Notes under the pieces: generated by a model
What the model was told of the DNA's origin: nothing
The model's database searches: none
The model's input: the letters and a program-made list of their open reading frames with translations, nothing else
Program-made: the position numbers and the translations under genes
Shown: positions 1 to 64,000 of the stretch, piece after piece
Layout of the letters: each line of letters begins with the position of its first letter
How positions within the stretch are numbered: the first letter of the stretch is position 1
Assembly (NCBI RefSeq): GCF_058153355.1
Contig: NZ_CM177019.1
Reading direction: 5' to 3' (one strand)
DNA length: 64,000 nt

Positions 1-2
1 GT

Positions 3-389
3 TTTGATCTTCCGAGCGAAGATGAATGGGAATATTTATGTGGCGGTGGTTCCAGGACACTCTGGCGCTGGGGGAATAATTTCGACTATCAAATGAAAAT
101 CCCATTTATTACTTCAGAAGAACCAACAACCTGGGATATAGAATGGCCTAATCAGTTTGGGTTGCAGATTGCATTTGATCCCTATCTTCAGGAAATTATT
201 AATGATAAAGATATTCTTCTGAAAGGTGGCGATGGTGGGTGCAATCTCTGCGGAGGTGCTAATGTTGTATTAGGATTCTTGCCTGTGGCAACTTATTACA
301 AAGGATATAATAAACATACGGACGAATTAGAATATATGGATGACATTGGAGACAATTATACTTCTTATCGCAGAATAATTCGTTTATGA
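3..389 (+). CDS. 5'-truncated CDS at window edge; C-terminal part of a protein with a formylglycine-generating-enzyme-like (SUMF1/DUF323) signature
   Basis: Open frame runs from the window start to TGA at 387-389. Translation contains LPSEDEWEYLCGGG...WRWGN, resembling the LPTEAEWEYAARGG...PWGN core of FGE-like domains. Family call is from motif memory only. Confidence 0.35.
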   Translation, partial: FDLPSEDEWEYLCGGGSRTLWRWGNNFDYQMKIPFITSEEPTTWDIEWPNQFGLQIAFDPYLQEIINDKDILLKGGDGGCNLCGGANVVLGFLPVATYYKGYNKHTDELEYMDDIGDNYTSYRRIIRL

Positions 390-470
390 GTAAAAATTAT
401 ATTTCAGGACAAGAAGTTATGCTCGGGTCAAGCTAATGAATTGCTTAACGCAAGGAATAAAAACGTATTG

Positions 471-1952
471 ATGAACACTGGGAATTTCGAGTCGATACAA
501 ATCATGATCGACGCGCAAGAGTGGCGTAGCCTGCCGCTGCATCTGCGTCTGTATCACGCTTTTCGCCAATTGGTGATTTCCGGCGCATTGTCTGATGGCG
601 CAAAACTGCCTTCCGCTCGCGCACTGGCCCAGCAACTTGGTCTTTCCAGAGATACCATCGAAAATGCCTATTCCCAGCTCCACCGCGACGGTTTTATGGC
701 TCGCAGGCAGGGGGCCGGGAGTTTCGCCAGCCGCCAGGGGATACCGCATATTCAGGGCCAGCATGCGCAACCACCCTCGCCCGGACAAGTACCGGCTTTA
801 AGCGCTCGCTGGCAGCCAATTGCCGATCGCGCAGTCTCTTTCGATGCCCGCCAGATGCAGACCTTTACGCTTGGCCTGCCGGAAACGCGAAACTTCCCGC
901 TAAACATTTGGCAGAACTTTTCCCGCCAGATCCAACGTGAGCAGGCACATACGCTGATGTTAAATAGCGATCCGCAGGGCGAGCCACAGCTGCGCCAGCA
1001 AATTGCGCATTACCTTAATTTTGAACGCGGCGCGAAGGTAGATGCCGGGCAGATTGTGATTGTCAGCGGCGCACGGCAGGCGTTCTGGCTGTGCGGGCAA
1101 CTGCTGGCAGAGGCCGGACAGTCGGTGGCGATGGAAAATCCGGGCTATCCCGGCGCGCGTCAGGCGTTTTCTGCCGCACAGCTTAATCTTCTTCCCGTTG
1201 AAGTGGATGACGCCGGGATCCGGGTGGATAAACTGCCGCCCGCGCCGCTGGTTTACGTCACGCCCTCGCACCAGTTTCCTTCCGGTCATTTGCTCACGCT
1301 GGCGCGGCGTCATGCCCTGATTGCCTGGGCGCAGGCGCACAATGCGTGGATTATCGAAGACGACTACGACAGCGAATTTCACTACACCAGCGCGCCCGTC
1401 GCCTGTCTGCAAGGGTTAGACTGCGAGCAACGCACCCTGTATGTCGGCACTTTCAGCAAAACGCTCTATCCCGGCCTGCGCATCGGTTATCTGGTGGTGC
1501 CGACGTCGCTGGCTGCGCACTTTGCCGCCGCGCGTAATTTGCTTGATGGCGCAACGCCTGCGTTATCCCAACTAACGCTGGCGCGATTTATCGAGTCCGG
1601 TCATTTTGCCGCCCATATTCGCAACATGCGTAGTATGTATGCGGTGCGACAGGGGTGCCTGGCAGAGGCTATTCATCAGCACTTAAGTGAATGGGTCACG
1701 CCAGTGGTGACATCCGGTGGATTGCAAATGCCCTGCTGGCTGCATGGAGGTATTGATGAGCAACAGACGCTGAATGCCGCGCGCCGCGCCGGGTTAAACA
1801 TCGCCGGAATGCGCCAGTTCTGGCTGACGCACCCCGCGCACGCGGGCTGGCTGCTGGGATTCGCCGCCTTTACCCCCTACGAGATTGAACAGGGCGTCAA
1901 GCGTCTGCGGGCTGCATTATGCACTGAAAACGTGCGCCCAGCCGGGTCATAA
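471..1952 (+). CDS. MocR/GntR-family transcriptional regulator (N-terminal wHTH fused to a PLP aminotransferase-like domain)
   Basis: ORF-track 441..1952 begins at TTG. ATG at 471 sits about 13 nt after AGGAA. N-terminal HTH-like segment (LYHAFRQLVISGAL...LPSARALAQQLGLSRDTIENAY) followed by about 400 aa with aminotransferase-like features (SFSKTLYPGLRIGY). Visibly GC-rich. Confidence 0.75.
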   Translation: MNTGNFESIQIMIDAQEWRSLPLHLRLYHAFRQLVISGALSDGAKLPSARALAQQLGLSRDTIENAYSQLHRDGFMARRQGAGSFASRQGIPHIQGQHAQPPSPGQVPALSARWQPIADRAVSFDARQMQTFTLGLPETRNFPLNIWQNFSRQIQREQAHTLMLNSDPQGEPQLRQQIAHYLNFERGAKVDAGQIVIVSGARQAFWLCGQLLAEAGQSVAMENPGYPGARQAFSAAQLNLLPVEVDDAGIRVDKLPPAPLVYVTPSHQFPSGHLLTLARRHALIAWAQAHNAWIIEDDYDSEFHYTSAPVACLQGLDCEQRTLYVGTFSKTLYPGLRIGYLVVPTSLAAHFAAARNLLDGATPALSQLTLARFIESGHFAAHIRNMRSMYAVRQGCLAEAIHQHLSEWVTPVVTSGGLQMPCWLHGGIDEQQTLNAARRAGLNIAGMRQFWLTHPAHAGWLLGFAAFTPYEIEQGVKRLRAALCTENVRPAGS

Positions 1953-1956
1953 TCTC

Positions 1957-3003
1957 CTACGGGATGGTGTTGCAGGCAGCGGCAACCTGTTCCAGCGTCT
2001 GGCCTGCGCCAATAAATTCCACCTTATCGCCCGCTGTCGGCGTGACGGAGCTGGCATCGACCATAAAGCTGTCCATACAAACCCGCCCCAATACCGGTAA
2101 CCGCACGCCGCGCCAGCATACGCCCGCCGGAGGACGCATATTTCGCGGAACGCCATCCGCGTAACCCGCGGATATCGTAGCGATACGCAGCGGACGCGTG
2201 GCGGTAATCGTGCTGCCGTAGCCAACTGGCGTTCCCGCCGGGACATCCTGCACGCGCAGAATAGTTAGCGTCAGCGTAAAAGCCGGTTTTAGCGGCCTGG
2301 AAAACCACGGCTGGGCGACGCCAAACAGCGCAATCCCCGGACGGCAGAGATCTTCCCGCCAACCTGGTTGCAAAAACATTCCGCAGGAGTTCGCCAGCGA
2401 AAATCGGCTGCTGGGGAAAACCGTTTTTGCCTGCTGGAATAGCGCGTGTTGCGCCATATTTAACGCATGATCCGGCCTGTCGGCGTTCGCCAGATGGCTG
2501 ATGATATAGTCCGGCGCAGGCCAGTTACGCTCACGAAAAATCGCCGCCAGACGCATCAGTTGTTGCGGCATCATGCCCAGCCGCGACATACCAGAATCGA
2601 GCTGAATCATCACCGCGCTCCGTTGCTGGCGCGTTTCCAGTAACGTAAGCCACGCCATCACCTGGTCTACGGAATTGAGCAATGGCGTGATCTGCTGCGC
2701 GTAACAATACGCCATCGCCTCCGGCATAACCCCATTAAGCACTACCACCATCGCATCAGTGGGCAGGATTTTACGCAACGCCACGCCTTCAGAAAGCTGT
2801 GCGACAAAAAAGATCCGGCAGTTCGCCGCATACAGGGCGGGCGCAATCGCCTCCGCCCCCAGACCATAGGCATTGGCTTTCAACACCGCGCCACATTGCG
2901 CAGGGGCAGCATGGCGGGCCAGCATACGATAATTGTCGACGATGGCGGCGCGATTAACGCACATAACACCGCACGCCGCCTGGATTTCAGTAGAAGTCAT
3001 CAT
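1957..3003 (-). CDS. alanine racemase-family PLP enzyme (Alr paralog)
   Basis: 348-aa ORF with the AVLKANAYGLG PLP-lysine motif and overall colinearity with E. coli Alr. Start ATG overlaps the stop of the upstream SHMT-like gene (TAATG). GC-rich. Confidence 0.75.
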   Translation of the reverse strand: MMTSTEIQAACGVMCVNRAAIVDNYRMLARHAAPAQCGAVLKANAYGLGAEAIAPALYAANCRIFFVAQLSEGVALRKILPTDAMVVVLNGVMPEAMAYCYAQQITPLLNSVDQVMAWLTLLETRQQRSAVMIQLDSGMSRLGMMPQQLMRLAAIFRERNWPAPDYIISHLANADRPDHALNMAQHALFQQAKTVFPSSRFSLANSCGMFLQPGWREDLCRPGIALFGVAQPWFSRPLKPAFTLTLTILRVQDVPAGTPVGYGSTITATRPLRIATISAGYADGVPRNMRPPAGVCWRGVRLPVLGRVCMDSFMVDASSVTPTAGDKVEFIGAGQTLEQVAAACNTIP

Positions 3004-4238
3004 TAATAAGGCAACGGGTAGCGGTTGGTTAGTTGTATTACTTTTTGCTCAATATCGGCGCAAATGTCTGCAATATCTGATGAATTAATGGCGAAAATAA
3101 TTTCACTTATCCAGTCGGCAATCAGCGCAAAGTCATCCGCCTTCATCCCACGCGTGGTGCAGGCCGCGCTGCCAATACGAACGCCGGAGGTAATCAACGG
3201 CGGCTGCGGATCGCCCGGCAGGGTGTTTTTATTGACCGTGATCCCCGCCAGTTCGAGAAAGTACTCCACCTGTGCGCCGGTTAACCCCTGCGGGCGCAGG
3301 TCGATAATCCCCAGATGGCAGTCGGTGCCGTCCGTTAACAGCGTCAGGCCGCGCAGCGCCAGTTGCTGGCACATCGCCTGCGCATTGTCGATAACCTGCC
3401 CGGCATAACGTTTAAATTCCGGTTGTAATGCCTCGCCAAGCGCCACCGCTTTCGCTGCGATAACGTGCATCAACGGCCCGCCCTGCAAACCGGGAAAAAT
3501 GGCACTGTCGATTTTTTTCGCAAGCCTGGCGTCGTTGGTGAGGATCATGCCGCCGCGCGGCCCGCGCAATGTTTTATGCGTGGTGGTGGTGACCACATCA
3601 GCATACGCCAGCGGCGAAGGGAAACAGCCGCCCGCCACCAGCCCGGCAAAGTGCGCCATATCCACCAGCAAAATGGCGTCAACGGCATCGGCAATGCGGC
3701 GAAAACGGGCAAAATCATAGTGACGTGGATAAGCCGATCCTCCGGCAATAATCAACCGCGGGCGCTCACGCAGCGCGATCATCTCGACCTGATCCATATC
3801 AATCAAACCACTGTGCGCATCGACGCCATAGTGAAAAGCGTTAAACCATTTGCCGGATTGATTGACCGGCGAACCGTGCGTGAGATGCCCGCCGCATTGC
3901 AGGCTCATGCCAAGAATTTTGTCGCCGGGTTTCAGCAACGCCAGATGGACCGCCTGATTCGCCTGGCTGCCGGAGTGAGGCTGCACATTGACGTAACGCG
4001 CGCCAAAGAGCTGCTGCGCGCGGGTTATCGCCAGCATCTCAACCTCATCAATAAACTTACAGCCGCCGTAATAGCGATGCTGGTAATAACCTTCGGCGTA
4101 TTTATTGGTTAACACCGACCCCTGCGCCGCGAGAACGGCGGGGCTTACGAAATTCTCCGAGGCAATCAGTTCCAGCGACTGCTGCTGGCGCTGTTGCTCC
4201 TGGTTAATCAATGCAAAAAGTGGATCGTTATTTATCAT
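3003..4238 (-). CDS. serine hydroxymethyltransferase paralog (GlyA-like)
   Basis: Strong colinear similarity to GlyA ([57 protein letters not shown]). Start placed at MINNDPLF (ATG 4238), preceded by a GGGGGAAG RBS-like run; the ORF-track start at 4304 is an upstream extension. Confidence 0.85.
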
Positions 4239-4513
4239 GCGCTTCCCCCGCAAATTCATCATGCGATGATTTTCGCAGGGAAAACCTCGTCCGCACCCTG
4301 CCACTTTTTTGGGCAGGTGCAGACCACCTGTATGTCGTATTACTTAAAAGAAGAGAACATCGCTGACAATACCGGTATTAACTCCGAAATGAAGAGGGAA
4401 GAAGGCTCCGGCCATCTCCATGTGCGATTCTGGCTAGTAAAACATCATATTCCAGCTGCTCTTATCCGCCTACGTTATTGCATATACGGATAAGGCAGCC
4501 TCAATACGTACTT

Positions 4514-6067
4514 TTACTTGATATCTTTCACGCGCATACCGTTGATCTGTTCATCCGTGATGGTGTTACCCGCTTTAAAGTAATCAACCACCGCGTGATA
4601 AACGTAATAACCGCCCGTCGTATTGCGCGCTTTACCCTCGGTAAACGCGGTAAAACCATCTCCACCATCAGCAAGGAAACTCTGAGTGGCAATGTGGTAA
4701 ACCGTCGCATCTTCAATCGGTTTGCCATTCAAAGTCAGTGAGATAACCCGCTGACCAACCGGCTTGCTGCTGTCGTACTTCATTTCCAGGCCTTTCGATA
4801 CCTGTAAAACGCCATTACTTAAACTTGCGCCGTGTTCCATCAAACTGCGTAATTGTTTACCCGTGAGTTCCATCGTCACCAGTTCGTTGGGGAACGGGAA
4901 GGTACTGATGACGCCACCCATCGTAATTGCACCCGCCGGGATCTCATTGCGGATACCGCCAGAGTTGGTTAACGCCAACTGGGTATTTTTACCCGCCGCT
5001 GCCAGTAAAGCATCTGCCGCCAGGTTCCCGAGAGAAGCCGATTCACCATAGGCACGTTTTAGTTCAACCGGCGATTGCGCCACCGTTTGCTGCACGACTT
5101 CATCCAGCTTTTTATTCCAACTATCAATCACCTGTTTTGTTTGCGGATCGGGCTTCCACTCGTCGGCGTAAAGGGTTTTAAGCTCGAAGTTTTTCACCGT
5201 AAAAGTGTGCGGCTTCTCTTTGTAGTCCAGTACCAGTTTACCCACATCAATCCCACCGCTGTCAGTGGAGAGGATGAGCGTATTGCCGACTTTAATCGGT
5301 TCCGGCGTACCCACATGTGCATGCCCGGTGATCAAAATATCCAGCCCTTTCACCTGACTTGCCGTCTGAATATCTTTATCCAGTGCGCGGCGCACATCTG
5401 TGCCCCCCATACTGGACTGGCGGGCCGGAACACCTTCGTGAATCAGCGCAACGGTCAAATCAACCTTGCCTTTGAGTTCATCGATATAACGTTGTAGCCA
5501 TTTAATTTCATCACGCGCCTCAATACCCACTCGCGTTGCCGCAGATACCGTATCATTAAAGGCAAATACACCGTGCAAACCAATCACGCCAATTTTCACG
5601 CCGTCTTTTTCAATGATGGTATAGGGCTTATCCCAGAATGATTTACTGCTGTTCTGATAAAAAACATTACCCTGCACAATCGGGAATTTTGCCTGACTCA
5701 ACTGTAATAACGTATTGTCCCAGCCGTGATCAAATTCATGATTACCTATAGTGGCCGCATCGAACGGCATGGTATTCATAATATCGATAATCGCCTTGCC
5801 TTTAGTCAGGCTGCTGATATACGGCCCGGTAAAATAGTCACCCGCATCAAAAAACCAGGTCGCTTTGTTTTTAGCTTTTTCTTGTTTAACAAGCGTAGTG
5901 ATATTTGCCCAGCCGCCAATATCTCGTTTACCGTCAGCAATCCACGGCACTTTATAAGGCTCTACATGTGCATGGAGGTCGTTGGTATAAATGATGGTGA
6001 CATCTTTGGCGCAAGCCCAAAACGGCAGTGTTAATGCGATACCCGCAGCAAGCATTTTAATTTTCAT
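4514..6067 (-). CDS. secreted bifunctional metallophosphatase/5'-nucleotidase-family protein (UshA/CpdB-like), paralog 1
   Basis: N-terminal signal peptide ([20 protein letters not shown]). Metallophosphoesterase motifs NDLHAH, DAGDYF, GNHEFD, GHAH, followed by a 5'-nucleotidase C-terminal-like half. ATG 6067 follows GGAAGGGA; the ORF-track start 6073 is TTG. Confidence 0.85.
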
Positions 6068-6199
6068 AAACAATCCCTTCCAGTGAGATAAAGGATTGCT
6101 ACATTACGTTCTGAAAGGCTTTTTTATGTGAGAATACTCACATCCAGAGGCGATAACTGTAGGACAAAATCAACGACCTTATGAAATCGTTGGTGATAT

Positions 6200-7327
6200 A
6201 TGTCAAATCTGTTTGCGATTAATGTCTGTAAAACGTTCGGTTGTCGAAATTTGGGATTGGCCTCATCGGAAGATTACAGTTGGCCAGACTATAAACTGGG
6301 TTTTCCGGCACTGCACTGCCAGGCATGCGGAAGTTACCCCCCTTTGTTTGATGAACAACAATTTCGTGACTGGTTGTCAGTTCACATGACTGCGTGTGCC
6401 ATAGAAACAGGGCATTTTTGTCCATCATGCTATTGTAAAGAAAAGATTTTTTATGGCCACAACCCGCAGGGAACACAACGCGTTCAATGCCGTTCATGCA
6501 AAAAAGTCTGGACTCCGAAACAGCAGCCAGCAAGAGAAATTACGTATCCCCAGTCCATTGAAACCGTTCAACTGTTCATGCCCTTTCAAGGAGCCAGCGC
6601 AGTACAAAAGCTCTATGTTTTAGTCAGTCTTGACGCCACTCGTGGCAACATCCTTCATCTCTCCACGAATTATACGCAACATCAGACAGGAGACAGTCTG
6701 CGGTACAGTTACAGAGGCAATACAGAACCAACTGAGCACCATAGCGATATTGTGCAGAGGGTAGATATGCGTGAAGCGCAATTCTTGCGCCGGAGCCAGT
6801 TCGATGAAATTCAGTATGGCAGTGCTGTGCTCAAGCGCAACGGCAAGGGAGCCATACTACGCCCGGTTATCACGGCACACGGGCATTTCAGAATACTGAA
6901 AATCCGCTTTCCACATGTCAAAACGCATATCATTTCACACGAATGTTTTCTGAGAGGCGCAATTATTACAGCCTGGGCAGATCAGTTCCGCCAACAACAA
7001 GGCGAACTTTGGTTCGTAGAAGAAGAAATCAGCGACCGTAACGCTGATATTCCCTGGCATTTTCAGGGAACGACATACCATGGTTGGTGGCAAAATCAGT
7101 GGCAACGCTGGGGGCAGGGGAATAACAGCAAGATGGTCTGCCTGCTCACAGGAGTCTCCTTAGAAAGGGGCGCAAATGTTTCTCTGGCAACCAGTCGTTG
7201 CTTTATCACATGGCTGACAGACCAACACGACTTTACCCAAAGCGCGTTATTATCCGCAGGTCGCGTAACGAAAATGCTGACCTCACTGGCGTTAAAATAC
7301 AATGAATCGCTCAATCCATCTTGTTAG
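6200..7327 (+). CDS. hypothetical Cys-rich protein (zinc-ribbon-like N-terminus, W/Q-rich C-terminus)
   Basis: 375-aa ORF with CxxC pairs (CQACGS...CPSCYC...CRSCKK). No family I can assign with confidence. Flanked by AT-rich DNA and sits between nucleotidase paralogs. Confidence 0.5.
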   Translation: MSNLFAINVCKTFGCRNLGLASSEDYSWPDYKLGFPALHCQACGSYPPLFDEQQFRDWLSVHMTACAIETGHFCPSCYCKEKIFYGHNPQGTQRVQCRSCKKVWTPKQQPAREITYPQSIETVQLFMPFQGASAVQKLYVLVSLDATRGNILHLSTNYTQHQTGDSLRYSYRGNTEPTEHHSDIVQRVDMREAQFLRRSQFDEIQYGSAVLKRNGKGAILRPVITAHGHFRILKIRFPHVKTHIISHECFLRGAIITAWADQFRQQQGELWFVEEEISDRNADIPWHFQGTTYHGWWQNQWQRWGQGNNSKMVCLLTGVSLERGANVSLATSRCFITWLTDQHDFTQSALLSAGRVTKMLTSLALKYNESLNPSC

Positions 7328-7556
7328 TCAATACACTCGACAAACGACCATAAATTAATGGGATCACTATTTCTCATTTAATTAAATATATGAATGTATG
7401 ACTGAAAAATATAATCACAGTCAATGTTTAATTAATAACATTATTTGTTACTAAGATCACATAATACTTTCCTGACCTATGCTTACATAAAAATAAGACA
7501 CGGAGTTCCTTTTATTTAAATAATTCAACCAATGTAACAACCCCTATCAAGGAGGG

Positions 7557-9110
7557 ATGATGAGAACTGTATTTACGACTTTATCAGTCATATTCAGCGT
7601 GATGTTTTCTCACAGTATACTAGCTCAGGACGTTACTATTTATTATACGAATGATATTCACGCACATGTCAATCCGGCAAAAATTCCCGCTGTTGATAAG
7701 AACAGACTTGTAGGTGGTATGGCTAATATTGCAGGCATCGTTAATGAAGCGAAGAAAAAAAACAAAGATGTCTTTTTCTTTGATGCAGGCGACTATTTTA
7801 CCGGTCCGTATATCAGTACCCTGACCAAAGGTGAAGCTATTATTGATATCATGAACACCATGCCCTTTGATGCGGTATCCGTTGGTAATCACGAGTTCGA
7901 TCACGGCGTGCCCAATATGGTATCTCAGTTATCAAAAGCAAAATTCCCCATTCTGCTGGGAAATATTTACTACACCGATACAAATAAACCAGTTTGGGAT
8001 CATCCGTGGACCATTATCGAAAAAGATGGTTTAAAGATTGGTGTGATTGGATTGCATGGTGCATTCGCTTTCTATGATACAGTCGCGGCAAAAGCACGTG
8101 AAGGCGTAGAAGCCAGAGACGAAATTAAATATTTAAATAAAGCACTTGCAGAATTAAAAGGTAAAGTCGACATTACCGTTTTGCTAATTCACGAAGGTGT
8201 TCCGGCGCGTCAATCAAGCTTTGGTAGTAAAGATGTGGAGCGGCTACTACAGGCAGATATTGAGACAGCTAAAAAAGTGAATGGTGTTGATGTCTTAATT
8301 ACCGGTCACGCACATGTCGGAACACCGCAACCAATAAAAGTTAATAACACATTAATTGTATCTACCGATGCATACGGCACCGACATCGGAAAACTTGTGC
8401 TTGATTACAATCCGAAAACGAAGAAAATTGATAGTTATAATGGTGAGTTAATCACCATCTTCGCAGATCAATTTAAACCTGACACCATCGTTCAAAATAC
8501 TATCGATAAATGGAGTGCAAAGCTTAACAAAATAACACAGGAAGTTGTCGGCCATTCTCCCGTAGTTTTAACACGTGAGTATGGCAGTTCTTCTTCTACC
8601 GGTAACCTTATTCTTGATGCAATGATGGAAAAAACACCAGATGCCATTGCCGGATTTCAAAATAGCGGTGGGATGCGAGCTGATTTTCCTAAAGGTGATA
8701 TCACGCTGGGAGATGTTATTAGCACATTCCCCTTTAATAATGACCTCATCGAGATGGATTTGACGGGCCGCGATCTCAAATCGTTGATGACGCATGCAAC
8801 CAATCTAACTAACGGTGTGTTACAGGTTTCAAAAAGCGTTGCGGTTGTCTATGACAGCAAAAAACCACTGAACCAACGGTTAATCTCTTTCACCATTAAC
8901 GGCAAACCCGTGGAAGATAATCAAACATATCGTATTGTCACGCACTCCTTTTGTGCCAGTGGTGGTGACGGTTTTGAAGCATTTTTGAATGGAAAAAATG
9001 TGAAGACGATACCGGGAACAACCTCGGCGGAATCTATCATCGATTATTTCAAAAATCATAAACCTGTCACCCCAGACTTAACTAAACGAGTAATGGACGT
9101 CGCCAAATAA
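7557..9110 (+). CDS. secreted bifunctional metallophosphatase/5'-nucleotidase-family protein, paralog 2
   Basis: AAGGAGGG immediately upstream (ATG 7557 or 7560). Signal peptide, then NDIHAH, DAGDYF, GNHEFD, GHAH motifs; colinear with paralogs 1 and 3. Confidence 0.85.
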   Translation: MMRTVFTTLSVIFSVMFSHSILAQDVTIYYTNDIHAHVNPAKIPAVDKNRLVGGMANIAGIVNEAKKKNKDVFFFDAGDYFTGPYISTLTKGEAIIDIMNTMPFDAVSVGNHEFDHGVPNMVSQLSKAKFPILLGNIYYTDTNKPVWDHPWTIIEKDGLKIGVIGLHGAFAFYDTVAAKAREGVEARDEIKYLNKALAELKGKVDITVLLIHEGVPARQSSFGSKDVERLLQADIETAKKVNGVDVLITGHAHVGTPQPIKVNNTLIVSTDAYGTDIGKLVLDYNPKTKKIDSYNGELITIFADQFKPDTIVQNTIDKWSAKLNKITQEVVGHSPVVLTREYGSSSSTGNLILDAMMEKTPDAIAGFQNSGGMRADFPKGDITLGDVISTFPFNNDLIEMDLTGRDLKSLMTHATNLTNGVLQVSKSVAVVYDSKKPLNQRLISFTINGKPVEDNQTYRIVTHSFCASGGDGFEAFLNGKNVKTIPGTTSAESIIDYFKNHKPVTPDLTKRVMDVAK

Positions 9111-9150
9111 AATATCATTTATCAGTCTATTTATTTAACAAGGAATGCGA

Positions 9151-10770
9151 ATGAAAACAGTGCAGCGTACTTTACTTGCCGCAACATTGCTGACTATTTT
9201 TTCGGTCTCAGCCATGGCGCAGGATGTCACGATTATTTATACCAATGATCTTCACGCTCATGTGGATTCTTATAAAGTGCCGTATATCGCAGACGGAAAA
9301 CGCGACATTGGCGGCTTTGCCAATATATCTACTTTAGTAAAACAAGAGAAAGCGAAAAATAAAGCCACCTTTTATTTTGATGCTGGAGACTATTTCACCG
9401 GCCCTTATATCAGCAGTCTGACAAAGGGCGAAGCAATAATTGACATTATGAATACCATGCCTTTTGACGCAGTATCAATCGGTAATCATGAGTTTGACCA
9501 TGGCTGGGATAATGCCCTGCGACAATTAAGCAAAGCGAATTTTCCTGTTTTATTGGGCAATGTTTATCATAAAGAGAGTGAGAAACCCTTCTGGAACAAG
9601 CCCTACACCATCCTGGAAAAAGATGGCATCAAGATTGGTATTATTGGGCTACACGGCGTATTTGCATTTAATGATACGGTCTCGGAGCTCTCTCTCCAGG
9701 GACTCGATAATGACAATAATAACCGCTTTGATAAATCTTCCGAGACCCTTAAGAATCAGGGGATTGAAGCACGTGATGAAGTGAAGTATTTGCAGCATTA
9801 TATCGACGAGTTACGTGATAAGGTTGACCTCACTGTGGCGCTGGTTCATGAAGGCGTTCCGGCGCGTCAGTCCAGCATTGGCATTACAGATGTTAGACGC
9901 GCTCTTGATAAAGATATTCAAACCGCTAGCAAGGTGAAAGGATTGGATATTCTGATTACCGGGCATGCCCACGTCGGAACGCCAGAACCAATCAAAGTCG
10001 GCAACACCTTAATCCTTTCAACTGATAGTGGCGGTATCGATATTGGTAAATTAGTCCTTGATGTCAACCCTACAGCTCGTACCCATAAAATGAAGAGCTT
10101 TGAGCTGAAAACAGTTTATGCCGATGAATGGATACCCGATCCAACGACACAAAAAGTTATCAATGGCTGGAATAAAAAACTGGCGGATATTGTACGCCAA
10201 CCAGTGGGTGAATCATCGATTGCATTAACTCGCGCCTATGGTGAGTCATCGCAACTAGGCAACCTGTTTACCGATGCAATGCTTGTCGCTGCTCCGACTG
10301 CACAGATTGCATTGATAAACTCCGGCAGCTTACGTGCGGATATAAATGCAGGCACGATTACCTTTGGCGACATTACCAGTACATTCCCCTTCAAGAATGA
10401 ACTTACTGAAATGGATCTCAGCGGTAAGGATCTGCGTAACCTACTGGAACACGGGGCATCGCTTACCAATGGCATCCTGCAAATGTCAAAAGGCGCAGAA
10501 ATGCGCTATACCCCGCAGAAACCAGTAGGTCAGCGCATAGTATCTTTTAAAATTAATGGTGAAGAGATCGTTGATACGAATATTTACCATGTTGCAACAA
10601 CGACTTTCCTTGCACTGGGGGGCGATGGTTTTCTGGCATTCAAAGAAGGGAAAAATGTTCAGGTCCGCGCCGGAAAAAACATGTCCGATGTCGTGATCGA
10701 TTATTTGAAGAAAGGCCACAAGATTACGCCTGCACAGGTAAATGAAATGCGGGTGGACGTTAGCAAATAA
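9151..10770 (+). CDS. secreted bifunctional metallophosphatase/5'-nucleotidase-family protein, paralog 3
   Basis: ATG 9151 lies 7 nt after AAGGA (ORF-track start 9145). Very close to paralog 1 over most of its length but with an extra insert of about 25 aa (ELSLQGLDNDNNNRFDKSSETLKNQG). Followed by a hairpin terminator. Confidence 0.85.
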   Translation: MKTVQRTLLAATLLTIFSVSAMAQDVTIIYTNDLHAHVDSYKVPYIADGKRDIGGFANISTLVKQEKAKNKATFYFDAGDYFTGPYISSLTKGEAIIDIMNTMPFDAVSIGNHEFDHGWDNALRQLSKANFPVLLGNVYHKESEKPFWNKPYTILEKDGIKIGIIGLHGVFAFNDTVSELSLQGLDNDNNNRFDKSSETLKNQGIEARDEVKYLQHYIDELRDKVDLTVALVHEGVPARQSSIGITDVRRALDKDIQTASKVKGLDILITGHAHVGTPEPIKVGNTLILSTDSGGIDIGKLVLDVNPTARTHKMKSFELKTVYADEWIPDPTTQKVINGWNKKLADIVRQPVGESSIALTRAYGESSQLGNLFTDAMLVAAPTAQIALINSGSLRADINAGTITFGDITSTFPFKNELTEMDLSGKDLRNLLEHGASLTNGILQMSKGAEMRYTPQKPVGQRIVSFKINGEEIVDTNIYHVATTTFLALGGDGFLAFKEGKNVQVRAGKNMSDVVIDYLKKGHKITPAQVNEMRVDVSK

Positions 10771-10782
10771 TAAAAAAATTAT

Positions 10783-10816
10783 AATGCCATTCATTCACTG
10801 AATGGCATTATTTTCT
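10783..10816 (+). terminator. rho-independent terminator after nucleotidase paralog 3
   Basis: Palindrome AATGCCATTCA...TGAATGGCATT followed by a T-rich run. Confidence 0.6.
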
Positions 10817-10847
10817 CTAAATCAACAATAGATAATGAGATATATTT

Positions 10848-11708
10848 ATGTGTATAAAAAAGCACGGGATAGCTTTATCGATTCTATTAATACCTTGCAT
10901 TGGAAACGCTCAGGAAATTAAAAGTGAGGAAGGCTGGTTACATCAAAGCTTGAATGTCATTGGTCGCACAGACTCTCGCTTTGGCCCAAGGCTGACTAAC
11001 GACCTCTACCCTGAATATACTGTAGCAGGAAGAAAAGACTGGTTTGATTTTTATGGTTATGTTGATCTACCAAAATTCTTTGGCGTCGGCAGTCACTATG
11101 ATGTTGGGATCTGGGATGAGGGCTCACCACTATTTACGGAAATAGAACCTCGGTTTTCCATTGACAAATTGACCGGATTAAATCTTGCGTTCGGCCCTTT
11201 TAAAGAATGGTTCATTGCAAACAACTATGTCTATGATATGGGTGACAACCAGTCATCCCGGCAAAGTACATGGTATATGGGGCTTGGTACAGATATCGAC
11301 ACGGGTCTACCAATTAAGCTTTCTGCCAATATATACGCCAAGTATCAGTGGCAAAACTATGGTGCCGCTAATGAAAATGAATGGGACGGATATCGATTCA
11401 AAATAAAATATAGCATTCCTCTTACCCATTTATTCGGAGGGCGATTGGTATACAATAGTTTTACTAACTTTGATTTTGGATCCGATCTTGCGGACAAATC
11501 ACACAATAATAAACGAACCAGTAATGCTATTGCTTCAAGCCATATCCTTTCCCTGCTATATGAACACTGGAAATTTGCATTTACACTACGTTATTTTCAC
11601 AACGGTGGACAATGGAATGCTGGGGAGAAAGTTAACTTCGGAGATGGTCCATTTGAATTAAAAAACACAGGATGGGGAACCTATACTACTATTGGTTATC
11701 AATTTTAA
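10848..11708 (+). CDS. Tsx-family nucleoside-specific outer-membrane channel (Tsx paralog)
   Basis: 286-aa ORF with signal peptide and long colinear identity to E. coli Tsx ([70 protein letters not shown], terminal F). Confidence 0.85.
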
Positions 11709-11885
11709 ATCAGGTGATGTTTTAGATATTTTTACTTAATGCCATTTTGTAATTGTCATAAATAACTTCACCATTCACACTGTGAATTCATCGCTCAACA
11801 CAAAAGCCCCCTTATTACCGGGGCACTGACCAAAGGCAAAATGACAATCAATCACCACCTCCGCAGGAGGTGGTTTAGAGGTGAC

Positions 11886-11913
11886 AACAAAAGCTGGCAA
11901 CTGCCAGCTTTTG
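11886..11913. terminator. palindromic hairpin downstream of metL (likely bidirectional terminator)
   Basis: ACAAAAGCTGGCAACTGCCAGCTTTTGT palindrome just past the metL stop. A second palindrome (ACCACCTCCGCAGGAGGTGGT) lies at 11854-11874. Confidence 0.55.
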
Positions 11914-11924
11914 TTCAATAATCA

Positions 11925-14357
11925 CTACAACAACTGCGCCAGACGGTTAATATCCGACTGAATCGCCCCGGCGGTGACGTCGCGCCCTGCGCCTGGCCCA
12001 CGGATCACCAGCGGGTTGTCGCGATACCAGCGGCTTTCGATGGCAAAGACGTTATCGCACGGTAGTAGTGATGCCAGCGGATGGTCTTCTCGCACCGCTT
12101 CCACGCCTACTCGCGCTTTGCCGTTAGCATCGAAACGCGCCACGTAGCGCAACACCAGCCCCATTTCACGGGCCGCTTCCAACCGTTGTACCATCTGCTC
12201 ATTAAGTTCATCGCCATTTTCAAAGAAATGGTCGATGCTGCCACCTTCGCAATGGGTTGGCACCAGTGATTCAACACGCACCTGGTCCGGTTCAATGTTG
12301 TAACCCGCTTCACGCGCCAGAATCACCAGCTTGCGCATCACATCTTTGCCGGAGAGGTCATCACGCGGGTCAGGTTCAGTTAAGCCCTGCTGCCACGCCT
12401 GATCCACCAGCTCAGTAAACGGCACGCTACCGTCGAATTGCAGGAACAGCCAGGAGAGCGTGCCGGAGAAGATCCCGCTGATCGACAAAATAGTGTCGCC
12501 GCTGTCGATCAGATCGCGCACGGTATGGTTGATCGGCAAACCTGCGCCGACGGTGGCGTTGTATAGCCAGTGACGCCCGGTTTTTTCGAACGCGTCGTGG
12601 ATCTGTCGATATTTATTGCTGTCGCTGGCTCCCGCCAGTTTGTTGGCACTGATGACGTGGAAACCGTGGCTGGCGAAATCGAGATACTGATCAGCAAGCT
12701 GCTGGCTGGCAGTAACGTCCAGCACCACTAAATCATCATACGGATGGGCACGCATCCACAGGAACAGCGACTCTTCATCCTGTTCGACGGCTTCATCATT
12801 AAAGAAGGCTAGCGCACGGCTGGCGTCCAGCCCGTCATAGCTCAACAGGCTGCGACGGCTGTCCACCACGCCTGCCAGCACAAATTCAAAGCCGGTGCGC
12901 GCCGAGAGCGTGCTCTGCTCACGGGCGAACAGTTCCAGCCAGCGGGAACCGATATTGCCCTTACCGAACAATACCAGGCCGATGCGTTTTTCTGCGCGGA
13001 AGACGGACTGATGCAGCCCCTGAATCAGGCTTTCGGTCGGCCCGGTGCGCAGTACTGCCACCAGGCTGATGCCGTCATCGGACTGCCAGGTAAACTCGAC
13101 CGGCTGGCCTTTCAGTTGCTGCCAGAAGCGGTGGCAATGCAGCGGGTTACGGGTGACGCCCGCCCCAACCATCGCCACCAGCGCCAGCCCCTGACGCAGG
13201 CGCAGTTCGCCGGGTAATCCTGCTTCGTCGAGGATTTTCAGCGCACTGTCGGCCACTTCCGAGGTGTAGCAAAATTGCAGCAACTGGCGATCGTTATGCA
13301 CGCCAACTGCCAGTGGGCGCACCTGAGCACGTTTCAGGATTTGGTCGATCTCTTTATGCGCCAGTTTAAAATCCTGACTGGCGGGCACCTGAAACTCAAT
13401 CAAACAGACATCATCGTGGCTGGTGACAATACGCGCGCCAGTACCTGAGGCCAGCACGCGTTCAATACGCGTAGATCCTTGATCCGGTGTATAGCTACAG
13501 CGCAGCTGCAGGTCGATTTCGCTGCCAGAAACTGGCTGTAAAGTACGCGCGTGCAACACTGGCGCGGCAAGACGCGCCAGTTCACTGGCTTCATCAAGAC
13601 GCAGCAATGGCAGCAGACAGGCATCTTTCACTTTACGCGGGTCGGCACTATATACCCCGGCGACATCGCTCCAGATGGTTACGCGGGAAACCCCCGCCAG
13701 CGCACCGATTTGTGTCGCGGAATAGTCGGAACCGTTACGCCCCAGCAGCACCGTTTCACCGGCGTTGTTACGGCTGATAAACCCGGTCACCACCAGACGT
13801 TTGCCCGGATGTTGTACCAGTAGCTGTTGCAGCAACGGGTAAGAAAGCCCTTCATCAACCTGCGGCTGCGCGGCGCGTTCAGCGCGTAAAAACTCGCGGG
13901 CATCAAGCCAGGCCGCTGGCAGCCCTTGTTGATTAAGTACCGCAGACATCAGGCGCGCCGACCACACTTCACCGTGGCCCACCACTTCCGCATACACCGC
14001 ATCGTTAATACCGCTGTCGAGCAGCGCCGCCAGGCGTTCCAGATCGCTGACAAAAGCGCTAATGAGGCTATCGGCTTCTTCAGCGGGTAGCAGGCCGCTA
14101 ATCAGATCGCACTGATAGCGACGCAGCGTTTGTTGAACCTGATGCGCAGAGAGACGATCGGTCTGGCTTAGTTTCAACCAGTTAATCAACTGGTTAGTGG
14201 TGCTACCGGCGGCGGAAACCACCATCATATCGTCAGGCTGAGAGTACTCCGCCATAATGCCCGCGACACGCAAATAACACTTCACATCAGCCAGACTACT
14301 GCCACCAAATTTATGCAGTTGACGACCTTTCGCCCCTGCCTGCGCAATCACACTCAT
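11925..14357 (-). CDS. metL: bifunctional aspartokinase II / homoserine dehydrogenase II
   Basis: 810-aa ORF matching MetL in length and sequence. Two-nt gap to metB, as in the metBL operon. Confidence 0.95.
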   Translation of the reverse strand: MSVIAQAGAKGRQLHKFGGSSLADVKCYLRVAGIMAEYSQPDDMMVVSAAGSTTNQLINWLKLSQTDRLSAHQVQQTLRRYQCDLISGLLPAEEADSLISAFVSDLERLAALLDSGINDAVYAEVVGHGEVWSARLMSAVLNQQGLPAAWLDAREFLRAERAAQPQVDEGLSYPLLQQLLVQHPGKRLVVTGFISRNNAGETVLLGRNGSDYSATQIGALAGVSRVTIWSDVAGVYSADPRKVKDACLLPLLRLDEASELARLAAPVLHARTLQPVSGSEIDLQLRCSYTPDQGSTRIERVLASGTGARIVTSHDDVCLIEFQVPASQDFKLAHKEIDQILKRAQVRPLAVGVHNDRQLLQFCYTSEVADSALKILDEAGLPGELRLRQGLALVAMVGAGVTRNPLHCHRFWQQLKGQPVEFTWQSDDGISLVAVLRTGPTESLIQGLHQSVFRAEKRIGLVLFGKGNIGSRWLELFAREQSTLSARTGFEFVLAGVVDSRRSLLSYDGLDASRALAFFNDEAVEQDEESLFLWMRAHPYDDLVVLDVTASQQLADQYLDFASHGFHVISANKLAGASDSNKYRQIHDAFEKTGRHWLYNATVGAGLPINHTVRDLIDSGDTILSISGIFSGTLSWLFLQFDGSVPFTELVDQAWQQGLTEPDPRDDLSGKDVMRKLVILAREAGYNIEPDQVRVESLVPTHCEGGSIDHFFENGDELNEQMVQRLEAAREMGLVLRYVARFDANGKARVGVEAVREDHPLASLLPCDNVFAIESRWYRDNPLVIRGPGAGRDVTAGAIQSDINRLAQLL

Positions 14358-14359
14358 TT

Positions 14360-15520
14360 TTACCCCTTGTTTGCAGCCCGGAAGCCATTTTCCAGGTCGG
14401 CAATTAAATCTTCGCCATCTTCAATACCGGTGGAGATACGCAGCAGCGTCTCGGAGATCCCGGCGGCAGCACGCGCTTCTGGTGCCATGCCTGCATGTGT
14501 CATGGTTGCGGCGTGAGAGATTAAACTTTCCACTCCCCCTAATGATTCCGCCAGCGTAAACAACGACAACCCGCCCAGGAAACGACGCAGCGTCTGCTCA
14601 TCGCCATCCAGTTCAAAACTCAACATTGCGCCAAAGCCTTTTTGCTGGCGCGCGGCAATTTCATGCCCCTGATTTTCCGGCAGCGACGGGTGATACAGTT
14701 TTTTCACCAACGGCTGGGTTTGCAGATATTTCACAATCGTCTGCGCGTTGCGCTGCGCCAGCTCCATACGCGGCACCAGCGTTCGCAACCCGCGTAGCAG
14801 CAGATAGCTGTCAAACGCGCCGCCCGTCACACCAATATTGTTTGCCCACCAGGCCAGTTCGGTGACAACGTCCGGGTCTTTAGCAATCACCACGCCAGCC
14901 ACTACATCTGAGTGACCGTTCAGATATTTCGTGCATGAATGCAACACCAGATCGGCACCTAATGCCAGTGGATTTTGTAATGCCGGGCTTAAGAAGGTGT
15001 TATCCACCACGCTCACCGCCCCGACTTCCCTTGCCAGATGGCAGATTTTCGCAATATCCACGACGCGTAACAATGGATTACTTGGGCTTTCTACCAGTAC
15101 TAGTTTGGGTTTTTCTGCCAGTGCCGCCTGCAATGCCTGCTCATCTCCTTGATCAACAAACAGCACGCGATAACAGCCGCGTTTCGCCAGGCTGTCGAAC
15201 AGGCGATAGCTGCCGCCGTAGCAGTCGTGCGGTGCAACCAGCAAATCGCCAGGTTTCAAAAAGACAGTCGTTACCAGGTGGATGGCAGACATGCCGGTAT
15301 TAGTCAGCACTGCACCAGCACCGCCTTCCAGTTCTGCCAGCGCACGCTGAACCACATCGCGCGTTGGGTTGCCGCGACGCGAGTAATCATGCGCGCGCGG
15401 TTCATTAAATCCGATAAAGTTATAGGTGCTGGAAAGATGGATGGGAGGGACAACGCAACCATACTGTTCGTCGTCATTTAACCCGCTACGCACTGCGATG
15501 GTGGCCTGTTTACGCGTCAT
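14360..15520 (-). CDS. metB: cystathionine gamma-synthase
   Basis: Native N-terminus MTRKQATIAVRSGL recognised (ATG 15520); ORF-track entry is extended upstream. Confidence 0.95.
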   Translation of the reverse strand: MTRKQATIAVRSGLNDDEQYGCVVPPIHLSSTYNFIGFNEPRAHDYSRRGNPTRDVVQRALAELEGGAGAVLTNTGMSAIHLVTTVFLKPGDLLVAPHDCYGGSYRLFDSLAKRGCYRVLFVDQGDEQALQAALAEKPKLVLVESPSNPLLRVVDIAKICHLAREVGAVSVVDNTFLSPALQNPLALGADLVLHSCTKYLNGHSDVVAGVVIAKDPDVVTELAWWANNIGVTGGAFDSYLLLRGLRTLVPRMELAQRNAQTIVKYLQTQPLVKKLYHPSLPENQGHEIAARQQKGFGAMLSFELDGDEQTLRRFLGGLSLFTLAESLGGVESLISHAATMTHAGMAPEARAAAGISETLLRISTGIEDGEDLIADLENGFRAANKG

Positions 15521-15584
15521 GTGATGAAGTTCCCTGGGCTTGGTCGGTGAAATGTCAGGCACCAGAGTAAACATTGTGTTAATG

Positions 15585-15611
15585 GACGTCAATACATCTG
15601 GACATCTAAAC
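15585..15611. promoter_or_regulatory. tandem MetJ operator (met boxes) in the metJ-metB divergent control region
   Basis: Reverse strand reads AGATGTCC AGATGTAT TGACGTCC, tandem 8-mers related to the AGACGTCT met-box consensus, between divergent metJ and metB. Confidence 0.7.
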
Positions 15612-15796
15612 TTCTTTGCGTATAGATTGAGCAAATCCCAAATAGCCGTTAAAATTATATGCATTATCACGCCGACAGGTGCATTACACGATGTCACGGT
15701 AACGCCTGTACGGTAAACTATGCGGGTTTACGGTCAGTACCCACATAAATTGTGTGGTCTGGTCTCAATTTATTGACGAAGAGGATTAAGTATCTC

Positions 15797-16114
15797 ATGG
15801 CTGAATGGAGCGGCGAATATATCAGCCCATACGCTGAGCACGGCAAGAAGAGTGAACAAGTCAAAAAGATTACGGTTTCCATTCCTCTTAAGGTGTTAAA
15901 AATCCTCACCGATGAACGCACGCGTCGTCAGGTGAACAACCTGCGTCACGCTACCAACAGCGAGCTGCTGTGCGAAGCGTTTCTGCATGCCTTTACCGGG
16001 CAACCTCTGCCGGATGATGCCGACCTGCGTAAAGAGCGCAGCGACGAAATCCCGGAAGCGGCAAAAGAGATCATGCGTGAGATGGGGATTAACCCGGAAA
16101 CGTGGGAATACTAA
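15797..16114 (+). CDS. metJ: methionine repressor
   Basis: [18 protein letters not shown]...ETWEY, 105 aa; ORF-track start 15752 is upstream of the native ATG. Confidence 0.95.
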
Positions 16115-16124
16115 AGCGGAAAAG

Positions 16125-16155
16125 AGCGGCGCGGAGTTAACCAGCCGCTTTTTTC
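16125..16155 (+). terminator. putative metJ terminator
   Basis: AGCGGC...GCCGCT stem followed by TTTTTT. Confidence 0.45.
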
Positions 16156-16173
16156 ATACATGGACGTTTAACT

Positions 16174-16782
16174 ATGAAATACAGGCTACTGATCCTCAGC
16201 ATGCTGGTTTCTGTGCCTGCCCTTGCCTGGCAGCCGGAAACTGGCGACATCATCTTTCAGATCTCTCGCTCATCGCAAAGTAAAGCAATCCAACTGGCGA
16301 CCCATTCCGATTACAGCCACACCGGTATGCTGGTGATGCGTAACAAAAAGCCCTACGTTTTTGAAGCGGTCGGCCCGGTGAAATACACCCCGCTCAAGCA
16401 GTGGATCGCCCATGGTGAAAAGGGCAAATACGTTGTTCGCCGCGTTGAAGGCGGACTGAGTGTTGAACAACAGCAAAAACTGGCGCAAACGGCAAAACGT
16501 TATCTCGGCAAACCGTACGATTTCAGCTTCTCGTGGAGTGATGATCGCCAGTACTGTTCGGAAGTAGTGTGGAAGGTTTACCAGAACGCACTGGGAATGC
16601 GCGTGGGTGAACAGCAAAAACTGAAAGAGTTCGATCTCAGCAACCCGCTGGTTCAGGCGAAGCTCAAAGAACGTTACGGGAAAAATATTCCGCTTGAAGA
16701 AACGGTGGTCTCGCCACAAGCCGTTTTCGATGCGCCACAACTCACCACAGTCGCCAAAGAATGGCCGCTGTTTTCGTGGTAA
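16174..16782 (+). CDS. yiiX: YiiX family protein (putative lipid-binding hydrolase)
   Basis: 202-aa ORF MKYRLLILSMLVSVPALA...; position between metJ and rpmE. Confidence 0.85.
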   Translation: MKYRLLILSMLVSVPALAWQPETGDIIFQISRSSQSKAIQLATHSDYSHTGMLVMRNKKPYVFEAVGPVKYTPLKQWIAHGEKGKYVVRRVEGGLSVEQQQKLAQTAKRYLGKPYDFSFSWSDDRQYCSEVVWKVYQNALGMRVGEQQKLKEFDLSNPLVQAKLKERYGKNIPLEETVVSPQAVFDAPQLTTVAKEWPLFSW

Positions 16783-16802
16783 TACGACCAAAATTCAGGC
16801 AC

Positions 16803-16830
16803 AAAAAAAGCGCCGTGCGGCGCTTTTTTC
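16803..16830. terminator. bidirectional rho-independent terminator (yiiX / rpmE)
   Basis: AAAAAAAGCGCCGTGCGGCGCTTTTTTC: GC-rich hairpin flanked by an A-run and a T-run. Confidence 0.8.
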
Positions 16831-16842
16831 GGAAATCCGGTC

Positions 16843-17094
<252 letters not shown>

Positions 17095-17098
17095 CTAA

Positions 17099-19456
<2,358 letters not shown>

Positions 19457-19611
19457 TGCGCAAACGATGCGAGGCGGATCGAAAAATTCAATATTCATCA
19501 CACTTTTCATGAAAATTCTGTAACCGTTTTCACGCGCTATCTGCTAAAAATGTTGCCGATGTGAAGTAAACATGGAAGTAGTACGCCTGCCGTGCCGGGC
19601 GAGGAGTGAGT

Positions 19612-20637
19612 GTGAAAGCGAAGAAGCAGGAAACTGCCGCGACCATGAAAGACGTTGCCCTGAAGGCAAAAGTCTCTACAGCGACCGTCTCCCGAGCATT
19701 AATGAATCCCGATAAAGTCTCCCAGGCCACCCGTAATCGGGTTGAAAAAGCGGCCCGGGAAGTAGGTTATTTGCCGCAGCCTATGGGGCGCAACGTCAAG
19801 CGTAATGAATCCCGTACCATTCTGGTGATTGTCCCGGATATCTGCGATCCCTTCTTTAGCGAAATTATTCGCGGTATCGAAGTTACGGCGGCAAATCACG
19901 GATATCTGGTGCTGATTGGCGACTGTGCGCATCAAAATCAGCAGGAAAAAACCTTTATCGATTTGATCATCACCAAGCAAATTGATGGCATGTTGCTGCT
20001 GGGTTCAAGGCTGCCGTTTGATGCCAGCATTGAGGAACAGCGTAATCTGCCGCCGATGGTGATGGCGAACGAATTTGCACCGGAACTGGAGCTACCAACA
20101 GTTCATATCGACAATCTGACCGCCGCATTTGATGCAGTAAATTATTTATATGAGCAAGGGCATAAACGGATTGGCTGTATAGCCGGTCCCGAAGAGATGC
20201 CGCTGTGTCACTACCGCCTGCAAGGCTACGTTCAGGCGCTGCGTCGCTGCGGCATTATGGTTGATCCGCAATACATCGCCCGGGGCGACTTCTCCTTTGA
20301 AGCCGGAAGCAAAGCGATGCAACAGCTGCTTGCTCTTCCGCAACCGCCTACTGCTGTCTTCTGCCATAGTGATGTGATGGCGCTCGGCGCACTTTCTCAG
20401 GCAAAACGCCAGGGGCTGAAAGTCCCGGATGATCTGTCCATAATCGGTTTTGATAACATCGACCTGACGCAATTTTGTGATCCGCCGCTGACAACCATCG
20501 CGCAGCCGCGTTACGAAATCGGTCGGGAAGCTATGCTGTTATTGCTTGATCAAATGCAGGGGCAACACGTTGGCAGTGGCTCTCGTTTAATGGACTGCGA
20601 ACTTATCATCCGGGGATCAACACGCGCGTTACCTTAA
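19612..20637 (+). CDS. cytR: LacI-family transcriptional repressor CytR
   Basis: GTG start giving MKAKKQETAATMKDVALKAKVSTATVSRAL (HTH), 341 aa. Confidence 0.92.
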   Translation: MKAKKQETAATMKDVALKAKVSTATVSRALMNPDKVSQATRNRVEKAAREVGYLPQPMGRNVKRNESRTILVIVPDICDPFFSEIIRGIEVTAANHGYLVLIGDCAHQNQQEKTFIDLIITKQIDGMLLLGSRLPFDASIEEQRNLPPMVMANEFAPELELPTVHIDNLTAAFDAVNYLYEQGHKRIGCIAGPEEMPLCHYRLQGYVQALRRCGIMVDPQYIARGDFSFEAGSKAMQQLLALPQPPTAVFCHSDVMALGALSQAKRQGLKVPDDLSIIGFDNIDLTQFCDPPLTTIAQPRYEIGREAMLLLLDQMQGQHVGSGSRLMDCELIIRGSTRALP

Positions 20638-20728
20638 AGTAAACCTTTAAGACTGCCGTGACTGGTCAAAGGCCCGCCGCTTAAGTAACATGGCGGGCTG
20701 ACGAACGAATAAATACAGCGAAACGATA

Positions 20729-21676
20729 GTGGCACAACGAGATTATGTACGCCGCAGCCAACCGGCACCTTCGCGGCGAAAAAAAAGCACCTCACGGAAA
20801 AAGCAACGAAATCTGCCTGCGGTTTCTCCCGCAATGGTCGCTATTGCTGCCGCCGTTCTTGTGACCTTTATCGGTGGTCTGTACTTCATTACGCATCACA
20901 AGAAAGAAGAGTCCGAGACGCTGCAAAGCCAGAAAGTGACCGGAAACGGATTACCACCGAAACCAGAAGAACGCTGGCGCTACATTAAAGAGCTGGAAAG
21001 TCGCCAGCCGGGTGTGCGTGCACCAACAGAACCTTCTGCCGGTGGTGAAGTGAAAACGCCGGAACAACTGACACCAGAACAACGTCAGCTTCTTGAACAA
21101 ATGCAGGCTGATATGCGCCAGCAACCAACGCAACTGGTTGAAGTCCCATGGAATGAACAGACGCCGGAACAGCGTCAGCAAACGCTTCAACGTCAGGCAC
21201 AACAGCGTCAGATTCAGGCGGCTCAACAGCAGCAGCGTCAGGCTGAGCAGGCATATCAACAACCGCGTACCGCGCAAGCGCAGCAACCACCGCGCCAGAC
21301 GCAGCAGACTCGCCAGGCGGCTCAGCAGCCGTACCAGGATCTCCTGCAAACGCCAGCACACACTGCCGCGGCGCAGCCGAAGTCACAGCAAGTCGCGCCT
21401 GTTAGCCGGGCCGCTGACGCGCCAAAACAGACGGCAGAGAAAAAAGACGAGCGGCGCTGGATGGTACAGTGCGGTTCGTTCCGAGGCGCGGAACAGGCAG
21501 AGACGGTACGTGCTCAGCTGGCGTTCGAAGGCTTTGACTCGAAAATTACCACCAACAATGGCTGGAATCGTGTGGTGATTGGCCCGATTAAAGGGAAAGA
21601 AAATGCCGACGGCACCCTGAATCGCCTGAAGATGGCGGGTCATACAAACTGTATTCGACTCGCCGCCGGGGGTTGA
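20729..21676 (+). CDS. ftsN: cell division protein FtsN
   Basis: GTG start (VAQRDYVRR...), TM segment, Q-rich periplasmic linker, C-terminal SPOR domain region. Confidence 0.92.
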   Translation: MAQRDYVRRSQPAPSRRKKSTSRKKQRNLPAVSPAMVAIAAAVLVTFIGGLYFITHHKKEESETLQSQKVTGNGLPPKPEERWRYIKELESRQPGVRAPTEPSAGGEVKTPEQLTPEQRQLLEQMQADMRQQPTQLVEVPWNEQTPEQRQQTLQRQAQQRQIQAAQQQQRQAEQAYQQPRTAQAQQPPRQTQQTRQAAQQPYQDLLQTPAHTAAAQPKSQQVAPVSRAADAPKQTAEKKDERRWMVQCGSFRGAEQAETVRAQLAFEGFDSKITTNNGWNRVVIGPIKGKENADGTLNRLKMAGHTNCIRLAAGG

Positions 21677-21699
21677 AACCCTCAAAATCCCCCCCATCT
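21672..21699 (+). promoter_or_regulatory. sigma-32 heat-shock promoter of hslVU
   Basis: GTTGAAA - 13 nt - CCCCATCT matches the sigma-32 consensus, about 70 nt upstream of hslV; a leader hairpin GCCCCGTAC...GTACGGGGT follows at about 21711-21735. Confidence 0.7.
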
Positions 21700-21768
21700 A
21701 TAATTGCATTATGCCCCGTACTTTTGTACGGGGTTTGTACTCTGTATTCGTAACCAAGGGGTCAGCTC

Positions 21769-22299
21769 GTGACAACTATAGTAAGCGTACGCCGTAACGG
21801 CCATGTGGTCATCGCTGGTGATGGTCAGGCCACGTTGGGCAATACCGTAATGAAAGGTAACGTGAAAAAGGTCCGCCGTCTGTACAACGACAAAGTCATC
21901 GCGGGCTTTGCGGGCGGTACTGCGGATGCTTTTACGCTGTTCGAACTGTTTGAACGTAAACTGGAAATGCATCAGGGCCATCTGGTCAAAGCCGCCGTTG
22001 AACTGGCAAAAGACTGGCGTACCGATCGCATGTTACGCAAACTTGAAGCACTGCTGGCAGTCGCGGATGAAACCGCTTCACTGATCATCACCGGTAACGG
22101 TGACGTGGTGCAGCCAGAAAACGATCTTATTGCTATCGGCTCCGGCGGCCCTTACGCCCAGGCTGCGGCGCGCGCGCTGTTAGAAAACACTGAACTAAGC
22201 GCCCGTGAAATTGCTGAAAAGGCGTTGGATATTGCAGGCGACATTTGCATCTATACCAACCATTTCCACACCATCGAAGAATTAAGCTACAAAGCGTAA
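21769..22299 (+). CDS. hslV: ATP-dependent protease subunit HslV
   Basis: 176-aa ORF; the T2 (N-terminal Thr nucleophile) follows the initiator: [20 protein letters not shown]. Confidence 0.95.
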
Positions 22300-22308
22300 G
22301 GATCTCCC

Positions 22309-23640
22309 ATGTCTGAAATGACCCCACGCGAAATCGTCAGCGAACTGGATAAACACATCATCGGCCAGGATAACGCCAAGCGTTCCGTGGCGATTGCACT
22401 GCGTAACCGCTGGCGTCGCATGCAGCTTAACGAAGAGCTGCGCCATGAAGTGACCCCGAAAAATATCCTGATGATCGGCCCGACCGGTGTCGGTAAAACT
22501 GAAATCGCTCGTCGTCTGGCTAAGCTGGCGAATGCGCCGTTCATTAAAGTTGAAGCGACCAAATTCACCGAAGTGGGCTATGTAGGTAAGGAAGTGGATT
22601 CTATTATCCGCGATCTGACCGATGCCGCCGTGAAAATGGTACGCGTCCAGGCTATTGAGAAAAACCGTTATCGCGCTGAAGAACTGGCAGAAGAACGTAT
22701 TCTCGACGTGCTGATCCCACCGGCTAAAAACAACTGGGGACAGACCGAACAACAGCAGGAACCGTCCGCTGCTCGTCAGGCATTCCGCAAAAAACTGCGT
22801 GAAGGCCAGCTCGATGACAAAGAAATCGAGATCGATCTTGCCGCAGCACCGATGGGCGTTGAAATTATGGCGCCTCCGGGAATGGAAGAGATGACCAGCC
22901 AGCTGCAGTCCATGTTCCAGAACCTGGGTGGTCAGAAACAAAAAGCGCGTAAGCTGAAAATCAAAGACGCCATGAAGCTGCTGATTGAAGAAGAAGCGGC
23001 GAAACTGGTGAATCCGGAAGAGCTGAAGCAAGACGCTATCGACGCCGTTGAACAGCACGGGATCGTGTTTATCGACGAAATCGACAAAATCTGTAAGCGC
23101 GGCGAGTCTTCCGGTCCGGATGTTTCTCGTGAAGGTGTTCAGCGTGACCTGCTGCCGCTGGTAGAAGGTTGCACCGTTTCCACCAAACACGGGATGGTCA
23201 AAACTGACCACATTCTGTTTATCGCTTCTGGCGCGTTCCAGATTGCGAAACCGTCTGACCTGATCCCGGAACTGCAAGGTCGTCTGCCAATCCGCGTTGA
23301 ACTGCAGGCACTGACCACCAGCGACTTCGAGCGTATTCTGACCGAGCCGAATGCCTCTATCACCGTGCAGTACAAAGCACTGATGGCGACTGAAGGCGTA
23401 AATATCGAGTTCACCGACTCCGGTATTAAGCGGATCGCGGAAGCAGCATGGCAGGTGAACGAATCTACCGAAAACATCGGTGCTCGTCGTTTACATACTG
23501 TTCTGGAGCGTTTAATGGAAGAGATTTCCTACGACGCCAGCGATTTAAGCGGTCAAACCATCACTATTGACGCAGATTATGTGAGCAAACATCTGGATGC
23601 GTTGGTGGCAGATGAAGATCTGAGCCGTTTTATCCTATAA
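22309..23640 (+). CDS. hslU: ATP-dependent protease ATPase subunit HslU
   Basis: 443-aa ORF; Walker A GPTGVGKT; full-length match to HslU. Confidence 0.95.
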
Positions 23641-23668
23641 TCGCGTTCAATCATTTTCATCATTGTTT

Positions 23669-23696
23669 GATGGGGCTGAAAGGCCCCATTTTTATT
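23669..23696 (+). terminator. putative hslVU terminator
   Basis: TGGGGC-TGAAAG-GCCCCA hairpin followed by TTTTTATT. Confidence 0.6.
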
Positions 23697-23706
23697 GGCG
23701 CGTATT

Positions 23707-24633
23707 ATGACTGAACAACAAATTAGCCGAACTCAGGCGTGGCTGGAAAGTTTACGACCTAAAACCCTCCCCCTCGCCTTTGCTGCAATTATCGTCGGGA
23801 CGGCGCTGGCATGGTGGCAAGGTCACTTCGATCCGCTGGTCGCCCTGCTGGCACTGATTACCGCCGGACTGCTTCAAATTCTCTCTAACCTCGCTAATGA
23901 TTACGGCGATGCAGTAAAAGGCAGCGATAAACCTGACCGCATTGGCCCGCTACGTGGCATGCAAAAAGGGGTCATTACCCAGCAAGAGATGAAACGGGCG
24001 CTCATTATTACCGTCGTCCTCATCTGTCTCTCCGGGCTGGCGTTGGTTGCAGTGGCGTGCCATACGCTGGCCGATTTTGTCGGCTTCCTGATTCTTGGCG
24101 GGTTGTCGATCATTGCCGCTATCACCTACACCGTGGGCAATCGTCCTTATGGTTATATCGGTCTGGGTGATATTTCCGTACTGGTTTTCTTTGGCTGGTT
24201 AAGCGTCATGGGCAGCTGGTATTTACAGGCTCATACGTTGATTCCGGCGTTGATCCTTCCGGCGACCGCATGCGGCCTGCTGGCAACGGCAGTACTGAAC
24301 ATTAATAACCTGCGTGATATCAATAGCGACCGCGAAAACGGCAAAAACACGCTGGTGGTGCGCTTAGGTGCAGTAAACGCGCGTCGTTATCATGCCTGCC
24401 TGCTGATGGGCTCTCTGGTGTGTCTGGCGCTGTTTAATCTCTTTTCGCTGCATAGCCTGTGGGGCTGGCTGTTCCTGCTGGCGGCACCATTACTGGTGAA
24501 GCAAGCCCGTTATGTGATGCGGGAAATGGACCCGGTGGCGATGCGACCGATGCTGGAACGCACTGTCAAGGGAGCGTTACTGACTAACCTGCTGTTTGTT
24601 TTAGGGATATTCCTAAGCCAGTGGGCAGCATAA
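23707..24633 (+). CDS. menA: 1,4-dihydroxy-2-naphthoate octaprenyltransferase
   Basis: Native start MTEQQISRTQAWLESLRPKTLP; polytopic membrane protein, 308 aa. Confidence 0.93.
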   Translation: MTEQQISRTQAWLESLRPKTLPLAFAAIIVGTALAWWQGHFDPLVALLALITAGLLQILSNLANDYGDAVKGSDKPDRIGPLRGMQKGVITQQEMKRALIITVVLICLSGLALVAVACHTLADFVGFLILGGLSIIAAITYTVGNRPYGYIGLGDISVLVFFGWLSVMGSWYLQAHTLIPALILPATACGLLATAVLNINNLRDINSDRENGKNTLVVRLGAVNARRYHACLLMGSLVCLALFNLFSLHSLWGWLFLLAAPLLVKQARYVMREMDPVAMRPMLERTVKGALLTNLLFVLGIFLSQWAA

Positions 24634-24725
24634 CTGACAAATATCAATTAACAATTGATGATTTTGCCAACAGCCCACATAGCGCGATATACTGAAAATT
24701 CTCGCAGCAACTGAATGTTAAGCCT

Positions 24726-25211
24726 ATGAAATACGATACTTCCGAGCTTTGTGACATCTATCAAGAAGATGTTAACGTCGTGGAACCGCTGTTCTCCAAT
24801 TTTGGCGGACGGGCGTCGTTTGGCGGACAAATAATCACGGTAAAATGTTTCGAGGACAACGGGTTGCTGTACGATCTGCTCGAACAGAATGGCCGTGGTC
24901 GTGTTCTCGTCGTTGATGGCGGTGGTTCTGTTCGTCGCGCACTGGTCGATGCTGAGCTGGCGCGTCTGGCAGTACAAAATGAATGGGAAGGCCTGGTCAT
25001 TTACGGCGCGGTGCGTCAGGTAGATGACCTGGAAGAGCTGGATATCGGCATCCAGGCGATGGCAGCAATTCCAGTCGGTGCCGCTGGCGAAGGCATTGGC
25101 GAAAGCGATGTCCGCGTTAATTTTGGCGGCGTCACCTTCTTCTCCGGTGACCATCTTTATGCCGACAATACCGGAATTATTCTTTCAGAAGATCCGCTGG
25201 ATATTGAATAA
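24726..25211 (+). CDS. rraA: ribonuclease E inhibitor RraA
   Basis: 161-aa [32 protein letters not shown]. Confidence 0.93.
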
Positions 25212-25227
25212 GTACCTGCCATGCGTT

Positions 25228-25256
25228 AAAAGGGGAATTAAATTCCCCTTTTTTAT
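25228..25256 (+). terminator. rho-independent terminator after rraA
   Basis: AAAGGGGAATT-AAATTCCCCTTTTTTAT hairpin plus T-run. Confidence 0.8.
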
Positions 25257-25469
25257 ATGCAAAATATTCATAAAGACTATCGTTTGTTTTTATTTAATTC
25301 ATTTTAAATATCAATAGTTCACATCTGACAATATAAATTAATTATCGATAAATCATTTCATAAAAATATGCAGCATTAAAAATTAATGCTATATGGTAAA
25401 TTAACTATTCTGGGAATAGGGATATGAATCATCGTTAGTAGCGAACGTATTATATAATAAGGGACTGAT

Positions 25470-26186
25470 ATGAGATACGTTATCTTATTAATACTATGGA
25501 TAATAACTACTTTTCTTAGTCATCTTCAGCACAGCAACCTACTGTCTGGAGATCCTGGCATGGTTGGCGAGTATATCGGTTCAGTATTTCTGGGGCCGTT
25601 GTTACTTCCCGTGCTTGTGTCAGGTATTCTGTGCGCATTTATTAAAAAAAAACGTAACTTCGCCAGTTTTACTCGCGGGTGCTGTTGGGTATTGGGAATC
25701 CTGCTTTTATCCAAAGTCGGCAATACGTTTCGTATGTTTACCCCGTGGCAATATACCTTTGAGAATGCTGCGATAACCGTGACTATCCCGAACCGACACT
25801 GGAATACGGTTTCCATCAGTACTAATAAAACCATTGATATAAGAAGTGAGGATAATAGCGTCTTCATTTCTGCTTTCCGCCTGCCCGCAGGACGTAGCGC
25901 CGATGACCCGCTGGAAGCGTTAAAGAAGAAGCAGCGAGACAATCTCAAGGATCAATACAATGAGGAAGCCTTCCAGTTTCATGATTGTAATGCCAAACAT
26001 TTCACCTGTAAGTATCAGGATGTGTTGATAAATTTTGATGGTCAGCAGAAAAGAACCATCAGTGTTTATCTTGAAGACACCCCCAGGGCTGTGGGGATCA
26101 TTGCATTAATGGCGCCAGATACGGCAGATAAATATCGCCAACAGGCGATGGAGATTATGCTTTCCGCTAAAAATGCAGTGAAGTAA
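25470..26186 (+). CDS. hypothetical membrane protein in an AT-rich insertion
   Basis: 238-aa ORF with ATG 6-7 nt after AGGGA. Two to three N-terminal hydrophobic helices, then a soluble domain of about 150 aa. No family recognised. Upstream 250 bp is strongly AT-rich. Confidence 0.55.
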   Translation: MRYVILLILWIITTFLSHLQHSNLLSGDPGMVGEYIGSVFLGPLLLPVLVSGILCAFIKKKRNFASFTRGCCWVLGILLLSKVGNTFRMFTPWQYTFENAAITVTIPNRHWNTVSISTNKTIDIRSEDNSVFISAFRLPAGRSADDPLEALKKKQRDNLKDQYNEEAFQFHDCNAKHFTCKYQDVLINFDGQQKRTISVYLEDTPRAVGIIALMAPDTADKYRQQAMEIMLSAKNAVK

Positions 26187-26192
26187 AAAATA

Positions 26193-26210
26193 AGGCGCCT
26201 TGCGGCGCCT
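26193..26210 (-). terminator. putative zapB terminator hairpin
   Basis: AGGCGCC-TTGC-GGCGCCT stem-loop with a T-run on the minus strand, immediately downstream of the zapB stop. Confidence 0.55.
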
Positions 26211-26224
26211 CTGCGTGGAAGAGA

Positions 26225-26518
<294 letters not shown>

Positions 26519-26739
26519 TTACCGGTGACGCCTTAATAAATACGAGCGCACTTTAGTTAGCTCCGATTGTATGAAGCCGCGCCATCGCTGTCCAGCGGCA
26601 CGCCTTGCAGATTACGGTTTGCCACACTTTTCATCCTTCTCCTGGAGACATAATCCACGCAAATCGAAAATGTTAATAAATTTGTTGCGCGAATGATCTA
26701 ACAAACATGCATCATGTACAACCAGATGGAATAAATGGC

Positions 26740-26830
26740 GCGATAACGCTCATTTTATGACGAAGCACACACATTTTAAGTTCGATATTTCTCGTTTTTG
26801 CTCGTTAACGATAAGTTTACAGCATGCCTA
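26740..26830 (+). promoter_or_regulatory. glpFKX promoter/operator region (GlpR half-site-like repeats)
   Basis: Repeated CGATAACG / TTCGATA / CGTTAACGATAA elements upstream of glpF, consistent with GlpR operators; exact sites not resolved by eye. Confidence 0.35.
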
Positions 26831-26894
26831 CAAGCATCGTGGAGGTCCGTGACTTTCACGCATACAACAAACATTAACTCTTCAGGATCCGATT

Positions 26895-29271
<2,377 letters not shown>

Positions 29272-29305
29272 TATCAGGCATCTGAACCAATTGCCTGATA
29301 CTGAT

Positions 29306-29395
29306 CGCCTGATGCGACGCTTACGCGTCTTATCAGGCCTACGAGCCGATGCCATTTTGTGTAGGCCGGATAAGGCGTTCACGCCGCATCCGGCA
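29306..29395. repeat. REP (BIME-type) palindromic units, glpK-glpX intergenic
   Basis: GCCTGATGCGACGCTTACGCGTCTTATCAGGCCTAC and TGTAGGCCGGATAAGGCGTTCACGCCGCATCCGGCA, canonical enterobacterial REP sequences in inverted orientation. Confidence 0.85.
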
Positions 29396-29501
29396 TGTCG
29401 TAGACTCTAAAATCGTGCGGGGGCAACCCCCGCACACATCAATAATCCTGCCCTTCCCCTGTGCTACACTTCGCGCCATTCCTTACTGCTTAGAGTTTGC
29501 T

Positions 29502-30512
29502 ATGAGACGAGAACTTGCCATCGAATTTTCCCGCGTCACCGAATCTGCGGCGCTGGCTGGCTACAAATGGTTAGGACGCGGCGATAAAAACACCGCGGAC
29601 GGCGCAGCGGTTAACGCCATGCGCATTATGCTCAACCAGGTCAACATTGACGGTACCATCGTCATTGGTGAAGGTGAAATCGACGAAGCGCCGATGCTCT
29701 ACATTGGTGAAAAAGTCGGTACCGGTCGCGGCGATGCGGTAGATATTGCTGTTGATCCGATTGAAGGCACGCGCATGACGGCGATGGGCCAGGCTAACGC
29801 GCTGGCGGTGCTGGCAGTAGGCGATAAAGGCTGCTTCCTCAACGCGCCGGATATGTATATGGAGAAGCTGATCGTCGGACCGGGAGCGAAAGGCGTCATT
29901 GATCTGAACCTGCCGCTGGCGGATAACCTGCGCAATGTTGCGGCGGCGCTCGGCAAACCGTTAAGCGAACTGACGGTAACGATTCTGGCGAAACCACGCC
30001 ACGATGCTGTTATCGCAGAAATGCAGCAACTCGGCGTGCGCGTATTTGCTATTCCGGATGGCGATGTGGCAGCCTCAATTCTCACCTGTATGCCAGACAG
30101 CGAAGTTGACGTGCTGTACGGTATTGGTGGCGCGCCGGAAGGCGTGGTTTCTGCGGCGGTGATCCGCGCATTAGATGGTGACATGAACGGTCGTCTGCTG
30201 GCACGTCATGACGTCAAAGGCGACAACGAAGAAAATCGCCGCATTGGCGAGCAGGAGCTGGCGCGCTGCAAAGCGATGGGCATCGAAGCCGGTAAAGTAT
30301 TGCGTCTGGGCGATATGGCACGCAGCGATAACGTTATCTTCTCTGCCACCGGTATTACCAAAGGCGATCTGCTGGAAGGTATTAGCCGCAAAGGCAATAT
30401 CGCCACCACCGAAACACTGCTGATCCGCGGTAAATCACGCACCATTCGTCGCATTCAATCCATCCACTATCTGGATCGTAAAGACCCGGAAATGCAGGTG
30501 CACATTCTCTGA
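29502..30512 (+). CDS. glpX: fructose-1,6-bisphosphatase class II
   Basis: Native start MRRELAIEFSRVTESAALAGYKWLGRGDKN, 336 aa. Confidence 0.93.
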   Translation: MRRELAIEFSRVTESAALAGYKWLGRGDKNTADGAAVNAMRIMLNQVNIDGTIVIGEGEIDEAPMLYIGEKVGTGRGDAVDIAVDPIEGTRMTAMGQANALAVLAVGDKGCFLNAPDMYMEKLIVGPGAKGVIDLNLPLADNLRNVAAALGKPLSELTVTILAKPRHDAVIAEMQQLGVRVFAIPDGDVAASILTCMPDSEVDVLYGIGGAPEGVVSAAVIRALDGDMNGRLLARHDVKGDNEENRRIGEQELARCKAMGIEAGKVLRLGDMARSDNVIFSATGITKGDLLEGISRKGNIATTETLLIRGKSRTIRRIQSIHYLDRKDPEMQVHIL

Positions 30513-30532
30513 GTGATTTGATCGATTGAGCC

Positions 30533-30562
30533 TTCCAGTCCTTCGGGACTGGAATTTTTTTG
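30533..30562 (+). terminator. rho-independent terminator after glpX
   Basis: TCCAGTCC-TTCG-GGACTGGA hairpin followed by ATTTTTTT. Confidence 0.8.
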
Positions 30563-30608
30563 TTCGGAGAACGAAGATAAGGCAAGTCAATCAAAACAGG
30601 AGAAAAAC

Positions 30609-31355
30609 ATGGCTGATTGGGTAACAGGCAAAGTCACTAAAGTGCAGAACTGGACCGACGCCCTGTTTAGTCTCACCGTTCACGCTCCCGTGCTTCCATT
30701 TACTGCCGGGCAATTCACCAAACTAGGCCTTGAAATTGACGGCGAACGCGTCCAGCGTGCCTATTCCTACGTTAACTCTCCTGATAATCCCGATCTGGAG
30801 TTTTACCTGGTGACCGTCCCCGATGGAAAATTAAGCCCACGATTAGCGGCACTGAAACCGGGCGATGAAGTACAGGTGGTTAGCGAAGCAGCTGGCTTCT
30901 TTGTGCTGGATGAGGTCCCTGACTGCGAAACACTGTGGATGCTGGCAACCGGTACAGCGATTGGCCCTTATTTATCAATTCTGCAACGGGGCAAAGATTT
31001 AGATCGCTTCAAAAATCTGGTTCTGGTTCACGCCGCACGTTATGCCGCCGACTTAAGTTATCTGCCACTGATGCAAGAACTGGAAAAACGCTACGAAGGG
31101 AAACTGCGCATTCAGACGGTGGTCAGTCGGGAAACGGCGGCGGGTTCGCTCACCGGGCGAATACCGGCGTTAATTGAAAGTGGTGAACTGGAAAGTGCGG
31201 TGGGCTTGCCGATGGATAAAGAAACCAGCCATGTGATGCTGTGCGGCAATCCACAGATGGTTCGCGATACGCAACAGTTGCTAAAAGAAACCCGGCAGAT
31301 GACGAAACATTTACGTCGTCGACCGGGCCATATGACAGCGGAGCATTACTGGTAA
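30609..31355 (+). CDS. fpr: ferredoxin/flavodoxin-NADP+ reductase
   Basis: 248-aa ORF MADWVTGKVTKVQNWTDALFSLTVHAP. Confidence 0.93.
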   Translation: MADWVTGKVTKVQNWTDALFSLTVHAPVLPFTAGQFTKLGLEIDGERVQRAYSYVNSPDNPDLEFYLVTVPDGKLSPRLAALKPGDEVQVVSEAAGFFVLDEVPDCETLWMLATGTAIGPYLSILQRGKDLDRFKNLVLVHAARYAADLSYLPLMQELEKRYEGKLRIQTVVSRETAAGSLTGRIPALIESGELESAVGLPMDKETSHVMLCGNPQMVRDTQQLLKETRQMTKHLRRRPGHMTAEHYW

Positions 31356-31359
31356 GCGG

Positions 31360-31788
31360 TTACTTGTCGATAAACGGCACGATGAGCAGATCCGCTTTCA
31401 ACTTATTGATCATCCCGCGGTATGCCGGCATCAAACGGTTGATAAATGAGTGGTGATGACCACAGACAAGGAGGTCGCACTGCTCTTGTTGCATAATATC
31501 CAGCAGTGTTTCCGGCATTTCCCCACGTTCAATACGCAGTTTTGTCTTCGGCCATTGAATATTTTTCGTCAGTTTATACAGCTTGTTATCCGACTTATTC
31601 TTCAACAATTGAAGAATATCCTCTGTTGCAGGGAAGTAGATACCCGGATACAACTCGCTTAAGCCATCATCAATATGAATTAACGTCAGGTGAGCGTCAT
31701 TATGTCTGGCGAGCTCCAGGGCTTTATTCACCAGTAAGGCATCTTCTTCATTCCCGGAAATTGCCACGCCAATGTGTTTATAAGCCAT
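31360..31788 (-). CDS. uspD: universal stress protein D
   Basis: 142-aa [30 protein letters not shown]. Confidence 0.92.
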
Positions 31789-31814
31789 GTTTAACTCCTT
31801 CTAAAGCAACTCCA

Positions 31815-32114
31815 TCAAGCTAACGAACGCAGTGATAACTCAAAAATAATCATCTCGGCCTGGCATGAGAAGGTGAAGGCCGCATCAAGCTCAACTTGCC
31901 CCTCCAGATCCTTAATCTTATAGGCCACGCTGGCCCCTTCATCCGCAGAGGATGCAGCGGCGGCAAGCTCTTTCAGTTTAGTCATAAAGGACTCTGCTTC
32001 TTCGCGGGTGGCAAAAAAGCGCGAAAACTTACTGGTACAGTTGTCGTTATCAATCACCGTACCGATATCAATCGCACATCCTTTAGTACTGCATTTATCT
32101 ACGACATCTTTCAT
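31815..32114 (-). CDS. yiiS: DUF406/UPF0381 family protein YiiS
   Basis: 99-aa ORF in the conserved position between uspD and yiiR. Confidence 0.85.
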
Positions 32115-32325
32115 AGGGCACCTCTGTATATTCGCCTCTCTGTCGATTACGACTTAAGAATAATGCGCCGTTAAGGGAAGAACAAACAAGTAATGATCTT
32201 ATGGATTACCATTTTTTTTGATATTGCTTAAGGTGAAGAGATCAGAAGGATTTTCCGGGCATTGTCATTTTCAACGTGGAAATAACAAACCCGGAAAAAA
32301 ATAGCAGTAAGAGATATATTAAAGG

Positions 32326-32766
32326 TTAATTACTTGATTTATTGTCGGCTTTATACTTCACATCCTCGGTATCTTTACCATATTTATTTTCGCCTTGTGT
32401 GCCAACAAACGCACCAAGATCGATAAGCATCATCACCAGAATCAACGTCGGGACAAAACGCCCCACCGCCCATTGCCAGACACCAGGTAAAATCGCCCAG
32501 TTACCCGCCAGCAGCATCCACGCCACAATCATCAGAAATGCCCATGCGCCGGAACGCCCGCGATCATGCAAGCGCTTAACGGTTACTGCCGCTGTTGGCC
32601 AAAGCAAGCACACAAGGCAAAACGCCGCGGTCTGAATATCGAGTAAATTTTTACCCGCCAGTGAGAAAAGCACCAGCATGCCTGCGAACCACAGGCCTAT
32701 CCAAATCCAGAAATCACGGCGTCCAATACGCCCTTTAAATGAAAATAACCATTGCTGTATGGTCAT
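32326..32766 (-). CDS. yiiR: DUF805 inner-membrane protein YiiR
   Basis: 146-aa hydrophobic ORF MTIQQWLFSFKGRIGRRDFWIW. Confidence 0.85.
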   Translation of the reverse strand: MTIQQWLFSFKGRIGRRDFWIWIGLWFAGMLVLFSLAGKNLLDIQTAAFCLVCLLWPTAAVTVKRLHDRGRSGAWAFLMIVAWMLLAGNWAILPGVWQWAVGRFVPTLILVMMLIDLGAFVGTQGENKYGKDTEDVKYKADNKSSN

Positions 32767-32866
32767 GTAAGTTCCTTGATGGTTGTCTTTTCCAGGATTC
32801 TACCCTTTTGACAAGGGCGACAGATATCGTTTTAATCGGAGCCAGTCATAACAAAAGGTACTGTCA

Positions 32867-33466
32867 ATGAAGCCAGGGTGTACGCTGTTTTTTCTCTTAT
32901 GTTCTGCATTAACCGTTACAACAGCGGCGCATGCACAAACACCAGATACGGCAACAACCGCGCCTTATCTGCTGGCTGGAGCCCCTACTTTCGATCTCTC
33001 CATCAGCCAGTTTCGAGAAGACTTTAACAGCCAGAACCCCAGCCTGCCACTGAACGAATTTCGTGCCATCGACAGCAGTCCCGACAAAGCCAATCTCACT
33101 CGTGCTGCCAGTAAAATTAATGAGAACTTGTATGCTTCTACAGCGCTGGAGCGCGGTACCTTAAAAATCAAAAGCATTCAAATGACCTGGCTACCCATCC
33201 AGGGGCCAGAGCAAAAAGCCGCGAAAGCGAAAGCTCAGGAATACATGGCAGCGGTGATCCGCACACTCACCCCATTAATGACCAAAACACAAAGCCAGAA
33301 AAAACTGCAGTCGCTACTAACGGCGGGGAAAAACAAACGTTATTACACCGAGACCGAAGGTGCACTGCGTTATGTTGTCGCGGACAACGGCGAAAAGGGG
33401 CTGACCTTCGCTGTTGAACCGATTAAGCTGGCGCTATCTGAATCGCTTGAAGGTTTGAATAAATGA
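32867..33466 (+). CDS. yiiQ: DUF1454 periplasmic protein YiiQ
   Basis: 199-aa ORF with signal peptide; conserved position upstream of tpiA. Confidence 0.85.
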   Translation: MKPGCTLFFLLCSALTVTTAAHAQTPDTATTAPYLLAGAPTFDLSISQFREDFNSQNPSLPLNEFRAIDSSPDKANLTRAASKINENLYASTALERGTLKIKSIQMTWLPIQGPEQKAAKAKAQEYMAAVIRTLTPLMTKTQSQKKLQSLLTAGKNKRYYTETEGALRYVVADNGEKGLTFAVEPIKLALSESLEGLNK

Positions 33467-33573
33467 CAAAAAGCAAAGCCTTTGTGCCGATGAATCTCTA
33501 TACTGTTTCACAGACCTGCTGCCCTGCGGGGCGGCCATCTTCCTTTATTCGCTTATAAGCGTGGAGAATTAAA

Positions 33574-34341
33574 ATGCGACATCCTTTAGTGATGGGTAAC
33601 TGGAAACTGAACGGCAGCCGCCACATGGTTCACGAGCTGGTTTCTAACCTGCGTAAAGAGCTGGCAGGTGTTGCTGGCTGTGCGGTTGCAATCGCACCAC
33701 CGGAAATGTACATCGATATGGCGAAGCGCGAAGCTGAAGGCAGCCACATCATGCTGGGTGCGCAAAACGTGGACCTGAACCTGTCCGGCGCATTCACCGG
33801 TGAAACCTCTGCTGCTATGCTGAAAGACATCGGCGCACAGTACATCATCATCGGCCACTCTGAACGTCGTACTTACCACAAAGAGTCTGACGAACTGATC
33901 GCGAAAAAATTCGCGGTGCTGAAAGAGCAGGGGCTGACTCCGGTTCTGTGCATCGGTGAAACCGAAGCTGAAAACGAAGCGGGCAAAACTGAAGAAGTTT
34001 GTGCACGTCAGATCGACGCGGTACTGAAAACTCAGGGTGCTGCAGCATTCGAAGGTGCGGTAATCGCTTACGAACCAGTATGGGCAATCGGTACTGGCAA
34101 ATCGGCAACTCCGGCGCAGGCACAGGCTGTTCACAAATTCATCCGTGACCACATCGCTAAAGTTGACGCTAACATCGCTGAACAAGTGATCATCCAGTAC
34201 GGCGGCTCTGTAAACGCGTCTAACGCTGCAGAACTGTTTGCTCAGCCAGACATCGACGGCGCGCTGGTTGGCGGTGCTTCTCTGAAAGCTGACGCTTTCG
34301 CAGTGATCGTTAAAGCTGCAGAAGCGGCTAAACAGGCTTAA
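33574..34341 (+). CDS. tpiA: triosephosphate isomerase
   Basis: 255 aa; [15 protein letters not shown]; catalytic motifs ([18 protein letters not shown]). Confidence 0.97.
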
Positions 34342-34350
34342 GTCTGACAG

Positions 34351-34380
34351 GTGCCGGATTTCATATCCGGCACTTACTTT
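34351..34380 (+). terminator. rho-independent terminator after tpiA
   Basis: GTGCCGGATTTCATATCCGGCAC palindrome followed by TTACTTT. Confidence 0.75.
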
Positions 34381-34395
34381 CCTTAACTCCTCGCC

Positions 34396-35151
34396 TTAAC
34401 GCAAAATCTCACACTGATGATCCTGGATTTCCTCGGCTGAAGCACGGTTCAGCGTCAGTAGATTTCGTTGTGTCGCCAGCAACACAAACGAATTATCACT
34501 CTGCCGCACCATCGCCAGCCCGTAGCTTCCCATATGTTCCCGCGCCTCAGGCACTTCTTCTGCAAGCATCATAAATGGACTGCGTTGTACCAGTTCGCTT
34601 TCCGTTACCCGACGCGCCAGATATTCATGCCCGCGCAAGCCACCTGGCAGCGGCAACCAGCGACTGCTGATGTTCGCCAGATTATTATCCAGCTGTTCGC
34701 GCACATCAGGGCGAATACAAGAGATATGAATATGAAAATGGTTTTGCGTACGTCCGGTGCGGGAGTTAATCGCTAAAGAAACCGCGCGATCGGGAACCGG
34801 CTGCCCATATTTTTTACTCATAAAATCACGCGCCTGCCAGGCCAACCAAAAAAAGTTAGGCGTAGAAGGATCGGTCAACAAAGGGCTTTCAGTACCGTTA
34901 ATACGATACGTTGGCATCAACAGATATTGCAGTGGACCATTGAGGTCTTTTAAAACCACATATCCGGCATTGGGTTTGACTTCCGCACATGGCGAAGGAT
35001 TTTGATTTTGCTGCTGATTGGGTAAACATTCCTCAAGGACAATCTTACGTAATGTATCCGACTCTTCGCCGGTTAATTTCCAGTAACCAATACCAGCAGC
35101 CACAACGGCGATAACTATCATCACCAAAAAAAGAAGACCCGCTTTTTTCAT
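34396..35151 (-). CDS. cdh: CDP-diacylglycerol pyrophosphatase
   Basis: Native start [24 protein letters not shown] (ATG 35151), 251 aa; ORF-track start 35343 is an upstream extension. Confidence 0.92.
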
Positions 35152-35257
35152 CTTTTTTTCCCTGTACCTCAAAGAGATGCAAGGGTAACGCAAAATCGTG
35201 ACAAATAAAAAACCCGGTCGCGAGAAACCACCGGGGTTGATAATTATCCTGGGGAAA

Positions 35258-36247
35258 TCAGCGTTTGCTGATCTGATCGAACGTACCGCCGTTAGCAAAA
35301 TGCTCTTTTTGCGCTTTCGTCCAGCCGCCGAACTCTTCATCAATGGTGAATAACTTCAATTTTGGAAACGCATTTTCGTACTTTTTCGCTACCTCAGCGT
35401 CGCGCGGACGGTAGTAGTTTTTCGCGGCAATTTCCTGACCTTCTGGCGAGTAGAGATATTTCAGGTAGGCTTCCGCCACCTCTTTAGTACCTTTTTTCTC
35501 AACCACTTTATCGACCACCGACACGGTTGGCTCTGCGAGGATAGACTCACTCGGCGTGACGATTTCGAATTTATCTTTCCCCAGTTCATTCGCTGCCAGC
35601 AGAGCTTCGTTTTCCCAGGCAATCAGTACATCGCCAATTCCGCGCTCGACAAAAGTGTTAGTGGAGCCGCGCGCGCCAGAATCCAGAACTTCGACGTTTT
35701 TATACAGTGCCCGAACAAAATCCTGCGCTTTTGCCTGATCGTTGTTGTTGTGGTGCAGCGCGTAGCCCCAGGCAGCCAGGTAGTTCCAGCGCGCGCCACC
35801 AGAGCTTTTCGGATTAGGCGTGATCACCGAAACACCCGGTTTAATCAGATCGTTCCAGTCATGGATCTGCTTCGGATTGCCCTTACGTACCAGGAAAACA
35901 ATGGTGGAAGTGTACGGTGCGGAGTTATCCGGCAGACGTTTGATCCACTCTTTATCAATCCGCCCGCGTTCCGCAATTGCGTCCACGTCATAGGCCAGAG
36001 CCAGAGTGACAACATCAGCTTCAATACCATTGATTACCGACGTCGCTTGTTTGCCTGAACCACCGTGTGACTGACGAATCACCACGTTATCGCCAGTTTG
36101 CTGTTTCCAGTGGGCGCTGAATGCCTTGTTGTACTGTTCGTACAATTCGCGCGTTGGATCATATGAAACGTTAAGAAGCTGAATATCCTTTGCCATAACG
36201 CTGGTTGCCGCCAGCAAAAATGTTAACCCTACGCCCCACTTGTTCAT
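35258..36247 (-). CDS. sbp: periplasmic sulfate-binding protein
   Basis: 329-aa [39 protein letters not shown]. Confidence 0.95.
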
Positions 36248-36411
36248 CGCCCGACTCTCTTATGTTGTGTTGTGATGAGCAAAGCGTGCCAGAAGGTTAA
36301 CCAAACATTAAAGAATAAAAAAAGATTGGCTATAACTTGCGGGTATATGTTGGGGGATTAAAAAGGCGGAAGAAATCCGCCTCATATTGCTGATAAAGTG
36401 CGCTTTGTCCA

Positions 36412-36510
36412 TGCCATATGCGGCGCGAACGCCTTATACGGCCTACAAAAGTTTGCAAATTCAATAAATTGCAGAATTCATGTAGGCCTGATAAGCGAAG
36501 CGCATCAGGC
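36412..36510. repeat. REP palindromic units, pfkA-sbp intergenic
   Basis: CCATATGCGGCGCGAACGCCTTATACGGCCTACA and TGTAGGCCTGATAAGCGAAGCGCATCAGGC. Confidence 0.8.
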
Positions 36511-36566
36511 ATTTTTGCTTCTGTCATCGGTTTCAGGCTAAAGGAATCTGCCTTTTTCCGAAATCA

Positions 36567-37529
36567 TTAATACAGTTTTTTCGCGCAGTCCAGCCAGTCG
36601 CCTTTGAACGGACGCTTCATGTTTTCGATAGCGTCGATGATGTCGTGGTGAACCAGCTGTTCGTTCTGGATACCTACACAACGACCGCCGTAACCTGCCA
36701 GCAGCAGTTCAATGGCGTAAGCACCCATACGGGAAGCCAGAATACGGTCGTAAGGCACCGGAGAACCACCACGCTGAATGTGGCCCAACACAGTTGCACG
36801 GGTTTCACGACCAGTTTCTTTCTCGATGAAATGCGCCAGTTCGTCAACATCACACATATGTTCGGTAATCGCCACGATCGCGTGTTTTTTACCTTTCGCG
36901 ATACCCGCTTTGATTTCGTTTACCAGGTCTTCACGGCTGAATTCAACTTCCGGAACTACAACGAATTCACAGCCACCGGCAATGGCCGCAGCCAGGGTCA
37001 GATCGCCACAATAACGACCCATCACTTCCACCACGGAAATACGCTGGTGAGAAGAAGAGGTGTCACGCAGACGGTCGATCGCTTCTACAACGGTGCTCAG
37101 CGCAGTGAAGAAACCGATAGTGTAGTCAGTGCCTTTGATGTCGTTGTCGATAGTGCCCGGCAGGCCGATGCACGGGAAGCCCATTTCGGTCAGACGCATT
37201 GCACCCATGTAGGAACCGTCACCGCCGATAACCACCAGCGCGTCGATACCACGTTTTTTCAGGTTTTCGATAGCCACGGCGCGGATGTTCTCGTCGCGGA
37301 ATTCCGGGAAACGCGCAGAACCGAGGAACGTACCGCCACGGTTGATCATGTCAGACACGCTGTAACGGTCTAGCTGTACCATACGGTCTTCATACAGACC
37401 CAGATAGCCGTCATAAATACCCATTACTTCCAGACCTTCTGTCAGCGCAGAACGAACAACCCCGCGAATTGCGGCGTTCATGCCTGGCGCATCACCGCCG
37501 CTTGTCAACACACCGATTTTCTTAATCAT
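36567..37529 (-). CDS. pfkA: ATP-dependent 6-phosphofructokinase I
   Basis: Native start [25 protein letters not shown] (ATG 37529), 320 aa. Confidence 0.97.
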
Positions 37530-37709
37530 GACTACCTCTGAACTTTGGAATGCAAAATGAAATCTGTTGCCGGAAGTCTTCTTGCACATCGAAGTGATCC
37601 AACGAATGTGCAAATAGTATAACAATCACTTCCTGCTGAATTGATTCAGGTCAGGCCAAATGGCGGTATTTTATACACAAAATGCGGGTCTGGCTCTCTT
37701 TTATACTGA

Positions 37710-38612
37710 TTATGAAAGCATAGACCGTTTACCCTCCCTGGGTACGACGGAACAGGGGTCCTGATGGATAATCACATCCGATCCCGGAAAACGCCGTAAA
37801 ATAGCCTGCTCTACCTGATCCGCCACCATATGTGCCTGAACCAAAGGCAGAGAGTCTTCCATTTCCAAATGAATCTGAATAAAGCGGGTCGGCCCTGACT
37901 GCCGCGTGCGAAGATCGTGAGCGCCGCTAACACCCGGCCAGGAAGTCACGATATCAATAATTTCTTGCCGTTCCTCATCAGGTAATGCGCGATCCAGTAA
38001 TGACTGTACCGCCTCATATCCCATGCGTAACGCGCTATATAAAATATAGATGCCAATTCCCAATGCAAACAGAGCATCGGCGCGATGCCAGCCGTACCAG
38101 GACAACCCCAGCGCCAGCAGAATTGCGCCGTTCATCATAACATCAGACTGGTAATGTAGCATATCAGCCCGCACCGCCTGGCTTTGCGTCCGGCGCACCA
38201 CCCACCGCTGAAACGAGACAAGGATAATCGTACAAATTAGCGCCACAATTGTCACGATAACCCCGACGCCTGGATCTGTCATCGGTGTTGGAGATACCAG
38301 ATGTTGAATACCCGTCAAAAACAGGAATAGTGCCGAACCGGAGATAAACATACTTTGCGCCAGCGCCGCGAGGGACTCAGCTTTACCGTGACCAAACGAG
38401 TGATTATCGTCGGCAGGTTGCAGGGAATATCGCACCACCAGTAAATTCGTCAACGACGCGCCGATATCCACCAGCGAATCCACCAGCGCGGCGAGAATAC
38501 TCACCGACCCGGTATACCACCATGCAAAAATTTTAATCAGCAATAGCAGCGAAGCCATCGCCGTTGCAGCAATCGCCGCCCGACTGACCAGCCGTCCATA
38601 AGATTGATTCAT
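37710..38612 (-). CDS. fieF: cation-diffusion-facilitator Fe/Zn efflux transporter
   Basis: Native start [25 protein letters not shown] (ATG 38612), 300 aa. Confidence 0.93.
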
Positions 38613-38693
38613 AAATACTCCCGCTATCAACTGACGGTAGTATAACGGAAGCAAATCATCTGCAATGCATTAAGCAGTAGGCAAATTGAGGAT

Positions 38694-38760
38694 AAAAAAA
38701 AACCCCACATCATGTGGGGGAAGACAGGGATGGTGTCTATGGCAAGGAAAACAGGGTTTA
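38694..38760 (-). ncRNA. cpxQ: cpxP 3'-UTR-derived small RNA region (CpxQ) with intrinsic terminator
   Basis: Immediately 3' of the cpxP stop. Terminator hairpin CCCCACATCATGTGGGG followed by a nine-T run on the minus strand. CpxQ is known to be processed from this 3' UTR; the 5' end is not determinable from sequence alone. Confidence 0.5.
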
Positions 38761-39261
38761 CTACTGGGAACGTGAGTTGCTACTACTCAATAGCTTCAAC
38801 GATGAACTTTTTTGCCATTGCGTCACGTCGCGCAACTGCTCCATTCGTTGTTGATGTTTCTCGTTTAAAACCGCTTGCTGCTCCGGCGTTAACAGGCGAT
38901 ACATTTGGTTGCGGACTTTTGCCATCTCAACCTGACGAGCAATTTGCTCATTCGCCATTTTTTCTGCCTGTGCGCGCACAGCGTTTTCATCAAAATTTTC
39001 TGCGGTGACAAGGCGATGCATTGTCTCCAGTTCGCTAACATTAACAGGAGGCTGTTCGTGCCGGGCCTGTTGCATAAGATCTCGCATCTGCTGACGCTGA
39101 TGTTCGGTTAAACTTATGCCGTCGAACATATGGCTCTGCGTACTGCGCTGCGTAAGTTCTTCACCCGGATGCCAGTTATCGCCTGAACCGACTTCAGCAG
39201 CGTGGCTTAATGAACTGACTGCCAGCGTTGAGGCCATGACGGCAGCGGTAACTATGCGCAT
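38761..39261 (-). CDS. cpxP: periplasmic stress adaptor CpxP
   Basis: Native start [24 protein letters not shown], 166 aa; two LTxxQ motifs. Confidence 0.95.
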
Positions 39262-39340
39262 CATTTGCTCCCAAAATCTTTCTGTCGCGATTCAACGATA
39301 GAGAGTTTACGATTCAGGCTGCAAACATGCGTCAGGGGGT

Positions 39341-39355
39341 GTAAAACAACGTAAA
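39341..39355. promoter_or_regulatory. CpxR-P binding box in the cpxP / cpxRA divergent control region
   Basis: GTAAA-ACAAC-GTAAA, an exact match to the GTAAA(N5)GTAAA CpxR consensus. Confidence 0.8.
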
Positions 39356-39410
39356 GTCATGGATTAGCGACGTCTGATGACGTAATTTCTGCCTCGGAGG
39401 TATTTAAACA

Positions 39411-40109
39411 ATGAATAAAATCCTGTTAGTTGATGATGACCGAGAGCTGACTTCCCTGTTAAAGGAGCTGCTCGAGATGGAAGGCTTCAACGTGATTGTT
39501 GCCCACGATGGGGAGCAGGCGCTTGATCTTCTGGACGACAGCATTGATTTACTTTTGCTTGATGTCATGATGCCGAAGAAAAATGGTATCGACACATTAA
39601 AAGCACTTCGCCAGACACACCAGACGCCTGTCATTATGTTGACGGCGCGCGGCAGTGAACTTGATCGCGTTCTCGGCCTTGAGCTGGGCGCAGATGACTA
39701 TCTCCCGAAACCGTTTAATGATCGTGAGCTGGTGGCACGTATTCGCGCGATCCTGCGCCGTTCGCACTGGAGCGAGCAACAGCAAAACAACGACAACGGT
39801 TCACCGACACTGGAAGTTGATGCCTTAGTGCTGAATCCAGGCCGTCAGGAAGCCAGCTTCGACGGGCAAACGCTGGAGTTAACCGGCACTGAGTTTACCC
39901 TGCTCTATTTGCTGGCACAGCATCTGGGTCAGGTGGTTTCCCGTGAGCATTTAAGCCAGGAAGTGCTGGGCAAACGCCTGACGCCTTTCGACCGCGCTAT
40001 CGATATGCACATTTCCAACCTGCGTCGTAAACTGCCGGATCGTAAAGATGGTCACCCGTGGTTTAAAACCTTGCGTGGTCGCGGCTATCTGATGGTTTCT
40101 GCTTCATGA
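39411..40109 (+). CDS. cpxR: envelope stress response regulator CpxR (OmpR family)
   Basis: 232 aa; receiver domain (LLVDDD...D51 region) plus winged helix; stop overlaps cpxA start (ATGA). Confidence 0.96.
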   Translation: MNKILLVDDDRELTSLLKELLEMEGFNVIVAHDGEQALDLLDDSIDLLLLDVMMPKKNGIDTLKALRQTHQTPVIMLTARGSELDRVLGLELGADDYLPKPFNDRELVARIRAILRRSHWSEQQQNNDNGSPTLEVDALVLNPGRQEASFDGQTLELTGTEFTLLYLLAQHLGQVVSREHLSQEVLGKRLTPFDRAIDMHISNLRRKLPDRKDGHPWFKTLRGRGYLMVSAS

Positions 40110-41479
40110 TAGGCAGCTTAACCGCGCGCATCTTCGCCATCTTCTGGCTGACGCTGGCGCTGGTGTTGATGTTGGTTTTGATGTTACCCAAGCTCGATTC
40201 ACGCCAGATGACCGAGCTTCTGGATAGCGAACAGCGTCAGGGGCTGATGATTGAGCAGCATGTCGAAGCGGAACTGGCGAACGATCCGCCCAACGATTTA
40301 ATGTGGTGGCGGCGTCTGTTCCGGGCGATTGATAAGTGGGCACCGCCAGGACAGCGTTTGTTATTGGTGACCACCGAGGGCCGCGTGATCGGCGCTGAAC
40401 GCAGCGAAATGCAGATCATTCGTAACTTTATTGGTCAGGCCGATAACGCCGATCACCCGCAAAAGAAAAAGTATGGCCGCGTGGAACTGGTCGGTCCGTT
40501 CTCCGTGCGTGATGGCGAAGATAATTACCAACTGTATCTGATTCGTCCGGCCAGCAGTTCTCAATCCGATTTCATTAACTTACTGTTTGACCGCCCGCTA
40601 TTACTGCTGATTGTGACTATGTTGGTCAGTACACCGTTGCTGTTGTGGTTGGCCTGGAGTCTGGCAAAACCGGCGCGTAAGCTGAAAAACGCTGCCGATG
40701 AAGTTGCCCAGGGGAACTTACGCCAGCATCCGGAACTGGAAGCGGGGCCACAGGAATTTCTTGCCGCTGGTGCCAGTTTTAACCAGATGGTGACCGCGCT
40801 GGAGCGCATGATGACCTCCCAGCAGCGCCTCCTTTCTGATATCTCTCACGAACTGCGCACGCCACTGACGCGCCTGCAACTGGGTACGGCGTTATTGCGC
40901 CGTCGTAGTGGTGAAAGCAAGGAACTGGAGCGTATTGAAACCGAAGCCCAGCGTCTGGACAGCATGATCAACGACCTGTTGGTGATGTCACGTAATCAGC
41001 AGAAAAACGCGCTGGTGAGCGAGACATTGAAAGCTAACCAGTTGTGGGGTGAAGTGCTGGATAACGCGGCGTTCGAAGCGGAACAAATGGGCAAGTCGTT
41101 TACGGTTAACTTCCCGCCTGGGCCGTGGCCTCTGTATGGCAACCCGAACGCTCTGGAAAGTGCGCTGGAAAACATTGTTCGTAATGCCCTGCGTTATTCC
41201 CATACGAAGATTGAGGTGGGCTTTGCGGTAGATAAAGATGGTATCACCATTACGGTGGACGACGATGGTCCTGGCGTTAGCCCGGAAGATCGCGAGCAGA
41301 TTTTCCGTCCGTTCTATCGCACCGATGAAGCGCGCGATCGTGAATCTGGCGGTACGGGCTTAGGGCTGGCGATTGTCGAAACAGCTATCCAGCAGCACCG
41401 TGGTTGGGTGAAGGCAGAAGACAGCCCGCTGGGCGGTTTGCGGCTGGTGATTTGGCTGCCGCTGTATAAGCGGAGTTAA
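40106..41479 (+). CDS. cpxA: envelope stress sensor histidine kinase CpxA
   Basis: 457 aa; two TM segments, HAMP, H-box (SHELRTPLT), ATPase motifs. Confidence 0.96.
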   Translation: MIGSLTARIFAIFWLTLALVLMLVLMLPKLDSRQMTELLDSEQRQGLMIEQHVEAELANDPPNDLMWWRRLFRAIDKWAPPGQRLLLVTTEGRVIGAERSEMQIIRNFIGQADNADHPQKKKYGRVELVGPFSVRDGEDNYQLYLIRPASSSQSDFINLLFDRPLLLLIVTMLVSTPLLLWLAWSLAKPARKLKNAADEVAQGNLRQHPELEAGPQEFLAAGASFNQMVTALERMMTSQQRLLSDISHELRTPLTRLQLGTALLRRRSGESKELERIETEAQRLDSMINDLLVMSRNQQKNALVSETLKANQLWGEVLDNAAFEAEQMGKSFTVNFPPGPWPLYGNPNALESALENIVRNALRYSHTKIEVGFAVDKDGITITVDDDGPGVSPEDREQIFRPFYRTDEARDRESGGTGLGLAIVETAIQQHRGWVKAEDSPLGGLRLVIWLPLYKRS

Positions 41480-41489
41480 ACTCCGCATT

Positions 41490-41576
<87 letters not shown>

Positions 41577-41584
41577 TCCGGGGG

Positions 41585-42259
41585 TTATTTTCCCCACAAC
41601 CGGCGGGAAAAATCTTCGATCTTGCCGCTCAGTCGGCGCTTCTGCATCGTTCGCGTCCAGCTTTTCGATAGTCCGGCTGCGGAAAGCAAACGGTGATACT
41701 GCTCATCATCAAACGGCATATGCCATGCGATGGCGGCAGCCTCCTGCACGGTCACATCACTGACACGGGAAACCAACTCCAGCGGCGCATCAGCAGATAC
41801 CAACCCTGGCGCAATCACGCTATACAACCACCCCACTTTACCCGTGTTTTGCATCAACTGCGCTATATCGCTGATATCAAAATGGTAATTGAGTTTATAG
41901 CAAGGGGAGCGTGGCTGGCTGACCTGAATTAATGCCTCTCCCCAGCGGAAAATATCGCCAATATAAACATTACTTTCCGTCAGACCGTCGGTTGAGAGAT
42001 TTTCGCCAAACGCAGGCGCAACAAACAACTCCGCCTGTTCCGGAAATTCCCGCGCCCAGTAGAGATAGTGCTCACGAGGATAATGACACAGCGCTCTGTC
42101 TGGCCCGCCGTGAACCTTCTTCTCCGCCTGCTCGTCACCTTCCAGCCCCAGCTCCGTCAGCATCAACTCACCATCAACCTGGATTTTGGCAATTGCGCTG
42201 GGTTTGCCTTCGGGATAAGCCTGAATCTTGCCCGTGTATACATCAACCGGATATCGCAT
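41585..42259 (-). CDS. yiiM: MOSC-domain protein YiiM
   Basis: Native start MRYPVDVYTGKIQAYPEGKP (ATG 42259), 224 aa. Confidence 0.9.
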   Translation of the reverse strand: MRYPVDVYTGKIQAYPEGKPSAIAKIQVDGELMLTELGLEGDEQAEKKVHGGPDRALCHYPREHYLYWAREFPEQAELFVAPAFGENLSTDGLTESNVYIGDIFRWGEALIQVSQPRSPCYKLNYHFDISDIAQLMQNTGKVGWLYSVIAPGLVSADAPLELVSRVSDVTVQEAAAIAWHMPFDDEQYHRLLSAAGLSKSWTRTMQKRRLSGKIEDFSRRLWGK

Positions 42260-42407
42260 CTGTTCCCTCTCCACGAGAAATTTCCCCATTAGACCATATT
42301 TATTTTATGTCAGGCGTGCTGTTTTCGCGGTATGTATCCAGGCAGGAGCTCAATCGCAAACCGGACGAACGTTAGTTCATCCGGCTGTGGGGATTAAGGA
42401 AGCAGGT

Positions 42408-43391
42408 TTATTTTACCGTGCCTAAAATTTCGATTTTCGCCACTCTGGCTTTGACTTTACGTGACCAGATAGAGGTAAGAATTGGCACCAGAATCGAAGT
42501 CACAATGACCGCCGTCGCGACCAGCGAAGTTGCTGCCGGAGCCATCGGTTTAAACGCAGGCACCATTTCAGCAATCAGCACAGGTGTCGCTACCGCGGCC
42601 CCTGCCGAACTGGAAGCGGCAATTCCGGCAGTGCCATCGCCACCGCCAATCAATTTATCGGCGATAATCAACGGAATACCGGTCACGATAATTACTGCCA
42701 CACCCAACAGGATCCCCAGCAAACCTGTCTGGGCAATTACAGTCAAATCAATGGTATTGCCCAGCGCGAAGGCAAAGAATGGAATCAGCGTCTGCACCGC
42801 TTTGCTGAAAAATTCTCGTAATTCAGGGTCAAGGTTCCCAAGGGCAAAGCCCACCAGGAACGGTAATACTGCGCCGACGAAAACATGCGGTTCAAACGAG
42901 GCAATCCCGGCAGTGCCCAGAATAATCATCGTCATGAGCGGCCCGGACTCCAATGACATCAACACAAATGCCCCAGCTTCTTCTTTCGTACCGTACTGCT
43001 GCATGATGGAAGCGTAAAGTCCGCCGTTGGTCATATCCATCGCCGCCACCAGCGCCAGCGTTGAAAGTCCGGCAAAGAATCCAACTTCAACACCATGTTC
43101 CGGAATAATGCGCGAGGCAATTGCCGCAACCACCCACGCGACGGCAATTTTTGTTACCACCAGCGTACCGGATTTACGCAATACCGTTCCCGTCGCGCTT
43201 AATTTTATTGACGCCCCCATGCAAAAAAACCACACCGCCAGAATGGGCACCGTACCGGTAATCATCCCGTTGGTGAATGATCCAAAATATTTCCCCGCCC
43301 CCGGCGAGAAGGTGTGGCACAGTGCGCCAAGGAATAGCGGGACGAGCATCATCCCCCCCGGGATTTTCTCAATCGAGCGTTTTATCTGCAT
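42408..43391 (-). CDS. kdgT: 2-keto-3-deoxygluconate permease
   Basis: Native start [24 protein letters not shown] (ATG 43391), 327-aa polytopic membrane protein. Confidence 0.93.
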
Positions 43392-43650
43392 TTCCATCAC
43401 CTGTCGGCATATTTTTAAGGGCTGATGCGTAATTCCTCAACGGAGCATCAGTGTTGATGAAAACGAAGATAGACATTCATTTAATCAATAAAAGTGATCA
43501 AAACCACATCAATTGAAACACTGTTTTATTTTTATCGGATCATTGTTTTTATTTTGAAATTGATCACAAAAAAACCACCGCCGTTGGCGATGGTTCATTT
43601 TTTAAGCTGATATGCGGCGTAAACGCCTCATTGCAGCAGGCGGCAAATGA

Positions 43651-44271
43651 TTATTTTTTCGCCGCGAAACGTGCCGCTGCTTCGTCCCAGTTCACCACGT
43701 TCCAGAACTCTTTGATGTAGTCAGGACGGCGGTTCTGGAATTTCAGGTAGTAAGCATGTTCCCACACATCCAGGCCCAGAATCGGGAAGCCGGAAGCGCC
43801 AGAAATAGCTTCACCCATCAGCGGGGAGTCCTGGTTAGCAGTAGAAACCACCGCCAGTTTATCGCCTTTCAGCACCAGCCATGCCCAGCCGGAACCAAAG
43901 CGGGAAGCTGCCGCTTTCTCAAATTCTGCTTTGAAGTTATCAACGGAGCCGAAGTCACGTTCGATAGCCGCTTTCAGGTCACCCTGTAAGGTGGTGCCTT
44001 TTTTCAGACCTTTCCAGAACAGGCTGTGGTTAGCGTGACCGCCAGCGTTGTTGCGCAGTACGGTTTTCTTGTCTGCTGGCAGCTGGTCCAGTTTGGTGAT
44101 CAGCTCTTCAACCGGCAGGTTGGCAAATTCTGGCAGGCTTTCCAGCGCCGCGTTGGCGTTGTTGACGTAGGTCTGATGGTGTTTGGTGTGGTGGATTTCC
44201 ATGGTCTGCTTATCGAAATGCGGTTCCAGGGCATCGTAAGCATACGGCAGGGATGGCAGGGTATAGCTCAT
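43651..44271 (-). CDS. sodA: manganese superoxide dismutase
   Basis: Native start [38 protein letters not shown], 206 aa. Confidence 0.97.
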
Positions 44272-44555
44272 ATTCATCTCCAGTATTGTCGGGCGGCCGA
44301 TTGTTAATGCCGCGTAAGCAGTTGGTTCATTATAGTTAATTAAATGATATTGAAAATGATTATCAATGCCGTACTTTTCGTAAGGGTATGGTTTTGCAGG
44401 AAAATGCCCGAGATGTGAAGCAAATCACCCACTTAATGCCGTGATTGCCAGTAAATCGACAACGGCGGCAACAGGCGAAAGGTTAATCGACAGCACGATT
44501 TTTACACTCATCTCGTCGGAGATGTGACGCGACGAAAAATGATGAGGATAAGAAG

Positions 44556-45590
44556 ATGAGTAACGCGATTACGATGGGGATATTTTGGCATTTGATCGGC
44601 GCGGCCAGTGCAGCCTGTTTTTACGCGCCGTTCAAAAAAGTAAAAAAATGGTCATGGGAAACCATGTGGTCAGTCGGTGGGATTGTTTCGTGGATTATTC
44701 TGCCGTGGGCCATCAGCGCCCTGTTACTACCGAATTTCTGGGCGTATTACAGCTCGTTTAGTCTCTCTACGCTGCTGCCTGTTTTTCTGTTCGGCGCTAT
44801 GTGGGGGATCGGTAATATCAACTACGGCCTGACCATGCGTTATCTCGGCATGTCGATGGGAATTGGCATCGCCATTGGCATTACGTTGATTGTCGGTACG
44901 CTGATGACGCCAATTATCAACGGCAATTTCGATGTTCTGATTAATACCGAAGGCGGACGCATGACGTTGCTCGGCGTTCTGGTGGCGCTGATTGGCGTAG
45001 GGATTGTAACTCGCGCCGGGCAGTTGAAAGAGCGCAAGATGGGCATAAAAGCCGAAGAGTTCAACCTGAAAAAAGGGCTGGTGCTGGCGGTGATGTGCGG
45101 CATTTTCTCTGCCGGGATGTCCTTTGCGATGAACGCCGCAAAACCGATGCATGAAGCAGCTGCCGCACTGGGCGTCGATCCACTGTATGTCGCTCTGCCA
45201 AGCTATGTTGTCATCATGGGAGGCGGCGCGATCATCAACCTCGGTTTCTGCTTCATTCGTCTGGCAAAAGTGAAGGATTTGTCGCTAAAAGCCGACTTTT
45301 CGCTGGCAAAACCGCTGATCATTCACAACGTGTTACTCTCGGCACTGGGCGGTTTGATGTGGTATCTGCAATTCTTTTTCTATGCCTGGGGCCACGCCCG
45401 CATTCCGGCGCAGTATGACTACATCAGCTGGATGCTGCATATGAGCTTCTATGTATTGTGCGGCGGTATCGTCGGGCTGGTGCTGAAAGAGTGGAACAAT
45501 GCAGGTCGCCGTCCGGTAACGGTGTTGAGCCTCGGTTGTGTGGTGATTATTGTCGCCGCCAACATCGTCGGCATGGGCATGGCGAATTAA
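44556..45590 (+). CDS. rhaT: L-rhamnose-proton symporter
   Basis: 344-aa polytopic [31 protein letters not shown]. Confidence 0.95.
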
Positions 45591-46435
45591 TCTTTCTGCG
45601 AATTGAGATGACGCCACTGGCTGGGCGTCATCCCGGTTTCCCGGGTAAACACCACCGAAAAATAGTTACTATCTTCAAAGCCACATTCGGTTGAAATATC
45701 ACTGATTAACAGGCGGCTATGCTGGAGAAGATATTGCGCATGACACACTCTGACCTGCCGCAGATATTGATTGATGGTCATTCCAGTCTGCTGGCGAAAT
45801 TGCTGACGCAAAACGCGCTCACTGCACGATGCCTCATCACAAAATTCATCCAGCGCAAAGGGACTTTTCAGGCTGGCCGCCAGCCGGGTAATCAGCTTAT
45901 CCAGCAACGTTTCGCTGGATGTTGGCGGCAACGAATCACTGGTGTAACGATGGCGATTCAGCAACATCACCAACTGCCCGAACAGCAACTCTGCCATTTC
46001 GTTAGCAAACGGCACATGCTGACTACTTTCATGCTCAAGCTGACCGATAACCTGCCGCGCCTGTGCCATCCCCATGCTACCTAAGCGCCAGTGTGGTTGC
46101 CCTGCGCTGGCGCTAAATCCCGGAATCGCCCCCTGCCAGTCAAGATTCAGCTTCAGCCGCTCCGGGCAATAAATAATATTCTGCAAAACCAGATCGTTAA
46201 CGGAAGCGTAGGAGTGTTTATCGTCAGCATGAATGTAAAAGAGATCGCCACGGGTAATGCGATAAGGGCGATCGTTGAGTACATGCAGACCATTACCGCG
46301 CCAGACAATTACCAGCTCACAAAAATCATGTGTATGTTCAGCAAAGACATCTTGCGGATAACGGTCAGCCACAGCGACTGCCTGCTGGTCGCTGGCAAAA
46401 AAATCATCTTTGAGAAGTTTTAACTGATGCGCCAC
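45587..46435 (-). CDS. rhaR: AraC-family activator RhaR
   Basis: C-terminal AraC-type HTH. Start placed at the GTG giving a 282-aa product ([13 protein letters not shown]...); in-frame upstream ATGs (46525, 46546) would give longer forms, so the start is uncertain. Confidence 0.85.
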
Positions 46436-46508
46436 CGTGGCTACCTCGGCCAGAGAACGAAGTTGATTATTCGCAATATGGCGTACAAATACGTTGAGAA
46501 GATTCGCG

Positions 46509-47345
46509 TTATTGCAGAAAGCCATCCCGTCCCTGGCGAATATCACGCGGTGACCAGTTAAACTCTCGGCGAAAAAGCGTCGAAAAGTGGTTACTGTCGC
46601 TAAATCCGCAGCGATAGGCGATGTCAGTAACGCTGGCCTCGCTGTGGCGTAGCAGATGTCGGGCTTTCATCAGTCGCAGGCGGTTCAGGTAACGCTGAGG
46701 CGTCAGTCCCGTTTTCTGCTTAAGCTGCCGATGTAGCGTACGCAGCGAAAGAGAAAATTGATCCGCCACGGCATCCCAATTTACCTCATCGGCAAAATGG
46801 TCCTCCAGCCAGGCCAGAAGCAAGTTGAGACGTGATGCGCTGTTTTCCAGGTTCTCCTGCAAACTGCTTTTACGCAGCAAGAGCAGTAATTGCATAAACA
46901 AGATCTCGCGACTGGCGGTCGAGGGTAAATCATTTTCCCCTTCCTGCTGTTCCATCTGTGCAACCAGCTGTCGCACCTGCTGCAACACGCTGTGGTTAAC
47001 GCGCCAGTGAGACGGATACTGCCCATCCTGCTCTTGTGGCAGCAACTGATTCAGCCCGGCGAGAAACTGAAATCGATCCGGCGAGCGATACAGCACATTG
47101 GTCAGACACAGATTATCGGTATGTTCATACAGATGCCGATCATGATCGCGTACGAAACAGACAGTCCCACCGGTGATGGTATAGGGCTGCCCATTAAACA
47201 CATGAATACCCGTGCCATGTTCGACAATCACAATTTCATGAAAATCATGATGATGTTCAGGAAAATCCGCCTGCGGGAGCCGGGGTTCTATCGCCACGGA
47301 CGCGTTACCAGACGGAAAAAAATCCACACTATGTAATACGGTCAT
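46509..47345 (-). CDS. rhaS: AraC-family activator RhaS
   Basis: 278-aa [53 protein letters not shown]. Confidence 0.95.
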
Positions 47346-47508
47346 ACTGGCCTCCTGATGTCGTCAACACGGCGAAATAGTAATCACGAGGTCAGGTTCT
47401 TACCTTAAATTTTCGACGGAAAACCACGTAAAAAACGTCTATTTTTCAAGATACAGCGTGAATTTTCAGGAAATGCGGTGAGCATCACATCACCACAATT
47501 CAGCAAAT

Positions 47509-50358
<2,850 letters not shown>

Positions 50359-50362
50359 ACAC

Positions 50363-50397
50363 TGCCGGATGCGGCGCGAGCGCCTTATCCGGCCTAC
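50363..50397. repeat. REP palindromic unit, rhaA-rhaD intergenic
   Basis: TGCCGGATGCGGCGCGAGCGCCTTATCCGGCCTAC. Confidence 0.8.
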
Positions 50398-50440
50398 GGG
50401 TCGTGCATCCGACAACACCGAATTTACAGGAACACAGAAC

Positions 50441-51265
50441 ATGCAAAACATTACCCAGTCCTGGTTTGTCCAGGGAATGATCAAAGCCACCACCGACGCC
50501 TGGCTGAAAGGCTGGGACGAGCGCAATGGTGGTAACCTGACGCTGCGCCTGGATGACGCCGATATCGCACCGTATCACGACAACTTTCATGCACAACCGC
50601 GCTATATCCCGCTCAGCCAGCCCATGCCTTTACTGGCAAATACACCGTTTATTGTCACCGGCTCCGGCAAATTCTTTCGTAACGTCCAGCTTGATCCTGC
50701 GGCTAACTTAGGCGTCGTAAAAGTCGACAGCGACGGCGCGGGCTACCACATTCTCTGGGGGCTAACTCACGAAGCCGTTCCAACCTCTGAACTTCCGGCT
50801 CACTTCCTTTCCCACTGTGAGCGCATTAAAGCCACCAACGGTAAAGATCGGGTGATCATGCACTGCCACGCCACCAACCTGATCGCCCTTACCTACGTAC
50901 TGGAAAACGACACCGCGCTCTTCACTCGCCAGCTTTGGGAAGGCAGCACCGAGTGTCTGGTAGTGTTCCCGGATGGCGTCGGCATTTTGCCGTGGATGGT
51001 GCCCGGCACGGACGAAATCGGCCAGGCGACCGCACAGGAAATGCAAAAACATTCGCTGGTGTTGTGGCCCTTCCACGGCGTCTTCGGCAGCGGTCCGACA
51101 CTGGATGAAACATTCGGTTTAATCGACACCGCAGAAAAATCAGCACAAGTATTAGTGAAGGTTTATTCGATGGGCGGCATGAAACAGACCATCAGTCGTG
51201 AAGAGCTGATAGCACTCGGCCAGCGTTTCGGCGTTACACCACTAGCCAGTGCGCTGGCGCTGTAA
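50441..51265 (+). CDS. rhaD: rhamnulose-1-phosphate aldolase
   Basis: Native start [37 protein letters not shown], 274 aa; ORF-track start 50351 is extended upstream across the REP. Confidence 0.96.
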
Positions 51266-51274
51266 GGAGCAAAC

Positions 51275-51589
51275 ATGATCCGCAAAGCCTTTGTCATGCA
51301 GGTTAACCCCGACGCCCACGAAGAGTATCAGCGTCGGCATAATCCAATCTGGCCGGAACTGGAAGCAGTGTTGAAATCTCACGGTGCGCATAACTACGCC
51401 ATTTACCTCGACAAAGCGCGTAATCTGCTGTTTGCCACGGTAGAGATTGAATCTGAAGAACGGTGGAATGTGGTAGCCAGTACTGATGTTTGCCAACGTT
51501 GGTGGAAGTATATGACCGACGTTATGCCAGCTAACCCGGACAACAGCCCAGTCAGTAGCGAGCTGCAAGAAGTGTTTTACCTGCCTTAA
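51275..51589 (+). CDS. rhaM: L-rhamnose mutarotase
   Basis: 104-aa [49 protein letters not shown]. Confidence 0.95.
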
Positions 51590-51593
51590 TGAG

Positions 51594-51624
51594 TTGCGGT
51601 GCCGGAAAATATCCAGCACCGCGC
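51594..51624. terminator. putative bidirectional terminator hairpin between rhaM and the porin gene
   Basis: GCGGTGC...GCACCGC inverted repeat with a 13-nt loop between convergent genes. Confidence 0.4.
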
Positions 51625-51629
51625 CTTCA

Positions 51630-53024
51630 TCAGAAGAAGTATTTAAAGCGAACGCGTGCGCCGTAACGGTCATCAGTATCATCACCGTGTTTTTTATCAC
51701 CGTCGCTATCCAGAATGGAGTAATAAGTACCAAGGTAAATATTAAAGTTCTCCATATCCATCACATTAGCGAACTGATAAGACGCATGAATGGTGTGAAT
51801 GGTGTACGTCCCTTCATCATCAATCCAGCAGTCGTTATCACAAACTACACCGCTGAATTCATCAATCTTATTGTGCGCGTAGATATAACCCAGCTCGAAA
51901 CGTTTCCACAGCGCGTTAATCCCGGCAGTGAAATCTTTTTCATTATTAGCATCTAAATAGGCGGTATTAAGATTAACCACGACGCCATTTTCCGGATCCG
52001 TTTTCAGGCCATTCCAGGTCATGCTCATACCATAGCCGGTACGATCGGACTGATCGACAAAATTACCCTTGCTATCGGTATAACCATAAGCATTATTTAC
52101 TACGTTCGCTTCCATCGCTGCGGAAACGGTGAATTCTTCCGTCGGCGACCAGGCAATTACCGGACGCAGATAAGCAACATTTTTCTGCTGCTTCATATCG
52201 CGTCCATGATAATTACCGTCATTATATAAAGATGTTCCGTCTTCAAGTAACGTGTTTAATTCAAAATACCAGTTATCGAGTTGTTTGCTGACGAGGAAAT
52301 TACCGCCAGCGTTAGAGCGCCCGCGGCCCTCTTTCATCATATAGATATAACCGCTGCCATCGTCATAAAGATCGTTCGCAGTATTACCGGAATGTTCAAC
52401 AAAGGTATCCTGATTCAGCGGGAACATATCGTAGGCTTCAAAACGGCCTACTTTGACCTTCCAGTCGTTTTCTTTGCCAAAGAAGAATACCGCATCATCG
52501 ATATTTACTGAACCGTGCATATCCCCCAGCGGTTGTGCGGAGAACCCGGCGAAATAACCATTATCCAGTTTTCGCATACCATCAAAACCTAACAGAATAC
52601 GACCATTGAGATTCCACTGTTCATTAGTGGGATCGCTATTCACATCAGCGTTGGTCATTGCCAGCAGGCCATGATTACTTTCCGCATCCATATTAAATTC
52701 TACGTCGCCGTAGATTTTTAAATCGCCATAACCTGAAAGCAAAAGATTAGGTGAGGTGGCATTTTTCTTTGCAGATTCCGCCGTTGTCTGTCCATTTACC
52801 GGCGTATTGCCCTGGGCAGCCTTAATTTCGCGGATCTCAGCGGCTTGTTGTGTCTGCAGCTGTTTTACCTGCCCCTCTGCTTTTGCTGCCCGCATTTCTG
52901 CCGCTTCCAGGCGTTCTTCCAGCAATGCCATGCGTTGTTCCAGCGTTAAATGCTGTGTTTTTGCCATTCCGGTACTACATGCCAATAATAAACCGATGGC
53001 TAAAGATAATGTCGATTTTTTCAT
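51630..53024 (-). CDS. putative outer-membrane carbohydrate-selective porin (OprB/ScrY-like: N-terminal coiled coil plus beta-barrel)
   Basis: 464-aa ORF with signal peptide MKKSTLSLAIGLLLACSTGMA, about 50 aa of coiled coil (LEQRMALLEERLEAAEMRAAKAEGQVKQLQ), an aromatic/Gly-rich alternating region and C-terminal ...RFKYFF typical of OM beta-barrels. Family assignment is inferred. Confidence 0.6.
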   Translation of the reverse strand: MKKSTLSLAIGLLLACSTGMAKTQHLTLEQRMALLEERLEAAEMRAAKAEGQVKQLQTQQAAEIREIKAAQGNTPVNGQTTAESAKKNATSPNLLLSGYGDLKIYGDVEFNMDAESNHGLLAMTNADVNSDPTNEQWNLNGRILLGFDGMRKLDNGYFAGFSAQPLGDMHGSVNIDDAVFFFGKENDWKVKVGRFEAYDMFPLNQDTFVEHSGNTANDLYDDGSGYIYMMKEGRGRSNAGGNFLVSKQLDNWYFELNTLLEDGTSLYNDGNYHGRDMKQQKNVAYLRPVIAWSPTEEFTVSAAMEANVVNNAYGYTDSKGNFVDQSDRTGYGMSMTWNGLKTDPENGVVVNLNTAYLDANNEKDFTAGINALWKRFELGYIYAHNKIDEFSGVVCDNDCWIDDEGTYTIHTIHASYQFANVMDMENFNIYLGTYYSILDSDGDKKHGDDTDDRYGARVRFKYFF

Positions 53025-53500
53025 TATTTACGTTCCCTGAAATAAAAGATACCCTACGCTTTCCAAAAGGAATACGTATATAGAGAAATATAAGGTGTGC
53101 ACTTTCGAATTTTTAATCCAACTTCAGCAGGCCGATGGATAGTATCCCGCTGCATAATATGAGTAAATCCGCTGATTTCCTGGAACGTGAGGAATATAAC
53201 AATAGTGCCGTTTTTAACTAAATATCGTAAAAAATATTAGATATAATTCACGCTGACTCATAAGCCACAAATATAAATAACCTTGCTGCAAAATATGTGC
53301 GGCAGTTAAACATTCACAACATCATTAAATAATGATTTTTTATTCACTGCATTTATTTTTCCCATCAATATGTGCCTTACACCGCAAAATTTATCCTTCA
53401 CTCTGCCTTATATTGTCACGACTTCACGACATATCCGCGCTCATCACAAAACCGCCCCGCCGTTACAATTAACTATAATATTTTTTCATGGAGTCCAATA

Positions 53501-53947
53501 ATGGCAGCACTTACTGCAAGCTGTATTGACCTGAATATTCAGGGCAATGGCACTTATTCCGTTCTGAAGCAGTTAGCGACAATGGCGTTACAAAACGGTT
53601 TTATCACCGACTCACATCAATTCCTGCAAACCCTGCTGGTGCGCGAAAAAATGCACTCCACCGGTTTTGGTTCTGGTGTCGCCGTGCCGCACGGTAAAAG
53701 CGCCTGTGTTAAACAACCGTTCGTATTATTCGCTCGCAAAGCGCAGGCCATTGACTGGAAAGCCAGCGATGGCGAAGACGTCAATTGCTGGATCTGCCTC
53801 GGCGTGCCGCAAAGTGGCGAAGAGGATCAGGTCAAAATCATCGGCACACTGTGTCGCAAAATTATCCACCAGGATTTTATCAACCAACTGCGACAAGGCG
53901 ACGCCGTCCAGGTGCTTGCTTTGTTAAATCAAACCCTCAGCTCATAA
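53501..53947 (+). CDS. frvA: PTS fructose-like EIIA component
   Basis: Native start MAALTASCIDLNIQGNGTYSVLKQ, 148 aa; ORF-track start 53372 is extended upstream. Confidence 0.92.
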   Translation: MAALTASCIDLNIQGNGTYSVLKQLATMALQNGFITDSHQFLQTLLVREKMHSTGFGSGVAVPHGKSACVKQPFVLFARKAQAIDWKASDGEDVNCWICLGVPQSGEEDQVKIIGTLCRKIIHQDFINQLRQGDAVQVLALLNQTLSS

Positions 53948-53957
53948 GGAAGTGGCG

Positions 53958-55409
53958 ATGGAGTCATCCTTACGTATTGTCGCGATCACCAACTGCCCCG
54001 CCGGGATCGCTCACACCTACATGGTGGCGGAAGCCCTGGAACAGAAAGCCCGTTCTCTCGGTCATACCATTAAAGTTGAAACTCAAGGATCAAGCGGCGT
54101 CGAAAACCGCTTATCCAGCGAAGAGATTGCCGCTGCCGATTACGTGATTCTCGCTACCGGGCGTGGCCTGAGCGGTGATGATCGCGCGCGATTTGCCGGG
54201 AAAAAGGTTTATGAGATTGCCATCTCCCAGGCGCTGAAAAATATCGACCAGATTTTCAGTGAATTACCGACAAACTCACAACTTTTTGCCGCAGATAGCG
54301 GCGTGAAGCTCGGCAAACAGGAAGTGCAAAGTGGCAGCGTAATGAGCCATCTGATGGCGGGCGTCTCTGCGGCGCTGCCGTTTGTCATCGGTGGCGGTAT
54401 CCTGGTGGCGCTTGCCAACATGCTGGTGCAGTTCGGTTTGCCGTATACCGATATGTCGAAAGGTGCGCCGTCGTTTACCTGGGTGGTTGAATCCATCGGT
54501 TATCTCGGTTTCACCTTTATGATCCCCATCATGGGCGCTTATATTGCCTCGTCGATTGCCGATAAACCCGCTTTCGCTCCGGCGTTTCTGGTTTGTTATC
54601 TGGCGAACGACAAAGCCCTGCTCGGCACCCAGTCTGGCGCGGGCTTCCTCGGTGCGGTGGTGCTTGGGCTGGCGATTGGCTATTTCGTCTTCTGGTTCCG
54701 TAAAGTGCGCCTTGGCAAAGCATTACAACCGCTGCTCGGTTCCATGCTGATCCCGTTCGTTACTCTGCTGGTTTTTGGCGTACTGACTTACTACGTTATC
54801 CGACCGGTGATGTCCGACCTCATGGGCGGGTTGCTGCACTTCCTGAACACCATTCCTCCGTCAATGAAGTTTGCGGCGGCGTTTCTGGTTGGTGCGATGC
54901 TGGCATTCGATATGGGCGGCCCCATCAACAAAACCGCCTGGTTCTTCTGCTTCTCTCTGCTGGAAAAACACATTTACGACTGGTACGCCATCGTCGGCGT
55001 TGTCGCGCTAATGCCGCCTGTCGCGGCGGGTCTTGCGACGTTCATTGCGCCCAAACTGTTTACTCAACAGGAAAAAGAAGCCGCCAGTAGCGCCATAGTG
55101 GTCGGTGCCACAGTCGCAACCGAACCGGCTATTCCTTACGCTCTGGCAGCCCCGTTGCCGATGATTACCGCCAATACGCTGGCGGGCGGTATTACCGGCG
55201 TGCTGGTGATCGCTTTCGGAATCAAACGTCTGGCACCTGGTTTGGGTATCTTTGACCCGCTGATCGGCCTGATGTCGCCGGTAGGTTCGTTTTATCTGGT
55301 GCTGGCGATTGGCCTCGCGCTGAACATTTCATTCATTATCGTCCTGAAAGGATTATGGTTACGCCGCAAAGCCAAAGCTGCGCAACAGGAGCTTGTCCAT
55401 GAACATTGA
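53958..55409 (+). CDS. frvB: PTS fructose-like EIIBC component
   Basis: MESSLRIVAITNCPAGIAHTYM (EIIB Cys) followed by a polytopic EIIC domain, 483 aa; ATG 53958 is 8 nt after AAGGA. Confidence 0.93.
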   Translation: MESSLRIVAITNCPAGIAHTYMVAEALEQKARSLGHTIKVETQGSSGVENRLSSEEIAAADYVILATGRGLSGDDRARFAGKKVYEIAISQALKNIDQIFSELPTNSQLFAADSGVKLGKQEVQSGSVMSHLMAGVSAALPFVIGGGILVALANMLVQFGLPYTDMSKGAPSFTWVVESIGYLGFTFMIPIMGAYIASSIADKPAFAPAFLVCYLANDKALLGTQSGAGFLGAVVLGLAIGYFVFWFRKVRLGKALQPLLGSMLIPFVTLLVFGVLTYYVIRPVMSDLMGGLLHFLNTIPPSMKFAAAFLVGAMLAFDMGGPINKTAWFFCFSLLEKHIYDWYAIVGVVALMPPVAAGLATFIAPKLFTQQEKEAASSAIVVGATVATEPAIPYALAAPLPMITANTLAGGITGVLVIAFGIKRLAPGLGIFDPLIGLMSPVGSFYLVLAIGLALNISFIIVLKGLWLRRKAKAAQQELVHEH

Positions 55410-56469
55410 GTTACTGCAACAGTTGTGCGAAGCCAGCGCCGTCAGCGGCGATGAACAGGAAGTTCGCGACATTCTGATGAACACGCTGGAACCCTGCGTG
55501 AATGAGATCACCTTCGATGGTCTGGGCAGCTTTGTTGCCCGTAAGGGGAATAAAGGGCCGAAAGTTGCCGTTGTCGGGCATATGGATGAAGTCGGCTTTA
55601 TGGTCACCCACATCGACGAGAGCGGTTTTCTGCGTTTTACCACCATTGGCGGCTGGTGGAATCAGTCGATGCTCAACCACCGGGTAACCATACGCACACA
55701 CAAGGGAGTGAAAATCCCTGGTGTAATTGGCTCCGTCGCGCCACATGCGTTAACCGAAAAGCAAAAGCAACAACCGCTGTCATTTGATGAGATGTTCATT
55801 GATATTGGCGCGAACAGTCGCGAAGAAGCGGAAAAACGTGGCGTGGAAATTGGCGATTTTATTAGCCCGGAAGCCAATTTTGCCTGCTGGGGCGAAGATA
55901 AAGTGGTCGGCAAGGCGTTGGATAACCGCATCGGCTGCGCAATGATGGCTGAACTATTGCAGACGGTGAATAACCCCGAAATTACGCTTTATGGCGTTGG
56001 CAGTGTGGAAGAAGAAGTTGGGCTACGCGGGGCACAAACCTCGGCTGAACACATTAAACCGGATGTGGTGATCGTGCTGGATACCGCCGTCGCGGGCGAT
56101 GTTCCGGGCATTGATAACATTAAATACCCGCTGAAACTGAGCAACGGGCCGGGGCTGATGTTGTTTGACAAGCGCTACTTCCCCAACCAGAAACTGGTAG
56201 CAGCGTTAAAAAACTGTGCCGTACATAACGATTTACCACTGCAATTTTGCACCATGAAAACCGGAGCGACGGATGGCGGGCGCTACAACGTGATGGGCGG
56301 CGGGCGTCCGGTTGTCGCGCTGTGCCTGCCAACGCGTTATCTGCACGCTAACAGCGGCATGATTTCAAAAGCCGATTACGATGCTCTGCTCACGTTGATA
56401 AGGGATTTTCTGACCACCTTAACCGCGGAGAAAGTCAACGCGTTTAGCCAGTTCCGTCAGGTGGATTAA
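55399..56469 (+). CDS. frvX: M42-family aminopeptidase/endoglucanase-like protein FrvX
   Basis: MNIELLQQLCEASAVSGDEQEVRDIL, 356 aa; overlaps the frvB 3' end. Confidence 0.92.
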   Translation: MNIELLQQLCEASAVSGDEQEVRDILMNTLEPCVNEITFDGLGSFVARKGNKGPKVAVVGHMDEVGFMVTHIDESGFLRFTTIGGWWNQSMLNHRVTIRTHKGVKIPGVIGSVAPHALTEKQKQQPLSFDEMFIDIGANSREEAEKRGVEIGDFISPEANFACWGEDKVVGKALDNRIGCAMMAELLQTVNNPEITLYGVGSVEEEVGLRGAQTSAEHIKPDVVIVLDTAVAGDVPGIDNIKYPLKLSNGPGLMLFDKRYFPNQKLVAALKNCAVHNDLPLQFCTMKTGATDGGRYNVMGGGRPVVALCLPTRYLHANSGMISKADYDALLTLIRDFLTTLTAEKVNAFSQFRQVD

Positions 56470-57794
56470 TGCTAAACGAACGCCAGTTAAAGATTGTCGA
56501 TCTGCTGGAGCAACAGCCACGCACGCCTGGCGAGCTGGCGCAACAGACTGGCGTTTCTGGCAGGACCATCCTGCGTGATATTGACTATCTCAACTTTACC
56601 CTTAACGGCAAAGCCCGCATTTCCGCCAGTGGCAACGCGGGCTATCAGCTGGAAATCTTCGAGCGCCGCAGCTTTTTTCAGTTGCTGCAAAAGCACGATA
56701 ACGACGATCGGCTGCTGGCGCTGTTATTACTGAATACCTTCACTCCCCGTGCGCAACTCGCCTCGGCGCTTAATTTGCCAGAAACGTGGGTCGCAGAGCG
56801 TCTGCCCCGCCTGAAACAGCGCTATGAACGCGGTTTTTGTCTCGCTAGTCGCCCTGGTTTGGGCCATTTCATTGATGAGACAGAAGAGAAACGCATTATT
56901 TTGCTGGCGAATCTTTTACGCAAAGATCCGTTTTTAATTCCGCTGTCGGGAGTAACACGAGACAATTTTCAACAATTAACCACCGCCTGCGAAAAGCAAC
57001 GTCGCTGGCCGCTGATGCAAGGCGACTATCTCTCAAGCCTGATTCTGGCTATTTACGCGTTGCGTAATCAGCTTACTGACACATGGCCTGAATATCCCGG
57101 TAGCGAGATAAAACAGATTGTTGAATATAGCGGCCTGTTTCTTGGTGATAACGCTGTAAGAACGCTGACGGGGTTGATAGAAAAACAGTATCAGCAAGCA
57201 CAGGTAATTTCTGCCGATCATGTGCTGGCATTGCTGCAAAGGGTGCCGGGCATTGCGTCATTGAATATTATTGATACGCAGCTGGTTGAGAATATTACCG
57301 GGCATTTATTACGTTGCCTTGCCGCGCCGGTGTGGATTGGTGAGCACCGCCAAAGCAGCATGAATAACCTGAAAGCCGCCTGGCCTGCGGCCTTTGATAT
57401 GAGTCTGCACTTTATTACGCTACTGCGTGAACAGCTCGATATTCCCCTTTTCGACAGCGATCTGATTGGTTTGTATTTTGCCTGTGCGCTGGAACGGCAT
57501 CAAAACGAACGCCAGCCGATCATTTTGCTCTCTGATCAGAACGCGATTGCCACTATTAATCAGCTCGCCATTGAGCGCGATGTCCTGAATTGTCGGGTGA
57601 TTATTGCCCGCAGCGTAAGCGAACTGGTTGCCATTCGCGAAGAGATTGAGCCGTTATTGATCATTAATAACAGCCATTATTTACTGGATGACGCGGTCAA
57701 TAATTGCATCATCGTAAAAAATATCATTACGGCTGCCGGTATCGAACAAATAAAACATTTTCTGGCGACGGCATTTATTCGCCAGCAACCGGAG

Positions 57795-59220
57795 TAATGC
57801 CGATCAGTTAAGGATCAGTTGACCGATCCAGTGGCTGTGTAAGAATCCGGAAACGCTCACTTGTTTCCGGATTTTTTTATGCACATTGGACAGGCTCTTG
57901 ATCTGGTATCCCGTTACGATTCTCTGCGTAACCCACTGACTTCTCTGGGGGATTACCTCGACCCCGAACTCATCTCTCGTTGCCTTGCCGAATCAGGTAC
58001 TGTAACGCTACGCAAGCGCCGTCTTCCCCTCGAAATGATGGTCTGGTGTATTGTTGGCATGGCGCTTGAGCGTAAAGAACCTCTTCACCAGATTGTGAAT
58101 CGCCTGGACATCATGCTGCCGGGCAATCGCCCCTTCGTTGCCCCCAGTGCCGTTATTCAGGCCCGCCAGCGCCTGGGAAGTGAGGCTGTCCGCCGCGTGT
58201 TCACGAAAACAGCGCAGCTCTGGCATAACGCCACGCCGCATCCGCACTGGTGCGGCCTGACCCTGCTGGCCATCGATGGTGTGTTCTGGCGCACACCGGA
58301 TACACCAGAGAACGATGCAGCCTTCCCCCGCCAGACACATGCCGGGAACCCGGCGCTCTACCCGCAGGTCAAAATGGTCTGCCAGATGGAACTGACCAGC
58401 CATCTGCTGACGGCTGCAGCCTTCGGCACGATGAAGAACAGCGAAAATGAGCTTGCTGAGCAACTTATAGAACAAACCGGCGATAACACTCTGACGTTAA
58501 TGGATAAAGGTTATTACTCACTGGGACTGTTAAATGCCTGGAGCCTGGCGGGAGAACACCGCCACTGGATGATACCTCTCAGAAAGGGAGCGCAATATGA
58601 AGAGATCAGAAAACTGGGTAAAGGCGATCATCTGGTGAAGCTGAAAACCAGCCCGCAGGCACGAAAAAAGTGGCCGGGACTGGGAAATGAAGTGACAGCC
58701 CGCCTGCTGACCGTGACGCGCAAAGGAAAAGTCTGCCATCTGCTGACGTCGATGACGGACGCCATGCGCTTCCCCGGAGGAGAAATGGCGGATCTGTACA
58801 GTCATCGCTGGGAAATCGAACTGGGATACAGGGAGATAAAACAGACGATGCAACTGAGCAGGCTGACGCTGAGAAGTAAAAAGCCGGAGCTTGTGGAGCA
58901 AGAGCTGTGGGGTGTCTTACTGGCTTATAATCTGGTGAGATATCAGATGATTAAAATGGCGGAACATCTGAAAGGTTACTGGCCGAATCAACTGAGTTTC
59001 TCAGAATCATGCGGAATGGTGATGAGAATGCTGATGACATTGCAGGGCGCTTCACCGGGACGTATACCGGAGCTGATGCGCGATCTTGCAAGTATGGGAC
59101 AACTTGTGAAATTACCGACAAGAAGGGAAAGGGCCTTCCCGAGAGTGGTAAAGGAGAGGCCCTGGAAATACCCCACAGCCCCGAAAAAGAGCCAGTCAGT
59201 TGCTTAACTGACTGGCATTA
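57795..59220 (+). mobile_element. IS4 insertion sequence (1426 bp) with 12-bp target site duplication
   Basis: Terminal inverted repeats TAATGCCGATCAGTTAAG (left) and CTTAACTGACTGGCATTA (right), 16/18 complementary. Element length is exactly 1426 bp. Direct repeats CAGCAACCGGAG at 57783-57794 and 59221-59232. Confidence 0.95.
57879..59207 (+). CDS. insG: IS4 transposase
   Basis: 442-aa product [34 protein letters not shown]... matching the IS4 transposase; ORF-track start 57861 is an upstream extension. Confidence 0.95.
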
Positions 59221-59658
59221 CAGCAACCGGAGCGTTTTTTTTCTGCCCCCGGAAGTTTTCATTATTCGAATGTACGTGGTGAAAGCTGGCAACATATTAC
59301 CCGGCAAATATGTGCTCAATTAGTGACGCAACACCACATTACCGCCGATGAAGCACAACGGATCATCGCCCGCGAAAGCGAAGGCGAAAACCTGATTGTT
59401 AATCGTCTCGCCATCCCACATTGCTGGAGCGAACAGGAACGACGTTTTCGTGGATTTTTTATTACCCTCGCCCAACCGGTTGAGGTGAATAACGAAGTAG
59501 TTAACCATGTGCTGATCGCCTGTGCCGCCGCCGATGCGCGTCATGAGCTAAAAATATTTAGCTATCTTGCCAGCGTATTGTGTCAGCATCCGGCAGAGGT
59601 TATTGCCGGGTTAACAGGATATGAGGCATTTATGGAGTTACTTCACAAGGGGTGAACT

Positions 59659-59683
59659 GTGTCGGATGCGCCGCATCCGACAC
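59659..59683. terminator. palindromic hairpin between frvR and yiiG (probable bidirectional terminator)
   Basis: GTGTCGGATGCG-C-CGCATCCGACAC near-perfect palindrome directly after the frvR stop. Confidence 0.6.
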
Positions 59684-59710
59684 TGCATTTATCACCAAAA
59701 TCAAAAACAT

Positions 59711-60766
59711 TTAACGCAGGCGATTATAGTCATCGACCATTTCGTTGTACTCGCGTAACGCTCGCGGAAATGAGTCGTCGACCATCCAGCTGGTGTTTGC
59801 ATCCTGAAGTTGCTCTTTATCCCAGTCAGAGTACGGAACTTTATCTCTGACGCGGCGAACATATTTTTTAGCCTCGAGTTGATACTGGTCTGCCGAATTA
59901 ATGAACGAGAAATTCATACCGCCTTTATCCGCTTCTTTGGCCTGCGCCACCAGCGTTTCCAGTTCAGAGACTTTCTTCATTGCCGCATCAACATCAAACT
60001 TCTCTTGCGAAATCAGGTTATTAATTTGTTTCGCTGAAATCATGACTGCCAGGGAGTAGTAGTGGAATGTTTTTCCTTCTGTTTCTTCAATATTTTTCAG
60101 TTCCGCAAGCTGACGCTTATCGTTAATTTCCTGAATCGCCGCATGATAAGATTCTGCTACAGGTTCAAAGGCTTCAAGATTTTTTAAGAATGTCTGGTGC
60201 AGCGTTTTCCCTTTCGCAAACGCATCGTCTTTATAATTTTCCTGGGTGTAATATTTATCCATTTCGTTAATGGTATTACCCAACGCCACGGCAGCATCAA
60301 TATAACTCACCGCCACGCCATCAATAGGTTGCAGCGCAGGCGTTAACGCCACAGCACTTTTTACGCCTTTTTCACACTCAGCGAGGTTGGATTCACTAAT
60401 ACCGTAGATACCATAAACAGTACGCTCTTCACCGGTAGGGCCCTGTTTAAAATCTTTCAGCCAGTCAGCATAACGCGCCAGACTGCTCTGTACAGGGATC
60501 TGTAACTTGTTGTAGCACTTGATATAGACATCCATTTTTTCGTCGAAAACCGCTTGTTCATCGACCACCGGTTGAGCAGGCGTTTCAGGTTTAACTTCTG
60601 CTTTTGTAACGGGAGCTTCAGCAGGTTTCGCTTCAGGAGCTGGTGCGGCAGGTTGACTATTGGCAGGCGGGGGCGTTTCTGTTTCGGTTTTTTTATCATC
60701 ACAACCCGTGATACCGAGAGCCATGATGGCGGCTATAATAGCGGAAGATAATAAATTCCTTTTCAT
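59711..60766 (-). CDS. yiiG: DUF3829 lipoprotein YiiG
   Basis: 351-aa ORF with lipoprotein signal (LGITGC lipobox) and an Ala/Pro-rich linker. Confidence 0.88.
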   Translation of the reverse strand: MKRNLLSSAIIAAIMALGITGCDDKKTETETPPPANSQPAAPAPEAKPAEAPVTKAEVKPETPAQPVVDEQAVFDEKMDVYIKCYNKLQIPVQSSLARYADWLKDFKQGPTGEERTVYGIYGISESNLAECEKGVKSAVALTPALQPIDGVAVSYIDAAVALGNTINEMDKYYTQENYKDDAFAKGKTLHQTFLKNLEAFEPVAESYHAAIQEINDKRQLAELKNIEETEGKTFHYYSLAVMISAKQINNLISQEKFDVDAAMKKVSELETLVAQAKEADKGGMNFSFINSADQYQLEAKKYVRRVRDKVPYSDWDKEQLQDANTSWMVDDSFPRALREYNEMVDDYNRLR

Positions 60767-60918
60767 TTAATTGCCTTATAAATATATAGATAAGAGAGTA
60801 AACATAATAAAGGAAAAAAGAAAATGCCACTACACGCGTTTTGTTTATAAATAAAACGATAAAATTCACGAAATGAATAAGTCCTGCAATTTAATATATA
60901 TCGCAGGACTTATTTTAA

Positions 60919-61752
60919 TTAATTACTCAAACGCTGCGGATGGGTATAAACCGTTGCCCGACCCGGCTTACAAAAGCCCACCAGCGTCAAATTACAGCGC
61001 TCAGCCACTTCTACGGCAAGCGTGGTCGCGGCAGACACCGCAAACAAAATTTCTACGCCGCACATCGCTGACTTTTGCACCATTTCATAACTGGCACGAC
61101 TGGAAACCAGCACCGCACCTTGCTGCCAGCTTTCCCCTTCTTGTGACCGGCGGCCTAACAGTTTATCCAGCGCCACATGGCGACCCACGTCTTCATGCCC
61201 GCCTACCAGTTCGCCAGATGGCAACATCCAGGCAGCGGCGTGAGTACAACCAGTCAGTTGCCCCACTGGCTGGAAATCATTGAGATGGCGTAATGCATCA
61301 TCCAGTTTGTTGAGATCAAATGTCTGAGTGAACGGCAGCGGCTGCACCGGTTTACCGATGTCATTAAGTTGCTCCACGCCGCACACGCCACATCCCGTAC
61401 GTCCCGCCAGTGCCCGACGACGCTCCTTCAACCCCATAAAGCGGCGGCTGGAAAGCTCAATTTGCACTTCCAGACCATTACAGGAAGGAACGACATCCAT
61501 ACCGAAGATATCGCGCGGACTTTCGATAATCCCCTCGGAAAGCGAAAAACCGAGCGCAAAGTATTCAAGGTCTTTGGGCGACGCCATCATCACCACATGC
61601 GAAATGCCGTTGTAGACCAGCGCAACGGGAACCTCTTCCGCCACCTCATCTAACCGTGGGTGTTGTAAATCGTCACGCCGCCATAACTCAATTTGACGAA
61701 CACCTGTGACATTTATCACATTTTTGATTTCTTTTTGCTGTGTTTTTTTCAC
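60919..61752 (-). CDS. fdhD: formate dehydrogenase accessory sulfurtransferase FdhD
   Basis: 277-aa [31 protein letters not shown]. Confidence 0.93.
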
Positions 61753-61945
61753 TTTCTATTAACCGGATAAGAACACACACACCAACATTATGGTATTCTG
61801 TTACAAACCCTTCCTGGATGGAGGGAAATTGAGCCAATTCTGGACCTTTGCGGCCCCTTCCGCAAAGAAAAATAACTCCCACTCCCTGCACACGCAGCAA
61901 GCGAATGTAAATGGGACGTGACAATGTCGAAACAAGGAGCAATCC

Positions 61946-64000
61946 ATGCAGGTCAGCAGAAGGCAGTTCTTTAAGATCTGCGCTGGCGGTATGGCAGGCA
62001 CCACGGCAGCGGCACTGGGTTTTGCACCCAGCGTAGCACTCGCGGAAACCCGGCAGTATAAACTGCTGCGCACCCGCGAAACCCGTAATACCTGCACCTA
62101 TTGTTCCGTAGGCTGTGGGCTGTTGATGTACAGCCTCGGTGACGGAGCAAAAAACGCCAAAGCATCTATCTTCCATATCGAAGGTGACCCGGATCACCCG
62201 GTCAACCGCGGTGCACTTTGTCCCAAAGGCGCTGGCCTGGTGGATTTCATCCACTCCGAAAGCCGTCTGAAGTTTCCGGAATACCGTGCCCCTGGTTCTG
62301 ATAAATGGCAGCAAATCAGTTGGGAAGAGGCGTTTGATCGCATTGCCAAACTGATGAAAGAAGACCGCGATGCTAACTACATTGCGCAAAACGCCGAAGG
62401 CGTGACTGTTAACCGCTGGCTCTCCACCGGGATGCTGTGTGCTTCCGCGTCGAGTAACGAAACCGGCTATTTAACGCAAAAATTCTCCCGCGCGCTGGGT
62501 ATGCTCGCGGTCGACAACCAGGCGCGTGTCTGACACGGACCAACGGTAGCAAGTCTTGCTCCAACATTTGGTCGCGGTGCGATGACCAACCACTGGGTCG
62601 ACATCAAGAACGCCAACCTCGTCGTGGTGATGGGCGGTAACGCCGCTGAAGCTCACCCGGTCGGGTTCCGCTGGGCGATGGAAGCCAAAATTCACAACGG
62701 CGCGAAGCTGATTGTGATCGATCCTCGCTTTACGCGTACGGCGGCGGTGGCTGACTACTATGCCCCTATTCGTTCCGGTACTGACATTGCTTTCCTGTCA
62801 GGCGTATTGCTGTACCTGCTGAACAATGAAAAATTCAACCGCGAATACACCGAAGCCTATACCAACGCCAGCCTGATCGTGCGTGAGGATTACGGCTTTG
62901 AAGATGGCCTGTTCACCGGCTACGACGCGGAAAAACGCAAGTACGATAAATCCTCCTGGACCTACGAGCTGGACGAAAACGGCTTCGCCAAACGCGATAC
63001 CACGCTGCAACATCCGCGCTGCGTGTGGAACTTGCTGAAACAGCACGTTTCCCGTTATACGCCAGATGTGGTTGAAAACATCTGTGGCACGCCGAAAGAC
63101 GCGTTCCTGAAAGTCTGCGAATACATCGCAGAGACCAGTGCTCACGATAAAACTGCCTCGTTCCTTTACGCGCTCGGCTGGACGCAACACTCCGTTGGTG
63201 CGCAGAACATTCGTACGATGGCGATGATCCAGCTACTGCTCGGCAATATGGGGATGGCAGGCGGCGGCGTTAACGCCCTGCGCGGTCACTCCAACATTCA
63301 GGGGCTGACGGACCTGGGGCTGCTGTCGCAGAGCCTGCCAGGTTACATGACGCTGCCAAGCGAGAAGCAGACCGATCTGCAAACCTACCTTGCCGCCAAC
63401 ACGCCAAAACCACTGCTGGAAGGCCAGGTTAACTACTGGGGCAATTACCCGAAATTCTTCGTCTCCATGATGAAGGCCTTCTTTGGTGATAAAGCGACGG
63501 CAGAAAACAGCTGGGGCTTTGACTGGTTGCCGAAGTGGGATAAAGGCTACGACGTCCTGCAATACTTCGAGATGATGAAAGAGGGCAAGGTCAATGGCTA
63601 TATCTGCCAGGGCTTTAACCCTGTTGCCTCATTCCCGAACAAAAACAAAGTGATCGGTTGTCTGTCGAAACTGAAGTTCCTCGTCACTATCGACCCGCTG
63701 AACACTGAAACCTCTAACTTCTGGCAGAACCACGGTGAGCTGAACGAAGTGGACTCGTCGAAGATCCAGACCGAAGTGTTCCGTCTGCCATCGACCTGCT
63801 TCGCGGAAGAGAACGGTTCAATCGTTAACTCCGGTCGCTGGTTGCAGTGGCACTGGAAAGGTGCGGACGCCCCAGGGATTGCGCTGACTGATGGCGAGAT
63901 CCTCTCCGGTATCTTCCTGCGCTTGCGCAAGATGTACGCCGAACAGGGTGGCGCGAACCCGGACCAGGTGCTGAACATGACCTGGAACTACGCCATCCCG
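61946..64000 (+). CDS. fdoG: formate dehydrogenase-O major subunit (selenoprotein), 3'-truncated by window end
   Basis: Tat signal MQVSRRQFFKICAGGMAGTTAAALG; N-terminal Fe-S Cys cluster (CTYCSVGCG). In-frame TGA at 62531-62533, after which the frame continues without stops (HGPTVASLAPTFGRGAMTNHW...) to the window end. Confidence 0.92.
62531..62533 (+). other. selenocysteine (UGA recoding) codon of fdoG
   Basis: In-frame TGA at the conserved Sec position (codon 196), with conserved molybdopterin-enzyme sequence on both sides. Confidence 0.85.
62534..62573 (+). other. putative SECIS stem-loop downstream of the Sec codon
   Basis: Outer arms GACCAA/TTGGTC and inner arms AGCA/TGCT can pair in the roughly 40 nt immediately 3' of the UGA, where bacterial SECIS elements lie; the fold was not computed. 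Confidence 0.45.

Follow-up and report, generated by a model that had tools for sequence, protein, structure and literature searches.

Domesticated transposases are well known in eukaryotes, whereas few have been documented in bacteria. FHY3 and FAR1, for instance, are eukaryotic transcription factors derived from Mutator-like DDE transposases, and the TldR proteins of the 2024 literature are nuclease-dead, TnpB-derived repressors that act next to their target genes. The TnpA_REP/RAYT proteins descend from a transposon protein of the HUH type and are fixed in their hosts as single-copy genes (PMC8266576). In E. coli and Vibrio, nucleoside catabolism is known to be controlled by CytR, DeoR and CRP (PMC3454398). 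An island between metL and metF was designated GR 31 in a 2026 genome paper on the APEC strain BEN2908, where it is common to all model strains compared, including RS218 and UTI89; the paper treats Tsx and three UshA-like ORFs of GR 31 and leaves the ORF studied here unmentioned (PMC12928451).

This ORF of 375 aa lies at 6200-7327 on the plus strand of the window, the whole stretch of 64,000 nucleotides that was analysed, and its product is identical or nearly identical to WP_000067197.1, a 'hypothetical protein'. We conclude that it belongs to an unnamed family that very probably descends from an IS1-type transposase, is catalytically inactive and immobile, and is linked to genes for nucleotide and nucleoside scavenging. 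With InsAB'/InsA of IS1 (PF03811, PF12759 and PF03400), the family shares the domain order, a four-Cys zinc ribbon, a helix-turn-helix (HTH, here in relatives only) and an RNase H-like core. Unlike IS1, the ORF protein carries a further zinc ribbon at its N-terminus and ends in a beta/helical domain with a GWWxNxW motif, and it appears to have lost two Asp positions. The ORF is a single reading frame without frameshift, present in single copy and devoid of terminal repeats. The resemblance to TnpA_REP/RAYT and TldR lies in a host-fixed, single-copy gene and, for TldR, in the loss of catalysis; however, the ancestor is of the IS1-type DDE class rather than an HUH protein or TnpB, there is no guide RNA, and the function assigned to the ORF is a proposed one. 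FHY3/FAR1 likewise combine an N-terminal zinc finger with the degenerate catalytic core of a DDE transposase, although they belong to another kingdom and another transposon superfamily, and DNA binding by the ORF protein is putative. Finally, the family adjoins the class of genes that CytR, DeoR and CRP control (tsx, deo, nupC, udp/PNP, nucleotidases), and the promoter region of the ORF includes a perfect CRP site, whereas the folds of CytR and DeoR (LacI and DeoR families) are unrelated to that of the ORF protein.

The ORF and its genomic island

The ORF starts with an ATG preceded, 6 nt upstream, by GGTGA. The values of dN/dS between its alleles and orthologues range from 0.11 to 0.25, with dS saturated, which indicates a real protein-coding gene under purifying selection. 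The segment 6000-7600 shows 99.8% identity to E. coli IAI39 and CE10, where the ORF encodes WP_000067197.1. The GC content is 47.5% in the ORF, 38.9% in the 5' flank (6074-6199) and 28.4% in the 3' flank (7328-7556), in agreement with the AT-rich non-coding flanks described in an earlier reading made from the sequence alone (hereafter, the sequence-only reading).

At all inspected loci, the ORF is located between metF and metL and is divergent from a gene for a periplasmic 5'-nucleotidase, whereas in K-12, which is without the island, metL and metF are adjacent. The nucleotidase gene (4514-6073, minus strand) is the conserved partner of the ORF; its product belongs to the UshA/CpdB superfamily and is no UshA equivalog. 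The island exists in two forms. The long form, which is that of the window, also contains two more nucleotidase paralogues (7557-9110 and 9145-10770) and tsx (10848-11708), all on the plus strand, and these genes are restricted to it. The short form comprises one nucleotidase gene and the ORF only, the 3' end of the ORF overlapping the end of metL, and it is the form of most E. coli carriers and of other genera. The description of the ORF as embedded among nucleotidase genes is therefore accurate for the long form, whereas in the short one the ORF is flanked by a single nucleotidase gene and then metL. Citrobacter and one more enterobacterial genome have the short arrangement at the same metF/metL position, which makes the nucleotidase/ORF pair older than the extra nucleotidase copies.

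Of 5426 complete E. coli genomes searched at the DNA level, 1841 contain the gene, each in one copy. The three allele classes correspond to an identity of at least 99% (97 genomes), of ∼91.6% (561 genomes) and of ∼76% (1175 genomes). The ORF had been called an orphan; on the contrary, a word-indexed protein search detected 252 homologues at E ≤ 1e-3, and an exhaustive protein search yielded 123 cluster representatives. The genera concerned are Citrobacter, Enterobacter, Klebsiella, Kluyvera, Pluralibacter, Salmonella, Serratia, Proteus, Vibrio, Photobacterium and Enterovibrio, and the relatives from Vibrionaceae share 20-35% identity with the ORF protein. In some records from Salmonella, E. 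coli and Klebsiella, the ORF is annotated in a truncated version.

Domain composition and ancestry

The sequence-only reading reported the Cys pairs CQACGS, CPSCYC and CRSCKK, and all of them are present, together with a further CKTFGC pair. The Cys residues occupy positions 10, 15, 40, 43, 66, 74, 77, 79, 97 and 100 and form two four-Cys ribbons, encoded, as are all domains mentioned below, on the plus strand. Zinc ribbon 1 (C10, C15, C40 and C43; 6227-6328) is family-specific and has no match in Pfam, whereas zinc ribbon 2 (C74, C77, C97 and C100; 6419-6499) is of the IS1/InsA type according to Pfam, NCBIfam and hhalign. Conservation among 47 homologues is 90% or more for the four Cys of ribbon 1 and for C77, C97 and C100.

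All matches of the ORF protein in NCBIfam, Pfam and PHROGs were weak and fell within residues 74-136. The NCBIfam model for the IS1 transposase (NF033558) gave an E-value of 4e-4 and 20.4 bits, which does not reach its cut-off of 100, and the best relative, with 37 bits, also remained below this 100-bit cut-off. NF050000, the NCBIfam model for the IS1/IS1595 zinc domain, matched with an E-value of 0.026 and 15 bits (cut-off 28). In Pfam, the use of which had been recommended in the sequence-only reading along with structure prediction, Zn_ribbon_InsA (PF03811) matched residues 74-101 weakly (E = 0.043); the same model was found at E ≤ 1e-3 in 6 of the 47 relatives, with 5.7e-6 as the best value. 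In PHROGs, the zinc ribbon alone was matched, by a transposase entry. Weak as they are, these matches to IS1/InsA zinc ribbons are consistent and contradict the earlier statement that the protein matches nothing.

Profile comparisons went further. When the family profile was aligned with InsAB' of IS1 using hhalign, a probability of 96% and an E-value of 2.8e-9 were obtained across all of InsA, i.e. the zinc ribbon and the HTH. The local alignment ended at InsA, and a forced global alignment of the cores was without confidence. The NCBIfam IS1 model extends into the core in two relatives, P0240 (6-137 of 199, E = 3e-9) and P0140 (1-130 of 199, E = 4e-7). In an alignment of 47 full-length relatives (alignment A1), the distant ones have 45-90 extra residues at about R112/E113 of the ORF protein, and this extra segment aligns to the HTH of InsA in hhalign. 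The InsA-like HTH has been deleted in the ORF protein and its close enterobacterial orthologues, the site of the deletion being at 6524-6553, and Pfam gave no match of the ORF protein to HTH_Tnp_IS1 (PF12759).

The rest of the protein is covered less well. DDE_Tnp_IS1 (PF03400) matched neither the ORF protein nor the 47 relatives in Pfam, and the core is without a model in Pfam or NCBIfam. A protein search with InsAB' retrieved near-identical IS1 copies only and no diverse IS1 profile. PDB sequence searches with the single sequence and with a profile returned only compositional matches to C2H2 zinc fingers, uninformative for the core, and PADLOC gave no match. In the literature, searches on the protein accessions, on IS1 domestication and on transposase-like nucleoside regulators found nothing on the family. 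Thus, the idea of a truly new protein is justified as far as the core is concerned, for which we found neither a Pfam or NCBIfam model nor literature, but it does not apply to an orphan, since the family is large.

Predicted fold and catalytic residues

AlphaFold2 run on alignment A1 produced a compact model with a pLDDT of 93.8 and a pTM of 0.93. In this model, residues 119-258 (6554-6973) follow the order b1(119-128)-b2-b3-a1-b4(218-220)-a2-b5(242-246)-a3, and by this order of elements the predicted core is an RNase H-like fold of the DDE transposase/integrase type. Foldseek found no significant match in the PDB, and its weak matches were likewise RNase H-like proteins. The core is followed by a C-terminal domain made of a beta-sheet and helices (residues 269-371; 7004-7312), which includes the most conserved motif of the family, GWWxNxW (residues 295-301; 7082-7102), with W297 and W301 (nearly) invariant in the homologue alignment. 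The sequence-only reading had drawn attention to a remainder rich in Trp, Gln and His, citing YHGWWQNQWQRWGQG; this motif is indeed found at residues 293-307, and the protein contains 2.9% W, 7.7% Q and 4.3% H.

The catalytic positions of a DDE transposase were placed by secondary-structure topology, which locates an Asp in the middle of b1, an Asp just after b4 and a Glu at the start of the helix that follows b5. The first position corresponds to T122 (T in 36 and S in 8 of the 47 relatives). The second falls at R221/P222, where P is present in 43 of 47, preceded by R or K, and the residue is never acidic. Only the third, E248, is always acidic (E in 41 relatives and D in 6). A search for a DDE motif had been suggested in the sequence-only reading; from topology, rather than from a residue-level superposition, we infer that both catalytic Asp residues have been lost throughout the family and that E248 alone has been kept. 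Further residues, namely R198, H229, H247, R252, W297 and W301, are invariant or nearly so, and this suggests a retained pocket with a new role.

The same residues might be taken to mean that the protein is still an enzyme, be it a nuclease, a recombinase or another hydrolase, that would act on cytoplasmic nucleic acids or nucleotides through a non-canonical site formed by H229, H247, E248, R198 and R252. The predicted RNase H-like fold is compatible with this, as is the conservation of a polar cluster that includes an acidic residue at the canonical Glu position. However, the two positions that appear to have lost their Asp in the whole family are those that bind the metal, none of the defence-system or nuclease models was matched, and we know of no RNase H-like nuclease that works with a residue set of this type. 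An enzymatic activity is accordingly improbable.

Still less probable is that the ORF is a functionless relic, a transposase gene in decay that has persisted as a passenger of the nucleotidase gene. A gene that has lost its HTH, that evolves much faster than the adjoining nucleotidase gene and that occurs in truncated versions in some records could be regarded as such. Yet the low dN/dS ratios argue against decay, and so does the full-length ORF kept in E. coli, Citrobacter, Salmonella, Klebsiella and Enterobacter. Moreover, the family-wide invariant residues and the highly confident compact fold that is predicted would not be in line with a relic.

Copy number, synteny and terminal repeats

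A transposase-like protein that mobilised the nucleotidase copies was among the roles first considered for this ORF. The descent is borne out by the InsA-type ribbon, the HTH of the relatives, the predicted RNase H-like fold and the apparent loss of the Asp residues; the mobilisation is not, as the gene is single-copy and without terminal repeats, and its pair with the nucleotidase gene is syntenic and older than the copies. In the flanks, where terminal inverted repeats had been thought worth looking for, we found none of the IS type around the ORF, but only one AT-rich, imperfect inverted pair of 16 nt (6121-6136 and 7478-7493). This pair was rejected as IS ends: its left arm is the conserved CRP site, and the short island, in which the 3' end of the ORF overlaps metL, has no right arm. 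No inverted repeats common to the intergenic regions of distant loci were found; the short contigs of the basal relatives P0240 and P0224 were uninformative in this respect. A mobile IS1 would be expected in multiple copies, with terminal inverted repeats of ∼23 bp and a target-site duplication. Multiple copies were not observed in any of the 1841 genomes, the gene being present at one place per genome with fixed synteny. Among 72,556 plasmid records, 18 matched the ORF, all of them non-mobilizable and mostly mislabelled chromosomes or chromids.

Altogether, these results largely refute the view that the nucleotidase genes were brought in or duplicated by an IS-like element, live or recently dead, whose transposase the ORF encodes. 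The homology to IS1-type transposases, the 16-nt imperfect inverted repeat that flanks the ORF and the low GC content of the island would fit with such an element. However, it would have to occur in a single copy per genome at a position that is syntenic across genera, with a conserved CRP site as one end and no counterpart in the short island for the other, and with a transposase that seems to have lost its DDE residues while being under purifying selection; we regard it as exceedingly improbable. The ORF is instead very probably a domesticated transposase gene, single-copy, syntenic across species, subject to purifying selection and stripped of the features of mobility. An IS1-type DDE transposase gene fixed across Enterobacterales and Vibrionales, and constantly adjoining genes for nucleotide or nucleoside scavenging, would add a clear case to the bacterial record.

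Gene neighbourhood of the family

The neighbourhood, which provides the principal evidence on function, was surveyed in eight divergent subfamilies with enough flanking sequence, the relatives being only 20-35% identical. All eight adjoin genes by which nucleotides and nucleosides are scavenged in the periplasm and taken up. In the enteric clade and P0140, the gene is divergent from a 5'-nucleotidase gene. A scan restricted to the alignment of the Vibrio-type subfamily, which covered 23 loci from Vibrio, Photobacterium, Enterovibrio, Aliivibrio, Psychromonas and Thaumasiovibrio, placed the gene directly downstream of a 5'-nucleotidase gene on the same strand in 21 of them. P0143 is divergent from genes for a nupC-type transporter and a PNP/UDP phosphorylase, P0149 from a TAL-add-deoC-deoA-deoB-deoD operon, and the latter also adjoins genes for TatD and a Bmp-type ABC nucleoside transporter. 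The operon from which P0142 is divergent codes for a porin, an AphA-like acid phosphatase and a class II cyclic-nucleotide phosphodiesterase. P0158 is the last gene of an operon with tsx, a sulfatase and a maturase, and P0201 is located 41 nt downstream of a PNP/UDP phosphorylase gene. For the long basal relatives P0224 and P0240, which lie on short contigs, the neighbourhood was uninformative.

A gene that is found next to various members of one pathway, often divergent from them, and whose product has domains of a DNA-binding type most simply encodes a transcription regulator. On the basis of sequence, we propose that the ORF protein regulates the transcription of the adjacent scavenging genes, a reading that we hold with about even confidence. 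It agrees with one of the roles suggested in the sequence-only reading, a zinc-ribbon regulator of the flanking genes, and its support is indirect, coming from the conserved linkage, the domain types and the conserved sites of the divergent promoter region.

Alternatively, the protein could be a cytoplasmic partner of the nucleotidase, either an inhibitor (an 'immunity' protein) or an export chaperone, that would protect cytoplasmic nucleotides before the enzyme is secreted. The association with a 5'-nucleotidase gene is close and old, as it is found in enterics and in most of the Vibrionaceae and related loci scanned; the ORF protein has no signal peptide, whereas the nucleotidases of the island have one, and the HTH has been lost in the clade of the ORF. 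What makes this alternative attractive is that E. coli UshA is known biochemically to have an intracellular protein inhibitor (Glaser 1967; Innes, Beacham and Burns 2001; cited in PMC8475336), which is not known to have been assigned to a gene. However, K-12, the source of the classical inhibitor, does not contain the ORF gene, the family has domains of a DNA-binding type, and in some subfamilies the gene lies beside nupC/PNP, a deo operon or PNP alone, with the nucleotidase gene not nearby. Linkage to varied genes of one pathway is the pattern of a regulator and argues against a partner specific for one enzyme, so that an inhibitor or chaperone is rather unlikely. An AlphaFold2 run on an ORF-linker-nucleotidase fusion yielded no confident assembly (pTM 0.45, mean pLDDT 70.7), but with a paired alignment of 11 pairs the test is underpowered and its evidence weak.

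Divergent promoter region and proposed regulation

The 126-bp region between the ORF and the divergent nucleotidase gene (6074-6199) is highly conserved in the alignment of six enterobacterial loci. It contains a perfect CRP consensus, TGTGAGAATACTCACA, at 6127-6142, whose half-sites are kept in all six, and a palindrome, CAACGA-N10-TCGTTG, at 6171-6192, which ends 7 nt before the ATG of the ORF and has invariant arms and a variable spacer. This candidate operator, which presumably matches neither the CytR nor the DeoR operators, occurs once in the 64-kb window, compared with 0.05 expected. A terminator-like prediction on the minus strand coincides with the same palindrome. Considered as an RNA hairpin or attenuator, the palindrome was discarded, its folding energy being no better than that of shuffled sequences (z = -0.22), and Rfam gave no match in 5900-7700. 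Another CRP-like site, with one mismatch, is present upstream of the second nucleotidase gene (7446-7461).

In the proposed mechanism, the ORF protein would regulate the adjacent nucleotidase gene or genes, and probably also its own gene, by acting at the CRP-dependent divergent promoter region. The candidate operator would overlap the promoter or the 5' end of the ORF itself, and the former active-site pocket (R198, H229, H247, E248, R252, W297 and W301) may have become the binding site of a small-molecule signal, for example a nucleoside or nucleotide. As InsA is itself a DNA-binding repressor, a regulatory role would need no new invention of DNA binding. The main caveat is the deletion of the InsA-like HTH in the clade of the ORF. 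DNA binding by InsA of IS1 requires the HTH together with the zinc finger; with the HTH deleted, only the two zinc ribbons and the basic core (residues 111-265 have a pI of 9.8) would be available to the ORF protein for any DNA binding. Also counting against regulation, the other promoters of the island were found to have no copy of the palindrome, and the 32 palindromes found with up to three mismatches correspond to chance (31.5 expected). The nucleotidase promoters of Vibrionaceae have in common an ACCAAC[A/T]CA-N4-G..AAC block and a CRP box, with a LacI-type palindrome in some, and a position weight matrix of this block had no match in the island promoters of the window.

More tentatively, the whole gammaproteobacterial family might consist of transcription factors responsive to nucleosides or nucleotides, in which the zinc ribbons, with or without the HTH, would have turned from the ends of a transposon to the operators of scavenging genes as their binding sites and the dead DDE pocket would serve as the ligand sensor; we consider this possible rather than probable. 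If true, the family would be the DDE-transposase counterpart of the TnpB-derived TldR repressors, and an unrecognised layer of control would exist on tsx, deo, nupC and nucleotidase genes beside CRP, CytR and DeoR.

Finally, the automated labels given to the relatives vary between 'cytoplasmic protein', 'IS1 family transposase' and 'Transposase and inactivated derivatives'. Both 'IS1 family transposase' and 'cytoplasmic protein' mislead, and a proper definition of the family would correct thousands of annotations.

Promoter regions and possible catabolite control

A perfect CRP consensus site (TGTGA-N6-TCACA, window 6127-6142) lies midway between the divergent starts of the 5'-nucleotidase gene and the ORF. 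Because this site matches the consensus perfectly and its half-sites are kept in six enterobacterial loci, the sequence suggests that the island is under catabolite control, as in the CytR/CRP nucleoside regulon. A strongly conserved block, ACCAAC[A/T]CA-N4-G[G/A][A/T]AAC, is common to the Vibrionaceae nucleotidase promoters (L013 and L021-L043), where it lies ∼125-150 nt before the ATG of the nucleotidase gene; it is not known to match any regulator site. In some Vibrionaceae species, a LacI-type palindrome (GCAAACG[A/T]TTGC) comes next, ahead of a CRP box and a -10 element. The CCAAC of this block is also found in the IS1 terminal repeat, and the arm of the enteric palindrome, the candidate operator upstream of the ORF, contains it on the opposite strand; this may be due to chance.

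Gene content of the island and its surroundings

In the window, the island contains three paralogous periplasmic 5'-nucleotidase genes and a tsx paralogue (4514-11708). The three nucleotidases share 54-66% pairwise identity, and all score below every NCBIfam equivalog cut-off; they are therefore neither UshA nor CpdB. GC content is lower (40-44%) in the last three genes of the 4514-11708 block, and the short form of the island, which is carried by the majority of ORF-bearing E. coli, does not have them. In these short-island strains, the ORF converges with metL, and its last 37 nt overlap the 3' end of that gene, which lies on the opposite strand (8095-8131 in both L003 and L004). The island tsx copy of strain IAI39 (L001, 13850-14695) is annotated as a pseudogene that lacks its C-terminus. 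According to a table in PMC10454023, IAI39 belongs to the few E. coli genomes that lack a ushA-like gene, and the nucleotidases of the island may substitute for UshA in this strain.

To the left of the nucleotidase, genes for a MocR/PdxR-like PLP-dependent regulator, an alanine-racemase-like protein and a serine hydroxymethyltransferase paralogue (441-4304) occupy the place that metF has in other strains. Of 5426 complete E. coli genomes, only 3 carry this block.

Divergent alleles and basal relatives of the ORF

The ORF allele classes within E. coli are far apart. When the ORF in the window (6200-7327) is compared with the short-island loci L003 and L004, dS between allele classes is 1.0-1.8 and nucleotide identity along the ORF drops to 63-83%, whereas the adjoining nucleotidase gene of these strains is 89-97% identical, the break lying near the ORF start. 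This divergence could mean that the long island came in from another species, or that old alleles were retained.

The longest and most divergent relatives are P0224 (645 aa, L019 2418-4355) and P0240 (574 aa, L044 96-1820), both with an Asp beside the b1 position and large insertions. Their contigs are very short, and repeats often end up on such contigs. Both proteins may be nearer to a still-mobile ancestor. An 18-nt inverted pair brackets P0224 (L019 2163-2180 and 4577-4594).

Follow-up and report, generated by a model that had tools for sequence, protein, structure and literature searches.

A second Tsx-like reading frame, located next to three predicted periplasmic nucleotidases in the metF-metL interval of the Escherichia coli chromosome, raises the question of what an additional copy of this channel is for: is it a displaced ortholog or a genuine paralog, and does its product serve nucleoside uptake, present an altered receptor at the cell surface, or both? 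K-12 Tsx, a nucleoside-specific outer-membrane channel and the receptor of phage T6 and colicin K, is encoded by a monocistronic gene at yajD-yajI, whereas the gene studied here (which belongs to the same family and is colinear, with the same 12-strand fold) lies inside a predicted nucleotidase operon. CdiA toxins also use Tsx. Furthermore, Tsx is described as a common receptor of T-even-type phages and colicin K, and as an entry route for albicidin (PMC6499177, PMC8245764). All positions given below refer to the window (i.e. the entire 64,000-nt stretch of DNA that was analysed), and tsx2, nt1, nt2, nt3 and hyp are used as working labels for its genes (Table 1).

Table 1. Genes and sequence elements of the nt1-tsx2 block, in window coordinates (a dot marks elements given without a strand).
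Feature	Position	Strand	Basis
nt1, predicted periplasmic 5'-nucleotidase	4514..6073	-	1112.8 bits to PDB 3IVD/3IVE, residues 20-518
Exact CRP core TGTGA-N6-TCACA, divergent nt1/hyp promoter region	6127..6142	.	pattern search
hyp, Cys-rich protein of 375 aa ('cytoplasmic protein' in annotations)	6200..7327	+	weak IS1 InsA-type zinc-ribbon signal
Palindrome AATGTT-N8-AACATT (7423-7442) beside CRP-like TGTTACTAAGATCACA (7446-7461), upstream of nt2	7421..7465	.	pattern search
nt2, predicted periplasmic metallophosphatase/5'-nucleotidase, 517 aa	7557..9110	+	profile matches
nt3, predicted periplasmic metallophosphatase/5'-nucleotidase, 541-aa ORF	9145..10770	+	profile matches
Perfect hairpin (13-bp stem, loop 5) between nt3 stop and tsx2 start, then TTTTCTCT	10781..10811	+	terminator-like scan
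tsx2, accessory Tsx-family outer-membrane channel (predicted)	10848..11708	+	intact ORF, 286 aa plus stop
Two stem-loops between tsx2 and convergent metL (11854-11874; ~11890-11915)	11854..11915	.	terminator-like scan; second one read from sequence

The product of tsx2 is a real, intact protein of the Tsx family. It matched Pfam Channel_Tsx (PF03502; E 5.6e-70, residues 30-286), scored 491.8 bits against the NCBIfam model NF011686 ('nucleoside-specific channel-forming protein Tsx', the NF011686/PRK15106 family; curated cut-off 311) over positions 6-289 of the 289 in the profile, and was colinear with the solved Tsx chain (1TLW/1TLY/1TLZ; E 1.4e-114) over residues 29-286. An AlphaFold (AF2) model calculated from a 77-sequence alignment (mean pLDDT 89.1) contained 12 strands and was superposed by Foldseek on 1TLW_A with an rmsd of 0.9 Å (E 4e-34, TM 0.94), according to which tsx2 is predicted to be a 12-stranded beta-barrel like PDB 1TLY/1TLW. 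As read from the sequence, the protein starts with a predicted Sec signal peptide (residues 1-21, cleavage between GNA and QE) and terminates in GYQF, by which the terminal aromatic residue for outer-membrane insertion is present; both start codon and signal peptide are kept in E. coli Nissle 1917 and in Citrobacter enshiensis. A lipoprotein reading of the segment LLIPC was rejected, since Pro occupies the -1 position and C. enshiensis has Phe in place of the Cys. The reading frame and the family assignment of the original prediction thus hold, and a loss of barrel-forming residues (which it had named as a possible objection) is excluded by the model, the C-terminus and a dN/dS of 0.05-0.11.

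The distribution of the gene settles its relation to canonical tsx. A megablast search of 5426 complete E. coli genomes recovered tsx2 in 660 (about 12%), in all of which it is chromosomal, single-copy and situated between metF and metL; nucleotide identity to the window gene was at least 99% in 101 genomes and 95-99% in 559, and the gene was full-length (defined as at least 80% of the query covered) in 658. Canonical tsx (~70% nucleotide identity) was found by a sensitive (distant) blastn search in 5423 of the 5426 genomes; the totals of this search gave 661 more tsx-like places than genomes, and tsx2 carriers had, among the matches listed, two places each. Strain SMS-3-5 possesses both copies: tsx2 between metF and metL, and at yajD a canonical tsx whose product, WP_001295328.1, has an accession in common with that of the tsx of a K-12-derived strain. 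The gene is thus not the only tsx copy of its carriers (the circumstance under which the paralog claim would have given way to that of a relocated ortholog), it resides outside the yajD-tsx-yajI locus, and it falls outside the orthologous clade; tsx2 is a true paralog and no displaced ortholog.

This paralog is, by its phylogenetic placement, an old Tsx lineage. Neighbour joining unites the window protein with the B2 allele and a C. enshiensis protein (85% identical to the window protein over the full length, 88% over the mature core) in a long-branch clade outside the Enterobacterales Tsx orthologs, and the accessory lineages P0004 and P0077/P0087 are the nearest neighbours of this clade. The orthologs share 72-89% identity with K-12 Tsx, and tsx2 shares 63-69% with all of them. 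The dN/dS of tsx2 was 0.108 in comparison to the Nissle (B2) allele and 0.049 in comparison to C. enshiensis (dS 1.6), and we therefore consider the gene to be under purifying selection. The window allele belongs to a group at least 99% identical to SMS-3-5 and has ~97.7% nucleotide identity to the B2 allele; the loops are unchanged between these two E. coli alleles, whose differences are confined to the signal peptide, the N-terminus and the surroundings of turn T4. Neither the Enterobacter-type Tsx paralog nor the sprT-galP Tsx lineage (P0004) was found among the complete E. coli genomes.

The metF-metL locus occurs in three states in E. coli: it is empty in K-12 and O157-type genomes, it is reduced to a stub in ST131 (nt1 plus a divergent hyp, the 3' end of which overlaps metL, without nt2-nt3-tsx2), and it contains the full five-gene set in Nissle 1917, SMS-3-5 and others. 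In the window, K-12-type homology resumes only at the metL stop (11926), and the metF side carries an extra MocR/racemase/SHMT cluster. The G+C content of the nt1-tsx2 block is 0.40-0.48, versus 0.55-0.58 in metL/metB, and no integrase or transposase is present at the block. Of the 'island-borne paralog' originally proposed, the paralog is upheld, as an ancient one and not a recent duplicate, and the 'island' is a block devoid of mobility genes.

RefSeq names tsx2 as Tsx in hundreds of genomes. It flags the SMS-3-5 copy as a pseudogene; since that copy has an uninterrupted ORF, the product of which is identical to the window protein, we regard the flag as an annotation artefact and reject the pseudogene reading drawn from it. 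Truncated alleles do exist (P0003 and P0113), P0003 having 137 members versus 1224 in the full-length cluster (~10% of database sequences). These alleles, together with the RefSeq flag, the ST131 genomes from which nt2-nt3-tsx2 are missing, and the hairpin and weak ribosome-binding site upstream of the gene (both described below), would be expected if tsx2 were a remnant, silent or in decay, that no longer serves any function, a notion that is nevertheless highly improbable, as the SMS-3-5 frame is intact, hundreds of genomes carry the gene at full length and the low dN/dS has been maintained over a dS of 1.6.

The nucleotidases that the original prediction placed beside tsx2 are indeed there, as three genes whose products are paralogs with 54-66% identity (nt3 shares 66% with nt1 and 54% with nt2) and have the domain architecture of UshA and CpdB, a metallophosphatase domain plus a C-terminal 5'-nucleotidase domain. 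Their scores against the UshA equivalog (153-165 bits) are far under its cut-off of 600, and they also fall below those of other named nucleotidase families. By its match, nt1 is in essence the crystallised protein of PDB 3IVD/3IVE ('Nucleotidase'). These two entries are of c4898 from CFT073, with uridine and cytidine. In the case of nt3, the RefSeq homolog starts 6 nt downstream and the N-terminus, as read from the sequence, is signal-peptide-like. Searches with hyp yielded no PDB relative and no significant Pfam domain, and the PADLOC anti-phage defence models gave no match for hyp, tsx2 or nt2; hyp may be a regulator of the nucleotidase-Tsx module.

The association between tsx2 and the nucleotidases seems to be stronger than adjacency, as the set recurs in C. 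enshiensis (same five genes, same metF-metL site) and, rearranged, in Enterobacter and Citrobacter. In Enterobacter hormaechei the cluster is found at another chromosomal site in the order hyp / ntA - ntB - Tsx, where hyp is 67% identical to the window protein, ntA 91% to nt1, ntB 72% to nt2 and Tsx 59%, by which the channel is the fastest-diverging component of the module between genera. A search with the hyp alignment (one genome per species) recovered 33 loci, all in Enterobacteriaceae, and in 31 of the 33 an nt1-type gene is divergent from hyp (of the two exceptions, L017 ends at a contig end and L039 has an nt3-type gene instead). Four loci (L016, L019, L037 and L041) have a Tsx gene within the operon, 23-41 bp from nt3 (23 bp in L016), with nt2 also present in three of them, and a fifth (L035) has the order nt1-tsx and ends just beyond tsx; loci with a Tsx gene inside the operon come from Enterobacter, Citrobacter and Escherichia. 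The Enterobacter/Citrobacter paralog (P0077/P0087) has the same partners as tsx2 in a cluster of the form hyp / nt1-nt2-tsx(-nt3), with a CRP-type site in the hyp/nt1 spacer and a similarly low G+C content (0.41 in a 0.55 genome), but it is only 57-59% identical to tsx2, differs in gene order and site, and has loops L5 and L6 that are unrelated in sequence. Taken together, the C. enshiensis and Enterobacter/Citrobacter loci indicate that this nucleotidase family and a Tsx-type channel have remained linked across two different gene orders.

The regulatory sequences of the block point towards catabolite control. The CRP core had 6 matches with at most one mismatch in the 64 kb (versus 1.8 expected), two of which fall in the two intergenic regions of the module. 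The half-sites of the exact core between nt1 and hyp are kept, with a variable spacer, in Nissle and C. enshiensis, and E. hormaechei has TGTGA-N6-TCGCA (one mismatch). Upstream of nt2, the CRP-like site (one mismatch) and its neighbouring palindrome make up a 45-bp block that is near-invariant between E. coli and C. enshiensis, the remaining spacer having diverged. CRP-type sites, as predicted by pattern, are thereby present and conserved across species. Two one-mismatch CytR-type octamers (GTTGCATT-type) are arranged in tandem upstream of nt2 (7522-7538), ~70 bp downstream of the CRP-like site, and because they are not conserved in C. enshiensis we do not claim a CytR operator; likewise, a Pho box had no match within 3 mismatches, and PhoB control is therefore left without evidence. 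No known RNA family was recognised by Rfam in the interval 4300-12100.

The short gaps within the predicted unit (35 bp between nt2 and nt3, 78 bp between nt3 and tsx2) would favour co-transcription, while the element inside the second gap might limit it. The hairpin folds at -20.5 kcal/mol (z -5.5, with 0 of 200 shuffles as stable), and its pairs, as read by eye, include a compensatory change from C-G to T-A in C. enshiensis and two adjacent mismatches in the Nissle allele; it is likely to be a partial terminator or an intercistronic RNA structure. The ribosome-binding site of tsx2 looks weak, as read from the sequence. Downstream of the gene, the second of the two stem-loops between tsx2 and the convergent metL is followed by T-runs on both strands, and the pair probably act as shared or bidirectional terminators.

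A residue-level comparison with the tsx copy of a K-12-derived genome (residues reported for K-12 Tsx carry the numbers of its mature form) separates what has been kept in tsx2 from what has changed. The two proteins are 61% identical overall and 63% over the mature protein (65% in the NJ-tree comparison), and their alignment requires three indels only, of which loop L5 accounts for 5 aa, the start of the mature protein for 2 aa and loop L2 for 1 aa. Identity amounts to 73% in periplasmic turns, 68% in strands and 55% in extracellular loops, and to ~17-18% in the signal peptide and mature N-terminus; loops L2, L3, L5 and L6 are ~50% identical, loop L4 and strand S6 100%, and strands S1, S2, S11 and S12 just 36-58%. 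The barrel is thus colinear with that of E. coli Tsx while the N-terminus and several loops differ, in agreement with the original prediction, for which an alignment mapped onto the loops had been suggested. The topology on which this mapping is based (the strands of the tsx2 model plus the rule that both termini are periplasmic) places F27, G28 and R32 in L1, residues 198-207 in L5 and residues 249 and 254 in L6, and agrees with the published surface exposure of these positions.

According to PMC6499177 and PMC8245764 (Table S2), mutations of F27, G28, S217, G239 and G240 render K-12 Tsx transport-defective or albicidin-resistant, and all five of these reported residues are identical in tsx2. 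In the alignment of 77 family members, F45, G253 and G254 do not vary at all, and conservation reaches at least 90% for G46 and S231. The T6 receptor determinants of K-12 Tsx given in PMC6499177 (segment 198-207, N249 and N254) are, in contrast, not retained as a set: DSGNAINGIK at 198-207 has become KSHN-----N (a 5-aa deletion plus substitutions), N254 is replaced by P, and N249 is the only one of these reported determinants that is kept. Moreover, R32P in K-12 Tsx confers resistance to T6, U115 and albicidin (PMC8245764), and R32 is T in tsx2. Since L5 and L6 differ in the T6 receptor area, we would not expect the same recognition by Tsx-specific phages, and the 'receptor variant' of the original prediction fits the changes at the reported determinants. 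T6-resistant point mutants remain sensitive to colicin K (PMC8245764).

From these changes one could argue that surface identity is the main value of the gene, i.e. that tsx2 is a stand-in for Tsx that is insensitive, or sensitive in a different way, to phages, colicins or CDI, and that its linkage to the nucleotidases is incidental. The extracellular loops are the least conserved part of the barrel (55% versus 68-73%), segment 198-207, N254 and R32 have all changed, and Tsx is the module component that diverges most between genera. We consider this account improbable, given that the E. coli alleles are invariant in their loops, which provides no sign of ongoing diversifying surface selection, that dN/dS is low, and that the carriers retain canonical tsx, by which they stay exposed to Tsx-specific phages anyway.

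The barrel itself has also acquired lineage-specific features. Among the mature positions where at least 90% of the other Tsx proteins agree on one residue, 15 carry a different residue in the tsx2 clade, and these clade-specific replacements (among them W13L, S22R, E40T, H228K and Y229F) cluster on the neighbouring strands S1, S2 and S11. L37P and V232T are common to tsx2 and both other paralog lineages, W177F and A233L are shared with P0077/P0087 only, and S22R, E40T and H228K with P0004 only. The specificity of tsx2 could therefore differ from that of K-12 Tsx, the lumen-facing residues being, in this assessment, guessed from the alternation pattern only. Following this line, tsx2 might be a channel for another class of substrates (nucleoside monophosphates, NAD/NMN, dinucleotides or nucleotide sugars), which the linked nucleotidases would process in one linear uptake-and-hydrolysis pathway. 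Such a pathway would account for the tight and repeated linkage of Tsx paralogs to one nucleotidase family in two gene orders, for the replacements on one barrel wall (several of them common to other paralog lineages) and for the grouping of the paralogs outside the orthologous Tsx clade in the NJ tree. We nonetheless hold it to be rather unlikely: the five residues known to be needed for nucleoside or albicidin passage are unchanged, and the mature core has a net charge (-4 for E. coli tsx2, -8 for its C. enshiensis counterpart, and -9 and -11 for the paralogs of Enterobacter/Citrobacter) that stays within the family spread (-7.1 +/- 2.8), without a consistent shift favouring anionic substrates. 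A 'more cationic channel for nucleotides' was likewise rejected, as tsx2 is unexceptional in net charge and its value does not recur in the other paralogs. A bolder version, which we judge unlikely, would unite the Tsx paralog with the UshA-like nucleotidases and the zinc-ribbon protein in a dedicated, hitherto undefined uptake-and-hydrolysis system of Enterobacteriaceae. In it, the replacements on the S1/S2/S11 wall would adapt the channel to a nucleotide-derived substrate, phosphorylated or bulkier, that is supplied by the host gut or by inflamed tissue, and the transposase-derived zinc-ribbon protein would be the regulator; if it were true, K-12 would lack a route for nutrients or signal processing that is open to ExPEC and Nissle 1917.

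The reading we prefer, and to which we assign a probability of roughly 0.6, is that tsx2 encodes an accessory, probably CRP-controlled nucleoside channel that would be co-expressed with the nucleotidases as a scavenging module and would display a surface unlike that of canonical Tsx. The protein would be exported through Sec, relieved of its signal peptide after GNA21 and inserted in the outer membrane as a 12-stranded barrel, through the narrow, binding-site-lined channel of which nucleosides and deoxynucleosides would diffuse as they do in K-12 Tsx. As the last gene of an nt2-nt3-tsx2 unit under cAMP-CRP control, it would be expressed alongside three periplasmic UshA-like 5'-nucleotidases, and the module would raise the scavenging both of external nucleosides (by the channel) and of nucleotides (dephosphorylated in the periplasm), the two routes feeding the inner-membrane nucleoside transporters. 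Moreover, tsx2 could sustain nucleoside uptake in cells that have lost canonical tsx or no longer express it. In K-12, the periplasmic nucleotidases UshA and CpdB exist together with a CRP/CytR-controlled nucleoside regulon (tsx, nupC, nupG, deo, cdd, udp), and the tsx2 module is predicted to follow the same logic of outer-membrane channel, periplasmic hydrolysis and catabolite control, differing in that its genes are physically clustered and accompanied by an added zinc-ribbon protein. In favour of this reading we count family membership and predicted fold, the five conserved permeation residues, the changes in the T6 receptor area, paralogy, the low dN/dS, the recurrent linkage, the CRP cores, the short intergenic gaps and the solved structure deposited for nt1; against it stand the hairpin with its T-rich tail, which could end most transcripts before tsx2, the weak ribosome-binding site, the ~10% of truncated alleles and the 15 clade-specific replacements. 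A passive channel and periplasmic nucleotidases, moreover, constitute parallel and not consecutive routes, and their linkage is no proof of a single pathway.

As an annotated paralog of a well-understood channel, tsx2 changes no concept, but its surface and its partners may have practical bearings. A second Tsx surface could preserve nucleoside uptake after the loss of tsx under phage pressure, or could present a different receptor to other phages, and both effects would be relevant to phage-therapy and probiotic strains. The recurrent linkage, for its part, points to a putative scavenging pathway that would be easy to study genetically. Keyword searches and searches by locus (c4894-c4898/3IVD) of the searchable literature returned PMC12928451 (a 2026 genome paper) as the only relevant report, and no expression, transport or phage experiments on tsx2. 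The RefSeq annotation of tsx2 and the description of the locus in that paper were thus already known; the present work adds, by computation throughout, the placement of tsx2 as a deep paralog, the two architectures in which the module recurs, the CRP-type sites conserved within it, and the conservation of permeation residues versus the alteration of T6 receptor determinants.

In PMC12928451 the tsx2 locus is designated GR31 (metL..metF) of APEC BEN2908 and ExPEC/AIEC model strains, and was found in all ExPEC/AIEC model strains compared, including RS218, UTI89, LF82 and NRG857c. It is reported to contain an 861-bp ORF that is 67.3% identical to Tsx P0A261 and three UshA-domain ORFs that are ~27-28% identical to Bacillus subtilis YfkN, and a coordinated nucleoside processing/transport system was suggested for it from annotation alone (PMC12928451). 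We count this independently reached nucleoside-module reading in favour of the scavenging module. GR31 is the same locus as the one described here, from which the window differs by its SMS-3-5-group allele and by the MocR/racemase/SHMT cluster.

Synonymous divergence between the nucleotidase block of the window (4514-11708) and its counterpart in Nissle 1917 (L042) varies along the block, being highest in the nucleotidase gene nt1 (0.34), followed by hyp (0.23; the gene divergent from nt1), the nucleotidase genes nt3 (0.15) and nt2 (0.10), and the Tsx-family gene tsx2 (0.08). Since this divergence is uneven and the dN/dS of hyp is raised (0.25), the sequence comparison suggests a mosaic, recombinant history of the block. 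The hyp product, a Cys-rich ‘cytoplasmic protein’ of 375 aa, is confined to Enterobacteriaceae and shows a weak IS1 InsA zinc-ribbon signal and no other; its divergent partner is nearly always an nt1-type nucleotidase, with a CRP site between the two genes. Judging from these sequence features, hyp may be a transposase-derived regulator. Upstream of nt2, a phylogenetic footprint (palindrome AATGTT-N8-AACATT adjoining a CRP-like site) is almost unchanged between E. coli and Citrobacter enshiensis, though the flanking spacer has diverged. An exact TGTGA-N6-TCACA core, the second in the window, was also observed.

Coordinates of features in the window and in comparison loci
Feature	Locus	Position	Strand
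MocR-type PLP-dependent regulator/aminotransferase	window	441-1952	+
Alanine-racemase-like gene	window	1957-3003	-
SHMT-like gene	window	3003-4304	-
hyp	window	6200-7327	+
Footprint upstream of nt2	window	7421-7465	
Exact TGTGA-N6-TCACA core	window	61705-61720	
Low-G+C patches	window	25001-26000, 53001-54000, 60001-61000	
Tsx gene of E. coli SMS-3-5	L001	12001-12861	
Short form of E. coli JJ1886	L043	1505-4321	
P0004-lineage Tsx gene	L004 (GCA_002979035.1)	10001-10849	

The tsx2 counterpart in E. coli SMS-3-5 is labelled in RefSeq as a pseudogene (‘missing C-terminus’), but its reading frame is intact, differs from that of the window by 1 synonymous base and encodes an identical protein; the flag is likely an annotation artefact. 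A third accessory Tsx lineage, the protein cluster P0004 (n=130 member sequences), is 68% identical to tsx2 and was not found among complete E. coli genomes; its representative in L004 is solitary, flanked by sprT/endA on one side and galP on the other, and its neighbourhood contains no nucleotidase gene.

Other forms of the locus were also found. E. coli JJ1886 (ST131) carries a short form consisting of nt1 and hyp only. Its hyp is ~73% identical to that of the window, and the 3' ends of this hyp and of metL share 37 bp, so the short form is not simply the full form after a recent deletion. Furthermore, some genomes hold the nt1/hyp core twice, as a short copy and as a longer one that also includes nt2, a Tsx paralog and nt3 (E. 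coli SCPM-O-B-8794, L019 and L013; Escherichia sp. MOD1-EC7003, L012 and L037; Citrobacter sp. wls619, L027 and L041), and in L019 nt2 is also tandemly duplicated.

Between the metF side and the nucleotidase block, the window contains an additional three-gene cluster (MocR/racemase/SHMT; G+C ~0.56-0.60), which is absent from SMS-3-5 and Nissle and present in strain 2013C-4282, where the SHMT gene is flagged with an internal stop. Elsewhere in the window, three further patches of low G+C (0.41-0.43 vs 0.50-0.56 background) may, by their composition, represent other accessory insertions.

What the first reader, a model, noticed from the sequence alone, without database searches (positions are those of the whole stretch)
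25212..26224. AT-rich single-gene insertion between rraA and zapB encoding a membrane protein of unknown function
After the rraA terminator comes about 250 bp of very AT-rich DNA, then a 238-aa ORF with a good RBS, two or three N-terminal transmembrane helices and a soluble C-terminal domain I cannot place. It ends right at the zapB terminator. As far as I recall, rraA and zapB are adjacent in K-12 without a gene between them. Small AT-rich insertions with one membrane-protein gene are typical of horizontally acquired, H-NS-silenced cargo such as phage-exclusion or abortive-infection genes and immunity proteins.
Basis: partly seen in the sequence, partly recalled or inferred. Interest (0 to 1): 0.6.

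Follow-up and report, generated by a model that had tools for sequence, protein, structure and literature searches.

The report
Old, dispensable PsbP-fold membrane gene beside rraA
The gene between rraA and zapB is real: it encodes an uncharacterised inner-membrane protein with a PsbP/DUF1795-type outer domain, and it is not a fresh insertion but an old, fast-diverging resident of this spot that most E. coli, including K-12, lack.

Summary
There is an intact 238-aa ORF at 25470-26186. It sits behind a 215-bp leader of 24% G+C, between the rraA and zapB terminators. K-12 has only 84 bp at this position.

The "horizontally acquired cargo" reading is only partly right. The gene is accessory in E. 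coli:
- 661 of 5426 genomes carry a two-paralogue version (O157:H7 ECs4855/ECs4854).
- 18 of 5426 carry the window's one-gene version.

However, E. albertii and E. whittamii carry the same leader and gene, collinear with the window. Homologues at 33-41% identity lie directly downstream of rraA in Atlantibacter, Kluyvera and other enterobacteria. I found no mobile-element signature and no phage or true plasmid copy. dN/dS is 0.10-0.28.

No Pfam, NCBIfam or PADLOC family matches, and I found no literature on it. My best guess is a non-enzymatic, membrane-tethered periplasmic binding protein with a protective role, either toxin immunity or phage-entry exclusion. That function is untested.

It is a new sequence family with a known fold, of moderate-to-low interest.

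The parts
24726..25211 (+). rraA (ribonuclease E regulator). Conserved left flank: every family member found lies 3' of this gene.
   Evidence: ORF list; RefSeq annotation of the near-identical strain EC42405; contexts in other genera.
25228..25254 (+). rraA intrinsic terminator: 12-nt perfect arms AAAAGGGGAATT/AATTCCCCTTTT followed by a T-run. It is shared by the one-gene and two-gene alleles but not by the K-12-type empty allele.
   Evidence: (I4).
25257..25268 (+). ATGCAAAATATT, a vestige of the first four codons (MQNI) of the upstream paralogue 'gene A' of the two-gene allele. Here it opens only a 16-codon ORF, and that ORF is not conserved in E. albertii.
   Evidence: Alignment with O157 and L012; translation.
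25255..25469 (+). AT-rich leader (23.7% G+C), presumed to be the promoter and 5'UTR of the gene. It is conserved in E. whittamii, E. albertii and Escherichia sp. E1V33. Its interior is unrelated to gene A. It occurs in only 18 of 5426 complete E. coli genomes.
   Evidence: composition; alignment A4; no similarity to gene A; census. One weak promoter-like match at 25318-25345 is not above chance.
25459..25464 (+). Shine-Dalgarno-like AAGGGA, five bases before the ATG. It is invariant in all Escherichia alleles.
   Evidence: Sequence; alignment A4.
25470..26186 (+). CDS of 238 aa, the 'B-type' member of an Enterobacteriaceae-restricted family. It is the orthologue of O157:H7 Sakai ECs4854 (92% identity).
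25473..25739 (+). Codons 2-90: three predicted membrane helices (2-26, 29-57, 64-90) with a strongly basic loop KKKRNFASFTR (58-69) between helices 2 and 3. The inferred topology is N-terminus in, C-terminus out.
   Evidence: AF2; hydropathy and conservation; alignment A2. The topology itself is an inference from the positive-inside rule.
25644..25652 (+). A9 homopolymer inside the CDS (A7 in other alleles), a likely slippage site.
   Evidence: An in-frame +3 variant (P0003) and truncated products (P0012, P0016) occur in other strains.
25740..26183 (+). Codons 91-238: a beta5-alpha-beta4-alpha domain of the PsbP/Mog1/DUF1795 fold. Invariant P107 and W111 form the 'VPxxxW' entry motif. Cys173 (25986-25988) is nearly invariant and Cys180 (26007-26009) is invariant; they lie on neighbouring strands.
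26192..26211 (-). zapB intrinsic terminator hairpin. On the minus strand it reads GAGGCGCCGCAAGGCGCCTT followed by ATTTTTT. On the plus strand the same hairpin follows the new gene without a T-run.
26225..26470 (-). zapB, the right flank in Escherichia.

Best explanation
Shown by the tools:
- The locus holds a functional gene under purifying selection for a 238-aa protein.
- The protein has three N-terminal membrane helices and a C-terminal PsbP/Mog1/DUF1795-fold domain.
- It belongs to a small, low-G+C, very fast-diverging family found only in Enterobacteriaceae.
- Members always lie directly 3' of rraA. They occur either as a tandem pair (A then B, the O157:H7 type) or as B alone behind an AT-rich leader (the type in this window, E. 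albertii and E. whittamii).
- The gene is ancestral in Escherichia and has been lost or replaced in about 87% of E. coli.

Inferred:
- The basic loop between helices 2 and 3 stays in the cytoplasm, so the C-terminal domain faces the periplasm. There the conserved Cys173-Cys180 pair forms a disulfide.
- The domain has no conserved catalytic-type residues, and its fold is a binding platform in all characterised relatives. I therefore think it acts stoichiometrically: it holds a partner protein or peptide at the outer face of the inner membrane.
- The family is dispensable, has a retained ancient duplicate, and is 33-41% identical between genera whose RraA is 93-98% identical. From this I think the partner is most likely an antagonist that reaches the periplasm. 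The role would then be protective: orphan immunity to a periplasm-acting toxin, or a block to phage genome entry.
For: Gene reality and start site:
- The ORF is intact in six Escherichia alleles, with dN/dS of 0.10-0.28. The ratio is the same in the membrane part (0.16) and the domain part (0.17).
- Distant homologues of 232-241 aa align from residue 1.
- Codons 1-30 vary mostly synonymously.

Architecture:
- AF2 gives pLDDT 84.3 and pTM 0.71.
- Foldseek finds many membrane-anchored proteins with a DUF1795/PsbP domain.
- P107, W111 and C180 are invariant and C173 is nearly invariant.
- The loop at 58-69 carries 3-5 Lys/Arg across the family.

Evolution:
- E. coli census.
- Collinearity with E. 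albertii and E. whittamii.
- The position 3' of rraA is kept in Atlantibacter, Kluyvera and unnamed enterobacteria, including after rearrangement.
- The tandem A-B pair is also present in a genus whose flanks are only 83% identical at DNA level.
- B is 33-41% identical between genera where RraA is 93-98% identical. The housekeeping same-fold protein DcrB is 78-88% identical across comparable enterobacterial genera.
- G+C is 33-44% in every genus, against 51-59% in the flanks.

Link of the fold to conflict systems: PsbP/MOG1-like proteins occur in T6SS toxin operons and are fused to immunity proteins in polyimmunity loci (PMC3482391, read).
Against: - Nothing ties the protein to any toxin or phage. 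No toxin, secretion or phage gene lies beside it in any of the contexts read.
- There is no PADLOC or PHROG match.
- The only sequence hint to an immunity family (PA3488, Tli4_C) has E = 0.11 and is not significant.
- There is no sign of positive selection. dN/dS is uniformly about 0.17.
- The fold is equally that of DcrB, LpqN and PsbP, which are not immunity proteins.
- The third hydrophobic segment is short and marginal (peak Kyte-Doolittle 1.33), so the periplasmic location of the domain is not secure.
- Expression was not shown. The promoter scan is at chance level.
Confidence: 0.35

Rival explanations
1. Envelope-maintenance accessory factor that works like DcrB. It would be a periplasmic PsbP-fold domain tethered to the inner membrane, here by three helices instead of a lipid anchor. 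It would support a membrane process such as lipoprotein maturation, membrane homeostasis or a transporter, and would have no role in conflict with phages or competitors.
For: - The membrane part is at least as conserved as the domain (30% against 25% mean pairwise identity). That suggests the helices do more than anchor and may contact a membrane partner.
- Purifying selection is uniform.
- The chromosomal position next to housekeeping genes is stable, and there is no mobile or defence context.
Against: - The gene is dispensable in about 87% of E. coli.
- It diverges far faster than DcrB: 33-41% against 78-88% identity over comparable enterobacterial genera.
- Low G+C persists in every genus.
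- There is no significant profile-profile similarity to DcrB and no PF08786 match in any of 15 members.
Confidence: 0.25
2. An inner-membrane or periplasmic component that antagonists exploit, such as a receptor or entry cofactor for a phage or bacteriocin. Loss would then be favoured. This would explain both the widespread absence and the rapid divergence.
For: - DcrB, which shares the fold, is annotated in public records as 'phage sensitivity protein DcrB'.
- Loss, truncation and IS disruption recur: P0012, P0016 and P0017.
- A slippage-prone A9/A7 tract lies inside the CDS.
- Two old, divergent B alleles coexist in E. coli, with dS 0.17.
Against: - A protein that is merely exploited needs a benefit of its own to be kept under purifying selection for the age of the genus. 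This reading does not supply one.
- No phage or bacteriocin is known to use it, and none was found here.
Confidence: 0.12
3. Recently acquired, H-NS-silenced foreign cargo, which is the first reader's reading in its strict sense: a horizontally transferred single-gene island inserted between rraA and zapB.
For: - Low G+C: gene 43.5%, leader 23.7%, window 50.8%.
- Patchy distribution in E. coli.
- The intergenic region is replaced from stop codon to stop codon relative to K-12, with no shared sequence.
Against: - The locus is collinear with sister species and its synonymous divergence fits the flanks.
- The same position is kept across genera.
- There are no repeats or mobility genes.
- The family is absent from phages and true plasmids.
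- The H-NS motif match is at chance level.
Confidence: 0.08
4. A decaying relic with no present function.
For: - Truncated or IS-disrupted copies occur in some O157-type strains and in Shigella dysenteriae.
- Gene A shows a higher dN/dS between O157 and IAI39 (0.64, based on few substitutions).
- The window allele has already lost gene A.
Against: - The B gene is intact in all six Escherichia alleles examined, with dN/dS of 0.10-0.28 over divergences up to dS 0.35.
- The start codon, Shine-Dalgarno sequence and leader are conserved across species.
Confidence: 0.05

Closest known systems
O157:H7 Sakai ECs4854 (B) and ECs4855 (A), annotated 'hypothetical protein' (WP_000232687, WP_001301616), and their E. 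albertii, E. whittamii and Shigella boydii orthologues
   Same: - Same family and same locus.
- ECs4854 is 92% identical to the window protein.
- The E. albertii orthologue is 89% identical and has the same leader.
   Different: - The O157 type carries an additional upstream paralogue (29% identity) in place of the AT-rich leader.
- The window type is rare in E. coli: 18 of 5426 genomes against 661 of 5426.
- None of these proteins has been studied. Neither the locus tags nor the WP accessions appear in the text of any paper in the library.
DcrB / DUF1795 (Pfam PF08786), the inner-membrane lipoprotein of Enterobacteriaceae (PDB 6e8a)
   Same: - Tethered to the inner membrane, with the domain presumed periplasmic.
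- Same entry motif, a beta-strand followed by 'LP/VP...' (one search aligns it, though not significantly).
- UniRef labels the E. albertii orthologue 'DUF1795 domain-containing'.
   Different: - No PF08786 hit for any of 15 members.
- The hhalign probability is 0.2%.
- It is anchored by three helices rather than a lipobox.
- It is accessory and hyper-divergent, whereas DcrB is 78-88% conserved across comparable enterobacterial genera.
T6SS periplasmic immunity proteins with the same fold: TplEi/Tli4 (5h7y), PA3488 with a Tli4_C domain (7wdk/5xmg), and Tsi3 (4luq)
   Same: - Periplasmic location.
- Action by binding rather than catalysis.
- Occurrence as divergent paralogues.
   Different: - No significant sequence relationship (best E = 0.11).
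- No cognate effector or T6SS gene nearby in any genome read.
- Fixed chromosomal position beside rraA rather than in effector or immunity islands.
Eag chaperones of T6SS (EagT6/PA0094, 1tu1; SciW, 6xrb)
   Different: Eag proteins are soluble, cytoplasmic and encoded next to prePAAR effectors. This protein has three membrane helices and a conserved Cys pair, and no effector lies nearby.
Membrane-anchored proteins with a DUF1795/PsbP C-terminal domain in other phyla, having RDD- or DUF4190-type N-termini (AlphaFold DB)
   Same: Same overall architecture: N-terminal membrane helices plus a C-terminal PsbP-fold domain (Foldseek E of 1e-9 to 1e-7).
   Different: Identity is 12-18%, the membrane modules differ, and all are themselves uncharacterised.

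Membership tests
PsbP/Mog1/DUF1795 fold superfamily | An alpha-beta-alpha sandwich: an antiparallel sheet of about 6-9 strands flanked by two helices. | tested here: met
   [not shown]
Pfam PF08786 (DcrB/DUF1795) sequence family | A significant match to the family HMM or profile. | tested here: not met
   No PF08786 hit at E <= 10 for the query, and none at E <= 0.1 for any of the 15 family members. hhalign against a DcrB alignment gives probability 0.2% and E = 0.25.
DcrB-type inner-membrane lipoprotein | An N-terminal lipobox (L-A/S-G/A-C) with a lipidated Cys as the anchor. | tested here: not met
   The N-terminus is MRYVILLILWIITTFLSHLQ, with no lipobox. Three hydrophobic helices are present instead.
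T6SS immunity proteins of the Tli4/Tli5 (Tli4_C) or Tsi3 type | Sequence membership in the immunity family. | tested here: inconclusive
   [not shown]
T6SS immunity proteins of the Tli4/Tli5 (Tli4_C) or Tsi3 type | Genetic linkage to a cognate effector or placement in an immunity array; protection from that effector. | tested here: not met
   For linkage: the neighbours are rraA, zapB, pfkA, an esterase, an MFS transporter, an AraC regulator, an NlpA-like lipoprotein or a RAYT transposase. None is an effector or T6SS gene. Protection cannot be tested with these tools.
Known anti-phage defence systems (PADLOC-DB) and phage-encoded superinfection-exclusion proteins | A match to a defence-protein model, or homologues in phage genomes. 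| tested here: not met
   PADLOC: 0 families. PHROGs: nothing below E = 0.15. tblastn against 50,697 phage records: no match. BFVD fold hits are three phage lipoproteins with poor global superposition.
Genomic island / mobile insertion | Target-site duplication, terminal repeats, an integrase/transposase or tRNA at the border; copies on mobile elements; phylogeny discordant with the flanks. | tested here: not met
   No flanking repeats beyond chance-size matches. No plasmid or phage copies. The locus is collinear with E. albertii and E. whittamii and has comparable dS.
H-NS-silenced gene | H-NS occupancy and derepression in an hns mutant. | not testable with these tools
   Only indirect evidence is available. 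The leader has 23.7% G+C. One 9/10 match to TCGATAAATT lies at 25345-25354, but the number of such matches in the window is not above chance.

The most novel reading that the evidence does not exclude
The rraA-linked A/B genes could define an unrecognised class of chromosomally fixed periplasmic protection determinants in Enterobacteriaceae. They would be three-helix-anchored PsbP-fold proteins that neutralise a periplasm-entering antagonist, such as a T6SS, colicin or contact-dependent toxin, or the phage genome-entry machinery. They would be kept as ancient, highly divergent alleles (none, B only, or A plus B) at one locus by frequency-dependent selection, without any linked toxin.
Probability: 0.2. 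Interest if true: 0.6.

Novelty: new variant of a known kind. Interest (0 to 1): 0.3.

Why it matters
- The pair ECs4854/ECs4855 is present in essentially all O157:H7 genomes sampled, in other D/E/F-type strains (IAI39, UMN026), and in E. albertii. It is absent from K-12, so laboratory genetics has never touched it.
- It is a compact example of a locus that looks foreign (low G+C, patchy distribution, AT-rich leader) yet is older than the species. That is a caution against reading composition plus absence from K-12 as recent horizontal transfer.
- If the protective reading is right, it would add a toxin-unlinked, chromosomally fixed immunity or exclusion determinant to the enterobacterial repertoire.
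- If the DcrB-like reading is right, it would be a lineage-specific envelope factor of pathogenic E. coli.
- The public annotation truncates the protein by 30 residues and so removes the first membrane helix. This will mislead topology predictions.

Tried and rejected
- **Sequence-family searches.** Pfam on the query and on all 15 members found only noise: BOF/YgiW OB-fold at E = 0.33, plus scattered hits. The NCBIfam YgiW/YdeI hits at E of about 0.05 are far below their cut-offs and are contradicted by the fold. PADLOC and PHROGs found nothing. phmmer against PDB found nothing.
- **Profile against PDB.** The best relevant hit is PA3488 (Tli4_C) at E = 0.11. I kept it as a lead only.
- **hhalign of the family against a DcrB alignment.** Not significant, though the DcrB alignment has low diversity.
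- **P0032.** This 1191-aa repetitive protein, hit at E = 8.5e-10, was rejected as a match to a short 'FTLTFD..MTVTIP' repeat rather than a family member.
- **Is the AT-rich leader a decayed gene A?** Apart from the first ~12 nt and the last 19 nt, there is no similarity above shuffled controls.
- **Rfam on the locus.** Nothing near threshold.
- **Promoter scan.** At chance level.
- **H-NS site motif.** At chance level.
- **Region-specific selection.** dN/dS is the same in the membrane and domain parts, so there is no support for an arms race concentrated in the periplasmic domain.
- **Genome-contig scan.** The first attempt, with the full alignment, failed for lack of conserved stretches. The narrower alignment found only Escherichia species, so the non-Escherichia distribution rests on the protein searches.
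Full report
**1. What is at the coordinates**

The window carries menA (23695-24633), rraA (24726-25211), a 238-aa ORF (25470-26186), zapB on the opposite strand (26225-26470) and glpF (26895-27740).
- After the rraA stop codon comes a perfect 12-nt-arm hairpin plus a T-run (25228-25254).
- Then comes 215 bp at 23.7% G+C, against 50.8% for the whole window.
- An AAGGGA lies five bases before the ATG.
- The ORF stops five bases before the hairpin that serves as the zapB terminator on the other strand (26192-26211).
- In K-12 MG1655, rraA and zapB are adjacent with 84 bp between them.

**2. Distribution in E. coli**

Megablast of 25150-26300 against 5426 complete E. coli genomes found the flanks in 5425. 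Only 674 genomes carry at least 80% of the query. Three states exist at the junction:
- **Empty, as in K-12.** The 84-bp spacer shares nothing with the occupied alleles. The replacement runs from stop codon to stop codon and even changes both stop codons.
- **Two tandem genes, A then B.** This is the O157:H7 type (Sakai ECs4855 and ECs4854). It is also in IAI39 and UMN026. Gene A is in 661 of 5426 genomes.
- **B alone behind the AT-rich leader.** This is the state in the window. The leader is in only 18 of 5426 genomes.

A and B are paralogues: 29% identity, E = 2e-31, aligned end to end.

**3. It is a real gene, and it starts at 25470**

- The six Escherichia B alleles I compared are all intact. 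Pairwise dN/dS is 0.10-0.28, at dS up to 0.35.
- RefSeq annotates a 208-aa product that starts at Met31.
- Against that start, every distant homologue is 232-241 aa and aligns from residue 1.
- The internal Met is not conserved: it is absent in P0019, P0021 and P0024.
- Codons 1-30 show 6 variable codons that are purely synonymous and 3 that change the amino acid, like the rest of the gene.
- The annotated proteins therefore lack the first membrane helix.

**4. The family**

- An exhaustive phmmer search of 1.84 billion cluster representatives gave only 21 hits, about ten of them distinct full-length clusters.
- Named sources are Escherichia, Shigella, Atlantibacter subterraneus, Kluyvera ascorbata and Klebsiella oxytoca.
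- One hit, P0032, is a repetitive protein that matches a short motif. I discarded it.
- No Pfam, NCBIfam, PADLOC or PHROG family matches.
- No PDB sequence matches significantly.
- The family splits into a B-type clade (window, P0018, P0019, L012-B), an A-type clade (O157 A, P0021, P0024) and several more distant singletons.

**5. Structure**

- AlphaFold2 on a 15-sequence alignment gave pLDDT 84.3 and pTM 0.71. The model has helices at 2-26, 29-57 and 64-90, then a beta5-alpha-beta4-alpha domain at 93-231.
  - cyanobacterial PsbP, 11.6
  - PA0094/EagT6, 11.5
  - BT_1490, 11.3
  - LpqN, 10.7
  - Mog1, 9.5
  - the T6SS immunity protein TplEi, 9.5
  - SciW, 9.0
  - DcrB, 8.5
  - Tsi3, 8.3
  - PA3488, 6.7
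- Foldseek against AFDB50 recovers the family itself. Beyond it, Foldseek finds many proteins from other phyla with N-terminal membrane helices and a C-terminal DUF1795/PsbP domain. All are uncharacterised.
- At sequence level, membership of PF08786 is not supported.
- P107, W111 and C180 are invariant in the family. C173 and Q183 are nearly so.
- The loop between helices 2 and 3 carries 3-5 Lys/Arg in every member.
- By the positive-inside rule, that loop stays in the cytoplasm and the C-terminal domain faces the periplasm. A conserved Cys pair on adjacent strands would make sense there as a disulfide. This topology is an inference, and the third hydrophobic segment is short.

**6. History of the locus**

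- The genome scan found the gene in E. whittamii (92%), E. albertii (89%) and two unnamed Escherichia species.
- E. albertii, E. whittamii and Escherichia sp. E1V33 have the same one-gene arrangement and the same AT-rich leader as the window. Escherichia sp. MOD1-EC7003 has the two-gene arrangement.
- blastn shows the window is collinear with E. albertii over 8.5 kb at 90.9% identity, and with E. whittamii over 5.7 kb at 93.3%. Both alignments run straight through the leader and the gene.
- dS between the window and E. albertii is 0.35 for B. For the neighbours it is 0.24 (rraA), 0.27 (zapB) and 0.66 (menA).
- In other genera, the homologues lie immediately 3' of rraA on the same strand:
  - Atlantibacter, with an NlpA-like lipoprotein gene in between.
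  - Kluyvera and an unnamed relative, where a rearrangement has brought pfkA next to the locus instead of zapB.
  - An unnamed enterobacterium with the tandem A-B pair followed by a RAYT-type transposase gene.
- Between these genera, RraA is 93-98% identical and MenA 77-94%, but B is only 33-41%.
- For comparison, DcrB has the same fold and is housekeeping. It is 78-88% identical across comparable enterobacterial genera.
- Every family member has low G+C (33-44%) next to flanks of 51-59%.
- There are no flanking repeats and no phage homologue. The only 'plasmid' hit is a 4.9-Mb record that must be a chromosome.

I conclude that the gene, and the A/B duplication, predate the genus Escherichia at this position. 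The K-12-type junction reflects loss or allelic replacement. The locus behaves as a small hypervariable site held between conserved genes.

**7. Details of the window allele**

- The leader begins with ATGCAAAATATT (25257-25268), which matches the first four codons of gene A. The rest of the leader has no similarity to gene A above shuffled controls.
- Homology between the one-gene and two-gene alleles resumes 19 nt before the B start codon.
- The window's B gene is almost identical to that of IAI39 (dS 0.013) but far from that of O157 (dS 0.17).
- The window's rraA and menA are unusually distant from all other E. coli compared (dS 0.11-0.14, against 0.02-0.07 among the others). The locus is therefore a mosaic.
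- An A9 run lies inside the CDS (25644-25652), where other alleles have A7.
- Other strains carry an in-frame +3 variant, truncated products and, in Shigella dysenteriae, an IS-disrupted copy.

**8. How it most likely works**

Shown: a conserved, selected, membrane-anchored protein with a PsbP-fold domain and no conserved residues of a catalytic kind.

Inferred:
- The domain is periplasmic and disulfide-bonded.
- It acts by binding a partner, as every characterised protein of this fold does. PsbP docks on photosystem II. Eag chaperones hold effector helices. LpqN binds lipids. Tli4, Tli5 and Tsi3 bind and neutralise effectors. That statement about relatives is established knowledge of those families.
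- The partner is an antagonist that reaches the periplasm. I infer this from four features together: dispensability, two retained ancient paralogues, very fast divergence between genera with moderate constraint within lineages, and persistently foreign composition at a fixed locus. I hold this last step at about 0.35.
- It fits the note that PsbP/MOG1-like domains recur in toxin and immunity loci (PMC3482391).

Weaknesses of this reading:
- No linked toxin, T6SS or phage gene lies in any context I read.
- No defence model matches.
- There is no signal of positive selection.

Rivals, detailed in their own section:
- A DcrB-like envelope role (0.25).
- An exploited receptor or entry cofactor (0.12).
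- Recent H-NS-silenced cargo (0.08).
- A decaying relic (0.05).

**9. Novelty and score**

- The proteins are in public databases as 'hypothetical protein', and I found no paper that mentions them.
- The fold and the general architecture are known. The sequence family is not covered by any curated model.
- I rate this a new variant of a known kind, with interest 0.3.
- The one point a specialist might find instructive is the evolutionary pattern: a locus that looks foreign but is older than the species.
- The practical points are the mis-called start codon and the presence of the pair in O157:H7.

Noticed in passing
window 25470-25559 (codons 1-30): RefSeq/PGAP annotates this gene as 208 aa starting at Met31 (WP_123057342, WP_000232687, ECs_4854). 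Homologue alignments and the synonymous/non-synonymous pattern support the 238-aa start, so the public proteins lack the first membrane helix.
   Followed up: yes
window 25644-25652: An A9 homopolymer lies inside the CDS (Ile-Lys-Lys-Lys-Arg), where other Escherichia alleles have A7. Other strains show an in-frame +3 variant (P0003) and truncated products (P0012 with 74 members, P0016 with 68 members). This is a possible slippage hot spot or on/off switch.
   Followed up: partly
window 23707-25211 (menA, rraA): The window's menA and rraA are unusually divergent from other E. coli at synonymous sites (dS 0.11-0.14, against 0.02-0.07 among K-12-like, O157 and IAI39). The adjacent B gene is nearly identical to that of IAI39 (dS 0.013). 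The locus looks like a recombination mosaic, or the strain belongs to a divergent lineage.
   Followed up: partly
L002 2329-3045 and L014 3208-3924 compared with window 25470-26186: E. coli carries two old B alleles: the O157 type, and the IAI39/window type. They differ by dS 0.17, about as much as E. coli differs from E. whittamii at this gene.
   Followed up: partly
window 25257-25306: A 16-codon ORF (MQNIHKDYRLFLFNSF*) starts right after the rraA terminator. Its first four codons match the start of gene A in the two-gene allele. The ATG is absent in E. albertii, so it looks like a vestige rather than a gene.
   Followed up: yes
L002 1562-1625; L012 4940-5003: In the two-gene allele, gene A starts about 10-15 nt after the T-run of the rraA terminator. 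That leaves no room for a promoter of its own, so A-B may be expressed by terminator read-through from rraA or from a promoter inside rraA.
   Followed up: no
L005 3796-4988 (Atlantibacter); L012 6761-7072: Other cargo sits at the same junction in other genera. In Atlantibacter there is an NlpA/Lipoprotein_9 gene and a small ORF between rraA and the family gene. In L012 there is a Y1 (RAYT-type) transposase gene between the family genes and zapB. The rraA 3' flank is therefore a general variable spot.
   Followed up: no
L019 49004-50000 (Sakai 4929004-): In O157:H7 Sakai, an rhs element (annotated rhsD, 'type IV secretion protein Rhs') lies next to rpmE, about 8 kb from ECs4854/4855. I did not check the corresponding rpmE side of the window. 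I did not test for any functional link.
   Followed up: no
window 26213-26241: A 14-nt inverted repeat (86% complementary) pairs the sequence just downstream of zapB with zapB's own last codons. It could form a second hairpin overlapping the zapB stop codon. I saw it in the occupied alleles and did not examine it in the empty allele.
   Followed up: no

Follow-up and report, generated by a model that had tools for sequence, protein, structure and literature searches.

The GTAAA-N5-GTAAA consensus of CpxR was reportedly described by De Wulf et al. in 2002, and the view of CpxQ as a 3' UTR-derived, Hfq-dependent small RNA (sRNA) of the Cpx response is said to go back to Chao and Vogel and to Grabowicz et al. 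in 2016. The consensus is also given as GTAAA(N5)GTAAA in PMC8831704. In Salmonella and Escherichia coli, CpxQ derives from the cpxP 3' UTR (PMC4817254); RNase E and Hfq generate it from the cpxP mRNA, and conservation is higher in this region than in the cpxP coding sequence (PMC9438474). As the seed, the CpxQ 5' end pairs with nhaB and cfa (PMC6755755, PMC10250213), and CpxQ represses the mRNAs of inner-membrane proteins and skp (PMC4817254, PMC9438474, PMC6755755, PMC10250213). Another sRNA, Hrs1 of Erwinia amylovora, is encoded between cpxP and fieF, shares their strand, and ends in a Rho-independent terminator; it is Hfq-dependent and abundant, was confirmed by Northern blot, and was called Erwinia-specific by the source paper (PMC4070566). 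The attachment site of phage Wphi is given as 'cpxP-fieF', at MG1655 coordinate 4104392 (PMC3032704, PMC3448106). Here we analyzed the corresponding locus in a 64,000-nucleotide stretch of DNA (named the window), and conclude that it is almost certainly the canonical E. coli Cpx output module, composed of the CpxR box, cpxP, and CpxQ.

The cpxP–cpxR control region and its genes

The locus belongs to an E. coli chromosome. An 821-nt query across it reaches at least 95% identity in 5,425 of the 5,426 complete E. coli genomes, and the matching genomes annotate fieF, cpxP, and cpxR under this query. Based on the open reading frame (ORF) list, the 166-residue periplasmic Cpx modulator CpxP is encoded on the minus strand (38761..39261, stop codon at 38763..38761), and cpxR (39411-40109) and cpxA (40106-41479) are encoded on the plus strand; in the ORF map, pfkA and fieF share the minus strand with cpxP. 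The cpxP gene shows one synonymous change from K-12, and the CpxP protein is identical. The amino-acid sequence of CpxR also equals that of K-12, and CpxA is full length (457 aa), with no internal stop and with three substitutions relative to K-12 (I308L, S315G, and L332F). The intact Cpx circuit proposed by the first-pass annotation is thereby borne out at the level of all three proteins, but its placement next to accessory envelope genes is not: the neighbors are the core genes fieF, pfkA, yiiM, kdgT, and sodA, and the nearest accessory gene found, for a RafY-type glycoporin, is about 12 kb away.

This glycoporin gene (464 aa, 51630-53024, minus strand) is located between rhaM and frvA and matches Pfam Porin_8 with an E-value of 2.8e-154. 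It is found with at least 80% coverage in 2,556 of the 5,426 complete E. coli genomes, and some copies reside on plasmids. A tract at around 40580-42000, covering the 3' half of cpxA, a REP element, and yiiM, diverges from K-12 by 5-8% at the nucleotide level, whereas cpxP and cpxR diverge by no more than 1%. Within the tract, the 3' half of cpxA has 59 differences, with I308L, S315G, and L332F as the amino-acid changes, and the tract is probably a recombination tract. Elsewhere in the window, a 238-residue ORF lies between rraA and zapB (25470-26186, plus strand), without a Pfam match and with an N-terminus that looks hydrophobic; the near-identical strain R32_14_1F carries a shorter form of 627 nt under the label 'hypothetical protein'.

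The 149-nt spacer between cpxP and cpxR shows no difference from the E. coli K-12 spacer and holds GTAAAacaacGTAAA at 39341-39355 (plus-strand spelling; no strand is assigned to the element itself), which is an exact GTAAA-N5-GTAAA and the predicted recognition box of CpxR~P. The exact site that had been claimed for this divergent cpxP/cpxRA region is found precisely there, with no difference from the consensus, and it is the sole exact match in the 64 kb when both strands are searched. Shuffling gives an expectation of 0.16 exact matches per window and at least one match in 15 of 100 shuffles, so the presence of one exact box in a window is unremarkable in itself. When one mismatch is allowed, the window contains seven sites versus 3.5 expected; this enrichment is not significant, and the six near-matches elsewhere in the window were left uninterpreted for that reason. 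We judge the box to be non-random because of its place inside the cpxP–cpxR spacer and its conservation. Among orthologous loci from other species, 59 of 61 carry an exact TTTAC-N5-TTTAC, which is the same box as read on the cpxP strand, about 91-104 nt ahead of the first cpxP ATG. For the two exceptions, over-long ORFs (230 and 259 aa) had been picked, and the 300-nt search window was probably misplaced. Collectively, the features that define a CpxR box in sequence, namely the tandem GTAAA, the 5-nt gap, the upstream position, and the conservation among orthologues, are all present in this predicted element.

Alignment of 67 distinct promoter regions revealed that conservation continues after the CpxR box in the blocks CTGACGc..GTTTgCAGC and gTAnAcT. 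From this conservation, TAAACT at 39309..39304 (minus strand) is the putative -10 element of cpxP, which would place the center of the CpxR box about 50 nt upstream of the start site. No more than 44 bp separate the native cpxP start site from the ATG (Grabowicz 2016, PMC4817254), and the placement of the putative -10 element agrees with this. The conserved CTGACG at 39330-39335 is situated in the -35 area; at 20 nt from the -10 element, it is not assignable as a clean cpxP -35 element.

CpxQ in the cpxP 3' UTR

The cpxP 3' UTR extends over 67 nt on the minus strand (38760..38694). In the K-12 MG1655 record, a 58-nt ncRNA, cpxQ (b4716, NC_000913.3 4106330-4106387), is annotated 9 nt past the cpxP stop codon. 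Base-for-base alignment with b4716 places cpxQ, the 58-nt Hfq-dependent sRNA, at 38694..38751 on the minus strand of the window (UUUUCCUUGCCAUAGACACCAUCCCUGUCUUCCCCCACAUGAUGUGGGGUUUUUUUUU), and the K-12 annotation likewise places a 9-nt spacer, UAAACCCUG (38752..38760, minus strand), between the cpxP stop codon and the CpxQ 5' end. The first-pass annotation had regarded the whole 3' UTR (about 38694-38760) as the source of CpxQ; its position and strand hold, whereas CpxQ proper occupies only 38751..38694. The alignment to annotated CpxQ that it had suggested as a check showed no divergence in the seed, with positions 1-41 equal to K-12 b4716. Over the full length, 56 of 58 nt are identical, and both differences fall in the terminator hairpin: position 42, a loop base (38710), is A versus C in K-12, and position 50 (38702), the closing G of the K-12 stem, is U. 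The loop A is the majority state of E. coli, with K-12 carrying the C. In locus, strand, place after the cpxP stop, 58-nt extent, and architecture, the window copy is the same as the CpxQ of K-12 and its Salmonella counterpart.

The predicted fold consists of a free 5' end, a 5-bp hairpin, the terminator (positions 33-49), and a final U9. The single-stranded 5' end, UUUUCCUUGCCAU (positions 1-13, 38739..38751, minus strand), corresponds to the published seed region, is unpaired in the predicted fold, and equals that of K-12. The small internal hairpin (positions 14-30, 38722..38738, minus strand) pairs AGACA with UGUCU by 5 bp around a 7-nt loop in both the minimum-free-energy and the centroid folds. 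The terminator scan identified a Rho-independent stem-loop shared by cpxP and CpxQ, CCCCACAUGAUGUGGGG at 38703..38719 on the minus strand (CCCCACATCATGTGGGG in plus-strand spelling, the same hairpin), which has 7 bp, five of them G-C, and a 3-nt UGA loop. It is followed by a U9 tract as the terminator tail (38694..38702, minus strand), which is expected to be the Hfq-binding 3' end. The strong intrinsic terminator anticipated at the end of the cpxP 3' UTR is indeed this hairpin plus U9 at 38719..38694. The fold z-score of the whole UTR is only -1.4, so the fold energy alone is not decisive, and the context and comparative data carry the case for CpxQ.

The junction CUG|UUUU at the CpxQ 5' end is the presumed RNase E processing site, and its context is identical to K-12. 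On the minus strand, the promoter scan detected no sigma-70-like promoter immediately ahead of CpxQ, including inside cpxP, which fits biogenesis by RNase E processing. By its location, its homology including the seed, and its terminator with a U-tail, the 3' UTR segment is identified as CpxQ, and every testable feature that defines CpxQ and the CpxR box in sequence is present in the window.

The terminator of the window belongs to a minority allele. Three alleles of the 79-nt 3' UTR segment were counted in the 5,426 complete E. coli genomes: one with loop A and five G (4,106 genomes), the K-12 allele with loop C (893 genomes), and the window allele with loop A and the last G changed to U (253 genomes, 4.7%). 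The window allele is one base apart from the majority allele, and its stem falls one pair short of that in 92% of the genomes counted (7 bp and U9, versus 8 bp and U8 in K-12). The hairpin energy is -10.7 kcal/mol, versus -13.8 kcal/mol for K-12 and the majority allele. The change of the closing G to U is expected to be functionally neutral, though the allele could slightly alter the CpxQ 3' end by shortening the stem and lengthening the U-tail available to Hfq.

Conservation across Enterobacterales and the Hrs1 family

We scanned one genome per species with the pattern CCTTGCCA-N7-10-TCCCTGTCT and obtained at least 120 loci. True cpxQ loci among the matches listed come from 85 species, and the rest are chance matches in unrelated phyla. 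The genera with cpxQ are Escherichia, Citrobacter, Enterobacter, Klebsiella, Pantoea, Erwinia, Serratia, Yersinia, Dickeya, Pectobacterium, Edwardsiella, Proteus, Morganella, Providencia, Xenorhabdus, Photorhabdus, and Arsenophonus. Because 17 core bases are fixed by the pattern, their conservation is circular, and the independent evidence is provided by the gap, the flanks, and the terminator only. The 9-nt gap left free by the pattern reads TAGACACCA in 83 of the 85 loci among the matches listed, and the 5' U-run of CpxQ is present in all 85. The last 45 nt of the cpxP coding sequence vary freely among the same loci.

The terminators of the 85 listed species comprise 49 different sequences, all of which form G+C-rich hairpins of -8.8 to -17.1 kcal/mol followed by T6-T9; the window hairpin, with its -10.7 kcal/mol, is inside this range. 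Across the 87 loci scored for T-run length (the 85 listed species, the window, and K-12), the run has eight T in 71 loci, nine in 8, seven in 7, and six in 1. The terminator hairpins were folded one by one, without column-based covariation, because stem lengths differ between species, and the small internal hairpin is invariant across the listed species, which makes covariation uninformative there. An invariant single-stranded body together with a freely compensating terminator is the pattern that a base-pairing sRNA should leave.

A scan of the whole window against Rfam 15 at gathering thresholds yielded nothing at the cpxP locus, and Rfam 15 has no CpxQ family. Below threshold, RF02628 (Hrs1) matches 38695-38766 on the plus strand with 41.6 bits, versus a gathering score of 56.4 (E = 1.8e-6); the other permissive matches at the locus, NsiR1 and RyhB among them, are at chance level (E > 0.9). 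Since Hrs1 is located between cpxP and fieF, on their strand and with a terminator, we find that Hrs1 is the CpxQ orthologue. Its core aligns with the window and occurs order-wide among the listed species, against the Erwinia-specific label. The RF02628 model opens with an A-run followed by a hairpin, which is a reverse-complemented terminator, and its above-threshold matches in Erwinia persicina and Pantoea fall on the opposite strand from cpxP/cpxQ; relative to the transcript, the model is reverse-complemented. Standard annotation by PGAP with Rfam leaves cpxQ unlabeled in E. coli genomes; except for the curated K-12 record, the RefSeq annotations examined do not list it, probably because Rfam has no CpxQ family and the Hrs1 model is both reversed and too narrow.

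Above-threshold Rfam matches occur elsewhere in the window. Those to naRNA4 (CssrE) and ES036 (CssrF), on the plus strand at 41494-41571 and 36448-36489, each sit in a short gap between genes (cpxA/yiiM and sbp/pfkA, respectively) and probably represent REP-type repeats, not dedicated sRNA genes. A SECIS element at 62528-62586 (plus strand), which probably belongs to fdoG, the formate dehydrogenase gene, the hslVU (ClpQY) heat-shock promoter element at 21714-21771 (plus strand), and the L31 (rpmE) ribosomal-protein leader at 17062-17114 (minus strand) are cis-elements expected in such a core region.

Phage attachment at cpxQ and the reading of the locus

When a short query was searched in the E. 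coli genomes, there were 672 more match places than matching records, and the extra matches include a 32-kb circular P2-like phage-plasmid. The segment at 38691..38737 (minus strand), which comprises the 3' 44 nt of cpxQ and 3 nt more, is identical at 46 of 47 nt to phage Wphi (AY135739.1, 22550-22596, between ogr and int) and also matches about 55 other phage records. Its single mismatch to the phage core is the G-to-U change of the window allele. The lysogen E. coli 81009 is arranged as cpxP-cpxQ-int...prophage...ogr-core-fieF, and the junction on the cpxP side has a complete cpxQ rebuilt from phage DNA. At least 11 of the 85 listed species, including Photorhabdus, Erwinia, Rosenbergiella, and Acerihabitans, have a homologue or remnant of the Wphi integrase 140-290 nt past the cpxQ terminator. 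By this identity and these junctions, the 47-nt segment is read as the attachment core (attB) of Wphi-type P2-like phages (Peduovirus), used for integration in other genomes; in contrast to the lysogen, the window has a single copy of the core, and its attB is empty. Our search of one paper library found no link between CpxQ and phage integration, and the sole paper containing both 'CpxQ' and 'integrase' names an integrase in its methods only.

A wider proposal, which we regard as unlikely when taken as a whole, is that P2-like phages across Enterobacterales carry the 3' 41-47 nt of cpxQ in a host-genus-matched form, that lysogeny would swap the host CpxQ terminator for the phage copy, and that the G-to-U change at 38702 would be more than neutral drift and tied to integration at the Wphi core. 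The window allele could be the scar of a past phage integration and excision, or it could be a variant that lowers the efficiency of phage integration.

Three other explanations of the 3' UTR segment were weighed against CpxQ. The hairpin and U-tract might serve solely as the cpxP terminator with no functional sRNA made here, for example if the G-to-U change harms termination or Hfq binding. Compared with the majority allele, the stem lacks one base pair and is weaker by 3.1 kcal/mol, and the allele is in the minority. However, the seed and body (positions 1-41) equal those of the functional K-12 CpxQ, the hairpin energy stays within the natural range of the listed species, the same hairpin occurs in Citrobacter werkmanii, the U-tract is longer and not shorter, and 253 independent complete genomes carry the allele, all of which makes this explanation very improbable. 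The segment might otherwise be conserved mainly as a Wphi-type attB, for phage targeting and not for RNA function, as suggested by the near-complete identity to the Wphi attP core and the numerous other matching phage records, the prophage sitting exactly at cpxQ in the lysogen, and the integrase genes or remnants after cpxQ in other species. Attachment is an additional role of the segment and not an alternative to the sRNA: the core covers the 3' 44 nt only, and the 14 nt at the 5' end outside it, which contain the seed, show the same invariance. It is typical of phages to target conserved RNA genes that already exist and to restore them, as the cpxP-side junction restores a complete cpxQ. 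The site is moreover unoccupied in the window and the function of CpxQ was shown experimentally (PMC4817254, PMC9438474, PMC6755755, PMC10250213), and we consider conservation for phage targeting to be extremely improbable as the main explanation.

An RNA transcribed from the plus strand, antisense to the cpxP 3' UTR, would follow from the strand of the RF02628 match. That family is itself reversed, as seen from the A-run before its hairpin and from its opposite-strand matches in Erwinia persicina and Pantoea. Furthermore, hrs1 lies on the cpxP/fieF strand with a Rho-independent terminator (PMC4070566), and the plus strand of the window has no T-run after the hairpin. The match was rejected as an orientation artefact of the Rfam seed, and a real antisense RNA is next to inconceivable here.

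The reading of the segment as CpxQ and of the locus as the canonical Cpx output module is thus retained. In this reading, the sequence, position, fold, conservation, and K-12 identity of the elements come from the present analysis; for the binding of CpxR and of Hfq, the cleavage by RNase E, and the repression of targets, we rely on published work or on inference. When the inner membrane or the periplasm is stressed, CpxA would phosphorylate CpxR, and CpxR~P would bind the tandem box at 39341-39355 and activate the cpxP promoter leftwards. CpxR~P also activates cpxRA, which lies rightwards here. The cpxP mRNA would end at the hairpin and U9 of the terminator (38719..38694), and RNase E, with Hfq, would cut it about 9 nt past the stop codon to release the 58-nt CpxQ (38751..38694). 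The single-stranded 5' end of CpxQ may then pair with the nhaB, skp, cfa, agp, ydjN, and fimA mRNAs and lead to their repression. A single transcript would in this way supply both arms, a periplasmic protein (CpxP) and a non-coding RNA (CpxQ).

In conclusion, the cpxP/CpxQ locus was already known, and the first-pass annotation recognized it correctly. As a discovery, this re-identification of a known system has little weight, with the textbook cpxP promoter and CpxQ being reproduced almost base for base, and it indicates that the Cpx locus is intact in this strain. For the family, a corrected, order-wide CpxQ model would mend thousands of annotations. In many genera, the half of cpxQ that holds the terminator doubles as an attachment site of P2-like phages, by which CpxQ joins the sRNA genes known to serve phages in this way.

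Follow-up and report, generated by a model that had tools for sequence, protein, structure and literature searches.

The gene that lies between rhaM and frvA in the window (the whole stretch of 64,000 nucleotides that was analysed) encodes an orthologue of RafY that is carried on the Escherichia chromosome. RafY, an outer-membrane 'glycoporin', was originally described from the raffinose plasmid pRSD2; the orthologue belongs to the same family, TCDB 1.B.15/PF16966. We consider it probable that the product is a wide passive sugar channel, orphaned from the raf genes, which would serve as a carbon-scavenging porin controlled by cAMP-CRP. The gene is real but ordinary, its family, its annotation and the name rafY2 all being known already, and the literature yielded no experiment on this chromosomal gene.

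The minus-strand ORF (Table 1) opens with ATG and comprises 464 codons followed by a TGA stop; the 464-aa protein starts with MKKSTLSLAIGLLLACSTGMA|KTQ and ends in RVRFKYFF. It is convergent to rhaM (51275..51589, plus strand), with 40 bp between the two genes. On the other side frvA starts at 53501 (MAALTAS...), a start that matches annotated relatives, and the intervening 476-bp spacer holds no supported ORF in the ORF list. In 200-nt windows the spacer has a GC content of 30-40%, the genes flanking it 52-58%, and the porin gene itself 41-52%. An earlier sequence-only reading had described just such a 464-aa ORF followed by about 475 bp of AT-rich non-coding DNA, in agreement with the ORF list and the GC windows. 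An Rfam search of 51000-54000 gave no match above noise. The GC-rich hairpin lying between the two convergent stop codons is likely, judging from its sequence and position, to be a transcription stop shared by rhaM and the porin gene; it has no T-run and was not called in a terminator scan.

Table 1. Coordinates of the porin gene and of the features assigned to its locus
Feature	Position	Strand	Basis
Porin gene, chromosomal RafY-family glycoporin	51630..53024	-	ORF, Pfam, PGAP annotation, exact NCBI sequence, identity to plasmid raf-operon porin
Signal peptide, residues 1-21	52962..53024	-	sequence; orthologue conservation
Periplasmic coiled-coil extension, putatively of ScrY type, residues 26-71	52812..52949	-	AF2 helix; Sugarporin_N matches in family
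Beta-barrel domain, residues 104-464	51633..52715	-	Pfam extent, AF2 strands, Foldseek
GC-rich hairpin GCGGTGCCGG...CCAGCACCGC between rhaM and porin stop codons	51596..51622	.	sequence
Divergent AT-rich control region, porin gene/frvA, 476 bp	53025..53500	.	
CRP-like site TGTTATATTCCTCACG	53186..53201	-	predicted; invariant across loci
Predicted promoter P1	53139..53167	-	conserved elements at fixed spacing
Leader hairpin ACGUAUUCC-UUUU-GGAAAGCGU	53056..53077	-	covariation
Strain-variable segment, 1775 bp	51591..53365	.	junction alignment + BLAST

Family and architecture of the porin

The protein matches the Pfam profile PF16966 (Porin_8, "glycoporin RafY") with E=2.8e-154 and a score of 514 bits, the curated cut-off being 25; residues 104-464 align to profile positions 1-372 of 372, and the same profile is matched by 42/42 aligned relatives. 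An identical protein sequence is listed at NCBI under the name "carbohydrate porin [Escherichia coli]", 'carbohydrate porin' is also the RefSeq/PGAP name, and the O157:H7 homologue has been named rafY2, rafRABD being absent (PMC4809568). No family match was obtained in NCBIfam. The porin encoded after rafR-rafA-rafB-rafD on IncF plasmids (NZ_CP091039.1), which from its operon structure is probably the pRSD2 RafY, shows 77.8% identity to the chromosomal protein over 464 aa. Both this RafY and its counterparts on present-day raf plasmids have the same length of 464 aa and the same signal peptide, coiled coil and barrel build, and the coiled-coil stretch LTLEQRMALLEERLE is identical to that of the chromosomal porin; in contrast, their signal peptides are unrelated and the chromosomal gene is without adjoining rafRABD. 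At the DNA level the plasmid homology is limited to the coding region (window 52948-51626, 82%).

A signal peptidase I (SPase I) cleavage is predicted after GMA (residue 21) from the conserved G-x-A|KT of the orthologues, and the protein would be exported by means of this cleavable signal peptide. Residues 13-16 (LLAC) fit the lipobox pattern in the Escherichia alleles only. The AlphaFold2 model (mean pLDDT 81 overall) contains a helix at residues 28-71 (pLDDT about 85-89), with L28, L35, A42, A49 and L56 at heptad position a and M32, L39, A46, V53, Q60 and I67 at position d. The N-terminus scores below the cut-off of 25.7 with Sugarporin_N (PF11471; E=0.031, 15 bits), a domain that matches 11/42 family members at E<=0.01 (best 5.9e-07). 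The remainder of the model is a beta-barrel of 16 strands at residues 100-463, with pLDDT mostly >90, and the C-terminal residue, F464, is aromatic; 16 strands have likewise been predicted for the RafY family (PMC4827864). Invariant residues cluster in a long, highly conserved loop (residues 195-240), which probably folds inward and constricts the pore, so that the mature protein would be a 16-stranded barrel with this loop inside it and a periplasmic coiled-coil stalk before it. The signal peptide, N-terminal coiled coil and barrel-like C-terminus with an aromatic end had been recognized in the sequence-only reading, and both the sequence and the AlphaFold2 model agree with them; barrel prediction gave the 16-stranded form, and the alternative of a soluble non-barrel protein was not borne out.

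That reading had likened the protein to sugar porins of the ScrY/OprB type. Its Pfam assignment is indeed to an outer-membrane carbohydrate-porin family with an N-terminal coiled coil, but this family is PF16966 (RafY/Porin_8) rather than OprB or LamB/ScrY. One has to weigh whether the protein is a substrate-specific LamB/ScrY (or OprB) sugar porin with a saturable binding site that serves one carbohydrate pathway. ScrY and LamB likewise function in outer-membrane oligosaccharide uptake, the coiled coil, alone among the parts of the protein, appears to resemble the comparable periplasmic extension of ScrY, relatives are located in raf or sucrose-type operons, and OprB of P. putida (4gey) is the fourth-best Foldseek match, with 10% identity and TM 0.49/0.53. 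Against this, a Pfam scan at E<=1 detected neither LamB (PF02264) nor OprB (PF04966), and a sequence search of the PDB recovered only chance matches, to dehydroquinase, and no relative, though structures of LamB and ScrY exist. ScrY and LamB have 18 strands as opposed to the 16 predicted here, the barrel has no sequence match to theirs, and no LamB or ScrY chain is found among the top 50 Foldseek matches. The best solved structures are instead 16-stranded porins such as VhChiP, Omp38, OmpU and OmpF/C, and the 16-stranded trimeric porins VhChiP, OmpF/OmpC and Omp32, together with DcaP, match with TM about 0.6 on target length. They have a long internal loop in common with the porin, and DcaP also an N-terminal coiled coil, but they fall into other Pfam families and their sequence identity is only 10-14%. 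On the model, with its predicted count of 16 strands, the barrel appears closer to the general porins and chitoporins than to the 18-stranded LamB/ScrY.

As regards function, RafY is reported to complement lamB and scrY mutants (Ulmke et al. 1997), and plasmid RafY is reported to be a large pore for general diffusion that has no sugar-binding site (Andersen et al. 1998), which speaks further against a specific porin. We regard the specific porin as improbable. For the wide passive channel, homology suggests that di- to oligosaccharides (raffinose, sucrose, maltodextrins etc.) would cross the outer membrane faster than through OmpF/OmpC.

Locus history and selection

Of 5426 complete E. coli genomes, 2542 carry the strain-variable segment and 53% are without it. 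In K-12 MG1655 rhaM and frvA are only 300 bp apart, with no porin gene between them; this strain shares only 53366-53500 of the spacer (77% identity), and its equivalent of the 1775-bp segment is 164 bp of unrelated sequence. The possibility that these 164 bp are a rearranged remnant of the segment was rejected, as there was no significant similarity on either strand. The segment borders show no flanking repeats and no mobile-element signature. The sequence-only reading was right in holding the gene to be strain-variable and absent from K-12, as the K-12 synteny comparison and the genome counts agree, but in describing it as "inserted" between rhaM and frvA it had the polarity wrong. The order frv - porin - rhaM is kept in Citrobacter, Kluyvera, Enterobacter, Trabulsiella and others, and this conservation across genera indicates that K-12-type strains lost the gene and that there was no insertion.

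A porin gene convergent to rhaM is found in Kluyvera, Citrobacter, Klebsiella, Raoultella, Enterobacter, Trabulsiella, Pseudocitrobacter and Superficieibacter. Its adjacency to rhaM holds in at least eight enterobacterial genera, whatever adjoins the other side: in many loci frvXBA lies upstream of the porin gene, and in four (L015, L016, L021 and L022) rafR-rafA-rafB is directly upstream. In Klebsiella, Raoultella and Enterobacter, chromosomal rafR-rafA-rafB-porin clusters occupy the same place, with the porin gene convergent to rhaM, and encode an orthologous porin with 73-76% identity. Here the locus is seen in a complete form, of which E. coli is without the regulator, the alpha-galactosidase and the permease; indeed no rafRAB(D) genes are found beside the porin gene in E. 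coli. The site beside rhaM would be an ancient, conserved one, at which the porin gene in some genera closes a rafR-rafA-rafB-porin cluster; E. coli would have shed the catabolic genes and kept the orphan porin with a control region of its own, and about half of its strains, K-12 included, would have lost the porin gene too.

Two further candidates were set aside. The 476-bp spacer was examined for leftover raf genes and for traces of the plasmid rafD-rafY spacer and holds neither, the plasmid homology being confined to the coding region. Likewise, the IncK-type plasmid CP057400.1 was rejected as an ancestral MFS-GH32-porin linkage: its MFS and GH32 genes, which meet the chromosomal segment at position 53185 of the window, are 100% identical to those of BEN2908, which we take to be the fos locus.

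The linkage to rhaM raises the possibility that the porin is part of the rhamnose system, for instance in uptake of rhamnose oligosaccharides, and its persistence in at least eight genera regardless of the other flank could be read in this way. However, inherited gene order explains the adjacency equally well, the convergent orientation means that there is no shared transcript, and rhamnose use in K-12 and in half of the strains proceeds without the porin gene. A RhaS-box search of the porin upstream region with the window's own RhaS half-sites found no resemblance beyond that of shuffles, the best half-site matches being no better than these. With the convergent orientation, the lack of RhaS-box resemblance and the raf partners in other genera, nothing ties the porin to the rha or frv operons, and a rhamnose role is very hard to credit. 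The sequence-only reading had taken the place between two sugar operons to suggest a carbohydrate channel; the carbohydrate-porin family supports the channel, while nothing links it functionally to rha or frv.

Another view would have the gene be a silent relic, left behind when the raf catabolic genes were lost, functionless in E. coli and heading for deletion. The missing rafRAB(D) neighbours, the loss of the gene in 53% of genomes, the AT-rich upstream region and the frameshift-split alleles seen in some lineages are all in keeping with this. Nevertheless, dN/dS among Escherichia alleles is 0.02-0.13, even at dS=0.36-0.41, and such purifying selection, as estimated from the sequences, argues for a functional gene. 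Moreover, an intact ORF is found in such widely separated lineages as B2, O157:H7 and the divergent one to which this window belongs, and the promoter-region motif and leader hairpin (see below) are conserved within Escherichia. We therefore think a relic unlikely and retain the orphaned but functional scavenging porin.

The divergent control region

Upstream of the porin gene, TGTTATATTCCTCACG differs from TGTGA-N6-TCACA by 2 mismatches and is invariant at 32 orthologous loci, which represent at least eight genera, and lies at a fixed distance from a putative -35 element. The consensus of the 32 loci reads TGTTAyvTyGCTCACG, 18 nt, TTTAC, 17 nt, TAnTnT. In the window the predicted promoter P1 consists of a -35 element TTTACT (53167-53162), a 17-nt spacer and a -10 element TACTAT (53144-53139), with a predicted start near 53132, which would centre the CRP-like site at -61.5. 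This geometry and the conservation fit a class I CRP-dependent promoter, although the site, with its 2 core mismatches, is a prediction. A dedicated regulator different from CRP could bind instead, as the non-consensus TGTTA and TCACG are kept in all genera. Additionally, a simple promoter scan called another site, TTAAAA-18-TATATT at 53116-53087, which would place the leader hairpin at the mRNA 5' end and the CRP-like site near -113. No CRP-like motif occurs upstream of the porin gene in the Klebsiella and Raoultella loci, and the plasmid rafY copy lacks both this motif and the leader hairpin.

The predicted leader hairpin lies 32-53 nt upstream of the ATG; after it come a U-rich tract, which is conserved, and the Shine-Dalgarno sequence. 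Its sequence varies between genera while the pairing is kept, with double changes in 7/8 pairs; 79% of cells are paired, as against 59% in shuffles and 26-54% in slid controls. The support is for this local hairpin only, the whole 126-nt leader being no more stable than shuffles (z = 0.06). In the scenario proposed here, expression would be cAMP-CRP-dependent from the class-I-type promoter and modulated through the hairpin, and such dependence on CRP would point to a porin for carbon scavenging and not to one specific for raffinose or rhamnose. Being AT-rich, the control region could also be silenced by H-NS, and the gene may consequently be cryptic under laboratory conditions.

Related systems and implications

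A RafY-family chromosomal porin of K. pneumoniae, GlyP, is normally repressed, and its derepression confers an advantage in carbohydrate competition; the same preprint credits the RafY family with a wider pore than the major porins (bioRxiv 10.64898/2026.03.29.715108). The GlyP locus has the order LacI-type glyR - permease - hydrolase - porin and thus a dedicated repressor, whereas none is found near E. coli rafY2. GlyP does not occupy the rhaM-linked locus and is probably another paralogue; window-like clusters with this build (L063-L085) show 58-62% identity.

More speculatively, and with less than even confidence, we suggest that the rhaM-linked RafY orthologue may be an independently regulated 'hunger' porin of the Enterobacteriaceae, with a conserved 16-bp operator at -61.5 for CRP or a dedicated factor and a covarying hairpin beside the ribosome-binding site, and that plasmid rafY may have come from an Escherichia-like chromosomal allele. 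If so, the hairpin could be an undescribed attenuator, mRNA stabiliser or sRNA target, and the presence or absence of the porin in E. coli would alter the permeability to oligosaccharides and possibly the entry of large antibiotics, in a manner comparable to GlyP in Klebsiella. The practical relevance is modest, but the locus history, the loss in K-12, the CRP-like site and the hairpin may be useful for regulation studies. A porin of this kind, probably a wide alternative channel, is carried by roughly half of E. coli strains, O157:H7 and B2-type strains among them; it may influence how oligosaccharides are scavenged in the gut as well as the permeability of the outer membrane, as a related Klebsiella porin does.

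Family identity and protein architecture

The sequence-only reading had described a porin-like gene convergent to rhaM and separated from frvA by an AT-rich spacer, and all three features stand as described (see table). The two convergent genes lie 40 bp apart, and frvA starts at 53501, in agreement with annotated relatives. The GC content of the spacer is 30-40% in 200-nt windows, against 52-58% in the adjoining genes and 41-52% in the porin gene itself. The N-terminus of the protein reads MKKSTLSLAIGLLLACSTGMA up to the cleavage point and KTQ after it; the C-terminus is RFKYFF.

Features of the rhaM-frvA interval (window positions)
Feature	Position	Strand	Remarks
rhaM	51275..51589	plus	
GC-rich hairpin	51596-51622		inside the 40-bp rhaM/porin gap
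Porin ORF	51630..53024	minus	464 aa, ATG start; from ORF list
Porin/frvA spacer	53025-53500		476 bp
Leader hairpin	53077-53056	minus	32-53 nt upstream of ATG; pairing kept, sequence varies between genera
Predicted promoter	TTTACT 53167-53162, TACTAT 53144-53139	minus	conserved spacing across genera
16-mer TGTTAyvTyGCTCACG	53201-53186	minus	invariant in 32 orthologous loci

The earlier guess of a carbohydrate channel proved right, as the protein matches the full length of PF16966 Porin_8, 'Porin-like glycoporin RafY' (residues 104-464, profile 1-372 of 372, E=2.8e-154), and RefSeq names the gene 'carbohydrate porin'. An NCBI entry of that name is identical to the protein, its 90% cluster holds 3990 sequences, and no NCBIfam model matches. 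In O157:H7 strains without rafRABD the rafY homologue has been 'annotated as rafY2' (PMC4809568). The gene is hence one that databases already annotate, and it belongs to the known RafY family, a small one of 233 clusters (50% identity) at E<=0.001. The order on plasmids is rafR, rafA (alpha-galactosidase), rafB (permease), rafD (GH32 invertase) and then a homologous porin gene, whose product shares 77.8% identity with the window protein. DNA similarity to that gene (82%) does not extend beyond coding sequence (window 52948-51626). The nearest chromosomal orthologue of plasmid RafY is the Escherichia one (78% versus 63-70% for others).

A specific porin of the LamB/ScrY or OprB type is contradicted by profile, strand-number and fold tests. 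Of the initially noted resemblance to the ScrY/OprB type, the barrel part fails and the coiled-coil part plausibly stands. Sugarporin_N, the periplasmic extension of ScrY and maltoporin, has a sub-threshold match at residues 27-52 (E=0.031) and is found at E<=0.01 in 11 of 42 relatives (24-85% identity, from two database searches); a common origin of this coiled coil and the one in ScrY is therefore plausible. The Pfam models LamB and OprB do not match the protein even at E<=1. AlphaFold2, run on the alignment of these 42 members (mean pLDDT 81, pTM 0.71), gives the barrel that had been anticipated: a signal-peptide helix is followed by a long helix (residues 28-71, pLDDT about 85-89) in which an a/d pattern runs through six heptads, then by a linker modelled with low confidence (74-97), and lastly by sixteen long beta-strands spread over residues 100-463, for the most part at pLDDT above 90. 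The most conserved family residues sit in a long loop, 195-240, which may be the pore-constricting loop. The first Foldseek matches in the PDB are 16-stranded porins, namely VhChiP, B. pseudomallei Omp38, P. putida OprB, OmpU, Omp32 and OmpF/OmpC (TM about 0.6 on target length, 10-14% identity), with no LamB or ScrY chain in the top 50; a PDB sequence search returned no relative.

Every Escherichia allele has LLAC in its signal peptide (residues 13-16, window 52977-52988), which fits the lipobox pattern, and orthologues of other genera have LLVAN or similar there, with no cysteine. Lipidation of the Escherichia porin is conceivable from this motif, but conservation of the SPase I site GMA/KT makes the motif probably irrelevant.

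Distribution and history of the locus

The segment had been suspected to be strain-variable and missing from K-12, and this is borne out: a 2.5-kb query (rhaD' - rhaM - porin - spacer - frvA') is matched at >=80% coverage in 2542 of 5426 complete E. coli genomes, with only its flanks matched in K-12 and many others. The rhaM-frvA interval of K-12 measures 300 bp; homology stops just past the rhaM stop codon (51590) and restarts at 53366 with 77% identity, and window 51591-53365 (1775 bp) is swapped for 164 bp without similarity to any part of it. No repeats or mobile-element ends were found flanking 51591-53365. B2-type strains, exemplified by strain 550 (L003, 6826-7869), have the porin gene and about 330 bp upstream of it and lack the whole frv operon (frvABXR); the spacer leads at window about 53347-53356 into a frameshifted yiiG fragment beside fdhD.

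That the gene is a dead relic is contradicted by its conserved control elements and by dN/dS values (Nei-Gojobori) of 0.03-0.13 when the window allele is compared with four others from Escherichia, and of 0.02 for the most divergent pair of alleles (dS=0.41); it is under strong purifying selection. In some lineages the allele is broken into two ORFs, one N-terminal (113 or 122 aa) and one C-terminal (342 aa), and is therefore a pseudogene there. The split form is common (a cluster of 496 sequences; L086-L088, 2636-4029) and occurs in lineages with and without frv. The allele of strain E69 (L007, 6001-7392) differs from the window's by dS=0.36, with 93% nucleotide identity, a protein difference of only 2% and an upstream spacer only 82% identical; these alleles look like very old ones or an import from another species.

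The window as a whole is from a divergent, possibly cryptic-clade-like, E. coli lineage, because its identity to almost every complete E. coli genome is only about 97%, housekeeping tpiA, fpr and sbp included. Records at >=99% identity number only 4 for 30000-36000 and 17 for 51200-53700. Another indel difference at the rha locus is the rhaA-rhaD spacer, 82 bp in the window (50359-50440) and strain 2020CK-00188 and 450 bp in K-12 (L002, 1792-2241).

A scan of one genome per species yielded 105 relatives, whose neighbourhoods were typed by tblastn with the window Rha and Frv and plasmid Raf proteins. The closest 30-odd (67-85% identity) are nearly all convergent to rhaM, and frvXBA often lies on the far side; they come from Kluyvera, Citrobacter, Klebsiella, Raoultella, Enterobacter, Trabulsiella, Pseudocitrobacter and Superficieibacter. 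The content of the frvA-porin interval differs between genera: rafR-rafA-rafB in Enterobacter sp. JUb54, K. spallanzanii, R. terrigena and K. grimontii; two small membrane-protein genes, presumably AzlCD-like, and a small regulator-like gene in Citrobacter and Kluyvera; and no gene in E. coli. Remoter paralogues (58-62% identity) lie elsewhere in the genome after RafB-like and GH32 genes, a layout that agrees with the glyR - permease - hydrolase - porin operon of K. pneumoniae (2026 preprint). The segment had been called 'inserted', but with this order kept across genera the simplest reading is that the position at rhaM is ancestral and that the porin was orphaned in E. coli and lost in K-12-type strains, with no insertion.

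On an IncI-gamma/K1 conjugative plasmid (L005, CP057400.1, 4621-10584), an MFS transporter and a GH32 gene, 100% identical to those of strain BEN2908 and presumably the fos locus, are joined at window 53185 to a porin-rhaM-rhaD block (porin 99% aa identity); a plasmid has therefore captured part of the rha locus of E. coli, porin included. Between rhaM and rhaD, Citrobacter and Kluyvera (L006, L008, L013, L029 and others, about 7745-8895) carry a 382-aa gene (MSFMLALPKISLHGAGAI...) missing from the window and K-12; a 'fucO lactaldehyde reductase' annotated beside rhaM in one E. coli O111:H8 genome suggests the same gene.

Predicted control elements and function

Only the frvA-proximal 135 bp of the spacer are common to K-12; the porin-proximal part was aligned across genera. 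The invariant 16-mer has two mismatches to the CRP core TGTGA-N6-TCACA, and its GCTCAC also occurs in the lac CRP site. Downstream, TTTAC(N) follows at a constant distance of 18 nt, and TAnTnT 17 nt beyond that. This arrangement predicts a site at -61.5, as in class I CRP-dependent promoters, a start near 53132 and a leader of about 108 nt. The 16-mer is absent from the Klebsiella/Raoultella loci in which rafRAB abuts the porin, and from the plasmid gene.

The leader hairpin shows double changes in 7 of 8 pairs and 79% paired cells, versus 59% in shuffles (0 of 500 reach 79%) and 26-54% when the partners are shifted by 1-3 columns; on its 3' side come a U-rich tract, which is conserved, and the Shine-Dalgarno sequence. 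A simple promoter scan offers an alternative, TTAAAA-18-TATATT at 53116-53087, with which the mRNA would start at the hairpin. The whole leader is no more stable than shuffled sequence, and Rfam has no match in the spacer/porin region. A 20-nt inverted repeat spanning mid-spacer (53229-53248 / 53467-53486, 85% complementary, 218 nt apart) is probably due to chance because of composition.

A rhamnose-linked role has synteny with rhaM as the sole point in its favour, and shuffled sequence matches the RhaS half-sites of the window at least as well as the region upstream of the porin gene does. RafY reportedly complements lamB and scrY mutants and lowers the apparent Km of raffinose uptake (work by Ulmke et al. 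of 1997), and is reportedly a large general diffusion pore with no sugar-binding site (Andersen et al., 1998); this work is cited in PMC4809568 and PMC4827864. The 16-strand model fits this picture, and by homology the E. coli protein is probably a passive, wide outer-membrane channel for oligosaccharides. In Klebsiella, derepression of the RafY-family porin GlyP alone gives a carbohydrate-competition advantage (2026 preprint). The new material here is the regulatory predictions only: since E. coli has no regulator gene next to the porin gene and the conserved site resembles one for CRP, we infer that the gene may be under carbon-limitation control.

Follow-up and report, generated by a model that had tools for sequence, protein, structure and literature searches.

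Insertion of a complete IS4 element, flanked by a 12-bp target duplication, into frvR of a strain of Escherichia coli

The stretch of DNA analysed here (referred to below as the window, 64,000 nucleotides in length) carries the frv genes in the order frvA-frvB-frvX-frvR-yiiG, as seen also in E. coli K-12 and in the related E. coli L003. Three of these genes are intact and lie on the plus strand, namely frvA (53501-53947; PTS_EIIA_2), frvB (53958-55409; PTS_IIB/EIIC) and frvX (55399-56469; Peptidase_M42); these calls and their Pfam families were made on a 99.99%-identical contig (L001) and mapped to the window, and the annotations of L003 and K-12 agree with them. The fourth, frvR, is present on the same strand as two fragments. 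The 5' fragment (56469-57797) consists of 442 codons, ending at 57794, followed by a TAA stop codon that is supplied by bases 1-3 of an inserted IS4 element, while the 3' fragment (59233-59655) comprises codons 443-582 plus the stop. Joining 56469-57794 to 59233-59655 restores one open frame of 582 amino acids, which scores 1025 bits against the NCBIfam equivalog model PRK09863 (cutoff 426) over profile positions 1-586; the preliminary description, in which the insertion followed codon 442 and the frame resumed beyond it, is thus borne out. The insertion is without polar effect on other genes, frvR standing at the end of the operon and its neighbour yiiG being convergent. In the literature searched, frvR, which encodes a putative regulator, and the frv operon, a cryptic one for sugar uptake, appear as list mentions only, and no functional study of either was found.

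The density of insertion sequences in the window as a whole is low. Two open reading frames resembling InsB of IS1 (167-168 amino acids) were considered as further candidates, and with them a Shigella origin; both ideas were dropped in view of this low density, the frame at 38761-39264 being cpxP by synteny and the other lying in a colinear, K-12-like rraA region.

The element within frvR occupies 57795-59220 on the plus strand, in the same orientation as frvR, and is complete at 1426 bp, which is the length of IS4 in K-12 MG1655 and falls within the 1400-1650 bp range of the IS4 subgroup (PMC2266710). Its terminal inverted repeats are each of 18 bp, the left (57795-57812, plus strand) reading TAATGCCGATCAGTTAAG and the right (59203-59220, minus strand) reading, as its reverse complement, TAATGCCAGTCAGTTAAG; the two match at 16 of 18 positions, and both ends fit the end signature of the subgroup, -AATR--------WTW (PMC2266710, Table 1). 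Relative to the K-12 copy there are three mismatches (1423 of the 1426 positions are identical), while the copies in strains IAI39 and SCU-172 differ by a single nucleotide. Of 5426 complete E. coli genomes, 2479 contain copies with 99.9% identity, and near-identical copies in RefSeq are annotated as "IS4-like element IS4 family transposase". By these sequence comparisons the element is IS4 itself, belonging to the IS4 subgroup of the IS4 family.

The InsG-type transposase of the element is encoded on the plus strand at 57879-59207, from an ATG at 57879 to a stop codon ending at 59207, as 442 codons with no internal stop. (That the transposase and the frvR 5' product both have 442 residues is a coincidence.) Members of the IS4 family are recognised by a single-ORF transposase with the catalytic hallmarks D(60-110)D(100-150)E and Y(2)R(3)E(6)K (PMC2266710), both of which are present: the DDE triad is formed by D133, D209 and E314, with spacers of 75 and 104 residues, and the Y(2)R(3)E(6)K motif begins at residue 307. 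The protein also matches the Pfam families Nterm_IS4 (3e-33) and DDE_Tnp_1 (9e-32), as well as the NCBIfam model transpos_IS4_1 (304 bits against a cutoff of 115). All of this, from the length of the element and its imperfect repeats to the size of the transposase, lies where the preliminary description had placed it. The protein is identical to WP_000483766.1, with one synonymous difference at the nucleotide level, and this is the transposase carried by IAI39 and SCU-172, in which IS4 occupies 15 and 18 places respectively. It differs from InsG of K-12 at two amino acids (A304 in place of G, and L326 in place of R), and in both cases the residue found here is the variant present in these two multi-copy strains. 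As its ends are intact as well, the copy in frvR is probably mobile.

On either side of the element lies the 12-bp sequence CAGCAACCGGAG, the left copy (57783-57794) corresponding to frvR codons 439-442 (QQPE) and the right copy (59221-59232) matching it at 12 of 12 positions, as had been claimed and as holds on re-inspection; the probability that such a match would arise by chance at fixed positions is about 6e-8. A length of 12 bp lies inside the expected range of 10-13 bp, and other complete IS4 copies in the set compared have duplications of 11-12 bp. When the window was aligned with the uninterrupted frvR of L003, the sequence was found there just once, and the two alignments obtained overlapped by exactly the 12 duplicated bases. 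[quoted passage not shown]

Insertion sequences are common sites of misassembly, and some metagenome contigs (L076, L057 and L061) carry IS4 with flanks that do not match, so it might be supposed that IS4 was misplaced into frvR through repeat collapse or a chimeric join. However, intact frvR has the 12-bp sequence only once, and its perfect duplication around the element is what true transposition leaves behind; in addition, identical junctions occur in independent short-read assemblies: the left junction in SRR28786219 and SRR31441161, whose contigs stop 26 nt into IS4, and the right junction in SRR31441161, on a contig (L117) that starts within IS4. An artefact of assembly is therefore barely credible. 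The frvR::IS4 allele itself was found on three short-read contigs only. IS4 occupies this site in none of the 5426 complete E. coli genomes (among which the best identity to the flanks of the element is about 99.1%, the figures for K-12 being 94-98%), and an exact search of GTDB species-representative genomes for the left junction gave no match.

The consensus target of IS4 is AAA-N20-TTT. For the present analysis a target profile was built from 62 distinct other half-sites, taken from contigs of Kosakonia genomes and of gut metagenomes, and its consensus reads CaCC....GGgG, then 2-4 nt, then a run of T. Most of the cores among the 62 half-sites are predicted to fold as hairpins, and the sites are mostly terminator-like, being followed by T-runs. 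The right half-site in frvR has the form CAGC...GGAG, then 2 nt, then a run of eight T (59235-59242, plus strand), which begins two bases past the duplication and makes up the T-run arm. At 16.0 bits it is the best match in the window among the 62,489 positions read in its own orientation, and third of 124,978 when both orientations are considered, while the whole site ranks eighth. The left half-site is neutral (0.1 bits) and has no A-run, and the duplicated core does not form a hairpin. Judged by this profile, the insertion site appears to be non-random and is only half-canonical, which would imply that IS4, although found mostly in sites combining a hairpin with a T-run, can also enter coding sequence bearing just one of the two arms. 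A good target match does not in itself make the site a hotspot, since none of the 5426 complete genomes carries IS4 here even though a related strain has the identical target.

As to what may remain of FrvR, Pfam places an HTH_11 domain at residues 5-60 and a PTS_EIIA_2 domain at residues 455-560, while in an AlphaFold model (pLDDT 83.5) the order is two winged-helix domains, a helical, PRD-like region, an EIIB-like alpha/beta domain and an EIIA-like domain. The fold of the model matches AtxA, MgaSpn and 3sqn with E values of 5e-10 to 3e-9 over 473-497 aligned columns, these targets having 468-482 residues and all lacking an EIIA domain; the EIIA-like domain for its part matches EIIA-Ntr and EIIA-Mtl with TM scores of 0.70-0.75. 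Sequence identity to these fold matches is only 12-16%. Pfam gave no PRD or Mga domain in FrvR at E <= 10, and sequence and profile searches of the PDB yielded nothing beyond weak matches to EIIA-Ntr. His505 (codon 59419-59421) is invariant in 31 homologues and aligns with the region of the active-site His of EIIA-Ntr. In terms of the model, the break falls after the last EIIB-like helix (422-439) and before the first EIIA-like strand (451-453), so that IS4 sits in a linker, with an AtxA/Mga-like core (residues 1-442) on one side and the EIIA-like domain containing His505 on the other.

This position bears directly on what the insertion does to the gene. The preliminary description had frvR inactivated, of which the splitting of the gene after codon 442 stands, whereas what is lost is only the C-terminal EIIA-like domain, the 442-residue core remaining encoded. 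Inactivation is plausible, and is unproven because a folded but deregulated truncated protein is conceivable. On such a reading the insertion would not be a knockout and would cleanly remove one domain, with FrvR(1-442) folding, binding DNA and escaping phosphorylation by the PTS, leaving frv locked either on or off. The location of the break in the linker between the EIIB-like and EIIA-like domains fits this, as do the fold matches to full-length AtxA, MgaSpn and 3sqn, none of which has an EIIA domain, and the invariance of His505 in homologues suggests that the domain lost was probably a working phospho-switch. In activators of the MtlR/LicR type, moreover, the C-terminal EIIB- and EIIA-like domains modulate activity and do not carry it. 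However, a PRD in the middle region of FrvR lacks Pfam sequence support, and the frequent absence of frvR, or its disruption at many positions, points to relaxed selection more than to selected remodelling; on balance a surviving, deregulated regulator seems unlikely.

Several candidate transcription signals lie in or close to the element. A sigma-70-like site (TTGACC, 16 nt, TG-AAGAAT; 57819-57846, plus strand) was picked out by a consensus scan as a candidate promoter for the transposase, in a region where promoter-like sites are no more numerous than in shuffled sequences. Directly 5' of the transposase ATG, at 57841-57876 on the plus strand, is a hairpin with a 15-bp stem followed by a U-run, for which RNA folding gives -39.8 kcal/mol (z = -4.7; none of 200 shuffles was as stable). 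It is predicted to be terminator-like, and may serve to hide the start region from transcription entering from frvR. At the other end a terminator scan and folding identified a hairpin at 59191-59216 on the minus strand, overlapping the right inverted repeat and with a T-rich tail on that strand, which would be terminator-like toward transcription entering from the right. It had been proposed earlier that sequences reading outward from IS4 could affect the 3' fragment of frvR, but the promoter scan found neither an outward-facing nor a hybrid promoter at the right end, and this part of the earlier account is thus unsupported. The first in-frame start in the 3' fragment is a GTG at 59323 with no obvious ribosome-binding site, and initiation there would leave out about the first 20 residues of the EIIA domain. 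The 3' fragment is most likely silent.

Loss of full-length FrvR is by no means peculiar to this strain. The gene is absent from 1220 of the 5426 complete E. coli genomes (22%), it is interrupted by IS1 in E. coli 12690 (NZ_CP074977.1), and the T8 run next to the IS4 site is elsewhere a frameshift-prone homopolymer, with T8 shortened to T7 in L113 and L115 and a T6/C6 variant in L114, each of which breaks the frame. A further allele (CAA to TAA, giving a stop at Q462) occurs in L112 and L116. The lesions in L112-L116 all lie within about 60 nt on the 3' side of the IS4 site and belong to the same allele group, and several independent lesions so close together could be taken to mean that the insertion was favoured by selection, loss of the EIIA domain recurring through some advantage in growth or colonisation. 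However, these alleles were found by exact lookup of a 110-residue C-terminal open reading frame, which returns only lesions in that stretch, and the clustering, being an artefact of ascertainment, was set aside as evidence of selection. Nor do the other observations help: the homopolymer is intrinsically prone to slippage, a cluster of truncated FrvR proteins spans many fragment lengths (205-491 residues, some being partials at contig ends), and the IS4 allele itself was seen on three short-read contigs only. (A 448-residue partial FrvR, P0048, from a cluster of 1875 members, was considered as a possible instance of the IS4 allele and rejected as a contig-end truncation.) Selection for loss of the domain is accordingly very improbable. 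A more ambitious reading, in which IS4 precisely removed one domain and so turned a PTS-controlled, MtlR/LicR-like FrvR into a regulator that resembles AtxA/Mga, has no EIIA domain, is free of control by phosphorylation and alters the expression of the cryptic frv genes, with the nearby alleles hinting at repeated selection in this E. coli lineage, is likewise very improbable. As frvR is dispensable in E. coli, we regard a neutral or nearly neutral lesion as most likely.

The account preferred here is that one classical copy of IS4 transposed into frvR, and in its fuller form, taking in the choice of site, the truncation, the silent 3' fragment and insulation by hairpins, we consider it highly probable. 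IS4 would have entered by the DDE-transposase route, with cuts staggered by 12 bp whose filling-in produced the CAGCAACCGGAG duplication. Resemblance of the downstream half of the site to one arm of the preferred target is the probable reason for its choice; that target would be a GC-rich, often hairpin-forming core of 11-13 bp that starts with C-A, C-G or C-C, ends with G and is followed 2-4 nt on by a T-run; such preferred targets would normally be intrinsic terminators. The TAA supplied by IS4 would end translation after Glu442, so that at most FrvR(1-442) would be made, without the putatively phosphorylatable EIIA-like domain (His505), and the terminator-like hairpins at the two ends of the element would probably halt transcription arriving from outside on either side.

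As an event this is of an already known kind, an ordinary strain-specific mutation, and it is of little importance beyond strain bookkeeping. Within those bounds, the insertion marks a clone: at least two other read sets have it and none of the 5426 complete E. coli genomes does, so that it might be used for PCR or typing as a marker specific to the lineage. The strain carries a probably mobile copy of IS4, and the allele, a natural one that parts the DNA-binding core of FrvR from the EIIA-like domain, would be a convenient starting point for characterising this putative regulator.

The closest comparison is with the type element, IS4 of K-12 (insG, b4278), which has the same 1426 bp, 18-bp repeats and single ORF for a 442-residue transposase, and which is likewise flanked by a 12-bp duplication, in that case CAGAACCAAGAT; it lies between yjgZ and nanX, however, whereas the copy described here is inside frvR. 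In IAI39 (NC_011750.1) the IS4 copy downstream of adhE has, as in frvR, a 12-bp core that starts with C, with a T-run beginning 2-4 nt beyond it. A typical IS4 site is intergenic and symmetric, with an A-run, a GC hairpin and a T-run, while that in frvR is coding and has the T-run arm only, with an unfolded core. The other natural lesions of frvR (IS1, T8 to T7, the stop at Q462, and outright absence) likewise remove full-length FrvR, though by different mechanisms and at different positions, and among the lesions compared the allele in the window is the only one to involve IS4. Finally, for the interrupted gene as distinct from the element, the modelled FrvR resembles, at the level of fold, PRD-containing regulators of the Mga/AtxA type and of the MtlR/LicR type, the latter having an additional C-terminal EIIA-like domain, and its domain order may be theirs, even though the Pfam models for PRD and Mga domains miss it.

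A complete copy of IS4, exactly 1426 bp in length (57795-59220, from a reading of 56300-59900 checked by script), lies within frvR, in the same orientation as the gene and immediately after codon 442. Its 18-bp terminal inverted repeats are identical at 16 of 18 positions (left end TAATGCCGATCAGTTAAG; right end, reverse-complemented, TAATGCCAGTCAGTTAAG), and its transposase ORF runs uninterrupted for 442 codons, from an ATG at 57879 to a stop ending at 59207. The 12-bp direct repeat CAGCAACCGGAG abuts the element on both sides (57783-57794 and 59221-59232). When the uninterrupted frvR of a related E. coli (L003) is aligned to the window, two alignments result that overlap by exactly these 12 bases; CAGCAACCGGAG therefore occurs only once in the empty site, which by definition makes the repeat a target-site duplication. 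The 5' ORF of frvR starts at 56469 and extends for 442 codons, its TAA stop being supplied by the first three bases of IS4 itself, while splicing 56469-57794 to 59233-59655 by script yields one open frame of 582 aa, which matches the NCBIfam equivalog for FrvR (PRK09863) end to end (1025 bits, cutoff 426). The observation of frvR::IS4 in the preliminary description, namely a complete element after codon 442, a 12-bp target duplication and a frvR frame that resumes beyond it, is confirmed in all particulars.

The exact 442-aa truncated FrvR is also encoded in the short-read assemblies of SRR28786219 and SRR31441161, on contigs that are 99.99-100% identical to the window, share its left junction and end 26 nt into IS4; a second contig from SRR31441161 begins within IS4 and has the same right junction as the window. 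Misassembly of the junctions can be dismissed, given that the same ones appear in SRR28786219 (left) and SRR31441161 (both). Among complete E. coli genomes the allele was found in none of 5426 (no match spanning 80% or more of the 3187-bp query), the left junction was not found in the species-representative genome set, and none of 85 metagenome contigs that end in the IS4 right end carries a frvR flank. Since matching junctions occur in short-read assemblies and are absent from complete genomes, the allele is genuine, rare and clonal. The window flanks reach about 99.1% identity at best to any complete E. coli genome, and 94-98% to K-12.

As to what the break does to the protein, Pfam places HTH_11 at FrvR residues 5-60 and PTS_EIIA_2 at 455-560, and an AlphaFold model (31 homologues, mean pLDDT 83.5) has two winged-helix domains (1-63 and 76-135), an all-helical region (139-343), an alpha/beta domain (349-439) followed by a short linker, and an EIIA-like domain (451-582). 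From these borders it follows that the break after residue 442 falls exactly in the inter-domain linker. In Foldseek searches of the PDB the N-terminal core matches AtxA (4r6i), MgaSpn (5way) and the Enterococcus Mga-family structure 3sqn (E = 5e-10 to 3e-9 over 473-497 aligned columns), so far as the model goes FrvR(1-442) corresponding to a complete AtxA/Mga-type architecture, and the C-terminal domain matches EIIA-Ntr and EIIA-Mtl (TM 0.70-0.75). The motif AIPHCW, which contains His505, aligns with the EIIA-Ntr active-site region; this histidine is invariant across the 31 homologues. Its codon (59419-59421) is on the severed 3' fragment, and the lost part would be a putative phospho-regulatory EIIA-like domain.

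The preliminary description had called frvR inactivated. The truncation at residue 442 stands, its interpretation is on the whole supported, and loss of function is the most economical reading of it. With the break in the linker, leaving an AtxA/Mga-type core from which a putative phospho-regulatory domain has been removed, a stable and deregulated FrvR(1-442) is a real though unlikely alternative; that the insertion amounts to a functional domain deletion, giving a deregulated FrvR that lacks EIIA and is perhaps under selection, is very improbable, and would be of moderate interest if true. In the literature searched FrvR appeared only in transcription-factor lists, no characterised function or target being found.

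The insertion is one further lesion in frvR, and as such unremarkable. Among 5426 complete E. coli genomes, 1220 lack the gene, 4181 have it in one piece and about 25 more have it in fragments; one of the last is NZ_CP074977.1, where it is broken by IS1. A cluster of truncated FrvR proteins (90% identity) includes pieces of widely varying length, from both E. coli and Shigella flexneri, and some are simply contig-end partials. Other contigs carry independent natural knock-outs, none more than about 60 nt from where IS4 is inserted: the T8 run at 59235-59242 is T7 in two contigs of the window's own allele group (L113 and L115) and a T6/C6 variant in a third (L114), with a frameshift in each case, and in two more (L112 and L116) codon 462 has changed from CAA to a TAA stop. 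These were found through an exact 110-aa downstream ORF, a lookup biased to this stretch, and their clustering was accordingly rejected as a sign of selection. Altogether FrvR has the look of an accessory regulator that is dispensable and often decays. Draft E. coli contigs of a different lineage (L109, GCA_025431375.1, four samples; and L110) end in frvR at ...CTGCCCCC(G), 18 bp downstream of the IS4 duplication, where there may be another repeat or mobile element.

A promoter-like site lies just inside the left end of IS4 (57819-57846), and directly upstream of the transposase ATG there is a hairpin with a 15-bp stem and U-run (57841-57876; -39.8 kcal/mol, z = -4.7), while at the right end a hairpin that overlaps the inverted repeat resembles a terminator when read on the minus strand. 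These end structures probably shield the transposase gene from transcription that enters from outside, and frv read-through would be expected to halt some 80 nt past the new frvR stop codon. The suggestion that outward-reading IS4 sequences could affect the frvR 3' fragment finds no support: no outward-facing promoter-like site was found at the right end, and the fragment's first in-frame start, GTG 59323 (giving 110 aa from FrvR residue 473, within the EIIA domain), has no obvious Shine-Dalgarno on reading. No polarity is expected, because frvR ends its operon and yiiG is convergent.

The target consensus of IS4 is AAA-N20-TTT. Ends and flanks gathered from Kosakonia oryziphila contigs, gut-metagenome contigs and K-12 gave 62 distinct half-sites, in which the duplicated core starts C-A, C-G or C-C and tends to finish G-G-x-G, with a T-run 2-4 nt further on and, as its mirror image, an A-run on the opposite side. 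This pattern agrees with the consensus. It agrees also with the "spectacular" conservation in both target arms described for some IS4-subgroup elements (PMC2266710). Short GC hairpins are predicted for most cores, and IS4 therefore sits mostly in bidirectional terminator-like sites, as just downstream of adhE in IAI39. A position weight matrix built from these half-sites, none of them that of frvR, and scored on the window with the insertion removed, gave the frvR right half-site CAGCAACCGGAG CG TTTTTTTT 16.0 bits, ranking it first of 62,489 positions in the same orientation and third of 124,978 with both orientations pooled; the insertion point is thus probably explained by the known kind of target preference of IS4. 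At 0.1 bits the left half-site is neutral; the site as a whole still ranks 8th, and in K-12 the corresponding stretch, CAACAGCCGGAG CG TTTTTTCT, scores 13.0 bits, below the allele in the window. The frvR target is only half-canonical, within coding sequence, and no population hotspot.

Several other features of the window deserve brief mention. The stretch 59221-60922 (frvR 3' fragment and yiiG) has 96.5% identity to L003, as against about 99% in neighbouring stretches, a drop that suggests a recombination boundary near frvR. In L003, the closest complete E. coli genome, yiiG and fdhD are separated by a 4.5-kb insert (its 33540-37683, window about 60770-60920) that is absent from the window and K-12; the insert codes for a TPR protein and for an ATP-binding protein of HATPase/HSP90-like type, and may be a defence-type island. 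Adjoining metL, at 441-11708, is an accessory block that K-12 does not have there, comprising genes for a MocR/PdxR-like regulator, alanine-racemase-like and serine-hydroxymethyltransferase-like proteins, three UshA/5'-nucleotidase-like paralogues, a 375-aa ORF without family match and a Tsx-like nucleoside channel; the block has the look of an island for scavenging nucleosides or amino acids. Between rhaM and frvA lies a gene for a 464-aa carbohydrate porin (51630-53024, minus strand; Pfam Porin_8), which the closest E. coli relatives have and K-12 lacks, and a 238-aa ORF (25470-26186, plus strand; no NCBIfam match, a hypothetical protein in the L003 annotation) sits in about 1 kb, between rraA and zapB, that is not in K-12.

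Outside Escherichia, at least 16 contigs of Kosakonia oryziphila REICA_142 (L007-L022) carry the IS4 left end with 40 nt identical to the E. coli element, which indicates a recent expansion there, and Photorhabdus khanii has a copy as well. A 265-bp contig of Methylobacterium mesophilicum NBRC 15688 has the left end with the exact K-12 flank …ACACCAGAACCAAGAT, and appears to be contamination of the assembly by E. coli K-12. Three metagenome contigs (L076, L057 and L061) have a complete IS4 whose left and right flanks share no duplication, L076 having the K-12 site on the left and a different one on the right; this points to IS4-IS4 recombination or chimeric assembly.

Judged by its sequence, the element in the window is IS4 itself and more than a mere relative: many genomes have copies annotated as IS4 to which it is 99.9% identical, and 2479 of 5426 complete E. 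coli genomes contain one or more near-full-length copies. The transposase matches Pfam Nterm_IS4 and DDE_Tnp_1 and NCBIfam transpos_IS4_1, and has D133, D209 and E314, separated by 75 and 104 residues, and Y(2)R(3)E(6)K from 307, the DDE spacing and this motif being listed hallmarks of the IS4 family (PMC2266710). It may reasonably be inferred that the element is potentially active. In length it equals the annotated IS4 of K-12 MG1655, from which it differs at three nucleotides, with two amino-acid differences in the transposase (A304 vs G, L326 vs R). From the copies in IAI39 and SCU-172, which among complete E. coli genomes have 15 and 18 IS4 places respectively, it differs by one synonymous change, the transposase protein being identical (WP_000483766.1); it is the already-known IS4 at a site without previous record, yet an explicable one.
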